NCBI GenBank assembly: GCA_030652255.1
Contig: JAUSAZ010000196.1
Span: forward strand, 10,875-74,874
Direction of reading: 5' to 3'
From: Myxococcales bacterium
GTDB lineage: Bacteria; Myxococcota_A; Polyangia; Polyangiales; Ga0077539
Length of the DNA stretch: 64,000 nt
Shown here in pieces: positions 1 through 64,000 of the stretch. The notes under the pieces were generated by a model. That model was given only the letters and a program-made list of their open reading frames with translations, made no database searches and was not told the DNA's origin. Position 1 is the stretch's first letter; each line of letters begins with the position of its first letter. Both the position numbers and the translations under genes were made by a program.

Positions 1-320
1 TCGGCGCTGGCGACGAGGCCCACATGCAGAGCTACCAGACCAAGGAGCCGGACTACGACCACGTCCTGAGCCTGGTCGAGGCGCCCGCCTGGCTGCCGCA
101 GAACAAGCTCGAGACGGCCGTCACGGTGAACTTCCCGACCATGCCCAACCGGCCCGTGCGCCTGGCCAACCCGCTGACCGAGAAGGCCTACGACGTGGAG
201 TACCAGGGGTTCTGGAAATACCTCGGGTATCGCTTCACCGAGCGACACCCGCTCCACATCGGCACGACCTGGTGGTTCCACACCTCGCCGCTCAACCTCG
301 TTCCGCCGAAGGCCCCCTGA
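1..320 (+). CDS. 3' end of a CDS entering from upstream; hypothetical protein
   Basis: Frame 3 is open from the window edge to the TGA at 318-320. Codon usage is GC3-rich like the neighbours. No family recognised. Confidence 0.4.
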   Translation, partial: GAGDEAHMQSYQTKEPDYDHVLSLVEAPAWLPQNKLETAVTVNFPTMPNRPVRLANPLTEKAYDVEYQGFWKYLGYRFTERHPLHIGTTWWFHTSPLNLVPPKAP

Positions 321-394
321 TACGAGTTGGGTTTCAGTCTTGCCGCATTGGCGGCCAGATTGGTATCAAATGAGTATGAGGGGCGCTGACGGCG

Positions 395-1234
395 TCAGGC
401 GAGTACGCGCACGCTCACCGGGTGCGAGATTCCCTTGAAGGTCAGCAGGCGCTCCGGCAGCTCGGCCGGGTCGAGGTCGGCGGCGGCGCACAGCTCGGGG
501 CTGACCAGGGCCTCGCCCGGGTTGGCCTGGGCGCACATGCGCGCGGCCTTGTTGACCTCCACGCCCCAGATGCGGACGTCGGAGATGCCCTCCTCCGCAC
601 CCTGGATCGTCCCGATATAGACGACGCCCGTGTGCACCGAGACCCCGAACGGGAGGTCGTTCGGCGCGCGGCTCTTACCGATCTCCACGAGCCGCCGCGC
701 CGCGGTCAGCGCCTTCCGGGCGGCGGTCGCGGTGCGGAACGCCGCGAGGTCGGCCTCGGCGACCTCGGAGTCGGCGTTGGAGACCCCCGAGAAGCCTGGG
801 GGGTAGAGGGCGAACACCTCGTCGCCGATGACATCCATCATGAAACCGTCGGTCTGGACGAACACCGACGTGGTGCGGCGATAGAAGGCATTGATCCGCC
901 GGACGTACTCCTCCAGCTGGAGTTCTTCGGAGAGGGCCGTCGAGCCGCGCACGTCGGCGAACACCATGGTCATCGTGACCTTCGCGCCGCCGGGGTTGGC
1001 CCGAATGAAGTGGTCGCAGAGGCTACAGAACCGCGGGTTGCGATTCGAGGGCCCCGGGTGCTCGTCCGTCCAACCCTCAACGGGCAACTTCCCGAAGGGA
1101 GCCATGCACAGCCTGCATCGGGGCGGGATGCCCTCCGCCTGGAAGCGCTTCTGCTTCGCGATCAGATCGGGGTGCCCGACCGCGAACAGCATGTGCCAGA
1201 GACCTTCGTTCCACGTCGCCGCGGGCTGCGTCAT
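395..1234 (-). CDS. Class III adenylate/guanylate cyclase with N-terminal Cys-rich (zinc-ribbon-like) segment
   Basis: Cyclase motifs MVFADVRGSTALSE, GDEVFALYP, VSVHTGVVYIG and IWGVEVNKAARM. CxxC pairs CRLC and CSLC. Start chosen at MTQPAATW (ATG 1234-1232), preceded by GGAGGAG. The longer ORF start at 1387 was rejected. Confidence 0.8.
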   Translation of the reverse strand: MTQPAATWNEGLWHMLFAVGHPDLIAKQKRFQAEGIPPRCRLCMAPFGKLPVEGWTDEHPGPSNRNPRFCSLCDHFIRANPGGAKVTMTMVFADVRGSTALSEELQLEEYVRRINAFYRRTTSVFVQTDGFMMDVIGDEVFALYPPGFSGVSNADSEVAEADLAAFRTATAARKALTAARRLVEIGKSRAPNDLPFGVSVHTGVVYIGTIQGAEEGISDVRIWGVEVNKAARMCAQANPGEALVSPELCAAADLDPAELPERLLTFKGISHPVSVRVLA

Positions 1235-1386
1235 TCGTCGCTCCTCCGTCTGTACCCATATCACGATACCCCAGACGCCACGGCGGTCCCCATCGCCCTT
1301 CGCGGCCGATCGGGCACCTGCGCGCCCTCGTGGCGCACGATGCGCCACGGCGGGGCGGCTTCGTGATATCGCCGTGATCGGCGCCA

Positions 1387-2502
1387 ATGGCGAACGTCAC
1401 CCTGATCCTCGTGGGACTCCTCCAGCCATCTCGGGGCGGCGACGGCCGCGTCGACGAGTTTCTCAGCTCCTTCAGCCGGGCGTTTCAAGCCGAGCGCTCG
1501 TCCCCTCGCGCAGCCCTCCTTGCGCTGGCGGTGATCGTCGCCGCCGCGGCGGCCGCGGCGCTGGCCTGGCGCCTGTTCGATCGCTGGCAGTCCGCGCGCG
1601 CTGACGCCGCGGCGCTCGCGCACCTCGCGCAGGAGCGCGGGCTCACCGAGGACGACGTCGCGCTGCTCCAGGAGATCGCGGCCCGCGGTGAGACGACGGC
1701 GTTGGCCGTGGCGACCCACATCGACGTGTTCGAGCGCGCGGTCGCCGCCGAGCTCGCGGGCCGGGCGGACGCCACGGAGTCGCGCGAGGGCGACCTCGTC
1801 GACGCCGCGCGCCACCTCCGCCAGCAGCTGGGCTTCGCGACGCTGGGTCCGCAAGACATCATCATCACGACCCGCGAGCTCGAGCCGGGGATGCCCGTCG
1901 ACATGGCCGGCACCCGCACCACGGTCCACGAGGTCACCGAAGGCTCCTTCACGGTGCGCGTGGCGCACGCCCCGGAGGTCACCCCGGGCGCGAAGCTCGC
2001 GCTCAGCATCGTGCACCTCGACGAGGCGAAGTACTTCGTCATGTGCGACCTGCTCTCGGCCGAGCCCGACGGGGACGGCTGGCGGGTCGCGTTCGGTCAC
2101 GACGAGCACCCCGCGCGTACGCAGCGCCGTCGTTATGCGCGGGTGCACCCGGGCGGCGCCGCGACCGCGGAGTACGGCGGCGATCAAGGCGCGCTCGGCA
2201 GGCCCCGGACCGTGATCGAAGGCACGCTCCTCGACGTCGGCATCGGGGGCGCGGCGCTGCAGACGCTGTCGCGGGTCGAGGCGCGGACGCGCGCGAGGGC
2301 GACGTTCTCCATCGGCGCCGTCGTGTTCCGCGACGTCGAGGCCGTGGTGCTGGGGTGCGAGGGCCCGCCGGAGGGTCCCTACCGCGTGCGGCTGGAGTTC
2401 GTGCGTCTCTCGGCGGAGAAGCTGCGCCGCTTCGGCGAGGCGATCACCCGCTCCAGCCGACACCACCCCCACGTGGCGCCCACGCCACCCGGGGACGGGT
2501 GA
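1387..2502 (+). CDS. PilZ-domain protein (putative c-di-GMP receptor) with N-terminal TM segment
   Basis: QRRRYARV (RxxxR) followed by LLDVGIGGAAL (D.G..G-type PilZ motif). Hydrophobic stretch ALLALAVIVAAAAAAALAW. Divergent from the cyclase gene. Confidence 0.65.
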   Translation: MANVTLILVGLLQPSRGGDGRVDEFLSSFSRAFQAERSSPRAALLALAVIVAAAAAAALAWRLFDRWQSARADAAALAHLAQERGLTEDDVALLQEIAARGETTALAVATHIDVFERAVAAELAGRADATESREGDLVDAARHLRQQLGFATLGPQDIIITTRELEPGMPVDMAGTRTTVHEVTEGSFTVRVAHAPEVTPGAKLALSIVHLDEAKYFVMCDLLSAEPDGDGWRVAFGHDEHPARTQRRRYARVHPGGAATAEYGGDQGALGRPRTVIEGTLLDVGIGGAALQTLSRVEARTRARATFSIGAVVFRDVEAVVLGCEGPPEGPYRVRLEFVRLSAEKLRRFGEAITRSSRHHPHVAPTPPGDG

Positions 2503-2611
2503 CGATGCAGCTCCGCCACATCTCGTGGACAGCGCACCACCGGCTCATGCGTGTCTACTTCGGAGACCTTCGGCCTCGCGCACAACCTCGACAGCCCTCT
2601 CGGAGGTGGAC

Positions 2612-2869
2612 ATGCCTCGCCTCAACCCGTTCCTTGCGATCCCCCTCGTCTACCTGGCCCATGTCGGGTTCGTCCTGCTGAACGGACGCTTCCGCCGACG
2701 GGTCATCCCCGACCAGTCGGAGATCAGCGTTCGGGCCGTCGGCGAGCTGCGGGAGACCGTGACCCGAGCTGACAGGCCCGGAGAGTTCTGGTTCAAGGTC
2801 GGCAGGGATGTGGTGATCATCGTCGTGATGGTCTTCATCATCGTCGCGATGGGGGGCTGGACGATCTGA
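2612..2869 (+). CDS. Small 2-TM membrane protein, hypothetical
   Basis: ATG at 2612 preceded by GGAGGTGG. Two hydrophobic helices (FLAIPLVYLAHVGFVLL and VVIIVVMVFIIVAMGGW). Confidence 0.4.
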   Translation: MPRLNPFLAIPLVYLAHVGFVLLNGRFRRRVIPDQSEISVRAVGELRETVTRADRPGEFWFKVGRDVVIIVVMVFIIVAMGGWTI

Positions 2870-3194
2870 GCCGAGCTGAGCCGTCGACGGAGCGCTGATC
2901 CGGCACGACGCTCGACGCGAGGCTCTGCGGCGACGAAGGGCGCGCGAGCGTGTCGACGAGCGCCCTCAGCGAGGCGCTGCCCTGCCGCGGGAGCAGCTCG
3001 GCGTCGGGATCAGGGCCCTCGTCGGCCTTGGGCCCCCTTAGGGTCCACGCGGGGCCTCGCGGCGCACCTGCGGGAGTTGCCACCGGGTTGCCACCGGGTG
3101 CGCGACGACACTCGGCTATCTGTCCCGCCTGTAGCCGACGGCTGCCTCCGCCACCGCCACCGCCAACGAGCGAAACCCGAGAGACACCATCCCC

Positions 3195-4307
3195 ATGAAC
3201 CACGCCCACATCGCCGGCATCGGCATCGCCGTCCCGCCCCCCGTGACCACCGAGCGCTTCATCGAGGTCGACCGCCGCGCCCGCGAGGCGCACGGCCACT
3301 CCGCCGAGGTCTGCGAGTCCGCCGCGCGCTTCGCCCGCAACACCGGGATCATCAAGCGCCACTCGGTGCACTCCGCGTTGACCGGTGAATCGTGGGCCGG
3401 CGCGCCCGACATCTTCACCGACAACGACTTCGACGCCCCGCTCTGGCGCCGCCACGCCTTCTTCAAGGAGTACGCCCCGGTGCTCGCTCTGGAGGCGGCC
3501 CGCAAGGCCCTCGCCGACTGGGGCGGCGACCCCCAGACCATCACCCATGTCATCACCACGGCCACCAGCGGCTGGTCCGAGCCCGGGCTCGCCTGCGCCC
3601 TCATCGAGGGCCTCGGGCTCAGGCTCGACACCCGCAAGGCGGAGCTGAATTTCAACGGCTGCTTCTGCGGCGCCACCTGCCTGCGCCTCGCCCGCGACAC
3701 GGTGCGCGGCGGCGAGTCCGGCGCGGTCCTCGTGGTCGCCATGGAGCTCGCCCTCACCCACTACGAGCCCATCAACACCGAGGTCACCACGCTCGTGGCC
3801 AACGGCCTCTTCGGCGACGGGGCCGCGGCGGTGATCGTGGCCCCGGAGGGGCGCTGGCGGTACGAGCGCTCGGGCATGTCGCTGGTGCCCAACACCAGGG
3901 AGTACCTGACCTTCGCGCCGCCGACGACGCCAGAGCGACAGACCTACGAGATGTACCTGCACCGGGAGGTCGGCAAGCGCCTGGCCCACTACTTCCGCGA
4001 GGAGGCGGGGAAGGGGCTGCTCGCCGCGATGCTCGACATGTCGCACGGCGAGCGGTCGGCGCTCGCGGTGCACCCCGGCGGCCCCAACATCCTCGAAGCC
4101 GTCCTCGAGGTCTTCGTCTCCAACGGATGGCCCGCGGACGCCCTCCAGTCGTCGTTTCGCACGCTGCACAACTACGGAAACCTCGGCTCGGCGGCGATGC
4201 TCTTCGTGCTCGCGAACAGCCTCGCCGACCTGAAGGGCAACACGCTGGCCACCTTCGCGTTCGGGCCCGGCGTGACGGTCGAGTGGGGCTTCTACACCCG
4301 CGCATGA
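3195..4307 (+). CDS. Type III polyketide synthase (chalcone/stilbene synthase superfamily)
   Basis: Catalytic triad contexts NFNGCFCGATCL (Cys), VHPGGPNIL (His) and NYGNLGSAAMLFVL (Asn). Length 370 aa. Confidence 0.9.
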   Translation: MNHAHIAGIGIAVPPPVTTERFIEVDRRAREAHGHSAEVCESAARFARNTGIIKRHSVHSALTGESWAGAPDIFTDNDFDAPLWRRHAFFKEYAPVLALEAARKALADWGGDPQTITHVITTATSGWSEPGLACALIEGLGLRLDTRKAELNFNGCFCGATCLRLARDTVRGGESGAVLVVAMELALTHYEPINTEVTTLVANGLFGDGAAAVIVAPEGRWRYERSGMSLVPNTREYLTFAPPTTPERQTYEMYLHREVGKRLAHYFREEAGKGLLAAMLDMSHGERSALAVHPGGPNILEAVLEVFVSNGWPADALQSSFRTLHNYGNLGSAAMLFVLANSLADLKGNTLATFAFGPGVTVEWGFYTRA

Positions 4308-7300
4308 AGAACATGGGAACGCCACCGACCCTGCTCCACCAGCTCGAACACCGCCTGGGCCCGGACGGCGACCGCGTCGTCGTGCGCTTCCTCCACGACG
4401 ACGGCGCCGTCGAGACGCAGCGCTCGCTGCGCGAACTCGTCGAGCGCTCCAGGCTCATCGCCGCCGACCTCCAGCACGACGCCGGGCTCCAGCGGGGCGA
4501 CCGCGTCGTGCTCTGCTACGGACCGTCGCTCGACTTCATCGAGGCCTTCCTGGGCTGCCTGTGGGCCGGGGTCATCCCCGCGCCCCTCCTGCCGCCGGAC
4601 CCCTTCGGCTCGGACGTCGAGCGCCTCCAGCGCGTCTGCGAGGGCGCGCGCGCCCGGGCCGTCCTCACCAACCGCGCGTACCAGCGGGGCCGCATGCTGG
4701 GCCGGCTGGGACGCATCGCCCGCCTGCGCGCCGCGACGCCGTGGCCCGACCTCCCGTGGATCGTCACCGACGCGCGGCGCACCCGGCGCGCTCCCCGCAT
4801 CGAGCTGCCCTCGCCCGATGATCTCGCGTTCTTGCAGTACACCTCCGGGTCGACCGGGACGCCCCGCGGGATCCGGGTGAAGCACGGCAACCTCGCCCAC
4901 AACCTCGCGTTCGTGTGCGAGGCCAACACGCTGGGCGCCGGGGCCTCGATGTGCTCGTGGCTGCCGCAGTACCACGACATGGGCCTGATCGGCTGCGCCC
5001 TCTCGACCCTCTGGGCCGGCGGGGCGCTCACGATGATGTCGCCGTTCGCGTTCCTGAAGAAGCCGGTCTCGTGGCTGACGATGATGCACCGCTACGGCGC
5101 GACCCACACCGCCTGCCCCAACTTCGCCCTCGAGCTGGTGGCGCGGAGGGCCGACCCGGCGGAGCTCGCCAGCATCGACCTGTCGCGGGTGGAGGTCATC
5201 GCGTGCGGGGCCGAGCCGATACACCCCGACACGGTCGACCGCTTCTATCGGGCGATGGCGCCGACGGGGCTGCGGGCGGAGTCCTTCTCGGGCTCCTATG
5301 GCCTGGCCGAGACGGTCGTCGGCGTCGCCAACCGCGGCCGCTCGCGGCTCGCCGTCGACCCGAACCGGCTGAGCCTCGACCGCGTGATGGAGCCGTCCGC
5401 GGCGGCCGACGCCGTGACCGTCGTCGGCTGCGGCAAGGAGATCCTCGGCACCCGCATCCGCATCGTCGCCCCGGAGACCCGGGAGGTCGTGCCGGCAGGC
5501 CACGTCGGCGAGATCTGGGTGCACTCCGCGAGCGTGTGCGACGGCTACGAGGGCGACGACGAGGCGACGAGGCGGGTCTTCGGGGCGCGCCTCTCGCCCG
5601 ACGACGGCCGGGCGTGGCTCCGCACGGGCGACCTCGGCGCCGTGGTCGACGGCGAGCTGTATCCGACCGGGCGGCTGAAGGAGCTCATCATCGTGCGCGG
5701 GCGAAACGTGCTGCCCCACGACGTCGAGGAGGCCGCGCGGCGGTGCCACGGCGCCCTGCGCCCGGGCGGCATCGCGGCCTTCGGTGCGGAGAGCGACGAC
5801 GGCTCCGAGGCGCTCGCGATGCTGGTCGAGCTTCGCGACGAGGTGCCGGACGCGCAGGCCGCGGGCGTGGTCCGGGAGGTGCGGCGCGCGGTCGCGGCGG
5901 CGGTCGGAGTGCCGCCGGCCGTGGTGGTCGTGGGCCGCAAGGGGCTGGTGCCCAAGACGACGAGCGGGAAGACGCGCCGGGTGCGCTGCCGCGAGATGCT
6001 CACCGAAGCGGGCTTCGCCGCGCAGCCGTGGGTGGTCCTGGTGTCGCGCGAGGGCGACGGCGAGGACGTCGCCGACCCGTCGGAGCACCAGAGGGTCGCC
6101 GCGGAGCGCACCCTGGAGAGCCTCGTCGCCCTCGTGTCTGCGGCGGTGGGGCGCCCGCTCGACGAGGGAGCCCTCGACGCCCCCATCGGCGACCTGGGCC
6201 TCGACTCCGTGCGGCTCATGGAGCTGAGCCAGCGCATCGAGACGGCGCTGCGGCAGCCGGTTCCCGCCGACGCGGTGCTCTCGGCGCGCAGCATCCGCGA
6301 CCTCGGTCGCCGCCTCGGGTTGACGGCCGACCGGGCGGAGCGCCCACCGGTCCTGCGCACCTGGAGCTGGGAGCGCGTGGCGATCGGCGGCCACCCCGGG
6401 GTGGTCGGGGTCGTGGGCGACCCGCTGCCGGCCATCGCCCAGGAGGGCATCGACGTACGGTCGATCGCGCTCGGCGGCGACTACGCGGGGATCGAGACGC
6501 TCGTGCTCCGCTGTGCGGGCGATGCCGAGGCCGACATCGAGCGCTGCCGCGCCCTCGCGGCGCAGCTCGCGCGGTCGGCCCACCCCCCGATCGTCGTGGT
6601 GTCGACGGCGCCGGGGGCGTCGGGCGGGGGGCCATCCGACGCGGCCTCGGGCCTGGTCTGGGGCTTCGTGCGCTCGCTCCGGAGCGAGCAGCCCGCGCCG
6701 AGGTGGCGCGTGCGTGCGGGCGGGCCGTTGACGGCGGCGGCCCTGGCCGACCTCGAGCCCGAGCTCGTCCTGGGCGACGGCGCGTGGGCCCCGCGGACGC
6801 GTGACGCGGCCGCCGCCGCGCCGCCGGGGGTATGGGCCGGGCACGCGCTCGTCGTCGGCGGCCTCTCGCCCCGGGGCCGCCGCGCGTCGCTCTGGCTCGC
6901 CCAGAACTGGGGCGTCGAGCGGCTGGTGCTGCTCGACGCCGCCGCGCCCGACCCGCAGGCGATCGAGCACATCCAGAGCCTCGAGGCGGCGGGGGTGGAG
7001 GTGGTGACCGTCGTCGGCGAGCCCCAGCGCGAGGAGGACGTCCGCGCCGCCCTGGCCCACGCCCCGTCGCTGCGCTGGGCGGTGCTCTGCGCGGAGTCTG
7101 CCGAAGAGGGCCCCGCCGAGCGGCAGACCCGCGCGCGGGTGGTGCGTGCGTGGCAGCGGGGGCCGGTCGCGCTGGAGGTCCTGCACCGGGCGTGCGACCG
7201 CGACGCACTGCTGCTGGTGCTGGCCGACGCGGACGGCCTCGTCGGGCCCCCCCAGCGGGCCGCGGGGAGCGCGTCCGGGGCGGCGATGGCGGCGCTCGTG

Positions 7301-7501
7301 ACGTCCATCGCGGGCGGCGGGCGCCAGGCCGTCTTCGTCGGCTACGGACCCCGGGTCGGTGAGGTGAACCAGCGCGACGTACGGCGCGTCTGGGAGCCCC
7401 TCGGGGTGGGCGTGCTGCCCGACGACGACTCGCTGCCGCTGCTCGATCGCGCGGTGGCGAGCAGCGCCGCCGTCGTGGGCGTGTGGACGTCGGCGCGCTG
7501 A
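4304..7501 (+). CDS. Fused fatty acyl-AMP ligase (FAAL) - acyl carrier protein - KR-like (probably inactive) domain
   Basis: ATG 4304 overlaps the T3PKS stop (ATGA). FAAL-type N-terminus: DRVVLCYGPSLDFIEAFLGCLWAGVIPAP, LQYTSGSTGTPRGI, YGLAET, TGDLG. ACP motif GDLGLDSVRLMEL. C-terminal KR-like region: GLVWGFVRSLRSEQP, then Rossmann-like HALVVGGLSPRGRR. The ORF-track start at 3392 is an out-of-frame overlap with the T3PKS and was rejected. Confidence 0.85.
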   Translation: MKNMGTPPTLLHQLEHRLGPDGDRVVVRFLHDDGAVETQRSLRELVERSRLIAADLQHDAGLQRGDRVVLCYGPSLDFIEAFLGCLWAGVIPAPLLPPDPFGSDVERLQRVCEGARARAVLTNRAYQRGRMLGRLGRIARLRAATPWPDLPWIVTDARRTRRAPRIELPSPDDLAFLQYTSGSTGTPRGIRVKHGNLAHNLAFVCEANTLGAGASMCSWLPQYHDMGLIGCALSTLWAGGALTMMSPFAFLKKPVSWLTMMHRYGATHTACPNFALELVARRADPAELASIDLSRVEVIACGAEPIHPDTVDRFYRAMAPTGLRAESFSGSYGLAETVVGVANRGRSRLAVDPNRLSLDRVMEPSAAADAVTVVGCGKEILGTRIRIVAPETREVVPAGHVGEIWVHSASVCDGYEGDDEATRRVFGARLSPDDGRAWLRTGDLGAVVDGELYPTGRLKELIIVRGRNVLPHDVEEAARRCHGALRPGGIAAFGAESDDGSEALAMLVELRDEVPDAQAAGVVREVRRAVAAAVGVPPAVVVVGRKGLVPKTTSGKTRRVRCREMLTEAGFAAQPWVVLVSREGDGEDVADPSEHQRVAAERTLESLVALVSAAVGRPLDEGALDAPIGDLGLDSVRLMELSQRIETALRQPVPADAVLSARSIRDLGRRLGLTADRAERPPVLRTWSWERVAIGGHPGVVGVVGDPLPAIAQEGIDVRSIALGGDYAGIETLVLRCAGDAEADIERCRALAAQLARSAHPPIVVVSTAPGASGGGPSDAASGLVWGFVRSLRSEQPAPRWRVRAGGPLTAAALADLEPELVLGDGAWAPRTRDAAAAAPPGVWAGHALVVGGLSPRGRRASLWLAQNWGVERLVLLDAAAPDPQAIEHIQSLEAAGVEVVTVVGEPQREEDVRAALAHAPSLRWAVLCAESAEEGPAERQTRARVVRAWQRGPVALEVLHRACDRDALLLVLADADGLVGPPQRAAGSASGAAMAALVTSIAGGGRQAVFVGYGPRVGEVNQRDVRRVWEPLGVGVLPDDDSLPLLDRAVASSAAVVGVWTSAR

Positions 7502-7552
7502 CGGCCGCTCCGCGGTAGCGATCACGACGCCCACCGACGCCCGGACGCCCCG

Positions 7553-8251
7553 ATGTTTCGCACCACGCCCGACCCCGACGTCCTTCCCTGCAACGTCGCG
7601 CGGTGCAGCATCGCCGTCGACCTGCACGACGAAGCGGGCGACCTCGCCCTGGCCTTCCCGGGCGTCGCGCTCCCGGAGTCCCTGCGCGGCGCGGTCCGCA
7701 AGCGCCGCCTCGAGTACCTCGCGGGGCGCTGGTGCGCGCGGGAGGCGCTGCGCGTCGGTCACGCCCACCTCGCGGAGCACCCGTTGCCGCCCGGCGCCGA
7801 CCGGGCGCCCGCGTGGCCCGGCGTCGTCGTCGGGTCGATCACCCACACGCAGGGCTTCGTGTCGGCCGCGGTGGCCAGCGCGGCGGAGTTCCGGGGCGTC
7901 GGGATCGACAGCGAGCGGGTCTTCACCGCCGAGGCGGCGCTCCGGCTGGCGGGGCGGTTCGCGCGGCCCGGGGAGCTCGCGGCGCTCGGGCGCGGCGGGG
8001 CCTACGACGAGGGCACCCTGGCGGCCCTGGTGTTCTCCGCGAAGGAGAGTGTTTACAAGTGCCTGTATCCCATCGTTGGCGGGTACTTCGGCTTCCAGGC
8101 CGCGGAGGTGGTCGCGCTCTCGATCGGGGGAGCGTTGCGGGTGCGGCTGGTCGAGGGGCTCCCGGGTGGGTTTCGCGCGGGCGACGAGTTCGCGGGCCGC
8201 GCGGCCGTGACCGCGACGCATGTCCATACGGCGATCACGCTCCGCGCGTGA
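7553..8251 (+). CDS. 4'-phosphopantetheinyl transferase (Sfp/EntD type)
   Basis: Motifs GSITHT, GVGIDSE and FSAKESVYK. Lies immediately downstream of the ACP-containing gene. Confidence 0.85.
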   Translation: MFRTTPDPDVLPCNVARCSIAVDLHDEAGDLALAFPGVALPESLRGAVRKRRLEYLAGRWCAREALRVGHAHLAEHPLPPGADRAPAWPGVVVGSITHTQGFVSAAVASAAEFRGVGIDSERVFTAEAALRLAGRFARPGELAALGRGGAYDEGTLAALVFSAKESVYKCLYPIVGGYFGFQAAEVVALSIGGALRVRLVEGLPGGFRAGDEFAGRAAVTATHVHTAITLRA

Positions 8252-8351
8252 GGTCCACACCCACCCCCGAGGTAGCGCGCGGCGAGAGCATCTCCGCGGA
8301 CGCCGCGGAGGGGCTTGCGCCCGGTGGCGCGGTGGCCTAATCAACAACCAT

Positions 8352-8702
8352 ATGGTTGCAGATCAGCTCACGCCCGAGCAGGCCGACCGCGTGTTTCACG
8401 CGCTGGCCGACCGCACCCGGCGCGACATCGTGCGCAGCGTGCTGGGCGGCGAGGCGTCCGTGTCGGCGCTCGGGCGGCAGTACCCGATGAGCCTCGCCGC
8501 GGTGCAGAAGCACGTCGCGGTGCTCGAGCGCGCGGGGCTCGTGACCAAGACGCGGCGCGGTCGCGAGCAGATCGTGCGGGCCGACCTCGATCCGTTGCGG
8601 CGCGCGGCGCAGCTCTTCGAGCACCTCGAGGCGCTGTGGCGCGGCCGCGTCGACCGCATGGGCGAGCTCCTCGCCGAACCCCAGAAAGGACCTTCCCGAT
8701 GA
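8352..8702 (+). CDS. ArsR/SmtB-family transcriptional regulator
   Basis: FHALADRTRRDIVRSVL...VSALGRQYPMSLAAVQKHVAVLERAGLV (wHTH). Start at ATG 8352 (MVADQ). Confidence 0.85.
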   Translation: MVADQLTPEQADRVFHALADRTRRDIVRSVLGGEASVSALGRQYPMSLAAVQKHVAVLERAGLVTKTRRGREQIVRADLDPLRRAAQLFEHLEALWRGRVDRMGELLAEPQKGPSR

Positions 8703-9187
8703 CCGTGATCAACGTCCACAAGGATCTGTCGGCCCTGACCATGATCGTGCACGCGGAGTTCGACGCCGACGTCGAGCGCGTGTGGCAGCTCTGGGCCGAC
8801 CCGCGGAAGCTCGAGCGCTGGTGGGGCCCGCCCACCTTTCCGGCCACGGTCGTGAAGCACGACCTCTCGCCGGGGGCCGCGGTCACGTACTTCATGACCG
8901 GTCCGTCGGGCGAGACGCACCACGGGTGGTGGCGTGTGCTGGAGGTCGATCCGCCGCGCCGTCTGCGGGTCGAGGACGGCTTCGGCGACGCGCAGGGCGC
9001 GCCCGACCCGGCGATGCCCACGATGACGGCCGAGTTCGTGCTCGCACCGCGTGACGACGGCGGCACCCGCGTGACGATCACCTCGGCCTTCAAGACCCGC
9101 GAGCAGATGGAGCAGCTCGTGGCCATGGGCATGGAGGAGGGCCTGAAGGCGGCCATGGGCCAGATGGACGCGCTGCTCGCCGGCTGA
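8699..9187 (+). CDS. SRPBCC / AHSA1 (Aha1-like) domain protein
   Basis: ATGA overlap with the ArsR stop. VERVWQLWADPRKLERWWGP is typical of the AHSA1/SRPBCC family. ArsR-SRPBCC is a common gene pair. Confidence 0.8.
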   Translation: MTVINVHKDLSALTMIVHAEFDADVERVWQLWADPRKLERWWGPPTFPATVVKHDLSPGAAVTYFMTGPSGETHHGWWRVLEVDPPRRLRVEDGFGDAQGAPDPAMPTMTAEFVLAPRDDGGTRVTITSAFKTREQMEQLVAMGMEEGLKAAMGQMDALLAG

Positions 9188-9412
9188 CCGGAGGGGCGAT
9201 GCCGTCGCGGCCCCCTCAGCAGCGCCCGCAGGCGTGGGCGCGGGGGAAGCGCCCGGCGCACGTCGTCCGCAACGCGCGTCTCGGCCATGCATCGCCCGCG
9301 TCTCGCATGGCCGGTGATGTGATAGCTGGAATGGATCCGCGCCAGAGCTCATCCCGCGCTGGACGACCCATCCCACCGCGTCGTCGTGAGCGGACGTCAG
9401 GAGATCCCACCT

Positions 9413-11545
9413 ATGCCTTCCGTCCTCGCGCTGATCAGCAAGGTCGAGTTCAACAAGCTGGGCGCCGACGCAACGCCCGGCCGGCCGATCAGGCTCACCC
9501 GCTATCAGAGCAGACACGCGAGCCTCGAGCCGCTGGCCGATGGCGGCGATCTCTACCTCGTCACCGTGCGACCTGGAGACGAGCTTTGGCTCGTCGCGGT
9601 CCTCCGCAGGCCGCGAGCCACAACGAAGGGGTGGGAGGCGTCCGAGCCGAACACGCAACCCTTCGTCAGCGCGAAGTCGATCGCGAGGAAGCTGAAGTTC
9701 TCGACCGGCAAGGGCGTGTCGCGCGAGCCCGGGAAGCTGGGGATGTCCCTGCAGACCCCGCGCACCCTCACCGAGGGGGACGTCGCGCTGCTCGCGGGCC
9801 TGGCCGGCGGAGGCGAGGAGACCCGCGCACCCGCGGGGACGGCGGCGTCCGGGGAGGGCACCACCGCGTCGAGGGTCGATCAGGGCGTCCTGGACGACGT
9901 GGTCGTCCAGCTGCTCGCCCGGCTCCTGCAACGTCCGGCGGAGGACATTCGTGGGGATCAGTCCCGGTACGCCGCGTTCCACAACGATGACAGCACCTAC
10001 GACCTCGAGCCGGGATGGATCGACTGGACCACCCTCGAGGTCACCGACGACGACGAAGACGACAGCGAGGCACCGGACGAGGAGGAGGACGAAGACGAAG
10101 ACGAGGACGAGGACGAGGACGGCGATCCGGGGAACGACAACCTCTACGCGCGCCGCGACTTCGACTTCGCACGATCGCTCTTCGACCATGAGAGCTTCCT
10201 GCACGAGCGGTGCACGGACAGGTCGCTTCGGAAGGTGTTCGAGAAGCAGGGCGGGACGCTCTACGGCGCGCAGATCCAGGCGCTCGTGACGCAGGGGAGG
10301 CTCGACCCCGAAGGGCTGATCGAGCTCTCCCTCGAAGGGCGAATCAAGGCCCGGGGCGACTCGCTCGTCGACGCTGCCCGCGCGCTCTTCAAGCTCGATC
10401 GCTTCGGCGAGGAGGACCCGCTGCGACCGGGCTCCTACTCGAAGGTGGAGAAGAAGTGGAAGAAGGTCCTCGAGGAGATCGCCCCGACCAGGGAGCTGCG
10501 CGACCACCTCGGGCTCTTCTTCCAGACCGCCAACGCCGCCCGATGTTCAGGCGCCTTTTTTGATGGGGATCTGGAGCGCACGCTGCTCGAGGCCGACGGG
10601 AGACCCTGCTTCGAGGGCGTCGCGGGGTGGAGCGTGGGTGAAGGCCAGGGGAGCTTCTGCCTCGCGCGGATCCACGACGATGCCATCTCCCCGGTGCCCG
10701 CGTTCGAGGGCCGACTGTTCATCCGAAGGCGAGACCGCGGGACCCCGGCGCCGGCCCCCGGGACCGAGGGGGCGCCGCGCAGCCTCGGCGAGCGGCTCGC
10801 GCCGCACGATGCGCTCGACCTCGACCTCGAGGGCGACAAGATCGCGACGGTCGCGGACCTCCGACGTCGGATCGCGGCCCGAGGCGCCGCCGCCTTCATG
10901 AAGCCGATCGGAGGGTCCGCCGGGAAGATCCACACGCGGTCGATCACCGTCGTGCAGAGCATCCACCTCCTCCTCCAGGCCGGGGCCCCGGACGCCGCGC
11001 TCGCCCTCGGCGAGGCCGCGGCGCCGTTTCTCGGAGACGACATCCGCGCCCTGGCGCTCTACAACACCGGGGTCGCGCTGACGGCCCTGGGGCGCTACGC
11101 CGACGCCCAGGCCGTCTACGAGCGGGCCCTCCCGGCGGCGAAGAAGAGCGCGCCGTGGGCGGCGGCTCCGTCGTCGATGCTCCGCAACAACCTGGCGTGG
11201 ACGGCGTTCAAGGCGGGGCGGCTCGACGTCGCCCGGGCCCACATTCCCGCGGCGCTCGAGGAGGATCCGGAGAACTCGCATGCGCAGGGCACCGCCGGAT
11301 GCATCGCGCTCGCCTCGGGCAGGACCGAAGAGGCGATGAAGCACTTCGCCCTGGCCATGGCGGGCGGCCACGATCCCGACCCGGGGCCCGAGGTCGCGAG
11401 GCGCGACGACTACCGCGAGCTCGCGCTCCGCTTCGGCACCCCGATCGAGCTGACGGACGACGAGGCCGCAGCGCTCGGTCCCGAAGGCTACGTCGACGAG
11501 CTCGATCCGGAGGACGAGGACGAGGACGAGGACGACGACGAGTGA
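9413..11545 (+). CDS. Large hypothetical protein with poly-acidic tracts and C-terminal TPR-like repeats
   Basis: Long GC3-biased ORF with GGAG upstream of ATG 9413. Internal tract DDDEDDSEAPDEEEDEDEDEDEDEDGD and C-terminal tract PEDEDEDEDDDE. TPR-like helices (ALYNTGVALTALGRYADAQAVYERAL...). The start could instead be 9386. Confidence 0.55.
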   Translation: MPSVLALISKVEFNKLGADATPGRPIRLTRYQSRHASLEPLADGGDLYLVTVRPGDELWLVAVLRRPRATTKGWEASEPNTQPFVSAKSIARKLKFSTGKGVSREPGKLGMSLQTPRTLTEGDVALLAGLAGGGEETRAPAGTAASGEGTTASRVDQGVLDDVVVQLLARLLQRPAEDIRGDQSRYAAFHNDDSTYDLEPGWIDWTTLEVTDDDEDDSEAPDEEEDEDEDEDEDEDGDPGNDNLYARRDFDFARSLFDHESFLHERCTDRSLRKVFEKQGGTLYGAQIQALVTQGRLDPEGLIELSLEGRIKARGDSLVDAARALFKLDRFGEEDPLRPGSYSKVEKKWKKVLEEIAPTRELRDHLGLFFQTANAARCSGAFFDGDLERTLLEADGRPCFEGVAGWSVGEGQGSFCLARIHDDAISPVPAFEGRLFIRRRDRGTPAPAPGTEGAPRSLGERLAPHDALDLDLEGDKIATVADLRRRIAARGAAAFMKPIGGSAGKIHTRSITVVQSIHLLLQAGAPDAALALGEAAAPFLGDDIRALALYNTGVALTALGRYADAQAVYERALPAAKKSAPWAAAPSSMLRNNLAWTAFKAGRLDVARAHIPAALEEDPENSHAQGTAGCIALASGRTEEAMKHFALAMAGGHDPDPGPEVARRDDYRELALRFGTPIELTDDEAAALGPEGYVDELDPEDEDEDEDDDE

Positions 11546-11691
11546 GCCGTGGGCGTTCCACGGGTCTACCCATGACATCGCCGTGGTGACCAGAGCGCGA
11601 CGGGGTGGGGATGAGGTGGGAGGGTGCCTGAGCGAGGCGCCGCGCCGAAGGCGCACGAGTGTGCGTCTTCGTGCGGCGGGATCAGAGCCTG

Positions 11692-13866
11692 TCAGCGAAT
11701 GGTGAGGCGCTGCAGGAGCACCTGGGTGCCGGCCTGGAAGCTCATGGACTCCAGGCGTACGGGTTCGTCACAAGTGACCACCGAGGCCTGATCGAGCCAG
11801 GAGGAGGGCGTCGTCATGGTGGGGCTGAAGGAGTGCCCGCGGAAGGCCGTCAGGGGCGCCACGGTGGGCGTCACCGGGGTGGCGGTGAGGGTGTACGGCA
11901 TGAGGCGCATGCTGCCGGTGCCGCCCGGGAGGGTCATCACGTCGTCGTTGGTCTGGTACCAACGTCCCCAGAAGTGGTGCGGGTTGAGGCCACCGGGGGT
12001 CTGCTGGTGCAGCACGATGAGCCCCTGGCTGGTGGGGAACACGCCGGTGATCGTGTCCGACACGATCTCCTCGGCGCCGCGGCCGCCGTAGTAGAGCGAA
12101 CCCCAGTTCCAGGCGCCGGTCGTGGCGTTGAGGCTCATGAGGAAGCCATCGCCGCCGGAGGGATCGAAGGGCGCGAGGCCCACGCGCCCGGTGAAGATGG
12201 CCTGACCGTTGTACACGGCGACGTTCATGGTGTTGTTGCGGTCGGCGTTTCCTGCCTGCCAGGTGCGCGCCCAGACCACCGCGCCCGTCGCCGCCGACAG
12301 CCGCGCGCCCACGAAGGCGGTGCTGGCTCCCCGCACGTTGACGGCCGCCAGCACGCCGTCGCCGGAGATGGCGAGGCCGCGCACGTTGGAGCCGAAGACC
12401 GCCAGCGACTGCATCCACGCCAGGGTGGGCGCGTCGCCGTTGACGCCGTTGAGCCGCGCCACGAAGGGCGCGTTGTTGGAGATGCCGCCGAGGAAGGCCG
12501 TGCCGTCGGCGCCGACCACGAGGGAGCCCACTCGCGCGGTGCCCGTGTGGGTGATCGAGCGCGCCCAGAGGATCGTCCCGTCGGTCTTGCGGACCGCGGC
12601 GACGTAGAACTGCCCCGATACCTCGGCCGAGCCGGCCATGATGACGCGGTCGTTGAGCGACGCGTCGACGGCCTGACCGCGGAGCCCTTCACGCACGAGG
12701 TTGGGCACCGGCACCGCGCCGGCGTTGAAGCCGACGGACCAGGCGGGCGTGCCCGTGGCGGAGTCGACCCGCATGAGGCCCGCCTGGAAGACGCTGTTGG
12801 CGCTCGACGACGACCGATCGAAGGTGAGGTACAGGGAGCCGCTGCTGTCGATGTCGAGGGAGTCGGGGTTGCCGCCGACCTCGCCGTTGTTGCCGATGTC
12901 GCGGGCCTCCTGGATGTACTGCTCGTTGAGCTCCCGCACCCAGCCGAGGCTGCCGTTGGCGTTGACCCGCGCCAGCGCCACGTTGCGGTTGAAGCGGTCG
13001 CTCCACTGGTTGACGTTGATGTTGAAGTACATGTTGCCCGCGGCGTCGGCCACCACGGCGCCGGGCTCGGCGCTGTTGGAGCCCGCGACGTTGCTACGGG
13101 CGAACACGCGCTCCATCGCGTTGGACACCACCGGGCTCAGGGTGAGGTTGTCGCGACCACGGCCCGCGACGGTGACCGTGTACGTGCGCCCGCCGCCGTA
13201 GCGCACGATGAAGCGCACCGGACGCGGCCCCGATGCGATGGGGATGAAGTGCACCCCCACCGAGGTGCTGCCGTTGGGCGCCAGCATCTGCGGCATGAAG
13301 GTGAAGGGGACACGCGAGGTCCTGCCCGGCTGGGTGAACGCCCACTCGTGCGCCTCGGCGGGCGCCACCGGCTCCAGGGCCACGGACTCGACCATCATCG
13401 GACTGCTGCCGGTGTTGACGATGGAGAGCGTCACGACACCCATGCTCCACGGCGGCACACCGTCGAGCACCGTCTCGTTGTAGGTGCTGCCGTCGGCGAG
13501 AACGCGCGCCCCCATGCCCCGCACCTGGAGCGCCGCGGCCGTCGGCACGTCCGTCGCCACCGGGACGTCCGTCGCCATCGGCACATCCGTGGGCCGCGGC
13601 ACGTCCGTCGCCATCGGCACATCCGTGGGCCGCGGCACATCCGTCGCCATCGGGACGTCCGTCGCCACCGGGACATCCGTCGCTACCGGCACGTCCGTCG
13701 CCACCGGCACGTCCGTCGCTACCGGGACGTCCGTCGCCACCGGGACGTCCTGGGGCGTGTTGCCCGTATCGACCGGCGTCGACGCATCGGGCGTCGTGGC
13801 CCCGTCACTGCAACCCGCCGCGAATGCACAAAATACCGCCAGGCCCACACTCGTCCGAACTCTCAT
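11692..13866 (-). CDS. Secreted lipoprotein: DVPxxT tandem repeats, Ig-like domain and beta-propeller-like region
   Basis: Signal peptide with lipobox (VFCAFAAGC). 12 x 6-aa repeats. Remainder rich in beta-strand/propeller-like repeats (GxxxW.. patterns). Confidence 0.7.
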   Translation of the reverse strand: MRVRTSVGLAVFCAFAAGCSDGATTPDASTPVDTGNTPQDVPVATDVPVATDVPVATDVPVATDVPVATDVPMATDVPRPTDVPMATDVPRPTDVPMATDVPVATDVPTAAALQVRGMGARVLADGSTYNETVLDGVPPWSMGVVTLSIVNTGSSPMMVESVALEPVAPAEAHEWAFTQPGRTSRVPFTFMPQMLAPNGSTSVGVHFIPIASGPRPVRFIVRYGGGRTYTVTVAGRGRDNLTLSPVVSNAMERVFARSNVAGSNSAEPGAVVADAAGNMYFNINVNQWSDRFNRNVALARVNANGSLGWVRELNEQYIQEARDIGNNGEVGGNPDSLDIDSSGSLYLTFDRSSSSANSVFQAGLMRVDSATGTPAWSVGFNAGAVPVPNLVREGLRGQAVDASLNDRVIMAGSAEVSGQFYVAAVRKTDGTILWARSITHTGTARVGSLVVGADGTAFLGGISNNAPFVARLNGVNGDAPTLAWMQSLAVFGSNVRGLAISGDGVLAAVNVRGASTAFVGARLSAATGAVVWARTWQAGNADRNNTMNVAVYNGQAIFTGRVGLAPFDPSGGDGFLMSLNATTGAWNWGSLYYGGRGAEEIVSDTITGVFPTSQGLIVLHQQTPGGLNPHHFWGRWYQTNDDVMTLPGGTGSMRLMPYTLTATPVTPTVAPLTAFRGHSFSPTMTTPSSWLDQASVVTCDEPVRLESMSFQAGTQVLLQRLTIR
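13531..13746 (-). repeat. About 12 in-frame tandem copies of an 18-bp unit (encodes DVP[VMR][AP]T)
   Basis: Plus-strand units of the form gtccgtcgccaccgggac / atccgtgggccgcggcac, directly abutting. Lies inside the lipoprotein CDS. Confidence 0.85.
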
Positions 13867-14185
13867 CTGACCTCACTGGGAATGGGGTGGCGCGTGATTG
13901 GCTCACGCGGTTGACCCCAGGGTGATGCACAAGGCATGGCCCGACACCATTGTCAGGACCGTAGCTCGTGCTCATTCATCTGCGCACAAGAGCGGGACAT
14001 TCGTTGCGACTGCAGACCTCGCCCCGAGGAATGAGCCCACGACTCCAGGCGCTACATGTCAATCATTTCCCCAACCATCCCACGCTTCCCGGCTCCCCAC
14101 TGGCATCCAAGGCGCCGATCACTCGACACGATCGGGACAATGGAAACAGCCGACTGGCCCAGCGACTTCAACTCAGAGATTGCCT

Positions 14186-14255
14186 GAAATGTTTCCTGTT
14201 GAAATCGCGAAGAGACACGACCCCCGAAGTGAGTTTGGCGAGAGACCTATCAAAC
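14186..14255. repeat. Short degenerate copy of the 160-bp TIR element found at 54949-55108
   Basis: Shares ..tttc.tg.tgaaatcgcgaagag.. and ..gagtt.g.cgaga.ac.. with the element at 54949-55108. The central part is missing. Confidence 0.35.
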
Positions 14256-14529
14256 CAGTTCTCATCTCAGTCCTGAAGGGCTCAGTACACCCGCATGATG
14301 GCCAATCCACAGTCCCTACGCGCCGTGGCAGACAAACCTTTTGTGGCATGGTTCCCGCACCCTGTCCAGCCTCCGATTCGGGAGGGTGCCCTGCCAGAAC
14401 GCTCGTGGAGCGCTCTCCGCGCGCGACGAGGGCGACGACACGCGAGTGGGCACCTCAGGGGGGCCGCTTCCCCCTCATCACCCTCCATCGGCCTGCCGAT
14501 TGCTCCATCAGTGCCCTGCGCTCATCGAC

Positions 14530-14731
14530 ATGAGCGACGGGCCGCGGTCCGAAGGCCTGAGGGCCATTCGCACCCAGGTCGAGGCGGTGGTCGCTGAGGT
14601 GATCCGCCCGCGGGCCGAGGAGGTCGATCGCGAGGGCGCGTGGCCCGAGCACTCGATGCACGCGCTGGCGGGCGCCCGTGGCGAGCGCCGCCGGGCACGC
14701 TCCGGTAGATCCCTCACAGCGGTCGGCGTAG
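14530..14731 (+). pseudogene. Remnant: first ~49 codons of an ACAD-like gene fused out of frame to the last ~55 nt of a histidine kinase gene
   Basis: 14470-14676 aligns with 21053-21259 (promoter region plus 5' end of the intact ACAD gene). 14677-14735 aligns with 24813-24871 (3' end of the intact kinase gene, including its TAG). Confidence 0.75.
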
Positions 14732-15157
14732 TGTCCTCCCCCTCCGGTGCAGACGCGGCCCGGGAGCTTCCCCGGCGCGTCGGCCCTCGCGGCCTTCGCC
14801 GCGGCCATGGGGGCCCCCCGCCGCCGTGGAGGCCGCGAGGTGCTGACGCAGCCGACGCCAGGGCTCGGCGTCGTGGCGGAGCTGGTAGGCGCGCGGGTGG
14901 GGCGACACCGGCGTCACGACCACCGGCTCGCGGCAGACCCGGGCGAGCACGGCGGTGGCGAACGCGAGCCCCTCGCGCTGCACCCAGGCGTCCGGGGCTT
15001 CAGCGCGACCCCGTCCCCGGGAAGGGCCAGGAGCCTCTTCGCGACCGTGGCAGACCATTCGATGGGCATCAGCCCCCGGAGGCTACGTCCGCGGGCCCTC
15101 CCTCCGCCCTCATCTCTCCACGCCGCCCGGCTGCCGTGCTGTGCGACCCTCCGCGCC

Positions 15158-18100
15158 ATGACGGTCGAGACGTTCATCGCGAAGTGGGCGACGGCGGAGG
15201 CGGCGGAGCGCGCCCACAAGGACTCCTTCCTCAACGAGCTCTGCGGCGTGCTCGGCGTCCCCCTCCCCGACCACCTCACCGGCGACCCCGCCCAGGACCG
15301 CTACGTCTTCGAGAAGGACGCCACCCTCGTCCACGACGGCAAGCCCAACTCCGTCGGCAAGATGGACCTCTACAAGCACGGCTGCTTCGTGCTGGAGGCC
15401 AAGCAGGGCTCCAACCCCGGCGCGAAGAAGACCGGCTCCGCCCGCCGCGGCACCGCCCACTGGACCGTCATGATGCAGGACGCCTACGGCCAGGCCATGG
15501 GCTACGCCCGGGTGCTCGCCGCGCCGCCGCCCTTCCTCGTCGTCGCCGACATCGGGCACTGCTTCGACCTCTACGCCTGCTTCGACGGCTCCAACCTCTG
15601 GAAGCCCTTCCCCGACGCGCAGCACAACCGGGTCTTCTTCTCGACCCTCACCGACCCCGCCGTGCGCGAGCTGCTCAAGGGCATCTGGACGGCGCCCCTC
15701 GCCCTCGACCCCGCGCTGCGCTCGGCGAAGGTCACCCGCGACGTGGCCGTCCACCTCGCCGAGCTCGCCCGGATGTTCGAGGCGAAGCACAAGCCCGAGG
15801 AGGTCGCCGGCTTCCTCATGCGGTGCATCTTCACCATGTTCGCCGAGGACGTCGGGATGTTCGGCCTCGACGAGAAGAGGCGCCCCCGCAAGCTCTTCAC
15901 CGAGGCCCTGCGCGACCACTGGATCAACGCCCCCAGGCGCTTCCAGCCCGAGGTCGAGCACCTCTGGCGCGTGATGAACGAGGGCGGGTACTTCGGCCTC
16001 GGCGCGAAGCTCCTCAAGTTCAACGGCGGACTCTTCGCCGACGCCCGCGCGCTGCCCATCACCGACCGCAAGGTGCTCGATCGCCTCCTCGAAGCCGCCA
16101 CCAGCGACTGGAGCAAGGTCGAGCCCGCCATCTTCGGCACGCTCCTCGAACGCGCCCTCGACCCGAAGGAGCGCCACCGGCTCGGCGCCCACTACACCCC
16201 GCGGGCCTACGTCGAGCGGCTGGTGCGGCCCACCCTCGAAGCCCCGTTGCGCGCGAAGTGGGAGGCCGTGCGCGCCGAGGTGCTCAAGCGCGTCGGCGAG
16301 GTGGTCTCTGCCCCGTCGCCCGACGGCTCCGACGGGGCGGCGACGGTGGGCGCGGGGGCGGCGGCGGGCGCGGCGGGGGGTACGGGCGCGGCGGGGAAGA
16401 AGAAGCGCGCGAAGAAGCTGCTCCCCAACACGGTGCACGGGCGAACCCAGATCGTGAAGGAGGTGCGGGTGCTGGTGAAGGCGTTCCACCAGGAGCTGTG
16501 CACGGTGCGGGTGCTCGACCCGGCGTGCGGCACCGGGAACTTCCTCTACGTCGCCCTCGACGCGATGAAGCGGCTGGAGAGCGAGGTGCTCTCGCTCGAC
16601 GCGCAGCTCGCCACCAGCGTGGGCATCCCCGTGGACGTGGCCTTCGAGTGGGGGGCGATGGTGACGCCCGCGCAGTTCCTCGGCATCGAGAAGAAGCTGT
16701 GGGCCAAGGAGATCGCCGAGCTCGTGCTCTGGATCGGCTTCCTCCAGTGGTTCCATCGGACGCGGCAGAACGACGACGGCTCGGTGCGCTGGGAAGAACC
16801 CGTCCTGCGCAACCTGCACAACATCGAGTGCAGGGACGCCGTCCTGGCGTGGGACCGGGAAGAGCCCGTGCTCGACGGGCAGGGCAAGCCGGTCACTCGG
16901 TGGGATGGCGAGTCGATGAAGAAGAGCCCGGTGACGGGCGAAGACGTGCCCGATGAGACGAAGCGGGTGCTGGTGACGAAGCTGGTGGGGGCGAGGCGGG
17001 CGGAGTGGCCCAAGGCGGACTACGTGGTGGGGAATCCGCCGTTCTTGGGCGGGTGGCGAATGCCACAGTCATTCGGCGAAGGCTACACGCAGGCTCTCCA
17101 TCAGAGCTATACGCACATCCCCGAGAAGGCCGACTATGTGATGTACTGGTGGGATCGCGCCGCGACCCTTGCCCGACAGGGTAGCGTGAAGGCATTTGGG
17201 TTCATCACGACCAACAGCATCACCCACGTCTTTCAGCGCAAGGTGATTGAGCACCACACCAGCGCCGTTCCGGCGATCGAGTTGATCTTCGCGATCCCAG
17301 ACCATCCATGGGTCGATGACGCCACTGCGGCGGCGGTTCGGATCGCGATGACCGTCGCGGTCGTCCGAGGCGAGACAGCTTACGGAGCCGTGCTTGGATT
17401 CGTCGATGAATCTGCGACGCTGACCGACGGAGCACTCCACGTTCAGTTCAACCGGGTCGACGTGCTTCATTCCGACCTTCGCGCTGGCGCGAACCTTCCA
17501 AGCGCTGTCGCCATTCGATCCAACGCAGACCTGTGCTGTCCTGGCATGCAGTTGTTCGGCGCCGGGTTTCTCGTCGACACGGTGACAGAAGCGAAGATCA
17601 ATGAAGGTGTCGCCGCTGATCTCGCAAGATCGATCGTGCGACCATTCGTCAATGGCCGCGATTTGATGGGGAAGCCGCGACAGTTGTTCGCCATCGACTT
17701 CCATGGCCTGTCGTCGGCGCAGGCGCTCGCCACTCATCCCAATGCGTTTCAAAGAGTGCTGGATGTGGTGAAGCCGGAGCGGGATGCCAACAAGGTCGCG
17801 TATCTTCGCGACCGGTGGTGGCTGTTTGGGCGCGAGCGCCAGGCGCTACGAAGAGCCCTGAAGTCGCTTCGGCGGTACATCGTCACTCCTGAGACGTCTT
17901 CCCACCGGGTGTTCCAGTTTCTCGACACGCTGGTATTGCCCGACAACATGGTAACGGCGGTAGCAATCGATGATGCCTGGCTCTTGGGAGTGCTCTCGTC
18001 GCGCGTGCATACAACCTGGGCGCTCGGGGCGGGAGGAACGCTTGAAGACCGTCCTCGGTATACCAAGACCAGTTGCTTCGATCCCTTCCCCTTCCCCGAC

Positions 18101-18766
18101 GCCAGCCCCGAGCAGGCGGCGCGCATCCGTGAGCTCGCCGAGAGCCTCGATGCCCACCGCAAGGCGCGGCAGGCGGCGCACCCGACGCTCACGATGACGG
18201 GCATGTACAACGTGCTCGCGAAGCTCCGCGCTGGCGATCCCCTCACCCCGAAGGACCAGGAGATCCACCAGCAGGGTCTGGTCTCGGTGCTCAAGCAGCT
18301 CCACGACGACCTCGACGCGGCGGTGTTCGCGGCCTACGGCTGGGACCCTGCGCTGACGGACGAGGAGATCCTGGCGAAGGTGGTGGCGCTCAACGCCGAG
18401 CGGGCGGAGGAGGAGTCCCGCGGGGTGATCCGGTGGTTGCGACCGGCGTTCCAGAACCCCGGCGGGGCGAAGGCGGCGACGCAGGAGACCATGGACCTCG
18501 GCGACGAGCCCGACGAGGCCGCGGCGGTGGCGGCGACGGCGGCGAAGGCGGTGGGTCCGTGGCCGAAGCGGGCGTCGGAGCAGTTCGCGGCGGTGAGGGA
18601 CCTGCTGGCGACGAGGGCCTCGGCGTGGAGCGCCGCGCAGGTGCAGGCGGCCTTCAAGGGCGCGCCCGCGGACGAGGTCGAGGAGATGATGGCGACGCTG
18701 GTGGTGTCGGGGCAGGCGGTGGGCTTCGCGACGGCGGAGGGGGAGCGGTGGCAGCGGGCGGGGTGA
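15158..18766 (+). CDS. MmeI-family type IIL/IIG restriction-modification enzyme (fused endonuclease, N6-adenine methyltransferase and specificity domain)
   Basis: N-terminal D..EAK nuclease motif ([17 protein letters not shown]). [25 protein letters not shown]. SAM motif [13 protein letters not shown]. Catalytic [10 protein letters not shown]. C-terminal blocks [40 protein letters not shown] and [11 protein letters not shown]. Start at ATG 15158 ([10 protein letters not shown]); the upstream ORF extension was rejected. Confidence 0.85.
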   Translation: [1202 protein letters not shown]

Positions 18767-18904
18767 GCGGGGCTGACGGAGCGGGGCGCGGAGTGATAGG
18801 CACAGGCGTTAAGCGGCGATCGGTCGGCCCCCCAGGGCGGCGTTGCCAAAACTGCTTGTTTTTCCATGCCGCGGGATGAATCCCTGATCCTTCCCGGAAT
18901 GTTT

Positions 18905-19183
18905 CGGCCATGCGTTGGAGGTCGCGCAGCCCGCCGTACGTCGCCGGGGTTCGGGCGTTGGCCCTACACCCCGGGCAAGCGCAGGCAGGCGCCCGCTCCG
19001 CGGGCTGTCGAACCGAAGCTCCATGAACCTGCCTGAGGTCGGTGTGCTCGCGTCCGGAAGGTCGATCGAGTTCCTGTTCGAAAGCCCCGCCAGGGGCGCC
19101 TGCCTGCGCTTGCCCGGGGTGTAGGGCCAACGCCCGAACCCCGGCGACGTACGGCGGGCTGCGCGACCTCCGACGCATGGCCG
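18905..19183. repeat. Palindromic repeat element, family A (90-nt near-perfect inverted arms, ~99-nt centre)
   Basis: Arm 18905-18994 is the reverse complement of 19094-19183 with one mismatch seen. The core caccccgggcaagcg.a.gcaggcgcccgct.cgcgggct.tcgaac is shared with 33028-33259. Confidence 0.8.
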
Positions 19184-19328
19184 ACCGGTGGCTGCCGGAA
19201 GCCGACGAGCAGCGATGGACCGACGCTCAGGCGGAGATCGCGGCGCTCGCGGCGCGCATCAGGCTGCGCGCGGACGGCACCGACGAAGAGGCCTGAGCCC
19301 CGCGTCGGCGTAGGGGGCCTTCGGGCGG

Positions 19329-19736
19329 ATCGTTCAGCGTGAGCCGCGGGGCATGGACGAGATCGGTGGAGAGCCCATGGGGCCCTGTCGCAGGGGTTCT
19401 GCCGGGTTGGAGAGCACCCGCCCACGCCCGCCCGATGCGCCTCGCCGTCGCGTCCGCGACGGGGTGCCCGCTCACGCCCGCTGTCCTCGTCTGGACGCTG
19501 GACGGCGCAGTCGCCTCGTCGGAGAGGACGACTGCCCGGTGAGCGGGCACCCCGTCGCGGACGCGACGGCGAGGCGCATCGGGCGGGCGTGGGCGGGCAC
19601 CCCGTCGCAGACGCGACGGCGAGGCGCATCGGGCGGGCGTGGGCGGGTGCTCTCCAACCCGGCAGAACCCCTGAGACAAGGGCCCCTGGGGCTCTCCACC
19701 GATCTCGTCCATGCCCCGCAGCTCACGCTGAACGAT
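19329..19736. repeat. Giant imperfect palindrome (~408 bp) containing a 50-bp tandem duplication in its right arm
   Basis: Left arm from 19329 (atcgttcagcgtgagccgcggggcatggacgagatcggtggagagccc...) is mirrored by the right arm ending at 19736. 50-bp unit gggcaccccgtcgc.gacgcgacggcgaggcgcatcgggcgggcgtgggc occurs at 19545-19594 and 19595-19644. Confidence 0.8.
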
Positions 19737-19775
19737 TCCCCCTTCGGGGGGGGAGGCGTAGGGGGTGAGCGTCTC

Positions 19776-19948
19776 GAGAGACTCCCCCCTCTCTCCAACC
19801 GCCGCCCGTAGCCCTCCGAGAGACCCCCTCCCCTCGCCAACCGCTCCCCCGCAGGGTTCAGAGAGACCCCCTCCCCTCGCCAGCCGCTCCCCCGCGGCGT
19901 TCGGAGAGCCCCCCCTCTCTCTCCCACCGCTACCTCCCAGCGTCGTGG
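19776..19948. repeat. Four tandem ~43-bp C-rich units (G-rich on the minus strand) upstream of CDS 20080
   Basis: Units start gagagac(c/t)ccc(c)tc... at 19776, 19818, 19861 and 19904. A related 3-unit array lies at 25547-25676. Confidence 0.7.
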
Positions 19949-20079
19949 GACTCCTACCCACCTCTTCCTACTGAAATTCGCGGCATTTCTCTTCGATCGT
20001 GACACCCCTTCGCGCCCGTCGGTACGGTCGCCGGGAAGAGTGCCGCCCCTTCAGGCCGCACCGGGAGGAACCCACTGCC

Positions 20080-20916
20080 ATGGCTCACACATTCGTCCGA
20101 ATCGACGCGTCGAACTACACGAGCGTCCCCCGGATCAACGCCCAGAGCGGCGTCGGCCTCACCCGCGCGATGCTCGTCGCGCTGCCGAAGGACCCTGCGG
20201 CCCCGGTGAAGCACGCCGCCCGCGCGGCGCGCGCCGCGGCGGTGAAGCTACAGGCCGCCAACGGGGCCGCGGCCGAGGCCGCCTCGGCGGACACCTCGCC
20301 CCGCAACGCGCGGGTCATCGACAACGAGGCCGACGCCCTGCACGGCGCCGTTCTTCGCCGCCTCGCCGACCACGCGCTGCTCGCCGGTCACGACGACGGC
20401 CTCGCCGCCTCGATCGCGACGCTGAAGCGGGCGCTCTACCCTGACGGCGGCGACTTTCTCCGCGGCGACATGCTGACGCAGTGGCAGGCGACCGAGGAGT
20501 GGTACGAGCGGCTCGTCGCCGACGGGCGGGAGAAGGCACTGCGCGCCGCGGTGGGCGACGCGTTCGTCGACGCCCTCGCCGCGGTGCACGCCGAGTACGG
20601 CACCGTCGTCGGAACGACCGCGGCGCAGCGCCGGGTCCCTGCGAAGGTCGACCTCGCCACGCCCCTCGCCGCCCTCGCCGAGCGGCTGCAGGACCTCGCG
20701 CTCCAGCTCGTCGCGCTCGCCAACGACGGCGGCGCGAGCGACGACCACCGCGCCGCCGCCCGCGAGGCGCTCGCCCCGATCGACCGGCACCGCGCCAGCA
20801 ACGCCCGCCGCGGCGCCGCGAAGGCCACGCCCGCCGAGCCCGTCGCCGAGCCGAAGCCCGAGGCGAAGGGAGAGGCGAAGCCCACCGACGCCGACGAGCC
20901 GCTGCCCGAGGTGTAG
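20080..20916 (+). CDS. Hypothetical Ala-rich protein (278 aa) with KPE-rich C-terminal tail
   Basis: ATG 20080 preceded by GGGAGGA. GC3-biased. A decayed paralogue lies at 25809-26349. No family recognised. Confidence 0.6.
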   Translation: MAHTFVRIDASNYTSVPRINAQSGVGLTRAMLVALPKDPAAPVKHAARAARAAAVKLQAANGAAAEAASADTSPRNARVIDNEADALHGAVLRRLADHALLAGHDDGLAASIATLKRALYPDGGDFLRGDMLTQWQATEEWYERLVADGREKALRAAVGDAFVDALAAVHAEYGTVVGTTAAQRRVPAKVDLATPLAALAERLQDLALQLVALANDGGASDDHRAAAREALAPIDRHRASNARRGAAKATPAEPVAEPKPEAKGEAKPTDADEPLPEV

Positions 20917-21112
20917 ACCGCCCCTCCCTCGCGGTCGGGATCTGGCTCCGGTCGCTGACGACGCCGCGCCTCCGACAGCGCCGTCGCACGGCCGTGGCAG
21001 CCGTCTGCACGCTCGTTCCCCCCGCAACCCGCTGACCGGCGGGGCCCTTTATCCCCCTCATCACCCTCCATCGGCCTGCCGATTGCTCCATCAGTGCCCT
21101 ACGCTCATCGAG

Positions 21113-22278
21113 ATGAGCGACGAGCTGCTGTCCGAAGGCCTGAGGGCCATTCGCCCCCAGGTCGAGGCGGTGGTCGCCGGGGTGATACGCCCGCGGGCCG
21201 AGGAGGTCGATCGCGAGGGCGCGTGGCCCGAGCACTCGATGCACGCGCTGGCGGGCGCCGGACTGCTCGGGCTCCAGGTGCCGAAGCGCTACGGCGGGCA
21301 CGGGCAGGGGCTGCTCGCGCTCGCCACGGTCACCGAGTCCATCGGCGCGGCCTGCGCGTCGTCGGCCCTGTGCTTCGGGATGCACTGCGTGGCCACGGCG
21401 GTCATCGCGGCCAGGGCCACGCCCCACCACGCCGAGCGCTACCTCCGCCCCATCGCGGAGGGGCGCCACGTGACCACCCTCGCGCTCTCCGAGAGCGGCT
21501 CCGGCGCGCACTTCTACCTCCCGGCGACGACCCTCTCGCGCGACCCCGACGGACGCTGGGTCGTCGAGGGCGGCAAGCAGTTCGTCACCAACGGCGGCCA
21601 CGCCGACTCGTACGTCGTCTCCCTCATCGGCGAGGCGCGGACCGCGGAGTCCGGGGAGTTCAGCTGCCTCGTCATGGACCGCGACCTGCGCGGCATGAAC
21701 TGGCTCGACCCCTGGCGGGGCATGGGCATGCACGGCAACTCCTCCCGCGCGGTGCGCTTCGAGGGCGTGAGGGTGCCAGCCGAGAACCTCCTCGGCGCGG
21801 AGGGAGACCAGAACTGGTACGTGTTCGAGGTCGTCGCGCCGTACTTCCTCATGGCCATGGCCGGGACCTACCTCGGGCTGGCGCAGGCCGCGGTGGACGC
21901 GACGATCCAGCACCTGCGCGACCGGCGGTACGCGCACTCGGGCGAGACGCTGGGCGAGGCCCCGGTGCTACAGCACCGGCTCGCGGAGATCTGGGCCGAC
22001 GTGCAGAAGACCCGCGGGCTCATCTACAACGCCGCGCGCCTCGGAGACCTGGGCGACCCGGGCTTCCTGCCGCACATCTTCGCGTGCAAGGCCGAGGCGG
22101 CGGACACCGCGGTGCGGGTGACCAACGAGGCCCTGACCCTCTGCGGCGGCTCGGCCTACCGGGAGAACAGCCAGCTCGCCCGCCTCCTGCGGGACGCCCG
22201 CGCGAGTCACGTGATGTCCCCGACCACCGATCTGCTCAAGCAGTGGACGGGGCGGGCCCTGCTCGGTCTCCCGCTGCT

Positions 22279-22282
<4 letters not shown>
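21113..22282 (+). CDS. Acyl-CoA dehydrogenase-fold flavoprotein
   Basis: Typical ACAD N-terminus (REEVDREGAWPEHSMHALAGAGLLGLQVPKRYGG) and C-terminus (TLCGGSAYRENSQLARLLRDARA). Start taken at ATG 21113 (MSDELL) rather than TTG 21083. Confidence 0.85.
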
Positions 22283-24867
<2,585 letters not shown>

Positions 24868-24879
24868 TGTTCTGCGGCG

Positions 24880-25470
24880 ATGCGGCAGATGGATCCCCTG
24901 CACACCTTCGCGCAGCGCGCGATCCATGAGTCCGGCGGGGTACGCTCGACCGAGGAGATCGCGCGAGACCGGCGCGAGACGGCGCGTACGAACTGCCAGC
25001 GCTCCTTCTGGATGCTCACCGGGCTCGGCCTCGCGTCGGCCATCGCAGGGCTCGCGGGCGTCGGGTACTACCTCTCCGCCGTGGCCGGGCTCGTCACCAT
25101 GGACGAGAAGCTGCGATCGGGCGTGCTGATCGCCGCCGTGACCATCGGGATCATGGGGACCCTCTTCGTCTACCTGGCGCGCAGCTTTCGGCTGCCGTGG
25201 GACCTCCGCACCCGCGGTCGCCCCGCGCGCGCCGTGGTGATCGCGTCGGAGGTCGGGGTGCGCGTTCGGCAGGGAAAGCGCGGTCCCATCACCGCGACGA
25301 TCCTCGAGCTCCGTGTCGCGGTGCACGTCGAGGGGACGTCGCCCTATGAGACCCGCGCCCGCGCCGTCGAAGAGGTCCACGGGCGCCTGGTGCCTGGCCA
25401 GGAGACCGTCGTGCTCGTCGACCCCGCGAAGCCCTCCCGGGTGCTCGTGCGCGACGCGCTGATCGGGTGA
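24880..25470 (+). CDS. Membrane protein, hypothetical (2 TM plus a beta-rich C-terminal domain)
   Basis: Hydrophobic helices FWMLTGLGLASAIAGLAGVGYYL and VLIAAVTIGIMGTLFVYL. GC3-biased ORF. Confidence 0.55.
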   Translation: MRQMDPLHTFAQRAIHESGGVRSTEEIARDRRETARTNCQRSFWMLTGLGLASAIAGLAGVGYYLSAVAGLVTMDEKLRSGVLIAAVTIGIMGTLFVYLARSFRLPWDLRTRGRPARAVVIASEVGVRVRQGKRGPITATILELRVAVHVEGTSPYETRARAVEEVHGRLVPGQETVVLVDPAKPSRVLVRDALIG

Positions 25471-25546
25471 GGGGCGCGAAACGGACCGGGTGCGTGTAGC
25501 TTTCGTGCGTCGCCCACCGCACTCGAAGCTGGCACCGCCGCGAGCA

Positions 25547-25676
25547 ATTCCCTCCCCCCCCCTCTCCAGCCGCCGCCCGTTGCCCTCCGAGAGCCCCCCT
25601 CCCCCTCTGCAACCGCCACCCGTAGCCCTACGGGAGGCCCCCTCCCCTCGGTTCTCGCCACGCCCTTGCGTCGTGG
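25547..25676. repeat. Three tandem ~43-bp C-rich units, paralogous to 19776-19948
   Basis: Same motif family (..ccgagagcccccctccccctc..ccgcc..cgtagccct..). Same position relative to the downstream paralogue. Confidence 0.6.
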
Positions 25677-25808
25677 GAGGCCCGCCTACCTGTTCCCACC
25701 AGAATCCGGCGCGTTGTCGATCGCTGGCGACTCACCGGCGCGCCCGTCGCTAGCGTCCGAGGAAGGCGTGCCGCCCCTGTCGGGCGCACCGGGAGGTCAT
25801 CCACTGTC

Positions 25809-26349
25809 ACGGCTCAACCCTTCGATCGCCTCGATGCGTCCCAGTACACCAGCATCCCCCGCATCAAGCCCCAGAGCGGGGTCGCGCTCACCCGCGCGGC
25901 GACATGCTCACCCAGTGGCAGGCACCGAGGAGTGGTTCGGACGCCTGCGCGAGGCGGGCCGCGAGAAGGCCCTGCGCGCCCTGGTGGGCGACGCCTTCGC
26001 CGACGCGATCGCGACGGTGCACGCCGAGTACGGCGAGGTCGTGGGCACCACGAAGCCGAAGCGCCCGGAGCCCGCGAAGATCGACGTCGCCACGCCCCTC
26101 GCCGCCGTCGCCCAGGGGCTACAGGACCTCGCGCTCCAGCTCGTCTCGCTCGCCAACGACCGCAGCGCCACCGAGGCGCAGCGCGCCGCCGCCCGCGCCG
26201 CCCTCAGCCCGATCGACCGGCACCGCGCCAGCAACGCCCGCCGCGGCGCCGCGAGGGCCACGCCCGCCGAGCCCGTCGCCGAGCCGAAGCCCGAGGCGAA
26301 GGGAGAGGCGAAGCCCACCGACGCCGACGAGCCGCTGCCCGAGGTGTAG
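25809..26349 (+). pseudogene. Decayed paralogue of CDS 20080-20916: start codon lost and an internal frame-shifting deletion of ~290 bp
   Basis: ccactgccATGgctcac (20072-20088) corresponds to ccactgtcACGgctcaa (25801-25817). Sequence 20170-20460 is absent, and the junction acccgcgcggcgacatgct leaves the N- and C-terminal parts in different frames. The last ~150 codons are closely similar to the intact copy, including an identical tail TPAEPVAEPKPEAKGEAKPTDADEPLPEV. Confidence 0.6.
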
Positions 26350-26591
26350 ACCGCCCGCCCAGGCCCGCCACCAGTGGGCGGGTGCCTCGCTCTCACGGTC
26401 GGGGTCTGGCTCCGGTCGCTGACGCGGTACGAGCGCGGCGCCGTCAGCGAGGTCGCGGTCGTACCGGGGAGGCGCTCACTGACGAGGTCGCGGTCGTACT
26501 CCGACCGTCGAGAGTCCAGGGCCACCCCCTTGACAACGCGCTGCGTTAACCTAGACGTGACGCGTCGAGTCAACGACGTGAGGTGACGACC

Positions 26592-27056
26592 ATGGAGACG
26601 CAATCGCAGGACACGGCCCGGATGACCCGCATCGAGGCCGCACGACAGGCCGCGCTGGGCACCCTCTCTCGCGCCCGGGAGACGCTGCAGGTCGCGGCAA
26701 CGACGGTTCCGGCGTGGGCGCGCGGCGTCGAGACCAAGGCCGGCGAGACCGTCGATGCCCTGCTCGAGCGCGTCGGCCTGGTGCGCATCGCCCGCGTCGA
26801 GGCCCAGCGCCCGGGCGCCACCGCCGCCGCGACCAGCGAGCCGACCCCGGTCGAGGCCGCGGCCCCGGTCGACGCCGCAGCCCCGGTCGAGGCGCCCACC
26901 GACGCCGCCGAGGAGACCGCCGAGGTCACCGCCGAGGCGGTCACCGAGGCCGCTGCCGGGGAGACCACCGACGCGCCCGCCGGAGAGGCCGCCCAGGGCC
27001 CCGCGGCGACGGTCGAGCCCGCGGGCGACCGCTCGGGCCGCCGCCGCCGTCGCTGA
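26592..27056 (+). CDS. Hypothetical small protein, Ala/Glu/Thr/Pro-rich with RRRRR C-terminus
   Basis: ATG 26592 preceded by GAGGTGA. GC3-biased. Low-complexity C-terminal half. No family recognised. Confidence 0.4.
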   Translation: METQSQDTARMTRIEAARQAALGTLSRARETLQVAATTVPAWARGVETKAGETVDALLERVGLVRIARVEAQRPGATAAATSEPTPVEAAAPVDAAAPVEAPTDAAEETAEVTAEAVTEAAAGETTDAPAGEAAQGPAATVEPAGDRSGRRRRR

Positions 27057-27198
27057 CACCCAACACCCGCGACCGCAAAGCCGCGCGCGTGAAGGCCGCG
27101 CCGATGTTGCTTCGACGCACCGGGGTGGTGTTCGATACCCGCGTCAGCGCCCCGCCGGACTCGCAGCAACACACGGGGCCGCTCACTGGAGAAGCCTC

Positions 27199-30183
27199 AT
27201 GCGAGCACGCGCCTGGATCGTCTTGTCCGCGTCCCTCCTCGGCCTGGCCGGCTGTGATGGGCGCGCGTTGTTGGGCCCGCCGACCGTCTCCGGCGACGCC
27301 GCGGTCGACCTCGGATCGCAGGACGTCGCAACCGACACCGGGACCGACACCGGGACCGACACCGGCGCCCTCGACGCGCCCGGCGACCTCGGCCCCGACG
27401 TCGCCACCGACGGGGGGATGACCTGCGCCACCGACGAGACCCGCTGCGGCGGCGCGTGCGTCGACACCCGCAGCGATCCCCGCCACTGCGGCGCCTGCGG
27501 GAGTTCTTGCGCCGGGGGTCAGGTCTGCAACGCCGGCGTCTGCGCGACGACCTGCGGCGCGGGGCTCAGCGACTGCGGCGGCGCCTGCGTCGACCTCGGG
27601 TCGAGCGCCGACCACTGCGGCGCCTGCGGCTCGGCCTGCACCGGCGGCGCGGCCTGTAGCGCGGGCGTCTGCGTCTGCCCGGCGGGCACCACCCGCTGCG
27701 GCGGCGCGTGCGTCGACACCCGCAGCGACCCGGCCCACTGCGGCGCCTGCGGCAGCGCGTGCGCCGCGGGGCAGGTGTGCTCCGCGGGCGCGTGCGGCGT
27801 GACCTGCGCCGCGGGCCTCACGGCCTGCGCCGGGGCCTGCGTCGACACCCGCAGCGACGGCGCCCACTGCGGCGCCTGCGGGGTCACCTGCGGCGGCGGC
27901 GCCAGCTGCGTGTCGGGCGCCTGCGCCTGCCCGGCGGGAACCGCCCGCTGCGGCGACCGCTGCGTCGACCTCGCCTCCAGCGGCACGGACTGCGGCGCGT
28001 GCGGGATGGCCTGCGCGGCGGGCCAGGTGTGCTCCGCGGGCGCCTGCGCGACGGCGTGCCCGGCGGGGCGCCTCGCCTGCGGCCGCGACTGCGTGGACGT
28101 CGGCGCCGACAGCGCCAACTGCGGCGCGTGCGGCGTGCGCTGCGCGGGCGGCGCGAGCTGCGTGGCGGGCATGTGCGCCTGCCCGGCGGGCCGCTCGCTG
28201 TGCGCCGGCCTCTGCGTGGACACCACCAACGACCCGGCCCACTGCGGCGCGTGCGGGCGGTCCTGCGGGGCGGGCCAGACCTGCGGCGCGGGGACCTGCG
28301 GCAGCACCTGCGGGGCCCTGACGGCCTGCTCGGGCTCGTGCGTCGACACGGCCACGGACCCGGCCAACTGCGGCGGCTGCGGCGTGGTGTGCACCGGCGG
28401 CGCGGCCTGCGTGGCGGGCGCCTGCGGGTGCCCGACGGGGCAGCGCGCGTGCGGCGGGCGCTGCGTCAACGTCGCGACCGACAACGCCAACTGCGCGGTG
28501 TGCGGCAACGTCTGCGCGTCGGGCACCACCTGCAACGGCGTGGGCTGCGTGTGCAACGAGGGCACGGTCAACTGCGCCGGGCGCTGCGTCGTCACGCAGA
28601 CCAACCCGGCCCACTGCGGGGCGTGCGGCAACGTGTGCCCGGCCGGGCAGGCGTGCTCGGCGGGCGTCTGCGGCTCGACCTGCGCGGCGGGCCAGACGCG
28701 CTGCGGCGGGTCGTGCGTCGACCTCCAGAGCGACCGCGCCAACTGCGGCGCCTGCGGGACGGCGTGCACCGGGGGGACGGTGTGCAGCCGCGGGTCGTGC
28801 GTGTGCGACCCGGGCCGCACCAACTGCGGCGGCGCCTGCGTCGACGTGCAGAGCGACCGCGCCAACTGCGGCGCCTGCGGGCGCGCGTGCGCCGCGGGCC
28901 AGGCGTGCTCGGCGGGCGCCTGCGCCGCGAGCTGCGCGGCGGGGCTCACCAACTGCGCCGGGTCGTGCGTCGACCTGTCGAGCGCCAACGCGAGCTGCGG
29001 CGCCTGCGGGCGCGCGTGCACCGGCGGGACGCGCTGCGTGACCGGCGCCTGCCAGTGCCCCGCGGGGCAGACCAGCTGCGCGGGCACCTGCGTCGACAGC
29101 GACAGCAACCCGGCCAACTGCGGCGCCTGCGGGCGCGCGTGCGCCGCGGGCCAGGTGTGCGCCTTCGGGCGCTGCCTCATGAACTGCATCCCCGGCCAGA
29201 CCCAGTGCGGCGGCGGGTGCTTCTTCACCCAGGTCGACCCGGCCAACTGCGGCGGCTGCGGGGTGGCCTGCAACGCCGGGCAGTTCTGCTTCAACAGCCG
29301 GTGCCAGTGCCCGATGGGGCAGACCCTCTGCAACGGGGTGTGCGTCGACACGCGCACCAACGCCGCCCACTGCGGCGCCTGCGGCGCGGGCTGCATGACC
29401 AACCAGGTGTGCAGCGGCGGCACCTGCGGGGTCACCTGCCCGGCGGGCACCACGGCGTGCGCCGGGGCCTGCGTCGACACCCGCTCCAACGACCGCAACT
29501 GCGGCGGCTGCGGGGTGGTGTGCACCGGCGGATCGGACTGCACCGCGGGCGCCTGCGCCTGCCCGGCGGGCCAGGTTCTCTGCGGCGGGCGCTGCGTCAA
29601 CCTCCGCACCGACGCGCTCAACTGCGGCGCCTGCGGCACCGCGTGCAGCGGCGGCGCGACCTGCACCGCGGGCGCCTGCGCCTGCCCGGCGGGCCGAACC
29701 CTCTGCAACGGCGTGTGCGTCAACCCGCTCACCGACGCCGCCCACTGCGGCGCCTGCGGGCGGGCCTGCGCGGCGGGCCAGGCGTGCACCGCGGGGGCCT
29801 GCGTGGCCGCCTGCCCGGCGGGTCAGACCCGCTGCGGCGCGACCTGCGTGAACACCGGCAACGACGAGGCGAACTGCGGCGGCTGCGGGGTGACCTGCGC
29901 CGGCACCTGCATGGGCGGTCGGTGCACCTGTCCCCTGGGCGAGGCCCTCTGCGGCGGGCGCTGCGTGGGCGTGCTCGACGACCCCTCCAACTGCGGGCGC
30001 TGCGGCAACACCTGCCCCAGCACCCAGGCGTGCGCGCTCGGGTTCTGCACGGCGCGGTGCCTGCCCGGCCAGACCATCTGCAGCTCGATGTGCGTCAACA
30101 CGCAGGTCGACGCGGCCAACTGCGGCACCTGCGGCAACCGCTGCCCGGCGGGTCGCATCTGCCGCACGGGGCGCTGCCAGTGA
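27199..30183 (+). CDS. Lipoprotein built from 22 tandem Cys-rich ~40-aa modules (CGG.CVD...D...CG.CG..C..G..C..G.C)
   Basis: GGAG upstream of ATG 27199. Signal peptide with lipobox (LLGLAGC). 22 occurrences of the [HN]CG.CG core counted by eye. Confidence 0.8.
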   Translation: MRARAWIVLSASLLGLAGCDGRALLGPPTVSGDAAVDLGSQDVATDTGTDTGTDTGALDAPGDLGPDVATDGGMTCATDETRCGGACVDTRSDPRHCGACGSSCAGGQVCNAGVCATTCGAGLSDCGGACVDLGSSADHCGACGSACTGGAACSAGVCVCPAGTTRCGGACVDTRSDPAHCGACGSACAAGQVCSAGACGVTCAAGLTACAGACVDTRSDGAHCGACGVTCGGGASCVSGACACPAGTARCGDRCVDLASSGTDCGACGMACAAGQVCSAGACATACPAGRLACGRDCVDVGADSANCGACGVRCAGGASCVAGMCACPAGRSLCAGLCVDTTNDPAHCGACGRSCGAGQTCGAGTCGSTCGALTACSGSCVDTATDPANCGGCGVVCTGGAACVAGACGCPTGQRACGGRCVNVATDNANCAVCGNVCASGTTCNGVGCVCNEGTVNCAGRCVVTQTNPAHCGACGNVCPAGQACSAGVCGSTCAAGQTRCGGSCVDLQSDRANCGACGTACTGGTVCSRGSCVCDPGRTNCGGACVDVQSDRANCGACGRACAAGQACSAGACAASCAAGLTNCAGSCVDLSSANASCGACGRACTGGTRCVTGACQCPAGQTSCAGTCVDSDSNPANCGACGRACAAGQVCAFGRCLMNCIPGQTQCGGGCFFTQVDPANCGGCGVACNAGQFCFNSRCQCPMGQTLCNGVCVDTRTNAAHCGACGAGCMTNQVCSGGTCGVTCPAGTTACAGACVDTRSNDRNCGGCGVVCTGGSDCTAGACACPAGQVLCGGRCVNLRTDALNCGACGTACSGGATCTAGACACPAGRTLCNGVCVNPLTDAAHCGACGRACAAGQACTAGACVAACPAGQTRCGATCVNTGNDEANCGGCGVTCAGTCMGGRCTCPLGEALCGGRCVGVLDDPSNCGRCGNTCPSTQACALGFCTARCLPGQTICSSMCVNTQVDAANCGTCGNRCPAGRICRTGRCQ

Positions 30184-31586
30184 GCGCCCGGCGACGGTAC
30201 GCGCTGCCCCTGGCGGCGATCGCGCTCGCGGCCGTGGCGGCGCTGGCCCCGCGGCGCGCGGAGGCGCAGGTGCTACAGCGCTTCACCCTGCGCGGCGAGC
30301 TCGGCGCGACGGTGATGCTGGCCGACCTCCAGCGAGACCTCCTGGGCTACGGCTTCGGCGCGCAGGGCACCCTGCGCGTGGGCTTCACCCTCACCGGCCC
30401 GCTGGCGGTGCAGGTCTCCGCGGGGTACTGGCTCTTCCCCTCGGCGCAGGGCAACGGCTTCGGCGCGCCCATCACCGCGGGCCTGCGCTTCGAGCCCGCC
30501 GTCGGCCGCCTCGGGCGGCTCTTCGTCGACGCCAACGCGGGCCTCGTGGTCACCGGGGACAAGTCCCGCTTCGGCTTCGACGTGGGCGCGGGCTTCGAGT
30601 TCGCGCTCCACCGCGCCTTCGCGGTGGGGCCGATGATCCGCTACGGGCACATCGTCGCGGACAGCGCCGCGGACGACCCCACCGACGCGCAGTACCTGTC
30701 CTTCGGGGTGTCCATCGCGCTGCGGGTGCCGCCCGCGGAGGCCGCCCCGCCGCCGCCGCCGCCACCGCCGCCACCGCCGCCGCCGCCGCCGCCGCCCGAT
30801 CGGGACGGCGACGGGGTGCTCGACGGCGACGACGCGTGCCCGACGGAGGTCCCGGGCGAGCACCCTGACCCGCAGCGCTCGGGATGCCCCGCCGCCGACG
30901 GCGACGGCGACGGCGTCTTCGACCACGAGGACGCCTGCGCCACCGTCGCGGCCGGCGCCACGCCCGACCCCGACCGCCGCGGATGCCCCGACGGCGACGC
31001 GGACAACGACACCGTGCGCGACCACGCCGACCAGTGCCCGCAGGAGCCGCAGGGCTCGATGCCCGACCCCACGCGCCCGGGCTGCCCCGCGTCGGACCGC
31101 GACAACGACGCGGTGCCCGACTCCACCGACGCCTGCCCCGACCGGCCCGGCGCCCCCAGCGCCAACCCCCGGCAGAACGGCTGCCCCGGGCTGGTGCTCG
31201 TCACCGGCGGGCTCATCCGCATCAACCGCCCGGTGTTCTTCGCCAACAACAGCGACCGGATCCTCCCGCGCAGCAGCGCCATCCTCCAGGCGGTGGCCGA
31301 CACGCTGCGCCTCGCGCCGCAGATCCGCCGGGTGCGCGTCGAGGGGCACACCGACAACACCGGCCCGCAGGCCCACAACATGGACCTCTCCCAGCGCCGC
31401 GCGCAGAGCGTCGTCGCGTGGCTCACCGAGCACGGCGTCGAGGCCGGTCGCCTCGAAGCGCAGGGCCTCGGCCCGACGCGCCCGCTGCGGCCCAACATCA
31501 CCCTGGCCAGCCGGGCGATGAACCGTCGGGTGGAGTTCCACATCACCGACCCGGCTCCTCCGAGCACCCCGGCGCCCCGCCGGTAG
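30180..31586 (+). CDS. OmpA-family protein with N-terminal beta-barrel-like domain, poly-Pro linker and thrombospondin type-3-like repeats
   Basis: GTG 30180 overlaps the upstream stop (GTGA). Signal peptide ...APRRAEAQ. D.D.DG..D..D.CP repeats. OmpA_C motifs (VEGHTDNTG...N..LS.RRA..V..WL, NRRVEF). Confidence 0.85.
   Translation: MSARRRYALPLAAIALAAVAALAPRRAEAQVLQRFTLRGELGATVMLADLQRDLLGYGFGAQGTLRVGFTLTGPLAVQVSAGYWLFPSAQGNGFGAPITAGLRFEPAVGRLGRLFVDANAGLVVTGDKSRFGFDVGAGFEFALHRAFAVGPMIRYGHIVADSAADDPTDAQYLSFGVSIALRVPPAEAAPPPPPPPPPPPPPPPPPDRDGDGVLDGDDACPTEVPGEHPDPQRSGCPAADGDGDGVFDHEDACATVAAGATPDPDRRGCPDGDADNDTVRDHADQCPQEPQGSMPDPTRPGCPASDRDNDAVPDSTDACPDRPGAPSANPRQNGCPGLVLVTGGLIRINRPVFFANNSDRILPRSSAILQAVADTLRLAPQIRRVRVEGHTDNTGPQAHNMDLSQRRAQSVVAWLTEHGVEAGRLEAQGLGPTRPLRPNITLASRAMNRRVEFHITDPAPPSTPAPRR
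30747..30797 (+). repeat. 17 consecutive proline codons (ccg/cca/ccc) in the OmpA linker
   Basis: Counted codon by codon in the frame of CDS 30180. Confidence 0.9.
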
Positions 31587-31639
31587 CGCCCCCCGTCGGC
31601 GCGGGGGTATACCGTCTCCTTCCCCCCCCCTCTGCGCCG

Positions 31640-32971
31640 ATGGACCTCCAACGCAAGCTCGCCCGCCTCGCCGCCCGCGCCCCCGCGGCGCCGCCGCCCC
31701 CTGAGCCCGCCCCCGTGGCGCCCGTCGAGGCCGCCCCCTCCGCCGCCGAGGAGTCGGTCTTCGACGCGCTGCGGGTGCAGCTCCAGCGCCGCCGCGGGCG
31801 CCTCGCGCGGGCCTCCGTCGGGGCCGACGTCGCCCTCTTCCACGACGCCGCGCCGTGGCCCTTCGCGCCGACGGAGTCCGAGCACGGCACCCTGCACCGA
31901 TCGCGCACCCGGCTCGACCCGGCGGCGAAGCACGGCGCGGTGCCGGTGCAGCGCGCCCTCGCGGCCCGCGGCGAGGCGCTCGCCACGCTGGGGCTCGACG
32001 CCGCCCTCGCGGGCGTCGACGTGGGCCGCGCGCTCTTCCTCGACACCGAGACCACGGGCCTGTCCGGCGGCACCGGCACCCTCGCCTTCCTGGTGGGCGT
32101 CGCCTACTTCGAGGACGACGAGCTCGTGGTCGAGCAGCTCTTCGTGCACGACCCCGACGCCGAGGCCGCGCTGCTGTCCCGCGTCGCCGCCCTCGTCGCC
32201 GGCGCCTCGGCGCTCATCACCTTCAACGGCAAGAGCTTCGACCTCCCGCTGCTGCGCTCGCGCTTCGTGATGGCGCGGGTCGAGCCCCCGGCGCTGCCGC
32301 CGCACCTCGACCTCCTGCACGTCGCGCGGCGCATCTACGGCGCCCGGGTGGAGCGCTGCTCGCTCACCACCCTGGAGCGCGACGTGCTGCGCTTCGAGCG
32401 CCTCGACGACGTGGCCGGGGAGGACATCCCCGAGCGCTACCGCCGCTACCTCCGCGAGGGCGACCGGGCGGGCGTCGTGCCCGTGGTGCGCCACAACCTC
32501 TGGGACCTCGTGGCCCTGGCCGCCCTCACCGGCGAGCTCGCGGCCCGCGTCGCGCGCGCGCCCTCCGAGGGGCGCTTCGAGGCCGACGACCACGTCGGCA
32601 TGGCCCGCACCTCGCTGCGCGCGGGCGACCACGCGGGGGCCCTCGCGCACGCCGCCGACGCGCTCTCGCACAACCAGGGCGACGCCTCGCGCGCGGCGCA
32701 CCTCATCGCCGCGCGGGCGCACCACAAGACCGGCGACGCGCTGGGCCGCAGCGGGCGCCTGCTGGCGGCGCTGGCGCTGGCGCCCCACGACCCGGCGATC
32801 CACCTGGAGCTGGCGCGCTGCTACGAGCGCGACCTCGACGACGCGCACCGCGCGCTGGAGCACGCGCACCAGGCCCACGGCGCGGAGCCCCCGTCGGCGC
32901 TGGCGAAGCGGGTGCAGCGCCTGACCCGGCGGTGCCAGCAGGGCGTGCAGCTCCGGCTGCCGGGCTTCTAG
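31640..32971 (+). CDS. RNase H-like (YprB/COG3359-type, DEDD-like exonuclease fold) protein with C-terminal TPR-like region
   Basis: ALFLDTETTGL motif, ITFNGKSFDLPLL and HNLWDLVAL. C-terminal helical repeats. Confidence 0.7.
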   Translation: MDLQRKLARLAARAPAAPPPPEPAPVAPVEAAPSAAEESVFDALRVQLQRRRGRLARASVGADVALFHDAAPWPFAPTESEHGTLHRSRTRLDPAAKHGAVPVQRALAARGEALATLGLDAALAGVDVGRALFLDTETTGLSGGTGTLAFLVGVAYFEDDELVVEQLFVHDPDAEAALLSRVAALVAGASALITFNGKSFDLPLLRSRFVMARVEPPALPPHLDLLHVARRIYGARVERCSLTTLERDVLRFERLDDVAGEDIPERYRRYLREGDRAGVVPVVRHNLWDLVALAALTGELAARVARAPSEGRFEADDHVGMARTSLRAGDHAGALAHAADALSHNQGDASRAAHLIAARAHHKTGDALGRSGRLLAALALAPHDPAIHLELARCYERDLDDAHRALEHAHQAHGAEPPSALAKRVQRLTRRCQQGVQLRLPGF

Positions 32972-33027
32972 CGCGGTGCCCTGATGGGCTGGGTACGGGG
33001 TGAGTCGAATGCCCCGATCCCCGCTTG

Positions 33028-33259
33028 CGGACCGGGGTTTGGCGTTCGCCTGCACCCCGGGCAAGCGAACGCAGGCGCCCGCTTCGCGGGCTATCGAACA
33101 GAGATGTCATGGAGCCTTCCGGACGGCGTTTCGCAGGCTCGAACTCCCTCCGGACGCACCATCGGATTCCGGCTCGATAGCCCGCGAAGCGGGCGCCTGC
33201 ATTCGCTTGCCCGGGGTGCAGGCGAACGCCAAACCCCGGTCCGCAAGCGGGATGGGAGG
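33028..33259. repeat. Palindromic repeat element, family A, second copy (~80-nt inverted arms)
   Basis: The 33028-33106 arm is mirrored by 33180-33259. The arm sequence is homologous to the arms of 18905-19183. Sits between convergent genes. Confidence 0.8.
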
Positions 33260-33296
33260 GTATGGCCCGCTGTACTCAACCAACCGGGCCACCGCG

Positions 33297-34820
33297 CTAG
33301 AAGCTCACCGACAGCTCCCACTTGCGCGGCTGCATGCGCAGCAGCGGGTGCGGGCGCGCGGCGTTGCGGCGCGAGACCTCCGCCTCGTGGGCGACCAGGC
33401 GGCGGCGGAGGGCGTCGATCCACTCGCGCGCGAAGGGGTGCGCGAGCCGCGGGTCGCGCGCGAGGGGGGAGTCCATCATCGAGTTGCCGCCGGTGTTGGA
33501 GAGCCCGGTGTAGGCGCCCTGCTCGAAGAGGAAGACGTCGCGCAGCGACGGGGCGGGCGCGGACTCGTCGAGGGCGTCCCAGCGCACGATGCGCTTCTGC
33601 TCCAGCTCCGGGGCGAGGGCGAAGGGCGAGTAGTCGCCCGACACCTCGTGCATCGGCGCGAGCGAGAGCAGCACCGCCAGCAGCACCGCCAACTGCTCGC
33701 GGGTCTCGAGGGTGGCGAGGTCGTCGGGCACCCGGGGCAGCGCCCGGCAGAGGGCGGCGTGGAAGGCGCGCGGCGCGTCGTCGGCCCGCAGCGCGTCGTC
33801 GCTCGCGTAGAGCCGCCCCACGAGCTCGCGGGCGTGGTCGATGAAGAGCTCCCAGGACGCCTCGGCCTCGATCGCCCAGGCGTGCCCCGGGATGGCGCCG
33901 AGGCCGCGGCGGGCGACGTCGCGGGGCGCGATCGCGTCGCCCAGGTCGAAGGTGCGCAGGCGCGCCTCGATGAGCCGCGCGGCCAGGCCGCGATCGCAGA
34001 AGCCGGACTGCGCGAAGTAGCTCGCGGGCGAGAGCAGCAGCCGGTACGCGTAGTCGTTGACCTCGAGCGTGCCGCGGGTGTGGGCGTGCAGCACCGCGCG
34101 CAGCGGGTGGCCGTAGGGGGTCGCGGCCGCGGCGAGCGCGTAGGCCTGCGCCAGCACGAAGTGAACGACCCCGAGGTGCTGGGCGAAGATCGAGAAGCGC
34201 GCGTCGAGCGCGTTGACCACCCGCCGGGCCCAGCCGAAGCGACCATCACCCGGCGCGATGGCGGCGCCGTCGATGGTGATGGGCCCCGGGCGGAGCCCCG
34301 ACTCCGTGAGGGCGAAGCGCGCGACGGCCCCGCGGCCGGTGCCCTCGAAGGGGGTCGCGAGGTCGAGCGCGAAGGTGCGATCGTCCTCGCGCCGCAGGAG
34401 GAAGGGGTTGGGCCCCTGGACGCGCAGGCGCACGTACTCCGCGTCGTCCGTGCCCCCGCGCCACCCCTCGCCGTTGCCCTCGGGGTGGGGCAGCCCGGGG
34501 GTGTCGCTCGCCCACGGGATCGTCCCCTCGATGGGCGCGCGGCGGTGCAGCTCGAACGCGGCGCCCGCGAGCACGTAGTACGGCAGCACGTAGAGCCAGC
34601 CGAGGCGCCCCTCGGGCGGCGTCGGCGAGGCGACGAAGAGCCCCGCGGGCAGGTCGTCGCCGTAGCGCTCGCGCGCCGGGACGACACGCAGCGCCACCTC
34701 GCGGGGGTGAGCCCGGGGCACCCAGGTGTGCCGCGACCACTCCTCGATGGAGCGGCGCTGCAGCCTGCGCATCGCGAAGAGGGCGCGGATCTTCAGACGG
34801 TCGGTGACGCTCGGTTGCAT
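33297..34820 (-). CDS. Lipoxygenase-family protein (divergent, ~507 aa)
   Basis: RVQGPNPFLL, H-x4-H (FAQHLGVVHFVL) and GHPLRAVLHAHTRGTLEVNDYAYRLLL (matching the LOX block HP...LL.PH.R.T..IN..AR..LI). Start at ATG 34820 (MQPSV). The longer ORF extending to 36182 was rejected. Confidence 0.6.
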   Translation of the reverse strand: MQPSVTDRLKIRALFAMRRLQRRSIEEWSRHTWVPRAHPREVALRVVPARERYGDDLPAGLFVASPTPPEGRLGWLYVLPYYVLAGAAFELHRRAPIEGTIPWASDTPGLPHPEGNGEGWRGGTDDAEYVRLRVQGPNPFLLRREDDRTFALDLATPFEGTGRGAVARFALTESGLRPGPITIDGAAIAPGDGRFGWARRVVNALDARFSIFAQHLGVVHFVLAQAYALAAAATPYGHPLRAVLHAHTRGTLEVNDYAYRLLLSPASYFAQSGFCDRGLAARLIEARLRTFDLGDAIAPRDVARRGLGAIPGHAWAIEAEASWELFIDHARELVGRLYASDDALRADDAPRAFHAALCRALPRVPDDLATLETREQLAVLLAVLLSLAPMHEVSGDYSPFALAPELEQKRIVRWDALDESAPAPSLRDVFLFEQGAYTGLSNTGGNSMMDSPLARDPRLAHPFAREWIDALRRRLVAHEAEVSRRNAARPHPLLRMQPRKWELSVSF

Positions 34821-34852
34821 GACGACGGGACGATACAGCCGAGGCCCTGCCG

Positions 34853-36265
34853 CTACGCCGCGCTCGACGGCGCGCCCGCGGCCTCGCGCCGCGGGTTGAT
34901 CACGTTGCGCAGCGCGAGGATGCCGACCGGGCCCACGAGGGTCGTGAGGCCGATGATCACCCACATCACGCCCGGGTTGCGCGGTCCGGTGGGCGGGCAG
35001 TACGCCGTGAGCAGGCGCCCCGCGGTCATGGCGACGAAGAACTTCGCGAGGAAGTACGGCAGCACCGCGAGGCTCACGTAGGTCGCCTCGCGGCCGGGCG
35101 GCGCGATGGAGACGTTGTACTCGTAGCTGCGCGGCGACCAGAGCGCCTCGCCGATGGTGAGCACCACGATGGCCGTCACCTGGATGGCCGTCGACGAGCC
35201 GAGCGCGAAGATGAAGGGGCTCGCGGCGGTCACGAAGGCCCCGATCACGATGACCTTGAAGGCCGGCAGGTGGCGCGTGAACGCCGTGGTCACCGGCACG
35301 AAGAACAGGATCAGCACCGAGTTGAGCGCCCAGAGCCCGCCCCAGTCGAAGTCCTCGCCGCGCTCGCGGGTGATGAACTTCGGCCACGTCGCGTGCATGT
35401 GCACGAAGATCGCCTTCACCAGCACCAGGAAGGCGATGAGCAGCATGAAGCGCCAGAACGCCCGGTCGCGCACGACCTCGCCGAGCACCGCCAGGGGGCT
35501 CTTCTTCACGCCGCCCTCGCCGGGCGCCTCCGGGCGCGACGGCACGCCGGCGCGCTCGAGGGCCGCGTCGGAGCGCACGAAGAGCGTCGCCACGAAGGCG
35601 AACATGGCGGTGATGGTGCCGAGGCCGATGATGGCGCGGTAGGCGCTCATCGGGGTCGCGCCGACGAGCGGCAGCTCGATGGTACGCATCACGAGGTGGC
35701 GCGTGACGGGGTCGACGAAGAAGGCCTTGGTGCGGTCGATGAGCTGGCCCGACAGCACCCCGCCCACGTTGAGCGCGATGTAGAAGAACGAGAACGCGAT
35801 CGCGACGGTGCGCTTGTTGGAGTACTTGTGCACCGCCGTCTGGAGCACCGGCGAGCCGCTCGCGAGCGCGAAGGCGTAGGCGATGAGCGCGGGGAGCGCG
35901 ATGACCGCGGTGGACGACACGGACATCACCGCGCGGGTGAGCATCGCGGCGCCGAAGGAGAAGATGAGCGTGCGGCGGGTGCCCACCACGTCGGCGATGG
36001 AGCCCACCATGAACGCGAAGAGCGAGAGCAGCGCGCTGAAGACGCCGAACCAGTTGCTCGCGCGGTCGTCGCCGAAGTGGAAGTCGCTCGTGAGCCAGAG
36101 CGAGAGCACGGACATGAACGAGTACAGCCCGATGTACTCGAAGATGATCGCGACGTAGGTGAGCCAGAGCTCGCGCGGGCACTTCATGAGCTCGCGCAGG
36201 TCGTCCCAGTAGGAGCGTTTTTCGTCAGCGGAGACCGGGGTCGCAGGGCTGCTCACGGCGCGCAC
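34853..36265 (-). CDS. MFS transporter
   Basis: About 12 hydrophobic segments. MFS-like loop GSIADVVGTRRTL. Ends 32 nt upstream of the LOX start on the same strand. GTG start. Confidence 0.8.
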   Translation of the reverse strand: MRAVSSPATPVSADEKRSYWDDLRELMKCPRELWLTYVAIIFEYIGLYSFMSVLSLWLTSDFHFGDDRASNWFGVFSALLSLFAFMVGSIADVVGTRRTLIFSFGAAMLTRAVMSVSSTAVIALPALIAYAFALASGSPVLQTAVHKYSNKRTVAIAFSFFYIALNVGGVLSGQLIDRTKAFFVDPVTRHLVMRTIELPLVGATPMSAYRAIIGLGTITAMFAFVATLFVRSDAALERAGVPSRPEAPGEGGVKKSPLAVLGEVVRDRAFWRFMLLIAFLVLVKAIFVHMHATWPKFITRERGEDFDWGGLWALNSVLILFFVPVTTAFTRHLPAFKVIVIGAFVTAASPFIFALGSSTAIQVTAIVVLTIGEALWSPRSYEYNVSIAPPGREATYVSLAVLPYFLAKFFVAMTAGRLLTAYCPPTGPRNPGVMWVIIGLTTLVGPVGILALRNVINPRREAAGAPSSAA

Positions 36266-36392
36266 CGTATCACCCGTCCGGGGCCCTCCGACAAGCCCGG
36301 ACGCAGCCCGCGCCGACCGACGACGTGGGCCCCGGGGAGGAGGGAGGAGAGCGGTGCGAGAGGGAGGGAGGGAGGGAGGGAGCGGGAGGCGA

Positions 36393-37487
36393 TCAGAGCG
36401 GGGTGTAGCTGCTGCAGGAGCCCGCGTAGCCGCGGCGCGAGGAGGGGATGCTGTTGTTCATCACCCAGCCGATGCTCGCGCACTGGTACCAGTCGCGGTC
36501 GAAGCGGCTCTGGAGGCAGGCGCCCACGGCCATGTCGCGGCCGAGGGTGCCGCTGTAGCAGCGGCCGCTGCTCGTGGGGTTGGTCGGGGTGGTGCCGCCG
36601 CCGCTGAGCGGGTGCGTCGAGGCGCAGGCCCCGCGGCTGCCGCGGCCGGCGTACCAGGTGCCGCTTTCACACTGGTACCAGGCGCTGTCGAGGCGCGCCT
36701 CGACGCAGGTCTTCTCGGCCACCTCGCGGCCCAGGGTGGTGGAGAAGCAGCGCCCGCTGGAGGTGCCGCCGGAGAACGATCCCTGCGAGCCCGCCGGGCG
36801 CTCCCAGTGCCACGCCTCGCTCGGCACCGTGCGGCGGAAGCCGTAGCGCGACGCGTTGCGGGACATCCAGTTGTAGACCCCGGCGCTGCTGGTGTTGAGG
36901 TCGAGCGCGAGGCCGCTCTGGTGGTTGGAGTAGCCCGGCCGCGCCGCGAGGTTGCCGCGGCCCGCGAGGTACAGGTTGTAGAGGTAGCGCTGCTGGTCCA
37001 TCGTGCGGAAGCCGCTGACGACGCTGATGCGAACGCCCGCCGAGGCCGCCGCCGCGCGCATCGCCCCGAAGGCCTGCGCCGTGCGCACCTCGACGAGCTT
37101 GCCGTCGACGGACACCACGCAGATGTTGGTGCGGTTGCCGCGGCTGTACCCGGCCGCCGCGCGACAGCCCGTGGTGGCGTCCACCGCGGTGCCCGTGCCG
37201 TCGACGTTGGTGGTGCTGCCCTCGCCGTCGAAGGCCGGCGCCAGGTGTCCGACGTTGCCGTCGGTCTCCGCCGTGGGGGCCACGAAGTCGTTGCCGGGCT
37301 CTTCGGCGCCGTCCGGGCGCACGCCCGCGGCCTGCTCGGCCTCGGTGATGTCCGTGTCGGGGACGAAGCCCGCCATCGTCACGACCGGCGCCGGGGCGTC
37401 GTCGGTGTTGGGCGCGCACGCCGTCATCGCGATGGCCACCGAGAGCATCCAGCGGGCAGAGGTCTCGGAACGGGTCGGGGTTCGCAT
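36393..37487 (-). CDS. M15B (VanY-type) D-Ala-D-Ala carboxypeptidase-like lipoprotein with two C-terminal Cys-containing repeats
   Basis: SGFRTMDQQ, PGYSNHQSGLALD and SEAWHWE. Lipobox AMTAC. Repeats SGRC[FY]S.TLGR....C...R.D..WYQC. Start at ATG 37487 preceded by GGAGA. Confidence 0.8.
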   Translation of the reverse strand: MRTPTRSETSARWMLSVAIAMTACAPNTDDAPAPVVTMAGFVPDTDITEAEQAAGVRPDGAEEPGNDFVAPTAETDGNVGHLAPAFDGEGSTTNVDGTGTAVDATTGCRAAAGYSRGNRTNICVVSVDGKLVEVRTAQAFGAMRAAAASAGVRISVVSGFRTMDQQRYLYNLYLAGRGNLAARPGYSNHQSGLALDLNTSSAGVYNWMSRNASRYGFRRTVPSEAWHWERPAGSQGSFSGGTSSGRCFSTTLGREVAEKTCVEARLDSAWYQCESGTWYAGRGSRGACASTHPLSGGGTTPTNPTSSGRCYSGTLGRDMAVGACLQSRFDRDWYQCASIGWVMNNSIPSSRRGYAGSCSSYTPL

Positions 37488-37752
37488 CACGGTCTCCATG
37501 GGGTTCGGTGTCGGGGAGGAGCACTGCACTCCGCGGGCCAGCGCAGGGTGACACGGCCACCCCGGGAATTGCCGGGGAATGCACACCATCCGACCGAGCG
37601 CAGGGGTGGGAGGGTGTTGACCATCCCACGGGCGGCCCGTGGGACTCCCCTGACCACGCCACCATGCGCCTTGCCTCGACGGAGGCGGTGAACGTACCGT
37701 CCGCGCGCCTCCCCGCTGGACATCGTTTCCCCCTTTGAAGGACCCCTACGCC

Positions 37753-37965
37753 ATGGCCGTCATCAACGCGCACATCACCGGCACCGTCTGGAAGATCGAA
37801 GTGAAGGTCGGCGACGTCATCGAGGCCGGCACCGTCGTCGCCATCCTCGAGTCGATGAAGATGGAGATGCCCGTCGAGTCCGAGGACGGCGGCACCGTCA
37901 CCGCCATCCACGTCGCCGAGGGTCAGGCCGTGCACGAAGACGCCCCGCTGGTCACCGTCGGGTGA
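37753..37965 (+). CDS. Stand-alone biotinyl/lipoyl attachment domain protein (BCCP-like, 70 aa)
   Basis: VVAILESMKMEMPVES, close to the canonical E(A/S)MKM biotinylation motif. Start taken at ATG 37753. Confidence 0.75.
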   Translation: MAVINAHITGTVWKIEVKVGDVIEAGTVVAILESMKMEMPVESEDGGTVTAIHVAEGQAVHEDAPLVTVG

Positions 37966-38798
37966 CCGTCGCCCGGCGGCTGTGGCGCTCTCCGGCGCTG
38001 CGGTTCCTCGCGCTGGGCGCCGCCCTCTTCGGCCTCGAGTCCCTCGCGCAGGCCCGGCGCTCGCCCGAGCGCGCGATCACGGTCCCGCGCGCCACCGCCC
38101 TCGCCCTCCGCGCCGAGCTGCGCGACCGGCTCCACCGCGAGCCCACCCCCGCCGAGCGCCGCGCCCGCCTCGAGGCCTGGGCCGACGACGAGCGCCTCTA
38201 CCGCGAGGCCCTCGATCGCCGCGTGTGGGAGGGCGACCCGGTGCTCCGCCAGCGCCTCGTCGAGCGCGCCCGCTGGGTGCTCCGCGGCGAGGCCGCCCCG
38301 GAGCCCACGCCCGCCGAGCTCGCCGCCACCCTCGCCCGCCACCCCGATCGCTACGCCGTGCCCGCGCGGGTGAGCTTCACCCAGGTCTTCGTGTCCCGCG
38401 CACGGCACCCCGCGGACGCGCCCGCCGTCATGGCCGCCCTCGCCGACGCCATCGCCCGCGGCGACGATCCCAGCGCCCTCGGCGACGCAGCCCCCTTCGG
38501 CCGCGACGCCGCCCTGCGCAACGCCGCCAGCCTCGCCGCGGAGTACGGCGGAGCCTTCGCCGACGCCCTGCGCGAGCTCCCCGTGGGCGCCTGGTCGCCG
38601 CCCATCGAGACCCGCTTCGGCGTGCACCGGGTGAGGGTCACCGCGCGCACCGACCCGGGCGCCCTCACCGTCGCCCAGGCCGGCGCCCGCCTCGTCGCCG
38701 ACTGGCGCGACGACCAGCGCGAGGCCCTCGACGCCCGCGCCCGCCGCGCGCTGCGCGACCGACGCCCGCTGCGCCTCGAAGCGGGAGAGCCGCCGTGA
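37962..38798 (+). CDS. PpiC/parvulin-type peptidyl-prolyl isomerase-like protein
   Basis: GTGA overlap with the upstream stop. N-terminal TM segment. C-terminal block LPVGAWSPPIETRFGVHRVRV is typical of rotamase domains. Confidence 0.65.
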   Translation: MTVARRLWRSPALRFLALGAALFGLESLAQARRSPERAITVPRATALALRAELRDRLHREPTPAERRARLEAWADDERLYREALDRRVWEGDPVLRQRLVERARWVLRGEAAPEPTPAELAATLARHPDRYAVPARVSFTQVFVSRARHPADAPAVMAALADAIARGDDPSALGDAAPFGRDAALRNAASLAAEYGGAFADALRELPVGAWSPPIETRFGVHRVRVTARTDPGALTVAQAGARLVADWRDDQREALDARARRALRDRRPLRLEAGEPP

Positions 38799-38823
38799 GG
38801 CCCATCTGTCTCGAGGCGCCGCT

Positions 38824-38863
38824 GAGCCCGTCACCGCGTGTTGAAACACGCGGTGACGGGCTC
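38824..38863 (+). terminator. Perfect 18-bp stem / 4-nt loop hairpin after the PPIase gene
   Basis: gagcccgtcaccgcgtgt-tgaa-acacgcggtgacgggctc. There is no U-tract, so its function as a terminator is uncertain. Confidence 0.45.
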
Positions 38864-38888
38864 GGCGGCACCGTCGAAAGGGGCGGCC

Positions 38889-39878
38889 GTGAGGCCGCGC
38901 GCCCTCGCCCTCGGGCTGCTCTTACACAGCACCGTAAGCGCCGCCCACGGGCGCGACCCCGAGGTGGTCACCCTGGAGGAGTCCGCCGACGGAACGGTCA
39001 CCGTCGGCGTGCGCGTCGACGACGACCCGGCGCGGGTCGGGGCGGCGTGGTCCTTCGCGCTGTCGCCGCGGTGCCGGGTGCTGGACGCCCCGGCGCGCGT
39101 CCCCGAGGTGCGCGGCGAGCGCTGGCGGTGGCGCGTCGACTGCGGCCCGCGCGGCCTCGACGGGGTCACCGTCGACAGCCTCGGCTCGGCCCACGAGACC
39201 CTGGTGAGCGTGCGCCGCCGCGATGGCTCGTCCCTCGCCCGCACCCTTCGCCCCGCGGCGCCCGCGATGGTGGTGCCCGACGCCCGCGAGCCCAGCCCCC
39301 CGTGGTGGGACACCGCCCGGTCCTTCGTGGGCCTCGGCGCGGCGCACCTCGCGACGGGCCCCGACCACCTGCTCTTCCTGGCCCTGCTGCTGGTGCGGGT
39401 GCGAGGCACCCGGGCGCGCGTCGCGGCGGTGTCGGCCTTCACCGCGGGCCACGCGCTCACCCTCGTGCTCGCAGCGCTGGTGGTCGTGCCGGTGTCCGCC
39501 GCGTGGGTGGAGGCCCTCATCGCCGGGAGCGTGTGGCTCCTGGCCGCGGACACCTGGCGCGCGCTCTCGGAGGGCGAGCGCGACCCCGCGGGGGCGGGCG
39601 CGGCGGTCCTCCCGGCGGCCTTCGGGCTGGTGCACGGGCTGGGCTTCGCGGAGGGGCTGCGCGCCGCGGGGATGCGCCCCGGCGAGCGGGTGCTCGCGCT
39701 GGCGGGCTTCAACGTGGGCGTCGAGGCCGCGCAGCTCGCGGCCGTGCTGGCGGCGATGGCGGTGGGGCGCCTCGCGGCGGGGCGCGCGCCGTGGGGTGCG
39801 CGGGCGGTGACGGCGGTCGCGGGCGTGGCGGGCGGATGGTGGCTGACGGCGAGGGTCGTCGCGCTGGCGGCGGGGTGA
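38889..39878 (+). CDS. HupE/UreJ-family membrane protein
   Basis: GPDHLLFLALLL, GLVHGLGFAEG and FNVGVEAAQL. Start moved to GTG 38889 (after AAAGGGG) because ORF-track start 38838 lies inside the hairpin. Confidence 0.75.
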   Translation: MRPRALALGLLLHSTVSAAHGRDPEVVTLEESADGTVTVGVRVDDDPARVGAAWSFALSPRCRVLDAPARVPEVRGERWRWRVDCGPRGLDGVTVDSLGSAHETLVSVRRRDGSSLARTLRPAAPAMVVPDAREPSPPWWDTARSFVGLGAAHLATGPDHLLFLALLLVRVRGTRARVAAVSAFTAGHALTLVLAALVVVPVSAAWVEALIAGSVWLLAADTWRALSEGERDPAGAGAAVLPAAFGLVHGLGFAEGLRAAGMRPGERVLALAGFNVGVEAAQLAAVLAAMAVGRLAAGRAPWGARAVTAVAGVAGGWWLTARVVALAAG

Positions 39879-39927
39879 CGGGAATGCGGGAGGGCGCGGA
39901 CGGCGTTGGGCGGTGGACGTGGCGGCG

Positions 39928-40791
39928 ATGAGCGCGAGGCGATGGTCACCGTGGGCGGCGCTGGCCGTGGCGCCGCTGGTGTGGCTGCCCGCGCGGGAGC
40001 GGCAGGGACCCCTGACGGCAGCGAGCGTGCGCGCGCCCGAGGTGACGCACATCGAGCCCGAGGGGGCGCGGTGCGAGGGGGTGATGATCGCCGGGGAGTG
40101 CCTGCGCCCGCGCTGCGCAGTGGGCGAGCTCGACCTGGACGGGTTCTGCCTGCCGACGGCGGGCGCGGTGGCCGACGAGGGCGCGGCCGTGGTCACCAAC
40201 GCGCACACCGAGCGCACCGGGCGGCGGGTGATCTACGAGCACATCCCGCGGCGGCCGGAGGTGCCCGAGCACTACGACCGCTACGTGTACCCGGTGCCCA
40301 CCGAAGGCGGCCACGCGGTGTCGTCGGGCTACGACCTCGACCGCCCGGACGCCCAGCAGCGGCGCGGCGCCGGGCTCCACGCGACGGGCCACGGCGGGGT
40401 CGACCTGCCGCAGCCGCGGGGGACGCCCGCCCGGGTGGTGAGCCTGCGCGGCGAGCAGGGCGACCCCGAGGTGGTCTACGTGGGGCGGCTCTTCGGCACG
40501 ACGGTGCTGCTGCGCCAGGTGGTGCGCGAGGGCGAGACGCTCTGGACCTACCTGACCCTGTACGGCCACCTCGACGCGCCGGCCCAGGGGCTGGCGCGGG
40601 GGATGTTCGTGCGGCCGGGCGCGGTGGTGGGCTACGTGGGCGACAGCGGCGCGGAGGGCTTCGTGCACCTGCACTACGAGGTGCGGCGGGTGCGCGCGGG
40701 GGTCGACGTGATGCGGGAGGACATCGCGCGGGTCACGGAGCAGGAGGTGAGCGTCCCCTGCGACCCGCGCAACGTGCTGCCGTGGCGCTGA
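39928..40791 (+). CDS. M23-family metallopeptidase
   Basis: HGGVDL (HxxxD) and FVHLHYEV (HxH). N-terminal signal-like segment. Confidence 0.8.
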   Translation: MSARRWSPWAALAVAPLVWLPARERQGPLTAASVRAPEVTHIEPEGARCEGVMIAGECLRPRCAVGELDLDGFCLPTAGAVADEGAAVVTNAHTERTGRRVIYEHIPRRPEVPEHYDRYVYPVPTEGGHAVSSGYDLDRPDAQQRRGAGLHATGHGGVDLPQPRGTPARVVSLRGEQGDPEVVYVGRLFGTTVLLRQVVREGETLWTYLTLYGHLDAPAQGLARGMFVRPGAVVGYVGDSGAEGFVHLHYEVRRVRAGVDVMREDIARVTEQEVSVPCDPRNVLPWR

Positions 40792-40797
40792 GGCGCT

Positions 40798-43155
40798 TCA
40801 GCGGTAGTAGCCGAAGGAGAGCAGGTAGTCGGGGACGGTGGTGGTGCTCCGGAGGCCGGTGACGCAGACGGCGTAGCTGCCCGCCGAGACGTTGCGCGCG
40901 TTGGTCTGCACCGTCGGGTTGAGCATCGGGCAGAGCCCGAAGCCGTCGGAGTCGTCCTGGGAGGTGACGGTGCTGCTGCCCGTGCCCGAGGCGGCCAGCC
41001 GGTACAGGGTGATCACCGGGTCGGCGCCCCCAATCGGGCAACCCGGCGCCATGGGGAGCTGCACCTGCGCGTAGATCGAGGCGCCCGCCGGCACCGTGAG
41101 CCCGAAGCAGTCGCGGTCGCCCGCGGTGATGCTCCCGGTGAAGGCCGCGCCCGTGGTCGAGGTCGTCATCGGCGGGTTGATCGGGTTGTTGTCCTCGGCC
41201 TCGGCCTGGGCCCTGGCGCACGAGCCCGCGGTGGCGCTCGTGGCGACGCAGCCCTCGCCCGTCGGGCAGAGGGTGCTGCGGCCGGTCCAGTCGCAGGTCG
41301 CCCCCGAGGCCACCGTGCTCAGGCACCACCCCTCGTTGGTGTACGCCGACGAGCAGGTCAGGGACGTGTTGCAGCGCGGCGCGTCGGCGCGGCAGAAGTT
41401 GCCCGCCCCGCCGTCGGCCACGCAGATCATGCCGCCGCCCGACGCGAGGCAGCGGCTGCCGCTCGCGCACACGCTCGCCGCCGTGCACGCCCCGCCCACC
41501 GGCACGGCCATCACGCAGCGCGAAGCCGTCGCGGTCTGCGTGCCATTGCAGCCGAGGCCCGCGTCGCAGGCCATGCCCGAGGCGCGGCAGCGGCCGTTGA
41601 GGCTGCCGTCGGCCACGCAGACCGCGGAGAGGCAGGTGCTCCCGGCGACGCAGATGCTCCCGGTGGGGCACGCCCCGCCGACGGCCACGGCCATCACGCA
41701 GCGCGAGGCCGTCGCGGTCTGCGTGCCGGTGCAGCCGAGGCCCGCGTCGCAGGCGACGCCCGACGCGCGGCAGCGGCCGTTGGCGGTGCCGTCCGCCACG
41801 CAGGTGGTGTTGCCGGCCACGGTGAGGCAGGTGCTCCCGGTGACGCAGGGGTCGCCCGTGCCGGCGGCGTCGCAGGCCGCGCCCACGGCGATGGTGCCCC
41901 GGCAGCGCGAGGACGTGCTGCTGACCGCGCCGCTGCACACCAGGGTGGCGTCGCAGGCCATGCCGGTGCTCCGGCAGCGGCCGCCCGCGGTGCCCTCGGC
42001 GACGCAGGTGCTGGCGCCCGACGCGGTGATGCAGTGGCTCCCGGCGGCGCACACGTTGGCGGCACCCGCGGGGTCGCAGGCCCCGCCGACGGCGACGGTG
42101 GCCCGGCAGCGCGAGGCGGTGCTGGTGACCGCGCCGCTGCAGGTGAGGCCCGCGTCGCAGGCGAGGCCCGCGCTGCGGCAGCGGGCGCCCGCGGTGCCGT
42201 CCGCGAGGCAGGTGCCCACGGTGGTCGAGGTGCCCGTGGGGACGCAGCGCAGGGCCGCGACGCAGGGGGCCGGGGTGACCTCCCGCGGGTCGCACGCGGC
42301 GCCGGTCATCCCGGGGTACACCTCGGTCACCGTGAGCGCGAAGGCGCCCGTCGGGGTGGTGGTGGAGGCGCCGTCGTAGCCGGCCACGATGATGTACACG
42401 GGCGTGCCCGCGGTGACCGCCGCGGAGGTGGTGAACACCGACGAGAACCCGCGCGGGTCGTTGCCGCTGTCGTCGTCGCAGCCGAGGCCGCTGTTGCCGC
42501 TCGGGAGCGACGCGCACGCGGCCTGCGCCCAGACGACGGTGTCGAGGTTGACGGCGGTGCCCGCGTTGTCCGTCGACACCCGCAGGCGGACCCCCGCGCG
42601 GGGCACGTACCGGAACGCCACCTGGTGACCGATGGAGCTCGCGGAGCCGCAGGCCGGGCGCAGCGGCGCCGAGCGGCCCGTCGAGGCGTTGCTCCCCGTG
42701 TAGCTGGTGGTCTCGCCCGCGAGGGTGCCCATCGCGTTGAGGTCGATGACCGCCGAGGTCGCGCAGGGGTCGTAGGCCGGGCCCGTGTCGAGCGGACCGG
42801 TGTCGCGCACGCCCGTGTCGAAGGCGCCGGTGTCGCGCACGCCGGTGTCGCGCGCGCCGCTGTCGACGGTGGGCACGTCGCGCCCCAGGTCGGTCGCCAC
42901 GGCGTCGCGCAGCCCGGCGTCGCGCAGCCCGGCGTCGACGACCGCGGCCTCTCGCGGGACGTCGGTCACGCCGCGGTCGGTGGGTGCGCCGGCGTCGCGG
43001 GCGCCGCCCGCATCGAGCGCGGCGCCGACGTCGTCCGGGCCGACGTCCTCCGTGGCCTCCGCGTCGGAGCCCACGTAGATAAGGTCGGCTGGCTCGACGG
43101 CGCAGCGGGTGAGGAGGCAGCCGAGGGCGAATCCGAGAGCACGCCGGGTGCGCAT
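40798..43155 (-). CDS. Cys-rich repeat lipoprotein with C-terminal PPC-like (pre-peptidase C-terminal) domain
   Basis: Signal/lipobox region ALGFALGCLLTRC. RDTG/RDAG low-complexity repeats. About 5-6 modules of ~61 aa (GRCR..G.ACDAGL.C.G......SRC.....VGGAC). C-terminal AEDNNP...TGSITAGDRDCF. Confidence 0.7.
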   Translation of the reverse strand: MRTRRALGFALGCLLTRCAVEPADLIYVGSDAEATEDVGPDDVGAALDAGGARDAGAPTDRGVTDVPREAAVVDAGLRDAGLRDAVATDLGRDVPTVDSGARDTGVRDTGAFDTGVRDTGPLDTGPAYDPCATSAVIDLNAMGTLAGETTSYTGSNASTGRSAPLRPACGSASSIGHQVAFRYVPRAGVRLRVSTDNAGTAVNLDTVVWAQAACASLPSGNSGLGCDDDSGNDPRGFSSVFTTSAAVTAGTPVYIIVAGYDGASTTTPTGAFALTVTEVYPGMTGAACDPREVTPAPCVAALRCVPTGTSTTVGTCLADGTAGARCRSAGLACDAGLTCSGAVTSTASRCRATVAVGGACDPAGAANVCAAGSHCITASGASTCVAEGTAGGRCRSTGMACDATLVCSGAVSSTSSRCRGTIAVGAACDAAGTGDPCVTGSTCLTVAGNTTCVADGTANGRCRASGVACDAGLGCTGTQTATASRCVMAVAVGGACPTGSICVAGSTCLSAVCVADGSLNGRCRASGMACDAGLGCNGTQTATASRCVMAVPVGGACTAASVCASGSRCLASGGGMICVADGGAGNFCRADAPRCNTSLTCSSAYTNEGWCLSTVASGATCDWTGRSTLCPTGEGCVATSATAGSCARAQAEAEDNNPINPPMTTSTTGAAFTGSITAGDRDCFGLTVPAGASIYAQVQLPMAPGCPIGGADPVITLYRLAASGTGSSTVTSQDDSDGFGLCPMLNPTVQTNARNVSAGSYAVCVTGLRSTTTVPDYLLSFGYYR

Positions 43156-43224
43156 GATCCGTCTATATCATCGCGGTTTCGTCGATCGTCGGCTGCTCGG
43201 TGATTTCGGTGATACAACGCAGCG

Positions 43225-44540
<1,316 letters not shown>

Positions 44541-44544
<4 letters not shown>

Positions 44545-45590
44545 TCGGTCTCATCATCAACCCCAACTCGCGCAAGAACCGCAACCGCCGGGGTCGCGTC
44601 GCGCGCTTCGAGAAGGTGCTCGGCAAGCGCGGGCGCGTCATCGAGACGCCCTCCGTCGACGCGATCATCCCCGCCCTCAAGACCTTCGCGGCCGAGGGTC
44701 GCCGCTACTGGATCGCCGACGGCGGCGACGGCGCCCTCCACTGGATGATCAACGAGGCCGTCCGCTTCTTCGGCGCGGCGCGCGCCGCCGAGGCCGCCAT
44801 CTACATGCCCACGGGCGGCGGCTCGGTCGACTTCGTCGCGAAGTACCTGAAGCTCGACGGCGACCCCCTCGCCCTCGTCGGGCGGCTCGCCGAGCAGGTC
44901 GCCGAGGGGCGCGCCCCGGCCACCCGCGACGTGCCCTCGCTGCTGCTCCAGGGGCGCCAGGTGGTCTACGGCGACGAGCCCACGGACTTCCGTCGCTACG
45001 GCTTCGGCAACGCGCTCGCCGGCTACGGCGCCAACTTCTACGGCCCGCTGTACCGCGGCGAGGGCAAGCACGGCCCGGCGCAGATCGCTCGGCACATCGC
45101 CTCCGCCTTCGGCGCCGCCGCCCTGCGCAGCGCCTTCTCTGGTCCCCTCGCGGCCCTCAAGCCCCCCGCGGTGCGCCGCGCCGAGGACGACTACCTCCGC
45201 CCCCTTCACGCCGAGGTGCGCATCGACGACGCCGTGCTGCGCGGCGACGACGGCAAGGCCATCCACACCCACACGGCCCTCAACTGCGCCTCGCTCCCGC
45301 TCAACCTCGCGGACATCATGCGGGTCTTCCCGAAGGCCGAGGCCGGGCACATGCACGTGCACGCGGGCGACGTGAGCGCCACCGAGATGGCCCGGGCCTT
45401 CCCCGGGCTGATGACCGGGCGCTCGGTCAACCACCTCCTCGCCAACGCCTACGACGGCCCCGCGACCTCGATGGAGGTCAGCTGCCTCGACGGCGACGAG
45501 ATGACCCCGGTGATCGACGGCGAGCTCTTCTACCGCATCACCTCGCTGCGCATCACGATGGGCCCGATGTTCCGGATGGTGTCGCCGTAG
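44541..45590 (+). CDS. Diacylglycerol/sphingosine-kinase-like lipid kinase (DAGK catalytic domain family)
   Basis: ATGA overlap with the OmpA stop. LIINPNS, IADGGDGALHWMINE (GGDG) and MPTGGGSVDF. Confidence 0.7.
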
Positions 45591-45697
45591 CCGCCCGGTC
45601 GCGGAGCGTCTGAAAACAGGGGACTGGTGCTGGCACGGCGCAGGGCGGCGGAGAAGCCCCGCGCGCGCACCCCGCGGTGTGTGATACCGCATCGGGT

Positions 45698-48600
45698 ATG
45701 CGTCTGCTCCGACTGCGCTCGTTCGCCGCCACGGCCTCCCTGGCCGCCACCCTGTTTGCGCCTACCGCGCATGCCATCTGGCCCCCGACGGCCGACATGA
45801 CCGCGGAGGACCTCTCTCGCTCCGAGAACTGGCCCAACGACCCCGGCTACGCCTACACCGAGCGCGGTGGGGGCCAGTGGTACTGGTGGAGCTGGGTGCC
45901 GCAGGCGACCCGCGCGGTCGCCGGGTTTCGCGCCCAGGAGATCCCGCTGGGCGTGGGCAACAACGTCGACCGCGCCTGGGGCATCACCATCGGCGACCCC
46001 CGGGTGATGATCGCGGTGCTCGACTCGGGCATCAACTGGGAGAACGACGACCTCATCAACAAGGTCGCGCTCAACACCGCCGAGCTCCCGATGCCGATGG
46101 GCGCCACCACCCACGACGCCAACGGCGACGGGGTCGTCACGGTGGCCGACTACCTCCAGGACACCCGCATCACCTGCGGCGTCGCGGGCATGCCGCGCAA
46201 CCAGTTCGCGTGCCGCGGCGCCGACGGGATGCCCAACGACCCCAACGGCAACGGCGTGCTCGACGGCGGCGACCTCATCCGCACCTTCTCGGACAGCACC
46301 GACGCCGACAACAACGGCTACGTCGACGACATCGCCGGCTGGGACTTCTTCCACGACGACAACGACCCCGCGGACGACACCCGCTTCGGCCACGGCACCG
46401 GCGAGGCGCGCGACTCCACCGCGGAGGCCAACAACGGCCGCGGCGGCGCCGGCGGCTGTCCGCGCTGCCTGTTCATCCCCACCCGCGTGGGCGACAGCTT
46501 CATCACCGACGTGACCGACTTCGGCCAGGCCGTGGTGTACGCCGTCGACCGCGGCGCGAGCGTGGTGCAGGAGGCCCTCGGCACCCTCAACCAGTCGCGC
46601 TTCGCGCAGGCCGCGATCGACTACGCGTACAACCACAACGTCGTCATCATCGCGAGCGCGGCCGACGAAAACTCCCGGCATCACAACATGCCCGGCACGG
46701 CCAACCACACGGTCTACACGCACGCCATCCGGTACGACTCGGAGAACGTCAACAGCGCGACGACCTTCCTCAACTTCAACAACTGCACCAACTACGGCGC
46801 GCAGCTGGTGCTCTCCGTGGGCGCCATCAGCTGCTCCTCCGCCGCGGTGGGCCTGAGCTCCGGCATGGCGGGGCTCATCTACTCCGCCGCCCTCTCGCGC
46901 AACCTCTCGCCCGCCCTCAGCGCCGAGGAGGTCAAGCAGCTGCTCACGATGACCACCGACGACGTCAACGTGCCGGAGAGCCAGCCGACGCACCCGATGT
47001 TCGACCGGACGAAGTACCCGTCGCTGCCGGGCTGGGACCAGCGCTTCGGCTACGGCCGCACCAACGCCCGCCGCTCGCTGGAGTGGGTGCGCGACGGCAA
47101 GATCCCGCCGGAGGTGGACATCACCTCGCCGCGGTGGTTCACGGTCTTCGACCCCGACCGCCCGGCGCAGCAGACGCTTCGCATCGAGGGCCGCATCGCC
47201 GCGCGCCGCGCGCCGCGCTTCGATTACACCATCGAGTATGCCCCCGGCGTCGAGCCCGCGGACACCGCCTGGGTGATGGTGCGCCGCGAGACCAACGTCA
47301 CCGCCGCGGTCACCGACCGCCTGGCCGACATCGACCTCCGCACGCTCAACATCAACAACCCCGGCGAGGTGGAGAACCGCTACACCCTCACGGTGCGCAT
47401 CCGCGTCACGGCGCACTACGACGCCCCCGTCGGCGACGTGCCCGGCGAGGTGCGCCGCGCCTTCTACGTGCACCGCGACCCGACGGTGATGCCCGGCTTC
47501 CCGATCGACCTCGGCAGCGGCGGCGAGAGCTCGCCGCACCTCGTCGACCTCAACGGCGACGGCTCGCGCGAGATCATCTTCGCCACCTCCGACGGCGAGG
47601 TGCACGCCTTCCGCGCCGACGGCACCGACCTCCCGGGCTGGCCGGCCTTCACCCGCCTCGCCCAGGGCTACGACCCCACGCGCACCCCGAGCTACCTCGG
47701 GAGCCGCGCCTTCCAGCCCGTCGCCGGCGGGCGCCCCCCGATGGACCCGGCGGTGGTGCGCGAGGCCGTGATGGCCACGCCCGCCATCGGCGACCTCGAC
47801 GGCGACATGCGCCCCGAGGTGGTCGTCGGCACCTACGCCGGGACGATCCATGTGTTCCGCGCCGACGGCACGCCCTACGGCAGGGGCTTCCCCTACACCC
47901 TCCCCGACGTGCCGAGCTCGGCGACCTCGCCGCGGGCCATCCAGGCGCGCGGGATGTTCGGCGACCCGGTGCTGGCCGACCTCGACGGCGACATGCGCCC
48001 GGAGATCGTCTTCGGCGCCTTCGACGGCAAGGTGTACGCGCTCGACTCGATGACCGGCATGGTCAAGTCGGGCTTCCCGGTGGTGGTGACCTTCCCGGAG
48101 CCCAACACGGCCCGCAACCGCGTCTTCGGCAGCGTGGGCATCGGCGACATGGACGGCGACCGCCGCCCGGACATCGTCTCGGTGTCGAGCGAGGGCCTCA
48201 ACGGCGACAACAACCTCGGCGCCGTCTACGTGATCTACGGCGACGGCAACAACCACGCGGGCGGGCCCTTCCACCCCAACTGGCCCATCCCCTACCTGTC
48301 GTTCAACTTCTTCCCGCTGGTGGGTGAAGGCGTCTCGTCGTCGCCCGCCATCGCCGACCTCGACGGCGACGGCCGCGACGAGCTCGCCCTCGTGGGCACC
48401 GGCAACGCGGTGGTCACCCTGGCGCGCGGCGTCCAGCCGCCGCACGTCGCCCGCCCGTCGCCGCAGTCCCTCGCCACCGTCGTCCCGGTGCGCACCGCGA
48501 TGCGCGGCCGGCTCACCAACGTCGAGACCTCGCAGGTGTCCTTCATCCCGGCCTTCTCGCTGGGATCCTTCGGGGACATGACCAACGACGGCGTGCCGGA

Positions 48601-49342
48601 CTACGTCATCACCGGCGCGAGCCTCAACCTCGCGATCAACCTCGCGGGCGGCGGCCGCGCCTTCCCCATCGAGCACCTCGCGGCGGCCTTCAACGGCCGC
48701 GACGGAAACTCGCTCCCCGGGTTCCCGCGGCTCATCGAGGACTACACGTTCTTCTTCAACCCCTCGATCGCGGACGTGGGCGGCGACGCCTATCCCGAGG
48801 TGATCATCGGCACCGGCGGCTACTACCTCCACGCCTTCGACGGCTGCGGCCGCGAGCCCGAGACGTGGCCGAAGTTCACCGGCCAGTGGATCATCGCCAA
48901 CCCCGCCGTCGGCGACCTCCGCGGCATGGGCCAGCAGCAGCTCGTGTCGGGCACCCGCTCGGGCTTCCTCTGGGCGTGGACCACCCCGACGCAGGCCGCG
49001 ACCGCCAGCGTGCAGTGGCCCACCCACCGGCACGACCAGGCCAACACGGGCAACTGGGGCACCGCGCTCAACCAGGGCGTGCGCCGCGTGCCCAACCTCG
49101 CGGCGCTCGAGTGCCCGCTGCCCCCGGAGCCCGACGCCGGGACGCCCACCGACGACGCCGGCGCCGTGAGCGACGCCGCCGTGGTCGCCGACGCGGGCGC
49201 CCCCCCCGCCGACGCTGGCAGCCCCACCGTCGGAGGCGACGGCTGCGGCTGCCGCACCGCCCCCGCCAGCGCGCCCCGCGCGGGCCTCCTGGCGATCGGC
49301 CTCGCGATGCTCGCCGTGCGTCGCCGCCGCCGCGCCGCCTGA
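45698..49342 (+). CDS. S8 subtilase with FG-GAP/VCBS-like repeats and MYXO-CTERM-type sorting tail
   Basis: Signal peptide ..APTAHA. AVLDSGINW (Asp) and FGHGTGEA (His). Repeated DLDGDMRPE / DLNGDGSRE motifs. Tail GCGCRTAP...LLAIGLAMLAVRRRRRAA. Confidence 0.85.
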   Translation: MRLLRLRSFAATASLAATLFAPTAHAIWPPTADMTAEDLSRSENWPNDPGYAYTERGGGQWYWWSWVPQATRAVAGFRAQEIPLGVGNNVDRAWGITIGDPRVMIAVLDSGINWENDDLINKVALNTAELPMPMGATTHDANGDGVVTVADYLQDTRITCGVAGMPRNQFACRGADGMPNDPNGNGVLDGGDLIRTFSDSTDADNNGYVDDIAGWDFFHDDNDPADDTRFGHGTGEARDSTAEANNGRGGAGGCPRCLFIPTRVGDSFITDVTDFGQAVVYAVDRGASVVQEALGTLNQSRFAQAAIDYAYNHNVVIIASAADENSRHHNMPGTANHTVYTHAIRYDSENVNSATTFLNFNNCTNYGAQLVLSVGAISCSSAAVGLSSGMAGLIYSAALSRNLSPALSAEEVKQLLTMTTDDVNVPESQPTHPMFDRTKYPSLPGWDQRFGYGRTNARRSLEWVRDGKIPPEVDITSPRWFTVFDPDRPAQQTLRIEGRIAARRAPRFDYTIEYAPGVEPADTAWVMVRRETNVTAAVTDRLADIDLRTLNINNPGEVENRYTLTVRIRVTAHYDAPVGDVPGEVRRAFYVHRDPTVMPGFPIDLGSGGESSPHLVDLNGDGSREIIFATSDGEVHAFRADGTDLPGWPAFTRLAQGYDPTRTPSYLGSRAFQPVAGGRPPMDPAVVREAVMATPAIGDLDGDMRPEVVVGTYAGTIHVFRADGTPYGRGFPYTLPDVPSSATSPRAIQARGMFGDPVLADLDGDMRPEIVFGAFDGKVYALDSMTGMVKSGFPVVVTFPEPNTARNRVFGSVGIGDMDGDRRPDIVSVSSEGLNGDNNLGAVYVIYGDGNNHAGGPFHPNWPIPYLSFNFFPLVGEGVSSSPAIADLDGDGRDELALVGTGNAVVTLARGVQPPHVARPSPQSLATVVPVRTAMRGRLTNVETSQVSFIPAFSLGSFGDMTNDGVPDYVITGASLNLAINLAGGGRAFPIEHLAAAFNGRDGNSLPGFPRLIEDYTFFFNPSIADVGGDAYPEVIIGTGGYYLHAFDGCGREPETWPKFTGQWIIANPAVGDLRGMGQQQLVSGTRSGFLWAWTTPTQAATASVQWPTHRHDQANTGNWGTALNQGVRRVPNLAALECPLPPEPDAGTPTDDAGAVSDAAVVADAGAPPADAGSPTVGGDGCGCRTAPASAPRAGLLAIGLAMLAVRRRRRAA

Positions 49343-49423
49343 TCGCGCGCACCCTCACCCTACCGACTCCCGTTCAACTCCCCCTCGCGTCGGCGGATGC
49401 CCTTCCGGTAGCATCCGCGCACG

Positions 49424-52400
49424 ATGCGTCACCCCCACCGTTGGTTCTCTCGCGGACTGGGCCTCGCGCTCGGCCTCGGGGCTTTGCTCACCACCCCGCG
49501 GCCCGCAGAAGCGATCTGGCCGCCTCGCCCGGAGATGACGGCGAACGACCTGTCGATGATGGCCAACTGGCCCAACGACCCGGGCTACGCGGGCCAGTGG
49601 GAGCACTGGTCGTGGGTGCCCGGGATGAACCTCACGGTGCCCGGCTTCCGCACCGAGGAGACCGCGCTCGGCACGGGCAACAACACCGACCGCGCGTGGG
49701 CCATCTCCACCGGCGACCCGCGGGTGCTCATCGCGGTGCTCGACTCCGGGGTCAACTGGGACAACGACGACATCGTCAACAAGATCGCCCTCAACACCGC
49801 GGAGCTCCCGCTCCCGGAGGGCGCGACGATCTACGACGCCAACGGCGACGGGCTCGTGAACATCCTCGACTACCTCCGCGACGCCCGCGTGACCTGCGGC
49901 ACCGGCCCGGTGAGCGGGCGCAACCCGCGGCGCTGCCAGGGGGCCGACGGGATGCCCAACGACCCCAACCGCAACGGCGTGCTCGACCCGGGCGACCTCA
50001 TCCGGGTGTTCTCCGACGGCACCGACGCCGACCGCAACGGCTACGTCGACGACATCGCCGGGTGGGACTTCTTCCAGGACGACAACGACCCGGCGGACGC
50101 CACGCGCTTCGGCCACGGCACCGGCGAGATGCGCTGGAGCGCCGCGGAGACCAACAACGGCATCGGCGACGCCGGGGACTGTCCCCGCTGCATGCTCATC
50201 CCCATCCGCGCGGCGGACAGCTTCATCGGCGAGGTGGACGACTTCGCGCAGGGCGTCGTGTACGCCGTCGACCGCGGCGCGCTCGTGGTGCAGGAGGCCC
50301 TCGGAACGCTCGACAACAGCACCTACGCGATGCGCGCCATCGACTACGCGTACGCCCGCAACGTGCCCGTCATCGCCAGCGCCGCGGACGAGAACTCGCG
50401 CCACCACAACGTGCCGAGCACCAACAACCACACGCTGACGGTGCACGCGATCCGCTACGACACCGAGACCCTCACCCGCAGCACGACCTTCCTCAACTTC
50501 AACAACTGCACCAACTACGGCGCGCAGCTGGTGCTCTCCGTGGCGGGCACCGGGTGCTCGTCCGAGGCCACCGGCCACACCGCCGGCCACGCGGGCCTGC
50601 TCCAGTCGTACGCGCTCGAGCGCAACCTGATGCCGCGGCTCTCGGCCGAGGAGATCTACCAGCTGCTCGCCCGCACCACGGACGACATCAACATCCCGGA
50701 GAGCCAACCGACCCATCCGATGCACGACGACACCAAGTACCCGTCGCTGCCGGGCTGGGACCAGCGCTTCGGCTACGGTCGCACCAACGCGCGCCGCGCC
50801 ATCGAGTGGCTGCGCGACGGCAAGATCCCGCCGGAGGTGGACATCACCTCGCCGCGGTGGTTCACGGTCTTCGACCCCGACCGCCCTGCCCAGCAGACGC
50901 TGCGCATCGAGGGCAGCATCGCCGCCCGCCGCGCGCCCCGCTACGACTACACCGTCGAGTACGCGACCGGCGTCGAGCCCGCGGACACCGCCTGGGTGAT
51001 GGTGCGCCGGGAGACCAACGTCACCGCGCCGGTCACCGACCGCCTCGCCGAGATCGACCTCCGCACGCTCAACATCAACAACCCCGGCGAGCGCGCCAAC
51101 CGCTACACCCTCTCGGTGCGCATCCGCGCCGTGGCCCACTACGACGCGCCCGTCGGCGACGTGCCCGGCGAGGTGCGCCGCGCCTTCTATGTGCACCGCG
51201 ACGGCACCGTGCTGCCCAACTTCCCCATCGACGTGGGCGGCTCCGGGGAGAGCTCGCCCAAGACCGTCGACCTCGACGGCGACGGCTCGCGCGAGATCAT
51301 CTACGGCACCGCCGACGGCGACGTGCACGCCTTCCGCGCCGACGGCACGGAGCTCCCGGGTTTCCCCGCGCACACCGTGCCCCTCTACGGCATGCGCTCG
51401 ACGCACGCGACCAACTACATCAACAGCGCGGCGTACTCGGGCGCGTCGCCCGCCATCGACGCGGGGCAGATCTTCGACCCGGTGGTGGCCACGCCCGCGG
51501 TGGGCGACATCGACGGCGACGGGACGCCCGAGATCGTGGTCAACAGCTACCACGGCACGGTGCACGTCTTCCGGCGCGACGGCACCGCCTACGGCCGCGG
51601 GTTTCCCTTCGCGCTGCCGGACGTGCCGAGCGCGATGACCGCGCCCGACCGCATCCTCCAGCGCGGGCTCTTCTGCTCGCCGGTCATCGCCGACCTCGAC
51701 AACGACTCGCGCCCGGAGATCATCTTCGGCGCGATGGACGGCAAGGTCTACGCGCTCGACTCCATGACCGGCGCGGTGAAGCCGGGCTACCCCGTGGTGA
51801 TCCACTTCCCCGAGGAGGGCACGGAGTACAACCGGGTGTTCGGCAACGTGGGCGTCGGCAACTTCAACGGCGACAACATCCCCGACCTGGTGGTGGTGTC
51901 GAACGAGAAGCTCCGCGGCGACAACAACACCGGCGCCATCTACCTGGTGCACGGCGACGGCAACAACCACGCGGGCGGCCCCTTCCACCCCAACTGGCCC
52001 ATCGCCGTCACGTCCTTCAACTTCTTCCCGCTGGTGGGCGAAGGCGTCTCCGGCGCGCCGCCCATCGCGGACATCGACGGCGACGGCCGCGACGAGATCG
52101 CCTTCACCGGCAACGCTCTTCCCACCATCGCCTTCGTGCGCGGCGAGCAGGCCGCCATGGGCCGCCGCCCGGCGCTCAACTCGCTCAACCGCGTGGCGCT
52201 CGCGCAGACCTCCCGCCGCGGCGCGCTCACCAACAACACGACGCAGATCGTGTCCTTCGCCAACGTGTTCAGCATGGGCTCGTGGGGCGACCTCGACGGC
52301 GACAACAGCCCCGACTACGTGATCTCCGGCGCCGAGCTCAACCTCGCCATCAACCTCGGCGGCGGCGGCCGGGCGCGCCCCTTCTTCCACCTCGTGGGCG

Positions 52401-53053
52401 CCTTCCGCGGCCGCGACGGCACGGTGCTCGACGGCTTCCCGCAGCTGCTCGAGGACTACACCTTCTTCATGAACCCCGCGATCGCCTCCATCGACGGCGA
52501 CCCGTACCCCGAGCTCATCCTCGGCACCGGCGGCTACTTCCTCGAGGCCTTCGACGCCTGCGGCCGCACCCCCGAAGGGTGGCCCAAGTTCACCGGCCAG
52601 TGGATCATCCCCTCGCCCGCCCTCGGCGACCTCGACGGCGACCACACCATGGAGATCGTCAGCGGCACCCGCGGCGGCCAGCTCTGGGCGTGGCGCACCC
52701 GCGGCGACGACCGCACCGCCAACGTGCAGTGGGAGAGCTTCCGCCACGACAACCGCAACACCGGCAACTACGGCGCCCCGCTCTCGCAGGGCGTGCGCGG
52801 CGTCGGCGACGCCGGGGCCGTGGTGTGCCCCATCCCCCCGGAGCCCGACGCGGGCGTCGAGCCCACGGACGGGGGCAACCCGATCGCGGACGCGGGCGTC
52901 GACAGCGGCGCCACGACCCCGCCGACGACCACCGACGGCGGGTGCAGCTGCCGCGCCGCCGGGGGCGCCCCGGGCCGCGGCCTCGCACCGGTGGGCCTCC
53001 TCGGCCTCGGGCTCGTCGCGACCCTGCGCCGCCGCCGCCGCCGCGCCGCCTGA
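49424..53053 (+). CDS. S8 subtilase with FG-GAP/VCBS-like repeats and MYXO-CTERM-type tail (tandem paralogue)
   Basis: Same architecture as the upstream gene. AVLDSGVNW, FGHGTGEM, GTGCSSEATGHTAG. Tail GGCSCRAAGG...LGLGLVATLRRRRRRAA. Confidence 0.85.
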   Translation: MRHPHRWFSRGLGLALGLGALLTTPRPAEAIWPPRPEMTANDLSMMANWPNDPGYAGQWEHWSWVPGMNLTVPGFRTEETALGTGNNTDRAWAISTGDPRVLIAVLDSGVNWDNDDIVNKIALNTAELPLPEGATIYDANGDGLVNILDYLRDARVTCGTGPVSGRNPRRCQGADGMPNDPNRNGVLDPGDLIRVFSDGTDADRNGYVDDIAGWDFFQDDNDPADATRFGHGTGEMRWSAAETNNGIGDAGDCPRCMLIPIRAADSFIGEVDDFAQGVVYAVDRGALVVQEALGTLDNSTYAMRAIDYAYARNVPVIASAADENSRHHNVPSTNNHTLTVHAIRYDTETLTRSTTFLNFNNCTNYGAQLVLSVAGTGCSSEATGHTAGHAGLLQSYALERNLMPRLSAEEIYQLLARTTDDINIPESQPTHPMHDDTKYPSLPGWDQRFGYGRTNARRAIEWLRDGKIPPEVDITSPRWFTVFDPDRPAQQTLRIEGSIAARRAPRYDYTVEYATGVEPADTAWVMVRRETNVTAPVTDRLAEIDLRTLNINNPGERANRYTLSVRIRAVAHYDAPVGDVPGEVRRAFYVHRDGTVLPNFPIDVGGSGESSPKTVDLDGDGSREIIYGTADGDVHAFRADGTELPGFPAHTVPLYGMRSTHATNYINSAAYSGASPAIDAGQIFDPVVATPAVGDIDGDGTPEIVVNSYHGTVHVFRRDGTAYGRGFPFALPDVPSAMTAPDRILQRGLFCSPVIADLDNDSRPEIIFGAMDGKVYALDSMTGAVKPGYPVVIHFPEEGTEYNRVFGNVGVGNFNGDNIPDLVVVSNEKLRGDNNTGAIYLVHGDGNNHAGGPFHPNWPIAVTSFNFFPLVGEGVSGAPPIADIDGDGRDEIAFTGNALPTIAFVRGEQAAMGRRPALNSLNRVALAQTSRRGALTNNTTQIVSFANVFSMGSWGDLDGDNSPDYVISGAELNLAINLGGGGRARPFFHLVGAFRGRDGTVLDGFPQLLEDYTFFMNPAIASIDGDPYPELILGTGGYFLEAFDACGRTPEGWPKFTGQWIIPSPALGDLDGDHTMEIVSGTRGGQLWAWRTRGDDRTANVQWESFRHDNRNTGNYGAPLSQGVRGVGDAGAVVCPIPPEPDAGVEPTDGGNPIADAGVDSGATTPPTTTDGGCSCRAAGGAPGRGLAPVGLLGLGLVATLRRRRRRAA

Positions 53054-53120
53054 CCCTCCGCCCCGCCGCCGCTGCGCCCCGTGTCGGACGCGGCGGCACA
53101 CGCCCTCCCGCGGCGGCACA

Positions 53121-53147
53121 GCGCCCCTCCCCCCCGTCGAGGGGCGC
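53121..53147 (+). terminator. 9-bp GC stem hairpin followed by an AT-rich stretch
   Basis: gcgcccctc-ccccccgtc-gaggggcgc, then cagattcatacattgaagagtaaagatttcc. Lies between the second S8 gene and the kinase gene. Confidence 0.35.
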
Positions 53148-53257
53148 CAGATTCATACATTGAAGAGTAAAGATTTCCTGGCGCATGATCGGCGTCGCCC
53201 CGTCGTCGCAGCGCCGGGAGCGCGCCGTCCCACGCCCGCACCGGAGGAGATTCCCGC

Positions 53258-54949
53258 ATGGTTGCACCCAACGCCGCGCCGAGGACCTCGACCGCCGCGC
53301 CCCCGCGCCGCGTCGGCCGCTACGACCTGCTCACCGAGCTCGGGCGCGGCGGGATGGCCAGCGTGTACCTCGCGCGGGGCTTCGGGAGCGCGGGCTTCGA
53401 GCGCCTCGCGGCGGTGAAGCTGCTGCACCGCGGGCTCTGCGCCGACCCGGACTTCGTGGAGATGTTCCTCGACGAGGCGCGGGTGGCGGCGCGGCTGCAT
53501 CACCCCAACGCCACGGCCATCACCGACGTCGGCGCGGAGGGATCGCAGCTCTACATGGTGATGGACTACGTCGAGGGCGACACCCTCCACGCCGTGCAGT
53601 GCGCCGCCGCGGCCCTGCACCGCGCGGTGCCCCTCGGCATCGCCCTTCGGGTGGCCCTCGACGCGCTCGCTGGCCTCGACGCCGCCCACGAGCTCCGCGG
53701 CTCGGACGGCGCGCCGCTCGGGTTGATCCACCGCGACGTCACCTCGCAGAACGTGCTCATCGGCGTCGACGGCGCGGCCCGCCTCGTCGACTTCGGCATC
53801 GCGCGCGCGGCGTGCCGCACGGGCATCACCACCGTCGGCGTGCTCAAGGGCAAGCTGCCCTTCATGGCCCCCGAGCAGATCCGCGGCCGCCCGGTCGACC
53901 GACGCGCCGACCTCTTCTCCATGGGCGTCACGCTCTGGGAGACCATCGCGCTGCGCCGGTGCTTCCCCTCGCGCGAGGGCGCGCTGCTCTCGCGCCTCGC
54001 CAACGAGGCCTACCGCCCGCTCACGGAGGTCGCGCCGCAGATCCCCCCGGCGCTCGACGAGGTGTGCCGCCGCGCGCTGGCCTTCGACCCGGCCGATCGT
54101 TTCTCCACCGCCTCGGAGTTCGCCGAGGCCATCGAGCAGCGCTTCCGCGCCGACCTCGCGACGCAGCGCGAGCTGGGGCAGTTCATGTCCGTGGTCGCCG
54201 CCGAAAAGCTCGGCCGCGAACGCGAGGCGGTGCGCGCCTCCTCGCAGCCGGTGCCCGCCCGCTCGCTGCGGCCGTCGACCCCTCCGCGGCCGTCGCCCGT
54301 GCTCGACCTGCGCCCCCCGCGGGTGCCCGACTTCGGCCCGTCCCGCGCGCCCGACCCCGTCCCGCCGCGCCCCCGCCCCCCGCAGGGGCGCATCGACGAC
54401 GCCATCGTCGACTCCGAGGACGTCACCGCCATCGCGCCGTCGCTGCGCCCCGCCGCGCCCCTGGTCGGGCCGGTGCGTCGCCCCCCCACGCTCCCGCCGC
54501 TCCCGCGGCTGTCGCGGCCGCTACCCGAGCGGGCGTCCATCGCGCCGAAGGGCGACGCGGCGGCCCTCTACGACCTCGCCACGCAGGCCTTCCAGCTCCA
54601 GCGCCCGCGGCCCTCGCTGGTGCCGCCGGCACCGCCGATCGAAGCCGCGCGGGAGGAGAAGCCCGCGGCGCCCTTCTTCCCGGAGCCCGAGGTCGACGTC
54701 GGCCGCGTCTCCGAGGTGCGCATCGCCGTCTCCGCGCCGCGCGCGCCCGTCACCGAGGTCGTGGCCCCGGAGCCCCCGCCCGCCGAGGTCGCCTCCGCGG
54801 AGCCGCCGGTCGCAGCCGCGCCGGCTCCCATGGAGCTCCCGGCGATCGCCCTACCTCCACCGGTCGAGACCGCGCCCGCGCCGGCTCCCGCGAAGGGGGG
54901 GCTGCGCGGCGCCGTGTCCCGGCTCTGGGCGCGCCTCTTCGGCGCCTGA
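53258..54949 (+). CDS. Ser/Thr protein kinase (Hanks type) with long Pro-rich C-terminal region
   Basis: GRGGMASVY, AAVKLL, HRDVTSQNVLI, DFGIARA, FMAPEQ. Confidence 0.9.
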   Translation: MVAPNAAPRTSTAAPPRRVGRYDLLTELGRGGMASVYLARGFGSAGFERLAAVKLLHRGLCADPDFVEMFLDEARVAARLHHPNATAITDVGAEGSQLYMVMDYVEGDTLHAVQCAAAALHRAVPLGIALRVALDALAGLDAAHELRGSDGAPLGLIHRDVTSQNVLIGVDGAARLVDFGIARAACRTGITTVGVLKGKLPFMAPEQIRGRPVDRRADLFSMGVTLWETIALRRCFPSREGALLSRLANEAYRPLTEVAPQIPPALDEVCRRALAFDPADRFSTASEFAEAIEQRFRADLATQRELGQFMSVVAAEKLGREREAVRASSQPVPARSLRPSTPPRPSPVLDLRPPRVPDFGPSRAPDPVPPRPRPPQGRIDDAIVDSEDVTAIAPSLRPAAPLVGPVRRPPTLPPLPRLSRPLPERASIAPKGDAAALYDLATQAFQLQRPRPSLVPPAPPIEAAREEKPAAPFFPEPEVDVGRVSEVRIAVSAPRAPVTEVVAPEPPPAEVASAEPPVAAAPAPMELPAIALPPPVETAPAPAPAKGGLRGAVSRLWARLFGA

Positions 54950-55108
54950 GAGTGTGTCTGACCCTTTTCTTGGTGAAATCGCGAAGAGCCGCGAGCCCTG
55001 CAAGGACGCTCGACCGCGCGTAGCCCCTGCTACGCAAGGGAGAGCGGACGCCGCAGGGCGACGCGGATCTGATGCGAGTTCGCCGAGAAACAGGGTCAGA
55101 CACACTCT
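54949..55108. repeat. 160-bp MITE-like element with perfect 17-bp terminal inverted repeats
   Basis: agagtgtgtctgaccct (54949-54965) is the reverse complement of agggtcagacacactct (55092-55108). The imperfect inverted repeat extends to ~35 nt. Sits between convergent genes, and its first base is the last base of the kinase stop codon. Confidence 0.75.
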
Positions 55109-55127
55109 GAACCCTTCCCACCACCGC

Positions 55128-56264
55128 TCACCCCCACAACGCCTGTTCGATGCCCTCGGCCTGCGCCTCCCAGCGCCAGCCGAGGGCCCGCTCCCTCGCC
55201 TCGGGTGCCCCGGCCGGGTGCTCGTCCCAGGCCGCCGCGACCGCGTCCGCGATGGCCGTCGCGGGGGCGTCTGCGGCGAGCACCCGGCCCGCGTCGCCGA
55301 CCAGCGCCCCGACGCCGCCGCTGGCCGTCGCGACCACCGCGGCCCCCGCGCCCATCGCCTCGAGCAGGGCCACCGGCGCGCCCTCGCCCCGCGCCCCCGC
55401 GGCGCCCCCGGCGGTGTGCAGGAACACCCGCGCCCGCCCCAGCCACGCGTCCCTCTCGGCGGCCCCGACGCTGCCCACGAAGCGCGCCTCCACCCCGTGG
55501 GACCTCGCCAGGGCCTCCAGGGCGCCCCGCTCCGGGCCGTCTCCCAGGACCACCCACGGCAGCGCGCGCCCGCGGGCCCGCAGCGCCGCCATCGCCTCCA
55601 GCGCCAGGCCCACGCGCTTCACCGGGACCAGGCGCCCCACGCTCACCACCGCGTCGCGCGCCGCGCCCGACTCCGCCGCGGGCCAGAAGCCCATCGGGGC
55701 GACCACCGCCGGCGCCCGCAGGCGCACGCCCTCGGTGGCCGACAACATACCGTCCCAGGTAAAGCGCCACCGCGTCGCGCTCGCGAACACCGCCCGGCGG
55801 AGCGCCAGCGGAAGCCGCGCGAGCAGCCACCCGTCGGTGCCGTGCACCACCGCGAGGTGCGGCCGCGAGCCGCGCAGCGCCCCGGCGAGGAGCGCCGAGG
55901 GGAGCGCGAAGTGGCTGACCCACCCGTCGACGTCGCGCCCGTGGCGGGCGGCGAGCAGGCCCAGCGCCGCGACGGTGCGGGCGCCCTTCGCCCAGGCCAG
56001 CGGGTCGACCCCGCGGGCCCCGAGGCCGAGCCGCTCGGGCGCGCCGCCGCCGGAGAACACCCCCCCGTCGAGCTCTTCGACGGAGGCCACGCCCACCCCC
56101 TCTGCGGCGAGCGGGGTGCGCCCGCGGGGCACGCTGCCGAGCAGGGTCACCCGGTGTCCGCGCTGGGCGAGGGCGACGGCCATCTCGCGCACGAAGGCCC
56201 CCGCAGAGGGGTCGCCGTCGTGGGGCAGGCTCGTCGTGAGCATCGCGATCGCGCGGCGGGACAT
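55128..56264 (-). CDS. Glycosyltransferase (GT-B fold, GT4-like)
   Basis: N-terminal MLTTSLP..GD.S.GAFV..MA.ALA.RGH.V. C-terminal EGAPVALLEAMGAGAAVVAT (E-x7-E region). The start is ambiguous (56264 or 56243). Confidence 0.7.
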   Translation of the reverse strand: MSRRAIAMLTTSLPHDGDPSAGAFVREMAVALAQRGHRVTLLGSVPRGRTPLAAEGVGVASVEELDGGVFSGGGAPERLGLGARGVDPLAWAKGARTVAALGLLAARHGRDVDGWVSHFALPSALLAGALRGSRPHLAVVHGTDGWLLARLPLALRRAVFASATRWRFTWDGMLSATEGVRLRAPAVVAPMGFWPAAESGAARDAVVSVGRLVPVKRVGLALEAMAALRARGRALPWVVLGDGPERGALEALARSHGVEARFVGSVGAAERDAWLGRARVFLHTAGGAAGARGEGAPVALLEAMGAGAAVVATASGGVGALVGDAGRVLAADAPATAIADAVAAAWDEHPAGAPEARERALGWRWEAQAEGIEQALWG

Positions 56265-56358
56265 CGCCCATGGGGCACTAGCACGGCGCCCATGGGCGCG
56301 GGACGGTTGCGCCGTTGCCCCTCCCGCGCGCGCGCCGGCTGAGCTTAATATCCCGGGC

Positions 56359-57726
56359 ATGTTCACCCGAATCCTCATCGCCAACCGCGGCGAGATCGCC
56401 GCCCGCATCGCCCGCACCTGCCGCCGCCTGGGCATCGCCACGGTGGGCATCCACTCCGAGGCCGACGCCGACGCGCTGCACCCGTCGGCGATGGACGAGA
56501 GCCACCTCGTGGGCCCCGCCGCCGTGCGCGAGAGCTACATGAACGTCGCGGCCATCCTCGACGTGGCGAAGCGCACCGGCGCGCAGGCGGTGCACCCGGG
56601 CTACGGGCTGCTCAGCGAGAAGTCCCACTTCGCGCGCGCCGTCGTCGACGCGGGCCTCACCTGGATCGGCCCCTCCCCCGAGGCGCTCGACGCGCTCGGC
56701 GACAAGATGCTCTCGCGCGCGACGGCCATCGCGGCGGGGGTGTCCCCGGTGCCGGGCGCCAACGCGCCGGTGGAGTCGGTCGCGGAGGCCGAGGCGATCC
56801 TCGCGCGCATCGGGTACCCCGCGCTGGTGAAGCCCGTCGGAGGCGGCGGCGGCATCGGGATGCAGGTGGTGCGCGACCCGGGCGGCATCGAGCGGGCGAT
56901 GAAGTCCGCGAGCGACCGCGCGGCGCAGTCCTTCGGCGACGCGCGGGTGTACGTCGAGCGCTTCGTCGAGCGGCCGCGGCACATCGAGGTGCAGATCTTC
57001 GGCGACGAGCACGGCGAGGTGGTCGCCCTCGGCGAGCGGGAGTGCTCGCTCCAGCGGCGGCACCAGAAGATCGTCGAGGAGTCCCCGGCGCCGGCCTTCC
57101 ACGGCGAGGACGGGAAGGTGTACCGCGAGCGCATCCTCGACGCGGCGGTGCGCATCGGGCGCGCGGCGCGCTACGTCGGCGCCGGCACCTGCGAGTTCAT
57201 CTGGGACGAGTCGCGCAAGGAGTTCTACTTCCTGGAGGTCAACTGCCGCATCCAGGTGGAGCACCCGGTGACGGAGATGGTCACCGGGCTCGACCTCGTC
57301 GAGCAGCAGATCAGGGTGGCCCTGGGCGAGCCGCTGCCCCCGGCGCTGCGCGCGGTGACCCTCCAGGGGCACGCCATCGAGGCGCGGCTCTACGCCGAAG
57401 ACCCCGCCAAGGGGTTCATCCCCAAGCCCGGCGACGTCACGACCCTCACCTGGCCCCCGGAGGTGGAGGGCTCGCTGCGCATCGACGCGGGCGTGCGCGC
57501 GCCCGGGAAGGTGACGCCCTACTACGACCCGATGATCGCGAAGGTCATCGCGCACGCCCCGACGCGGGCCGAGGCCATCGCGCGCCTCGGAGAAGCGCTC
57601 GCGGGGGTCGAGGTCGCGCCGCTGGTGACCAACCTGGCCTTCCTCAAGGCGGTGCTGCGGTCCGAGGAGTTCGCGGCGGGCGCCTACGACACCACCTTCG
57701 CCGAAGCCTTCGCGAAGCGGAAGTAG
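56359..57726 (+). CDS. accC: Biotin carboxylase (ATP-grasp; AccC-type)
   Basis: RILIANRGEIA, HPGYGLLSE, GYPALVKP.GGGGGIGM, RHIEVQIFGD, ERECSLQRRHQK.VEE.P, FLEVN.RIQVEHPVTE. About 455 aa. Confidence 0.85.
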   Translation: MFTRILIANRGEIAARIARTCRRLGIATVGIHSEADADALHPSAMDESHLVGPAAVRESYMNVAAILDVAKRTGAQAVHPGYGLLSEKSHFARAVVDAGLTWIGPSPEALDALGDKMLSRATAIAAGVSPVPGANAPVESVAEAEAILARIGYPALVKPVGGGGGIGMQVVRDPGGIERAMKSASDRAAQSFGDARVYVERFVERPRHIEVQIFGDEHGEVVALGERECSLQRRHQKIVEESPAPAFHGEDGKVYRERILDAAVRIGRAARYVGAGTCEFIWDESRKEFYFLEVNCRIQVEHPVTEMVTGLDLVEQQIRVALGEPLPPALRAVTLQGHAIEARLYAEDPAKGFIPKPGDVTTLTWPPEVEGSLRIDAGVRAPGKVTPYYDPMIAKVIAHAPTRAEAIARLGEALAGVEVAPLVTNLAFLKAVLRSEEFAAGAYDTTFAEAFAKRK

Positions 57727-57735
57727 GCCGCCTCC

Positions 57736-59022
57736 GTGACCTTTCGCGACGCCTTCGTCTCCATCGCGGTGGCGGTCGCCGCGGGCCTGCTCATCGGCGC
57801 CGAGCGGCAGCAGAGCGCCACCGTGGCCGGACGCAAGGACTTCGCCGGCATCCGCACCTTCCCGATGGTGGCGCTGCTGGGTGCCCTCGGGGCCCTCGCG
57901 CAGCCCGCCGCGGGCGTCTGGCTGCTCGTCGGGCTGCTGGTCGGCGTCGTCGCCTTCGTCGCGGTGTCCCACGCGCGCAGTGCCTCGCACGACGAGATCG
58001 GCATCTCCACCGAGGTGGCCAGCCTGCTCGCCTTCGGCCTCGGCGCCCTCGCCGGGATGCGCGGTCTCATGCCCGACGCCGATCGCTTCCTCCTGGTGGG
58101 CACCACCGCCGCCGCGGTGCTCGCGCTGCTCGCGCTGAAGGCGCCCCTCCACGGCTTCGCGAAGCGCCTCTCCTCCGATGACATCTACGCCACGACCAAG
58201 TTCGTCGTGCTCGCGCTGATCATCCTCCCGGTGCTGCCGCGCGGCGCCTACGGCCCCCTCGGGGTGCTGGCCCCGTACAAGATCGGCAAGATGATCGCCC
58301 TCGTCGCGGGCGTGAGCTTCGCCGGCTACGCGGCCTCGCGCATCATCGGCTCGGCGCGCGGCCTCCTCGTGGCGGGCCTGCTCGGCGGCCTGGTGTCCTC
58401 CACCGCGGTGACCCTGACGTACTCCGGCCGGGGCCGCGACGAGCCCTCCGTGGCGACGCTGTGCGCAGTGGCCATCATCGCCGCGTGCTCGACGATGTTC
58501 GCCCGCCTGGTGGTGGTGGTGGCGCTCGTCGACCGCCCGCTGCTCGGCGCGCTCGCGCCGCCCCTCGCGGCCACGGCCGTGGTGGGCTTCGGCGTCGCCG
58601 TGGTGCTCTACCGCAAGGCGAGCAAGGCCGCCGAGAGCACCTCGCGGGAGGGCGCCGAGCCCGCGCTGCGCAACCCCTTCGAGCTCCGCCAGGCGGTGTC
58701 CTTCGGGCTGCTCTACGGCGTCGTGCTCTTCGTGGCGAAGGCCGCGCAGCAGGGCGCCGGGTCGGCGGGGCTCTACGTCTCGTCGGTGCTCGCGGGCCTC
58801 ACCGACGTCGACGCCATCACCCTCTCGGTGGTCGACATGCACCGCGCCGGGCTCGCGAGCGGCACCGCGGCGACGGCCATCATGCTGGCGGCGCTCACCA
58901 ACACGGTGGTGAAGTCCGGGATCGCGATCTCCGTGGGCGGCGCGGCGGTGGGCCGCCCGGTCGCCGCGACGCTCGGCGCCGGGCTGGCGGTCGGCGGGGT
59001 GGTGCTGGCGGTGATGGCGTAG
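57736..59022 (+). CDS. MgtC/SapB-family membrane protein with C-terminal multi-TM extension (DUF4010-like)
   Basis: N-terminal AVAAGLLIGAERQ motif. About 10 hydrophobic segments. GTG start. Confidence 0.7.
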   Translation: MTFRDAFVSIAVAVAAGLLIGAERQQSATVAGRKDFAGIRTFPMVALLGALGALAQPAAGVWLLVGLLVGVVAFVAVSHARSASHDEIGISTEVASLLAFGLGALAGMRGLMPDADRFLLVGTTAAAVLALLALKAPLHGFAKRLSSDDIYATTKFVVLALIILPVLPRGAYGPLGVLAPYKIGKMIALVAGVSFAGYAASRIIGSARGLLVAGLLGGLVSSTAVTLTYSGRGRDEPSVATLCAVAIIAACSTMFARLVVVVALVDRPLLGALAPPLAATAVVGFGVAVVLYRKASKAAESTSREGAEPALRNPFELRQAVSFGLLYGVVLFVAKAAQQGAGSAGLYVSSVLAGLTDVDAITLSVVDMHRAGLASGTAATAIMLAALTNTVVKSGIAISVGGAAVGRPVAATLGAGLAVGGVVLAVMA

Positions 59023-59113
59023 CGCCGTCGCCGCGAATGCCGCGCGCGGGGCGCGACACCAAGCAGCGCCACCGCCCGGCAGCGTCGCCGGTCGAAGGCC
59101 GCGAGCCACCCCG

Positions 59114-60382
59114 ATGACCGCCCTCGCCTCCGCCTATCGAGCGCCGTCCACCGCCCTCTTCCCGCGGTCGGCCCCGGCCGTCGCCGCGGCGACACCCTCC
59201 GTCGGGCTGCGCGCCCTCACGGTGTACGGCGTGCTGCTCGCCCTCGGCCTGCAGGGCAACCTCCCGTCCCTGATGCGGGGCACCGGCGCCCCGGGCGCCG
59301 TGCTGATGGTGCTCGCGCACCTTCCCTTGTACGTCGCGGCCGCGCGCCTCGGCGTGGCGCCCTTTCGCGACGGCCCCGTCCGCGCGCTCGCGGCCCTCGT
59401 CGCCGCCCTCGTGCCCAGCCTGCTCTGGAGCGAGCACCCGCTCGACGGCGCGATCAAGCTCGCCGCCATCGGCACCGCCATCGCCTGGGCCGCCCTGCTC
59501 TCGGCGTGGCCCGGCCTCGTCGCCGACGTCGTACGGGCGGGCCTCGCGGGCTGCGCCGCCAGCGCCGTGGGCGCGGCCGCCGGGCTCGGCTTCCTGCCGG
59601 TGCCCAGCAGCTCCTTCTCGCTCTCCGTGCTCTTCGCCGCGGGCATCCACTGGCGGGCCACGGCGTCCGCCGAGCGCCTCGCGGCCCGCGCCGGGCGATC
59701 GTTCGCGCTCGTGGCCCTCATCGGGCTGGTGTTCATGAGCACCTTCCGCGCGCCCACCATCGGCGCGCTGCTGGTGCTGGGCTTCTTCGCCCTGCGCTCG
59801 CGCGAGGCCCGGGTCGCCCTGGCGATCGCCGCCATCGCGGGCGCGGTCTTCTTCTCCGTCGAGGGCCCGAGGCGCGCGCCTTCGTACGCCGCCACCGTCG
59901 AGCGCAACGACCTCGTGGGCCGCTACGAGAGCATCTCCGACGACCGACTCTCGGGTCGCGGGGACATCTGGGCCGGCATCCTCGCCGACGCCTCGACCTC
60001 CCCCCGGTGGCTCTTCGTCGGCGGCGGCCTCGGGGACGTCGACTTCATCGTCGCCGCAGCCAACCCCGGCGTCATGAGCTTCAACCTGCGCGGCGAACGC
60101 GTGCTCAGCCCGCACAACCTCTTCCTCGAGGTGCTCATCGGCGCGGGCATCCCGGGCGCCCTCGCCCTGCTCTGGTGGCTGGGCTCGCTCGCGTCGCGCC
60201 TCGGGTCCCACCCCCTCGACGCCGGCCTGCTGGCCTGCACCGTGGTGATGTGCGGCTCCAACGTCCCGCTCCTCGACATCGGCGGCGGCGCGCTCTTCGT
60301 GGCGCTGCTCTGCGCGCACCTCGGGCGGCGCGAGCCCATCTGGCGGCGCGGCCCCCTCGACGACGAAGCGCCTCGGGTGTGA
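59114..60382 (+). CDS. O-antigen ligase/polymerase-like (Wzy_C) membrane protein
   Basis: Polytopic. SPHNLFLEVLIGAGIPGALALLWWLG block is typical of the O-antigen ligase family. Confidence 0.65.
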   Translation: MTALASAYRAPSTALFPRSAPAVAAATPSVGLRALTVYGVLLALGLQGNLPSLMRGTGAPGAVLMVLAHLPLYVAAARLGVAPFRDGPVRALAALVAALVPSLLWSEHPLDGAIKLAAIGTAIAWAALLSAWPGLVADVVRAGLAGCAASAVGAAAGLGFLPVPSSSFSLSVLFAAGIHWRATASAERLAARAGRSFALVALIGLVFMSTFRAPTIGALLVLGFFALRSREARVALAIAAIAGAVFFSVEGPRRAPSYAATVERNDLVGRYESISDDRLSGRGDIWAGILADASTSPRWLFVGGGLGDVDFIVAAANPGVMSFNLRGERVLSPHNLFLEVLIGAGIPGALALLWWLGSLASRLGSHPLDAGLLACTVVMCGSNVPLLDIGGGALFVALLCAHLGRREPIWRRGPLDDEAPRV

Positions 60383-60384
60383 GG

Positions 60385-61185
60385 TCAGCCCTGCGGCGGC
60401 GCGGCGCGTAGCCGGAAGCGGATGGAGATGTCCAGGGGCCCGTTGCGCACGCGCGTCTCGACCCGCTCCTCGACCGCGAAGAAGGGCGCCGCGAGCTCGA
60501 CGACCCCTGGGAGCGCGAGGTGCCCGCACGCTGCGCTGGCCGGCTGGTCGCGCACCTCCGTCGGGTCGACGTACACGAGCTGGCCGCCCGGCCGGAGCGA
60601 TCGCGCGATCTGCTCGAGGTAGCGCCGCGACAGCTCGCGGTCGCAATGGAGCAGCATCCCCGTGCTGATGAGCAGCACGGTGTCGAAGCGGCCCGGCTCG
60701 AGGCCCAGCTGTCCCAGCGGAGACTGCGTCACCTGGACGTTGCCCGCGCTGCGCAGCCGCGCCTCCCAGGCGAGGTGCCGGGTGGATCGCCAGTCGTGGT
60801 CGAGCGCGTGCACGACCCCTCCCGGCTCCACCTGTGACGCGTAGCGGAAGGTGTAGAAGCCGCCCCCGGCCCCGATGTCGGCGATGGCGACGCCCGGCGC
60901 TGGCGCAACCCAGCGGTCGATGAGCCGGGCCTGGCCACGCCCGCGCGCGGGGTTGTCGATCGACATGTGCTGCGCCTGCCAGACCGTCTCGTCGGGAAAC
61001 TCCACCCGGGGGTCGAGCGCAGGCGCCTCGATCGAAGTCGGCACCTCGACCGCGCCAGGAACGTCGAACCTCGCAGCGACCGGAGCAGGGATGGGGTCAG
61101 GGATCGACTCGTCGACGGGGGCGCAGCCCTCGACGAACGTTGCGATCACGAACAGCCATCGACCGCAGGTGTCGCGAAGCTCCAT
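60385..61185 (-). CDS. Class I SAM-dependent methyltransferase with hydrophobic, lipobox-like N-terminus
   Basis: Motif I VAIADIGAGGGFYTF. Post-I acidic residue VHALD. N-terminal WLFVIATFVEGC. Confidence 0.7.
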   Translation of the reverse strand: MELRDTCGRWLFVIATFVEGCAPVDESIPDPIPAPVAARFDVPGAVEVPTSIEAPALDPRVEFPDETVWQAQHMSIDNPARGRGQARLIDRWVAPAPGVAIADIGAGGGFYTFRYASQVEPGGVVHALDHDWRSTRHLAWEARLRSAGNVQVTQSPLGQLGLEPGRFDTVLLISTGMLLHCDRELSRRYLEQIARSLRPGGQLVYVDPTEVRDQPASAACGHLALPGVVELAAPFFAVEERVETRVRNGPLDISIRFRLRAAPPQG

Positions 61186-61331
61186 CCCTCTCGTTTCTCC
61201 CTGAAAACGAGGGCTATCACGACCACGGCAATCTTGTCACACCCCTCTCATGCGATCGCGCATGGCGGCGCGCTCGCCTCGTTGGGAGGATGCGACGGGG
61301 CTGCGGGCGAGAGGGGAGGCGGGGGAGAGGG

Positions 61332-63038
61332 TCAGTCCTGGCCGGCGTGGGCGACGGCCTGGAGGGCGGGGGTCGCGAGCTCTTCGCAGCGGGCGTGGAT
61401 CGGCGGGGTGCTCGGGCTGGTGGCGGTGAGCTCGCGCAGGGTGCGCCCGTCGAGGCCCACCACGCGGACGGGGCCGAAGGTGCGCAGGACCTCCTCGAGG
61501 GGCTGCGTCGCGCGGGGCGTGGCCGCCGGGCCCTGGGCCTGGCAGGCCTGGAGCTGCCGGGCGAAGGTCGCGTCTGCGGGGAGCGCCCCGGCGGCGGCGC
61601 AGGGCGGGCCGACCTGGACGGGCGCGGACGCGGTGCCGACGACGACGACGAGCGCGCGGTCGGGCTGGATGTAGCGACGCGCGGTGGCCAGCGAGGCCGC
61701 GGCGTCGACGGCGGTGACGCGGGCGCGGAGGGTGTCGTAGTAGTCCGCGGGCAGGCCGAAGATGCGCATCGACGACACGAGGTCGGCGACGTTTCCGGGC
61801 GTCTCGATGGTGAGGGGGAAGCTGTCGGTGAGGTACGAGCGCGTCATGGCGAGCTCGGGCTCGGGCGCGGCCTCGGTGGTGAGGCACTCCATGTGACGGA
61901 AGAGGGCGTGCAGGGCGTCGCCGGTGACGGCGTTGCGCACCTGGCCGCCCGCGAACCACTGGCTCTCCCCGACGTTCGCGCCCATGCGGGCGTAGACCCC
62001 GTAGGAGAGGGAGCGCAGCTCGCGGAGGTCCATGAAGAGCCGCGACGAGACGCCGCCGCCGAGGATCTGGTTGGCCACGGTGAAGGGCACCCAGTCGGGG
62101 TCGGCGCGGCGCAGCGACACGTTGCCGATGCGGATCGCGCTCTGGGCGGACTCCGGGCGGTCGACCAGGACGATCTGCCGGGCGGTGCGGGCGGGCACGG
62201 CGGGGACGGCGACCACGGGCGCGGTGCCGCGGCGGAGCGTGCCGAGGGTGCGGTTGAGCAGCGCGTCGAAGGCCGCGGGCTGCACGTCGCCCACGGCCGT
62301 GAGGAACATGTTCCCCGCGACGTAGCGCGCGCGGTGGAAGGCCATGAAGTCCGCGCGGGTGACGCGGGCCAGCACCGCGGGGGTCGTGTCGAAGCGACCG
62401 TAGGGGTGCGTCGTGCCGTACAGCCCCTCGTAGAACGCGCGCTGCGTGAGCCAGCCCGGGTCGTTGCGCGACTGCTGCAGCCGGTCGGTCTCCCGGCGCT
62501 TGAGCTTGTTGATCTCCACCTGCGGGAAGGTCGGGCGCGCCAGCACGTCGGCGAGGAGCGTGAGGGCCGTCTCGGCGTGGTCGCGCAGCACCGACACGGA
62601 GATCACCGTCACGTCGGCGCTGGTGCTCACGTCGAGGCTGCCGCCCACGAACTCGATGGCCTCCGCGATCTGGGCGCTCGATCGGGTGGTGGTGCCCTCG
62701 CGGAGCATGTCGCCGGTGAGCGACGCGAGGCCCGGCAGGTTGGCCGGGTCGGTGGAGGAGCCCGCGCGCACCACGAGCCGGAGGTGGAGCACCGGGAGCG
62801 TGTGGTACTCGACGAGCTGCACCGCGAGCCCGTTGCCCAGGGTGGTGGCGCGCACCGGCGGGAGGTGCACGTCGCGGGCGGGCCCCGGCGTGGGCACCGC
62901 GACGCGCGGCGGGGGCGGGGTGGCCGCGCCCGCGTCGGCGTCGGGAGCAGGGGTCGGGGCGACGGCGACGGGCGCGGGGGTCTGGGTGCTACCGCAGGCG
63001 GCGAGCACGAGGGCGAGGGCGAAGGAGAGTCGGCGCAT
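61332..63038 (-). CDS. M16 (pitrilysin) family peptidase, non-catalytic-type subunit, lipoprotein with ~100-aa C-terminal extension
   Basis: Lipobox LVLAAC. M16 fold blocks (GLAVQLVEYHTLPVL, SRLFMDLRE..SLSYGVY). No HxxEH seen. Start at ATG 63038; the longer ORF extending to 63743 was rejected. Confidence 0.8.
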   Translation of the reverse strand: MRRLSFALALVLAACGSTQTPAPVAVAPTPAPDADAGAATPPPPRVAVPTPGPARDVHLPPVRATTLGNGLAVQLVEYHTLPVLHLRLVVRAGSSTDPANLPGLASLTGDMLREGTTTRSSAQIAEAIEFVGGSLDVSTSADVTVISVSVLRDHAETALTLLADVLARPTFPQVEINKLKRRETDRLQQSRNDPGWLTQRAFYEGLYGTTHPYGRFDTTPAVLARVTRADFMAFHRARYVAGNMFLTAVGDVQPAAFDALLNRTLGTLRRGTAPVVAVPAVPARTARQIVLVDRPESAQSAIRIGNVSLRRADPDWVPFTVANQILGGGVSSRLFMDLRELRSLSYGVYARMGANVGESQWFAGGQVRNAVTGDALHALFRHMECLTTEAAPEPELAMTRSYLTDSFPLTIETPGNVADLVSSMRIFGLPADYYDTLRARVTAVDAAASLATARRYIQPDRALVVVVGTASAPVQVGPPCAAAGALPADATFARQLQACQAQGPAATPRATQPLEEVLRTFGPVRVVGLDGRTLRELTATSPSTPPIHARCEELATPALQAVAHAGQD

Positions 63039-63058
63039 CGGGTGGTTCCTCGGTTCGT

Positions 63059-64000
63059 TCAGCGGGTGGCAGGCGTCGCAGCCCGCGGCGCGGCGGCGGG
63101 GGTGGCGGCGGGGGCCGCGGCGGGGGTGGCGGCGGCAGCGGGGGGCGCCGCGGGACGGGGCACCACGTCGAGCACGGTGCGGTTCTCGGGGCGGAAGTAC
63201 TGGCCCGCGACGCGCTGCACGTCCGCGGCGCTCACGGCGAGGTAGCGGTCGAGCTCGGTGCGCAGCAGCGCGGCGTTGCCGTCGTACATCTCGAACTCCG
63301 CGAGCCGGCGGGCGCGCGCGAGGTTGCTCTGGAGCCCGAACACGAAGGCCCGGCGGAAGAGGTTGCGGGCCTTGTCGAGCTCCCGCGCGGTGATGCCCTC
63401 GCGGGCGATGGACTCCAGCTGGCGGTAGATCACCTCGCGCGCCTCGGCGGGCTGGTGACCGCTCGCGAGGACGCACCACACGGTGAACACGTCGGGGCCG
63501 CGGCGGTCTTCGGTGTCGACGGAGATCTCGCTGGCGATCTCGCGGGTCTTCACCAGCTCCTGGTAGAGCCGGGAGCTCTCGCCGCTCGCGAGCACCGTCG
63601 CGAGGATGTCGAGGGGGTAGTGGTCGGGCGTGCGCCGCGTGGGGATGTGATACGAGAGGTGGAAGGCGGGCAGCGGGGCGAAGCGGTCTTCGATCGACCC
63701 GGTGCGCTCGGCGGTCTGCCCGGTGAAGCCCGGGTCGACCCACGGGCTCGCGTGGCGCGCGGGGATGGCGCCGAAGTGCTGCCGGACGAGGGCGAGCGCC
63801 TGCGCGGGCTCGAAGTCTCCCGCGAGGGAGATCACCGCGTTGTCGGGCGCGTAGTAGCGGTTGTGGAAGGTGCGGACGTCGTCGAGCGAGGCCCGCTGGA
63901 GGTCGGCCATGTCGCCGATGACGCTGTGCTCGTAGGGCCAGTATCCCTGGAAGGCGAGGGCGTCGCGCTGGATGAACGACGGGACGTAGGGGCGGTTCTC
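63059..64000 (-). CDS. M16 family peptidase, C-terminal part (the gene continues beyond the window)
   Basis: DDVRTFHNRYYAPDNAVISLAGDF, SSRLYQELV, FGLQS. The frame is open to the window edge. Lies 20 nt upstream of the partner M16 gene. Confidence 0.8.
   Translation of the reverse strand, partial: ENRPYVPSFIQRDALAFQGYWPYEHSVIGDMADLQRASLDDVRTFHNRYYAPDNAVISLAGDFEPAQALALVRQHFGAIPARHASPWVDPGFTGQTAERTGSIEDRFAPLPAFHLSYHIPTRRTPDHYPLDILATVLASGESSRLYQELVKTREIASEISVDTEDRRGPDVFTVWCVLASGHQPAEAREVIYRQLESIAREGITARELDKARNLFRRAFVFGLQSNLARARRLAEFEMYDGNAALLRTELDRYLAVSAADVQRVAGQYFRPENRTVLDVVPRPAAPPAAAATPAAAPAATPAAAPRAATPATR

Follow-up and report, generated by a model that had tools for sequence, protein, structure and literature searches.

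The defence-island region of the window, by which we mean the whole 64-kb stretch of DNA analysed here from the metagenome-assembled genome (MAG) of a groundwater bacterium (genome label G000), carries two adjacent, direct, collinear units, in which sequences of an ACAD-hybrid-kinase pair, a variable slot, an array of C-rich 43-bp repeats, and a gene we call U follow one another. We put at roughly one in two the probability that these units arose by one direct duplication, followed by complementary losses and then by imports through recombination. The duplicated segment is an old duplication that has undergone ordinary defence-island turnover. It provides a worked example of how an apparent “duplication plus reciprocal decay” turns, once relatives are compared, into a mosaic of duplication, microhomology deletion, and allele import.

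The duplicated arrangement is real and correctly assembled, on the basis of unitig depth and a second assembly. In Logan unitigs from the source samples, unit-specific variants stand at 1x depth, which in X1 is about 32-35x, and tracts common to both units reach 2x. The contig could instead be a chimera that fused strain variants at shared repeats, as might be suspected from its metagenomic origin and from the exact shared tracts of 49, 72, 37, and 149 bp that interrupt the unitigs; but the unit-specific unitigs equal 1x in two samples, a 60-bp unitig at 1x depth crosses the deletion scar of unit 1 (14647-14706), and a second assembly (GCA_030692645.1, JAUXZQ010001012.1) matches window positions 10080-20821 with 100% identity, covering the left flank, the scar, the MmeI gene, and the U copy of unit 1 (U1). 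The remaining connection, from U1 to the ACAD copy of unit 2 (a2), is forced by elimination, and we consider an artefact scarcely credible.

Comparison of window positions 13000-28000 with themselves, by BLAST and repeat finding, recovered all the homologous blocks that the initial annotation had assigned to two collinear direct units. These are 14469-14676 with 21052-21259 (208 bp, 95.7% identity, E 3e-93), 14672-14737 with 24808-24873 (66 bp, 90.9%, E 2e-20), 19784-20169 with 25555-25898 (70-92% identity), 20461-20923 with 25895-26356 (86.8%, E 6e-160), and 20928-20987 with 26392-26456 (80%), the last being partly a dispersed REP-like element of roughly 50 bp. The matches are well above chance (BLAST E 1e-9 to 1e-160), and genome-wide BLAST found the blocks repeated only locally. 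As in a simple tandem duplication, the copies are adjacent, direct, and collinear and share lineage-specific derived characters in the kinase tail; unlike in one, the end of one unit is not joined directly to the start of the next, and the copies are neither closest relatives nor evenly diverged, as seen from the U tree and from divergence that steps from 0.7% in the U tail through 4.3% in the ACAD blocks and 9% in the kinase blocks to 20% in the U body.

The edges of the units are likewise irregular. A clean tandem junction, with unit 2 starting ~85 bp after unit 1, had been proposed, but for the 89 bp at 20963-21051 the outer edges offer no counterpart: sensitive local alignments matched them neither to 14380-14468 nor to 26426-26560. 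When the two slots, and the sequences past the unit edges, were aligned in the same way, z-scores against shuffles did not exceed 2.2, revealing no residual homology. The inter-unit join (20917-21051) comprises a REP-like element (20917-20969), filler, and, from 21009, native sequence, in which the 3' end of a 228-aa gene is followed by the region preceding ACAD, an arrangement also found in relatives L047 and L050. On its left, unit 1 abuts low-GC (about 0.58) strain-specific DNA at 13873-14468, recognised by its composition, unique in the genome, lacking coverage in other metagenomes, and with ORFs that have no Pfam match; this DNA replaces the former sequence upstream of the ACAD copy. Downstream of the U copy of unit 2 (U2), a terminator-like hairpin and REP-like elements occupy 26350-26515, and from 26516 the right flank is syntenic with that of the sister contig L031 (JGI 3300042202 Ga0451580_000550), at 94.6% shared identity. 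An Rfam search of 13000-28000 found nothing, and promoter and terminator scans returned zero sigma-70-type sites in DNA whose 73.5% GC makes such a scan uninformative.

Gene content, determined using Pfam and PADLOC, differs between the units in a complementary manner. Unit 2 retains an intact ACAD-kinase segment (21052-24873, plus strand, as are the other genes of the two units), which includes the a2 and k2 blocks and encodes an ACAD (21113-22282) and a PAS-GAF-HisKA-HATPase-REC hybrid kinase (22279-24867), both assigned by Pfam and overlapping by 4 nt. In unit 1 the initial annotation had recognised an ACAD-5'/kinase-3' scar of 266 bp; we confirm it as a microhomology deletion scar of 274 bp, missing 3,548 bp. 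Its first part, a1 (14469-14676), is an ACAD upstream remnant with the first 49 codons (ATG at 14531), and is fused out of frame at a GCGC(C/T) microhomology to k1 (14677-14737), the last ~55 nt of the kinase with its stop and a further 6 nt. All 9 differences between a1 and a2 fall within 14518-14604; 3 keep the relatives' state in a1, and the 6 that are a1-derived crowd into 78 bp. The identical run at 14605-14713 extends across the deletion junction and therefore does not represent a conversion tract. Both k1 and k2 have a kinase tail specific to this genome and lacking in X3, X6, and X39 relatives, which makes the scar an in-lineage paralogue. A candidate rearrangement breakpoint at 24834 was ruled out, the kinase tail of relatives being merely diverged and of similar length. 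The ACAD-kinase pair is kept in five relatives (G003, L044, L046, L047, and L050), and in the nearest of these it comes after a different gene, that of 228 aa, with a breakpoint at 21009 relative to L047 and L050; the pair is probably an immigrant at this locus.

Between the scar and the MmeI gene lies a unique spacer (14738-15157) containing a dispersed short inverted repeat at 14773-14854, and homology to MmeI relatives begins only at about 15052-15141. The ACAD promoter in the scar could conceivably now drive MmeI. The MmeI gene itself (15158-18766) encodes a 1202-aa type IIL/IIG RM enzyme with MmeI_N, helicase-spacer (MmeI_hel), gamma-class methyltransferase (MmeI_Mtase), and target-recognition (MmeI_TRD) domains in one polypeptide, and scores 1378 bits against PADLOC REase_MTase_IIG over model positions 2-1134 of 1136. 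Enzymes of this family cleave about 20 nt from their site and modify a single strand. Outside the target-recognition domain the gene is 92-97% identical to L031 in nucleotides, and its 5' and 3' parts diverge from L031 to the same degree as the right flank; the target-recognition region (about 17051-18100), at 32-60% amino acid identity and pS 0.72, has been swapped in comparison with the sister contig.

In L031 (92-97% identical) and the congeneric G002, MmeI is likewise followed by a variable slot, the 43-bp array, and U, indicating that MmeI is ancestral to the locus. Relatives thus reverse the direction of the RM-gene-gain inference: gain of a defence gene had been suggested for unit 1, whereas this synteny comparison suggests that the newcomers are the ACAD-kinase pair and a DUF3592-like gene, not MmeI. 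The unit-1 slot holds two large palindromes (18904-19184 and 19323-19742), both from families dispersed throughout the genome, and between them a 124-bp remnant (19181-19304) homologous to the L031 slot. In L031 and G002 the Septu genes PtuA/PtuB lie between MmeI and the array; the window slot lacks this pair. The unit-2 slot is occupied by the DUF3592-like gene (24880-25470; weak Pfam hit), encoding a small membrane protein. Its sole homologue among 25 relatives is in G014 (42% identical) and no other cluster was found among 5.8 billion proteins; it is a rare accessory gene. In each relative a different cassette fills the slot ahead of the array, and the region may well be a recombination-prone defence-island slot, with MmeI as its left anchor and the 43-bp array and U as its right.

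The two copies of U have different histories. As first annotated, the unit-1 copy is intact (U1, 20080-20916, 278 aa) and the unit-2 copy is decayed (U2, 25809-26349): three lesions disable U2, whose ATG has become ACG and which has lost 295 nt out of frame, between CAC(C)CGCGCG repeats, and a further single nt. By position as well as by sequence, U2 is orthologous to the L031 U (P0004, 96%), with which it groups in the tree (98/98 support); U1 groups with P0002. U1 is a mosaic: its body, up to 20774, differs by about 20% from both U2 and L031 and is closest to P0002, and its tail (20775-20923) has 1 difference from U2 in 149 nt, so that 20% divergence gives way abruptly to 0.7% at 20774/20775. 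The pS of U1 against L031 is 0.27, compared with 0.05-0.14 for orthologous genes, a calibration that places the divergence of U1 deeper than the split from L031. We conclude that U1 and U2 are not sister copies. No relative carries a tandem double U. Duplication with reciprocal decay therefore survives as a description of the collinear units and their complementary losses, but decay alone does not account for copies that belong to different lineages and whose divergence changes in so abrupt a step. Nor does “subfunction partitioning” describe the outcome: whole redundant genes were lost complementarily and no subfunctions were divided, one ACAD-kinase copy being a 274-bp scar and one U copy having no start codon and two frameshifts, which returns each gene to one working copy.

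U belongs to a large uncharacterised family of about 1,300 clusters at 50% identity. Neither Pfam nor PADLOC gave a hit for U, nor Pfam for ten long family members; its AlphaFold model is all-helical (pLDDT 83), and a Foldseek search against the PDB found no fold match (best E-value 0.43). Upstream of U1, TRF identified 4.1 copies of the 43-bp unit (array 1, 19776-19950), and upstream of U2, 2.2 copies (array 2, 25554-25647), the latter 90% identical to the L031 array region. Arrays homologous to array 1 sit upstream of U in L031, L033, L035, G002, and G001, and those of G019 and G017 have the same period with unrelated sequence; in all, the 43-bp period occurs in 9 loci, and arrays precede U-family genes in three genera. 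The inverted-repeat arms of the array unit are 7 bp in G002, G001, and G019, and only 5-6 bp in G000 and L031. A speculative reading, which we hold with little confidence, is that array and U form a conserved, previously undescribed module, working either as a recombination anchor or through a DNA-binding protein that regulates itself at iteron-like operators, whose upstream edge is the cassette insertion point in this bacterial family and whose recombination yielded the duplication as a by-product.

In our preferred account, the ACAD-hybrid-kinase cassette would first have arrived upstream of MmeI. A single direct duplication of ~6 kb would then have copied ACAD-kinase, slot, array, U, and REP element, a step suggested by the collinearity and the shared lineage-specific kinase tail. 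Copy 1 would have lost 3,548 bp of ACAD-kinase through the GCGC microhomology, leaving the visible scar; copy 2 would have lost MmeI and the palindromes and now carries the DUF3592-like gene, and its U would have been killed by the three lesions observed. Homologous recombination with diverged relatives would later have overwritten part of copy 1, from the slot remnant through the array to the U1 body, ending on the right at 20774/20775, where the mosaic is seen; it would also have replaced the MmeI target-recognition region, as the divergence of that region attests. Low-GC foreign DNA would have replaced the left edge of unit 1. The collinear, locally confined blocks, the scar microhomology with its 1x unitig, the identical run across the deletion junction, the shared kinase tail, the MmeI-slot-array-U synteny, the Septu and other cassettes found in this slot in relatives, the U tree, pS, the step at 20775, the 21009 breakpoint, the target-recognition swap, and the support from unitig depth and the second assembly all favour this account. 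Against it, the join is not end-to-start, ACAD-kinase upstream of MmeI is seen in no relative with sequence available there, divergence is uneven, the clustered a1-derived changes are unexplained, and many events are needed, the minimum being an insertion, a duplication, two deletions, a replacement, and two imports.

The most serious competing explanation, though we think it improbable, is Campbell-type or unequal recombination between strains, in which a sister-strain segment (ACAD-kinase-DUF3592-array-U) circularised and one crossover within the U tail at a resident MmeI-slot-array-U locus made array and U a direct repeat, the a1k1 scar being separate. The abrupt change at 20774/20775 with 149 nt of near identity beyond it, the different allelic lineages of U1 and U2, the changing cassettes upstream of the array, and a join made of filler and native ACAD upstream sequence agree with it. 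However, a scar upstream of MmeI needs a further duplication and deletion, and the resident U must be of the rare U1 type, yet L031, which MmeI and the right flank resemble, has the U2 type. The postulated donor haplotype was found in no strain, DUF3592-like homologues being almost absent.

Two independent local copy events, for example by microhomology-mediated template switching, are decidedly unlikely. The 274-bp a1k1 would be a templated insertion, consistent with its shortness, its non-homologous DNA on both sides, its microhomology junction, and the mutations clustered beside an identical core that spans this junction; the array and U repeat would be a separate, older duplication or paralogue pair, consistent with the markedly unlike divergence of the ACAD-kinase blocks and the U body. 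Both repeated blocks are nevertheless collinear in order and orientation, for which a single duplication is simpler, and two tandem U copies occur in no relative. An earlier model, in which ACAD-kinase-small gene-array-U was duplicated in tandem and MmeI and the palindromes then entered the unit-1 spacer, would also yield collinear blocks, and the palindromes are mobile-looking dispersed repeats. MmeI upstream of array and U in both L031 and G002, with Septu between them, would then require independent identical gains, and the 5' and 3' parts of MmeI are as diverged from L031 as the right flank; we regard this model as very unlikely.

Two leads emerge from the comparisons: the large uncharacterised U family, in which three genera keep a 43-bp period upstream despite differing array sequence, and a natural MmeI target-recognition swap between otherwise 94-100% identical enzymes, useful for specificity mapping.

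The 43-bp period recalls the F-plasmid sopC centromere, 12 direct 43-bp repeats in each of which SopB binds a 16-bp inverted repeat (PMC3177203). The arrays share with sopC tandem units, a position beside an accompanied gene, and perhaps a short inverted repeat in most units; in contrast, they number only 2-5 units, placed upstream of the gene, no neighbouring gene encodes a ParA or ParB family protein, and U has no ParB signature or Pfam, PADLOC, or PDB match. We take the likeness as a resemblance only. The locus also resembles tandem duplications followed by fractionation, in that adjacent direct units repeat one block order, each duplicated gene has been kept in just one of them, and one loss is a microhomology-mediated deletion; it differs in that one U allele appears imported, unrelated genes fill the two slots, the units do not meet end to start, and the left outer edge is replaced. 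The predicted RM enzyme matches MmeI-family type IIL enzymes (PMC4833311) in having the four MmeI Pfam domains in order in a single ~1200-aa polypeptide with no separate methyltransferase gene nearby, and stands apart in the strong difference of its specificity region from that of the sister strain. As in defence islands and hotspots, an MmeI-family RM gene, Septu (PtuA/PtuB), a peptidase C11 gene, or palindromes occupy one inter-anchor slot in different strains, and the RM target-recognition domain has been swapped; unlike in these, no integrase or recombinase is seen in the slot here, and the right anchor is an uncharacterised gene behind a 43-bp array that every cassette abuts.

Self-BLAST of window positions 13000-28000, with a repeat search, recovered every homologous block of the initial annotation's two neighbouring collinear segments, unit 1 and unit 2: 14469-14676 with 21052-21259 (208 bp, 95.7% identity, E 3e-93), 14672-14737 with 24808-24873 (66 bp, 90.9%, E 2e-20), 19784-20169 with 25555-25898 (70-92%), 20461-20923 with 25895-26356 (86.8%, E 6e-160) and 20928-20987 with 26392-26456 (80%). 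In BLAST searches of the genome (9.37 Mb, 73.5% GC, 234 contigs) the paired blocks were repeated at this locus only; both palindromes and a ~50-bp element after each copy of the uncharacterised gene U were dispersed genome-wide. The observation is thereby confirmed, and its original interpretation is partly supported: the locus is an instance of a familiar class of event, combining segmental duplication, complementary loss and recombinational mosaicism at a defence island. Duplication with complementary loss remains the favoured part of what was originally proposed; late gain of the MmeI-family gene, U copies as sisters, and partitioning of subfunctions do not, and for the last we found no indication, every gene being back to single copy.

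The source genome was assembled from groundwater metagenomes, and we checked Logan unitigs of its two source runs. Unit-specific variants, such as those at 14488-14634 and 21071-21217, had ~1x depth (34 and 32 in run X1) and exact tracts common to both units ~2x (70), so the unitigs behave as expected of two diverged copies. A 60-bp unitig (14647-14706) bridged the junction of the unit 1 deletion scar at 1x. A second assembly (GCA_030692645.1, a 14-kb contig) is 100% identical to 10080-20821 and ends within the repeated U tail, fixing the path from left flank through scar and MmeI to U1, the unit 1 copy of U; that U1 joins the intact ACAD gene follows by elimination.

The MmeI-family type IIL/IIG enzyme (15158-18766) has all four MmeI Pfam domains and scores 1378 bits in PADLOC. 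Outside the specificity region it is 92% and 97% identical to that of L031, a 64.8-kb metagenomic sister contig whose U region matches the U2 region at 90-96% identity and whose right flank agrees over 4.7 kb at 94.6%. L031 carries MmeI, PtuA, PtuB, two small genes, a peptidase C11 gene, a 43-bp tandem array and U, then a 5.3-kb transposase-bearing insert before the right flank; congeneric G002 has MmeI (76% aa), PtuA, PtuB, array and U. These orders make the MmeI-slot-array-U frame ancestral, with a variable slot between MmeI and array. MmeI is thus ancestral to the locus, and the proposed gain of a defence gene falls, since this order already exists in both relatives. Target-recognition region 17051-18100 shows 32-60% aa identity to L031 (divergence measure pS 0.72), the rest of the enzyme 94-100%, and a GC3 dip coincides with it; it is a natural specificity-domain swap, a lead worth following.

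Stand-alone MmeI 5'-end fragments (~360 bp, 84-93% nt) in two congeneric genomes (L039 8274-8641, G005:C124; L040 831-1188, G001:C174) stop at the same point, window ~15479-15495, and are apparently what remains of lost MmeI genes. The large palindromic elements at 18904-19184 and 19323-19742 belong to dispersed families, the first with 164 HSPs across the genome, and with contigs C64 and C199 carrying copies of it at 92% identity. In G001 an MmeI relic is adjoined by a similar ~320-bp palindromic family (L040 1303-1635).

U1 (20080-20916, 278 aa) has no family match. In U2 (25809-26349) ATG has become ACG, 295 nt are deleted between CAC(C)CGCGCG repeats and a further single nucleotide is missing; the three parts of the gene lie in three different reading frames. 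In the tree U2 and L031 U (P0004) form one clade (98/98 support), U1 groups with P0002, a homologue in unrelated context, and P0003 and P0005 lie nearer U2. The pS values are 0.27 for U1 against L031, 0.05 for U2 against L031 and 0.06-0.14 for MmeI. U1 and U2 are not sister copies. They diverge by 20% over 20491-20774 and from 20775 by one difference in 149 nt; the sole alignable slot remnant (19181-19304) is ~80% identical to L031, the MmeI 3' end 97%. Together, the step at 20775, tree, pS and slot remnant make ~18794-20774 look like an imported haplotype between native sequence. At 20822, the one tail difference, the window has A and an X2 unitig G, and the tail may be fully identical between copies in part of the population. 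The ~50-bp REP-like elements (20917-20969, 26384-26456) have 85-90% copies on at least 8 contigs; a terminator-like 35-bp hairpin (26357-26391) follows U2 and is missing after U1.

In unit 2 the ACAD gene (21113-22282) overlaps by 4 nt a PAS-GAF-HisKA-HATPase-REC kinase gene (22279-24867), with a DUF3592-like gene at 24880-25470. The ACAD-kinase pair is a conserved cassette among relatives. In the nearest (L047-L050, 93% nt) a 228-aa gene precedes it, and homology to the window starts within the last codons of that gene (21009); this genome carries its own homologue of the 228-aa gene on a different contig. The pair is an immigrant. The unit 1 remnant (a1/k1) is joined out of frame in GCGC(C/T) microhomology, and k1 carries this genome's own version of the kinase tail, which is missing from relatives sampled in three metagenomes. 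Six of nine differences between a1 and its unit 2 counterpart are a1-derived; in three a1 retains the relatives' state. The identical run 14605-14713 crosses the scar junction and so is not a conversion tract. The scar is accordingly an in-lineage paralogue. The kinase's last 11 codons (24835-24867), past the receiver domain, are wholly unlike the ending ...CCGGAGCCCCGCCGCGGGGTCGCGGTGTAG that its 99%-identical relatives from three wastewater metagenomes show. The ACAD upstream region kept in unit 1 faces MmeI, 480 nt downstream, making promoter capture a possible candidate; consensus scans are uninformative in such GC-rich DNA. At the left edge, 13873-14468 is a 600-bp low-GC stretch (~0.58) with no family match; it occurs only once in the genome, and other metagenomes gave it no coverage. 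An 18-bp tandem repeat (13497-13802, ~17 units) lies inside a minus-strand 724-aa gene (11692-13866) with a weak LED-repeat match.

The simplest history we could build, at a probability of about 0.5, has five steps. An ACAD-kinase cassette would come to sit upstream of MmeI; a single direct duplication would copy cassette, slot, array, U and REP; a microhomology deletion would follow within copy 1; in copy 2 a DUF3592-like gene would replace MmeI and palindromes, and U would decay; finally, array and U body of copy 1 would be replaced by imported alleles, as would the target-recognition region of MmeI, and the left edge by low-GC DNA absent from other metagenomes. Uneven divergence among blocks counts against this history, which also leaves unexplained why a1-derived mutations are confined to 78 bp; its postulated ancestor, with the cassette upstream of MmeI, was not observed, and the inter-unit join is not clean, 89 bp (20963-21051) having no counterpart at either outer edge. 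Among rival explanations, integration of a sister-strain haplotype through a crossover in the U tail is possible though we think it unlikely; two independent template-switch copy events are more doubtful still. Later gain of MmeI, set against the L031 and G002 orders, is very improbable, and misassembly, given the unitig depths and second assembly, marginally the least credible reading.

The array-plus-U module of the duplicated locus is a second lead worth following. U has a confident all-helical predicted structure (pLDDT 83) with no PDB fold match, and its family is large (1,312 clusters at E <= 1e-3), with no Pfam coverage. TRF found 43-period arrays of 2.2-4.9 copies upstream of U-family genes at nine loci in three genera (window 19776-19950 and 25554-25647; L014 11306-11500; L015 10978-11090; L016, L009, L031, L033, L035). 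From genus to genus the period is kept and the units have unrelated sequences; most units hold a short inverted repeat with 5-7-bp arms. Wherever this was examined, the variable cassette stops on or close to the 5' edge of the array, and in other species U neighbourhoods include the conflict-system genes Uma2, TOTE primase-helicase and bpMoxR. Immediately upstream of the U array in G001 lies a palindrome (L015 10790-10965) with arms ending ...GCAGGTTGAAAC, which we take to resemble a CRISPR repeat end. The U array has no ParA or ParB partner, so that its 43-bp period, which recalls sopC of plasmid F (PMC3177203), is a resemblance only.
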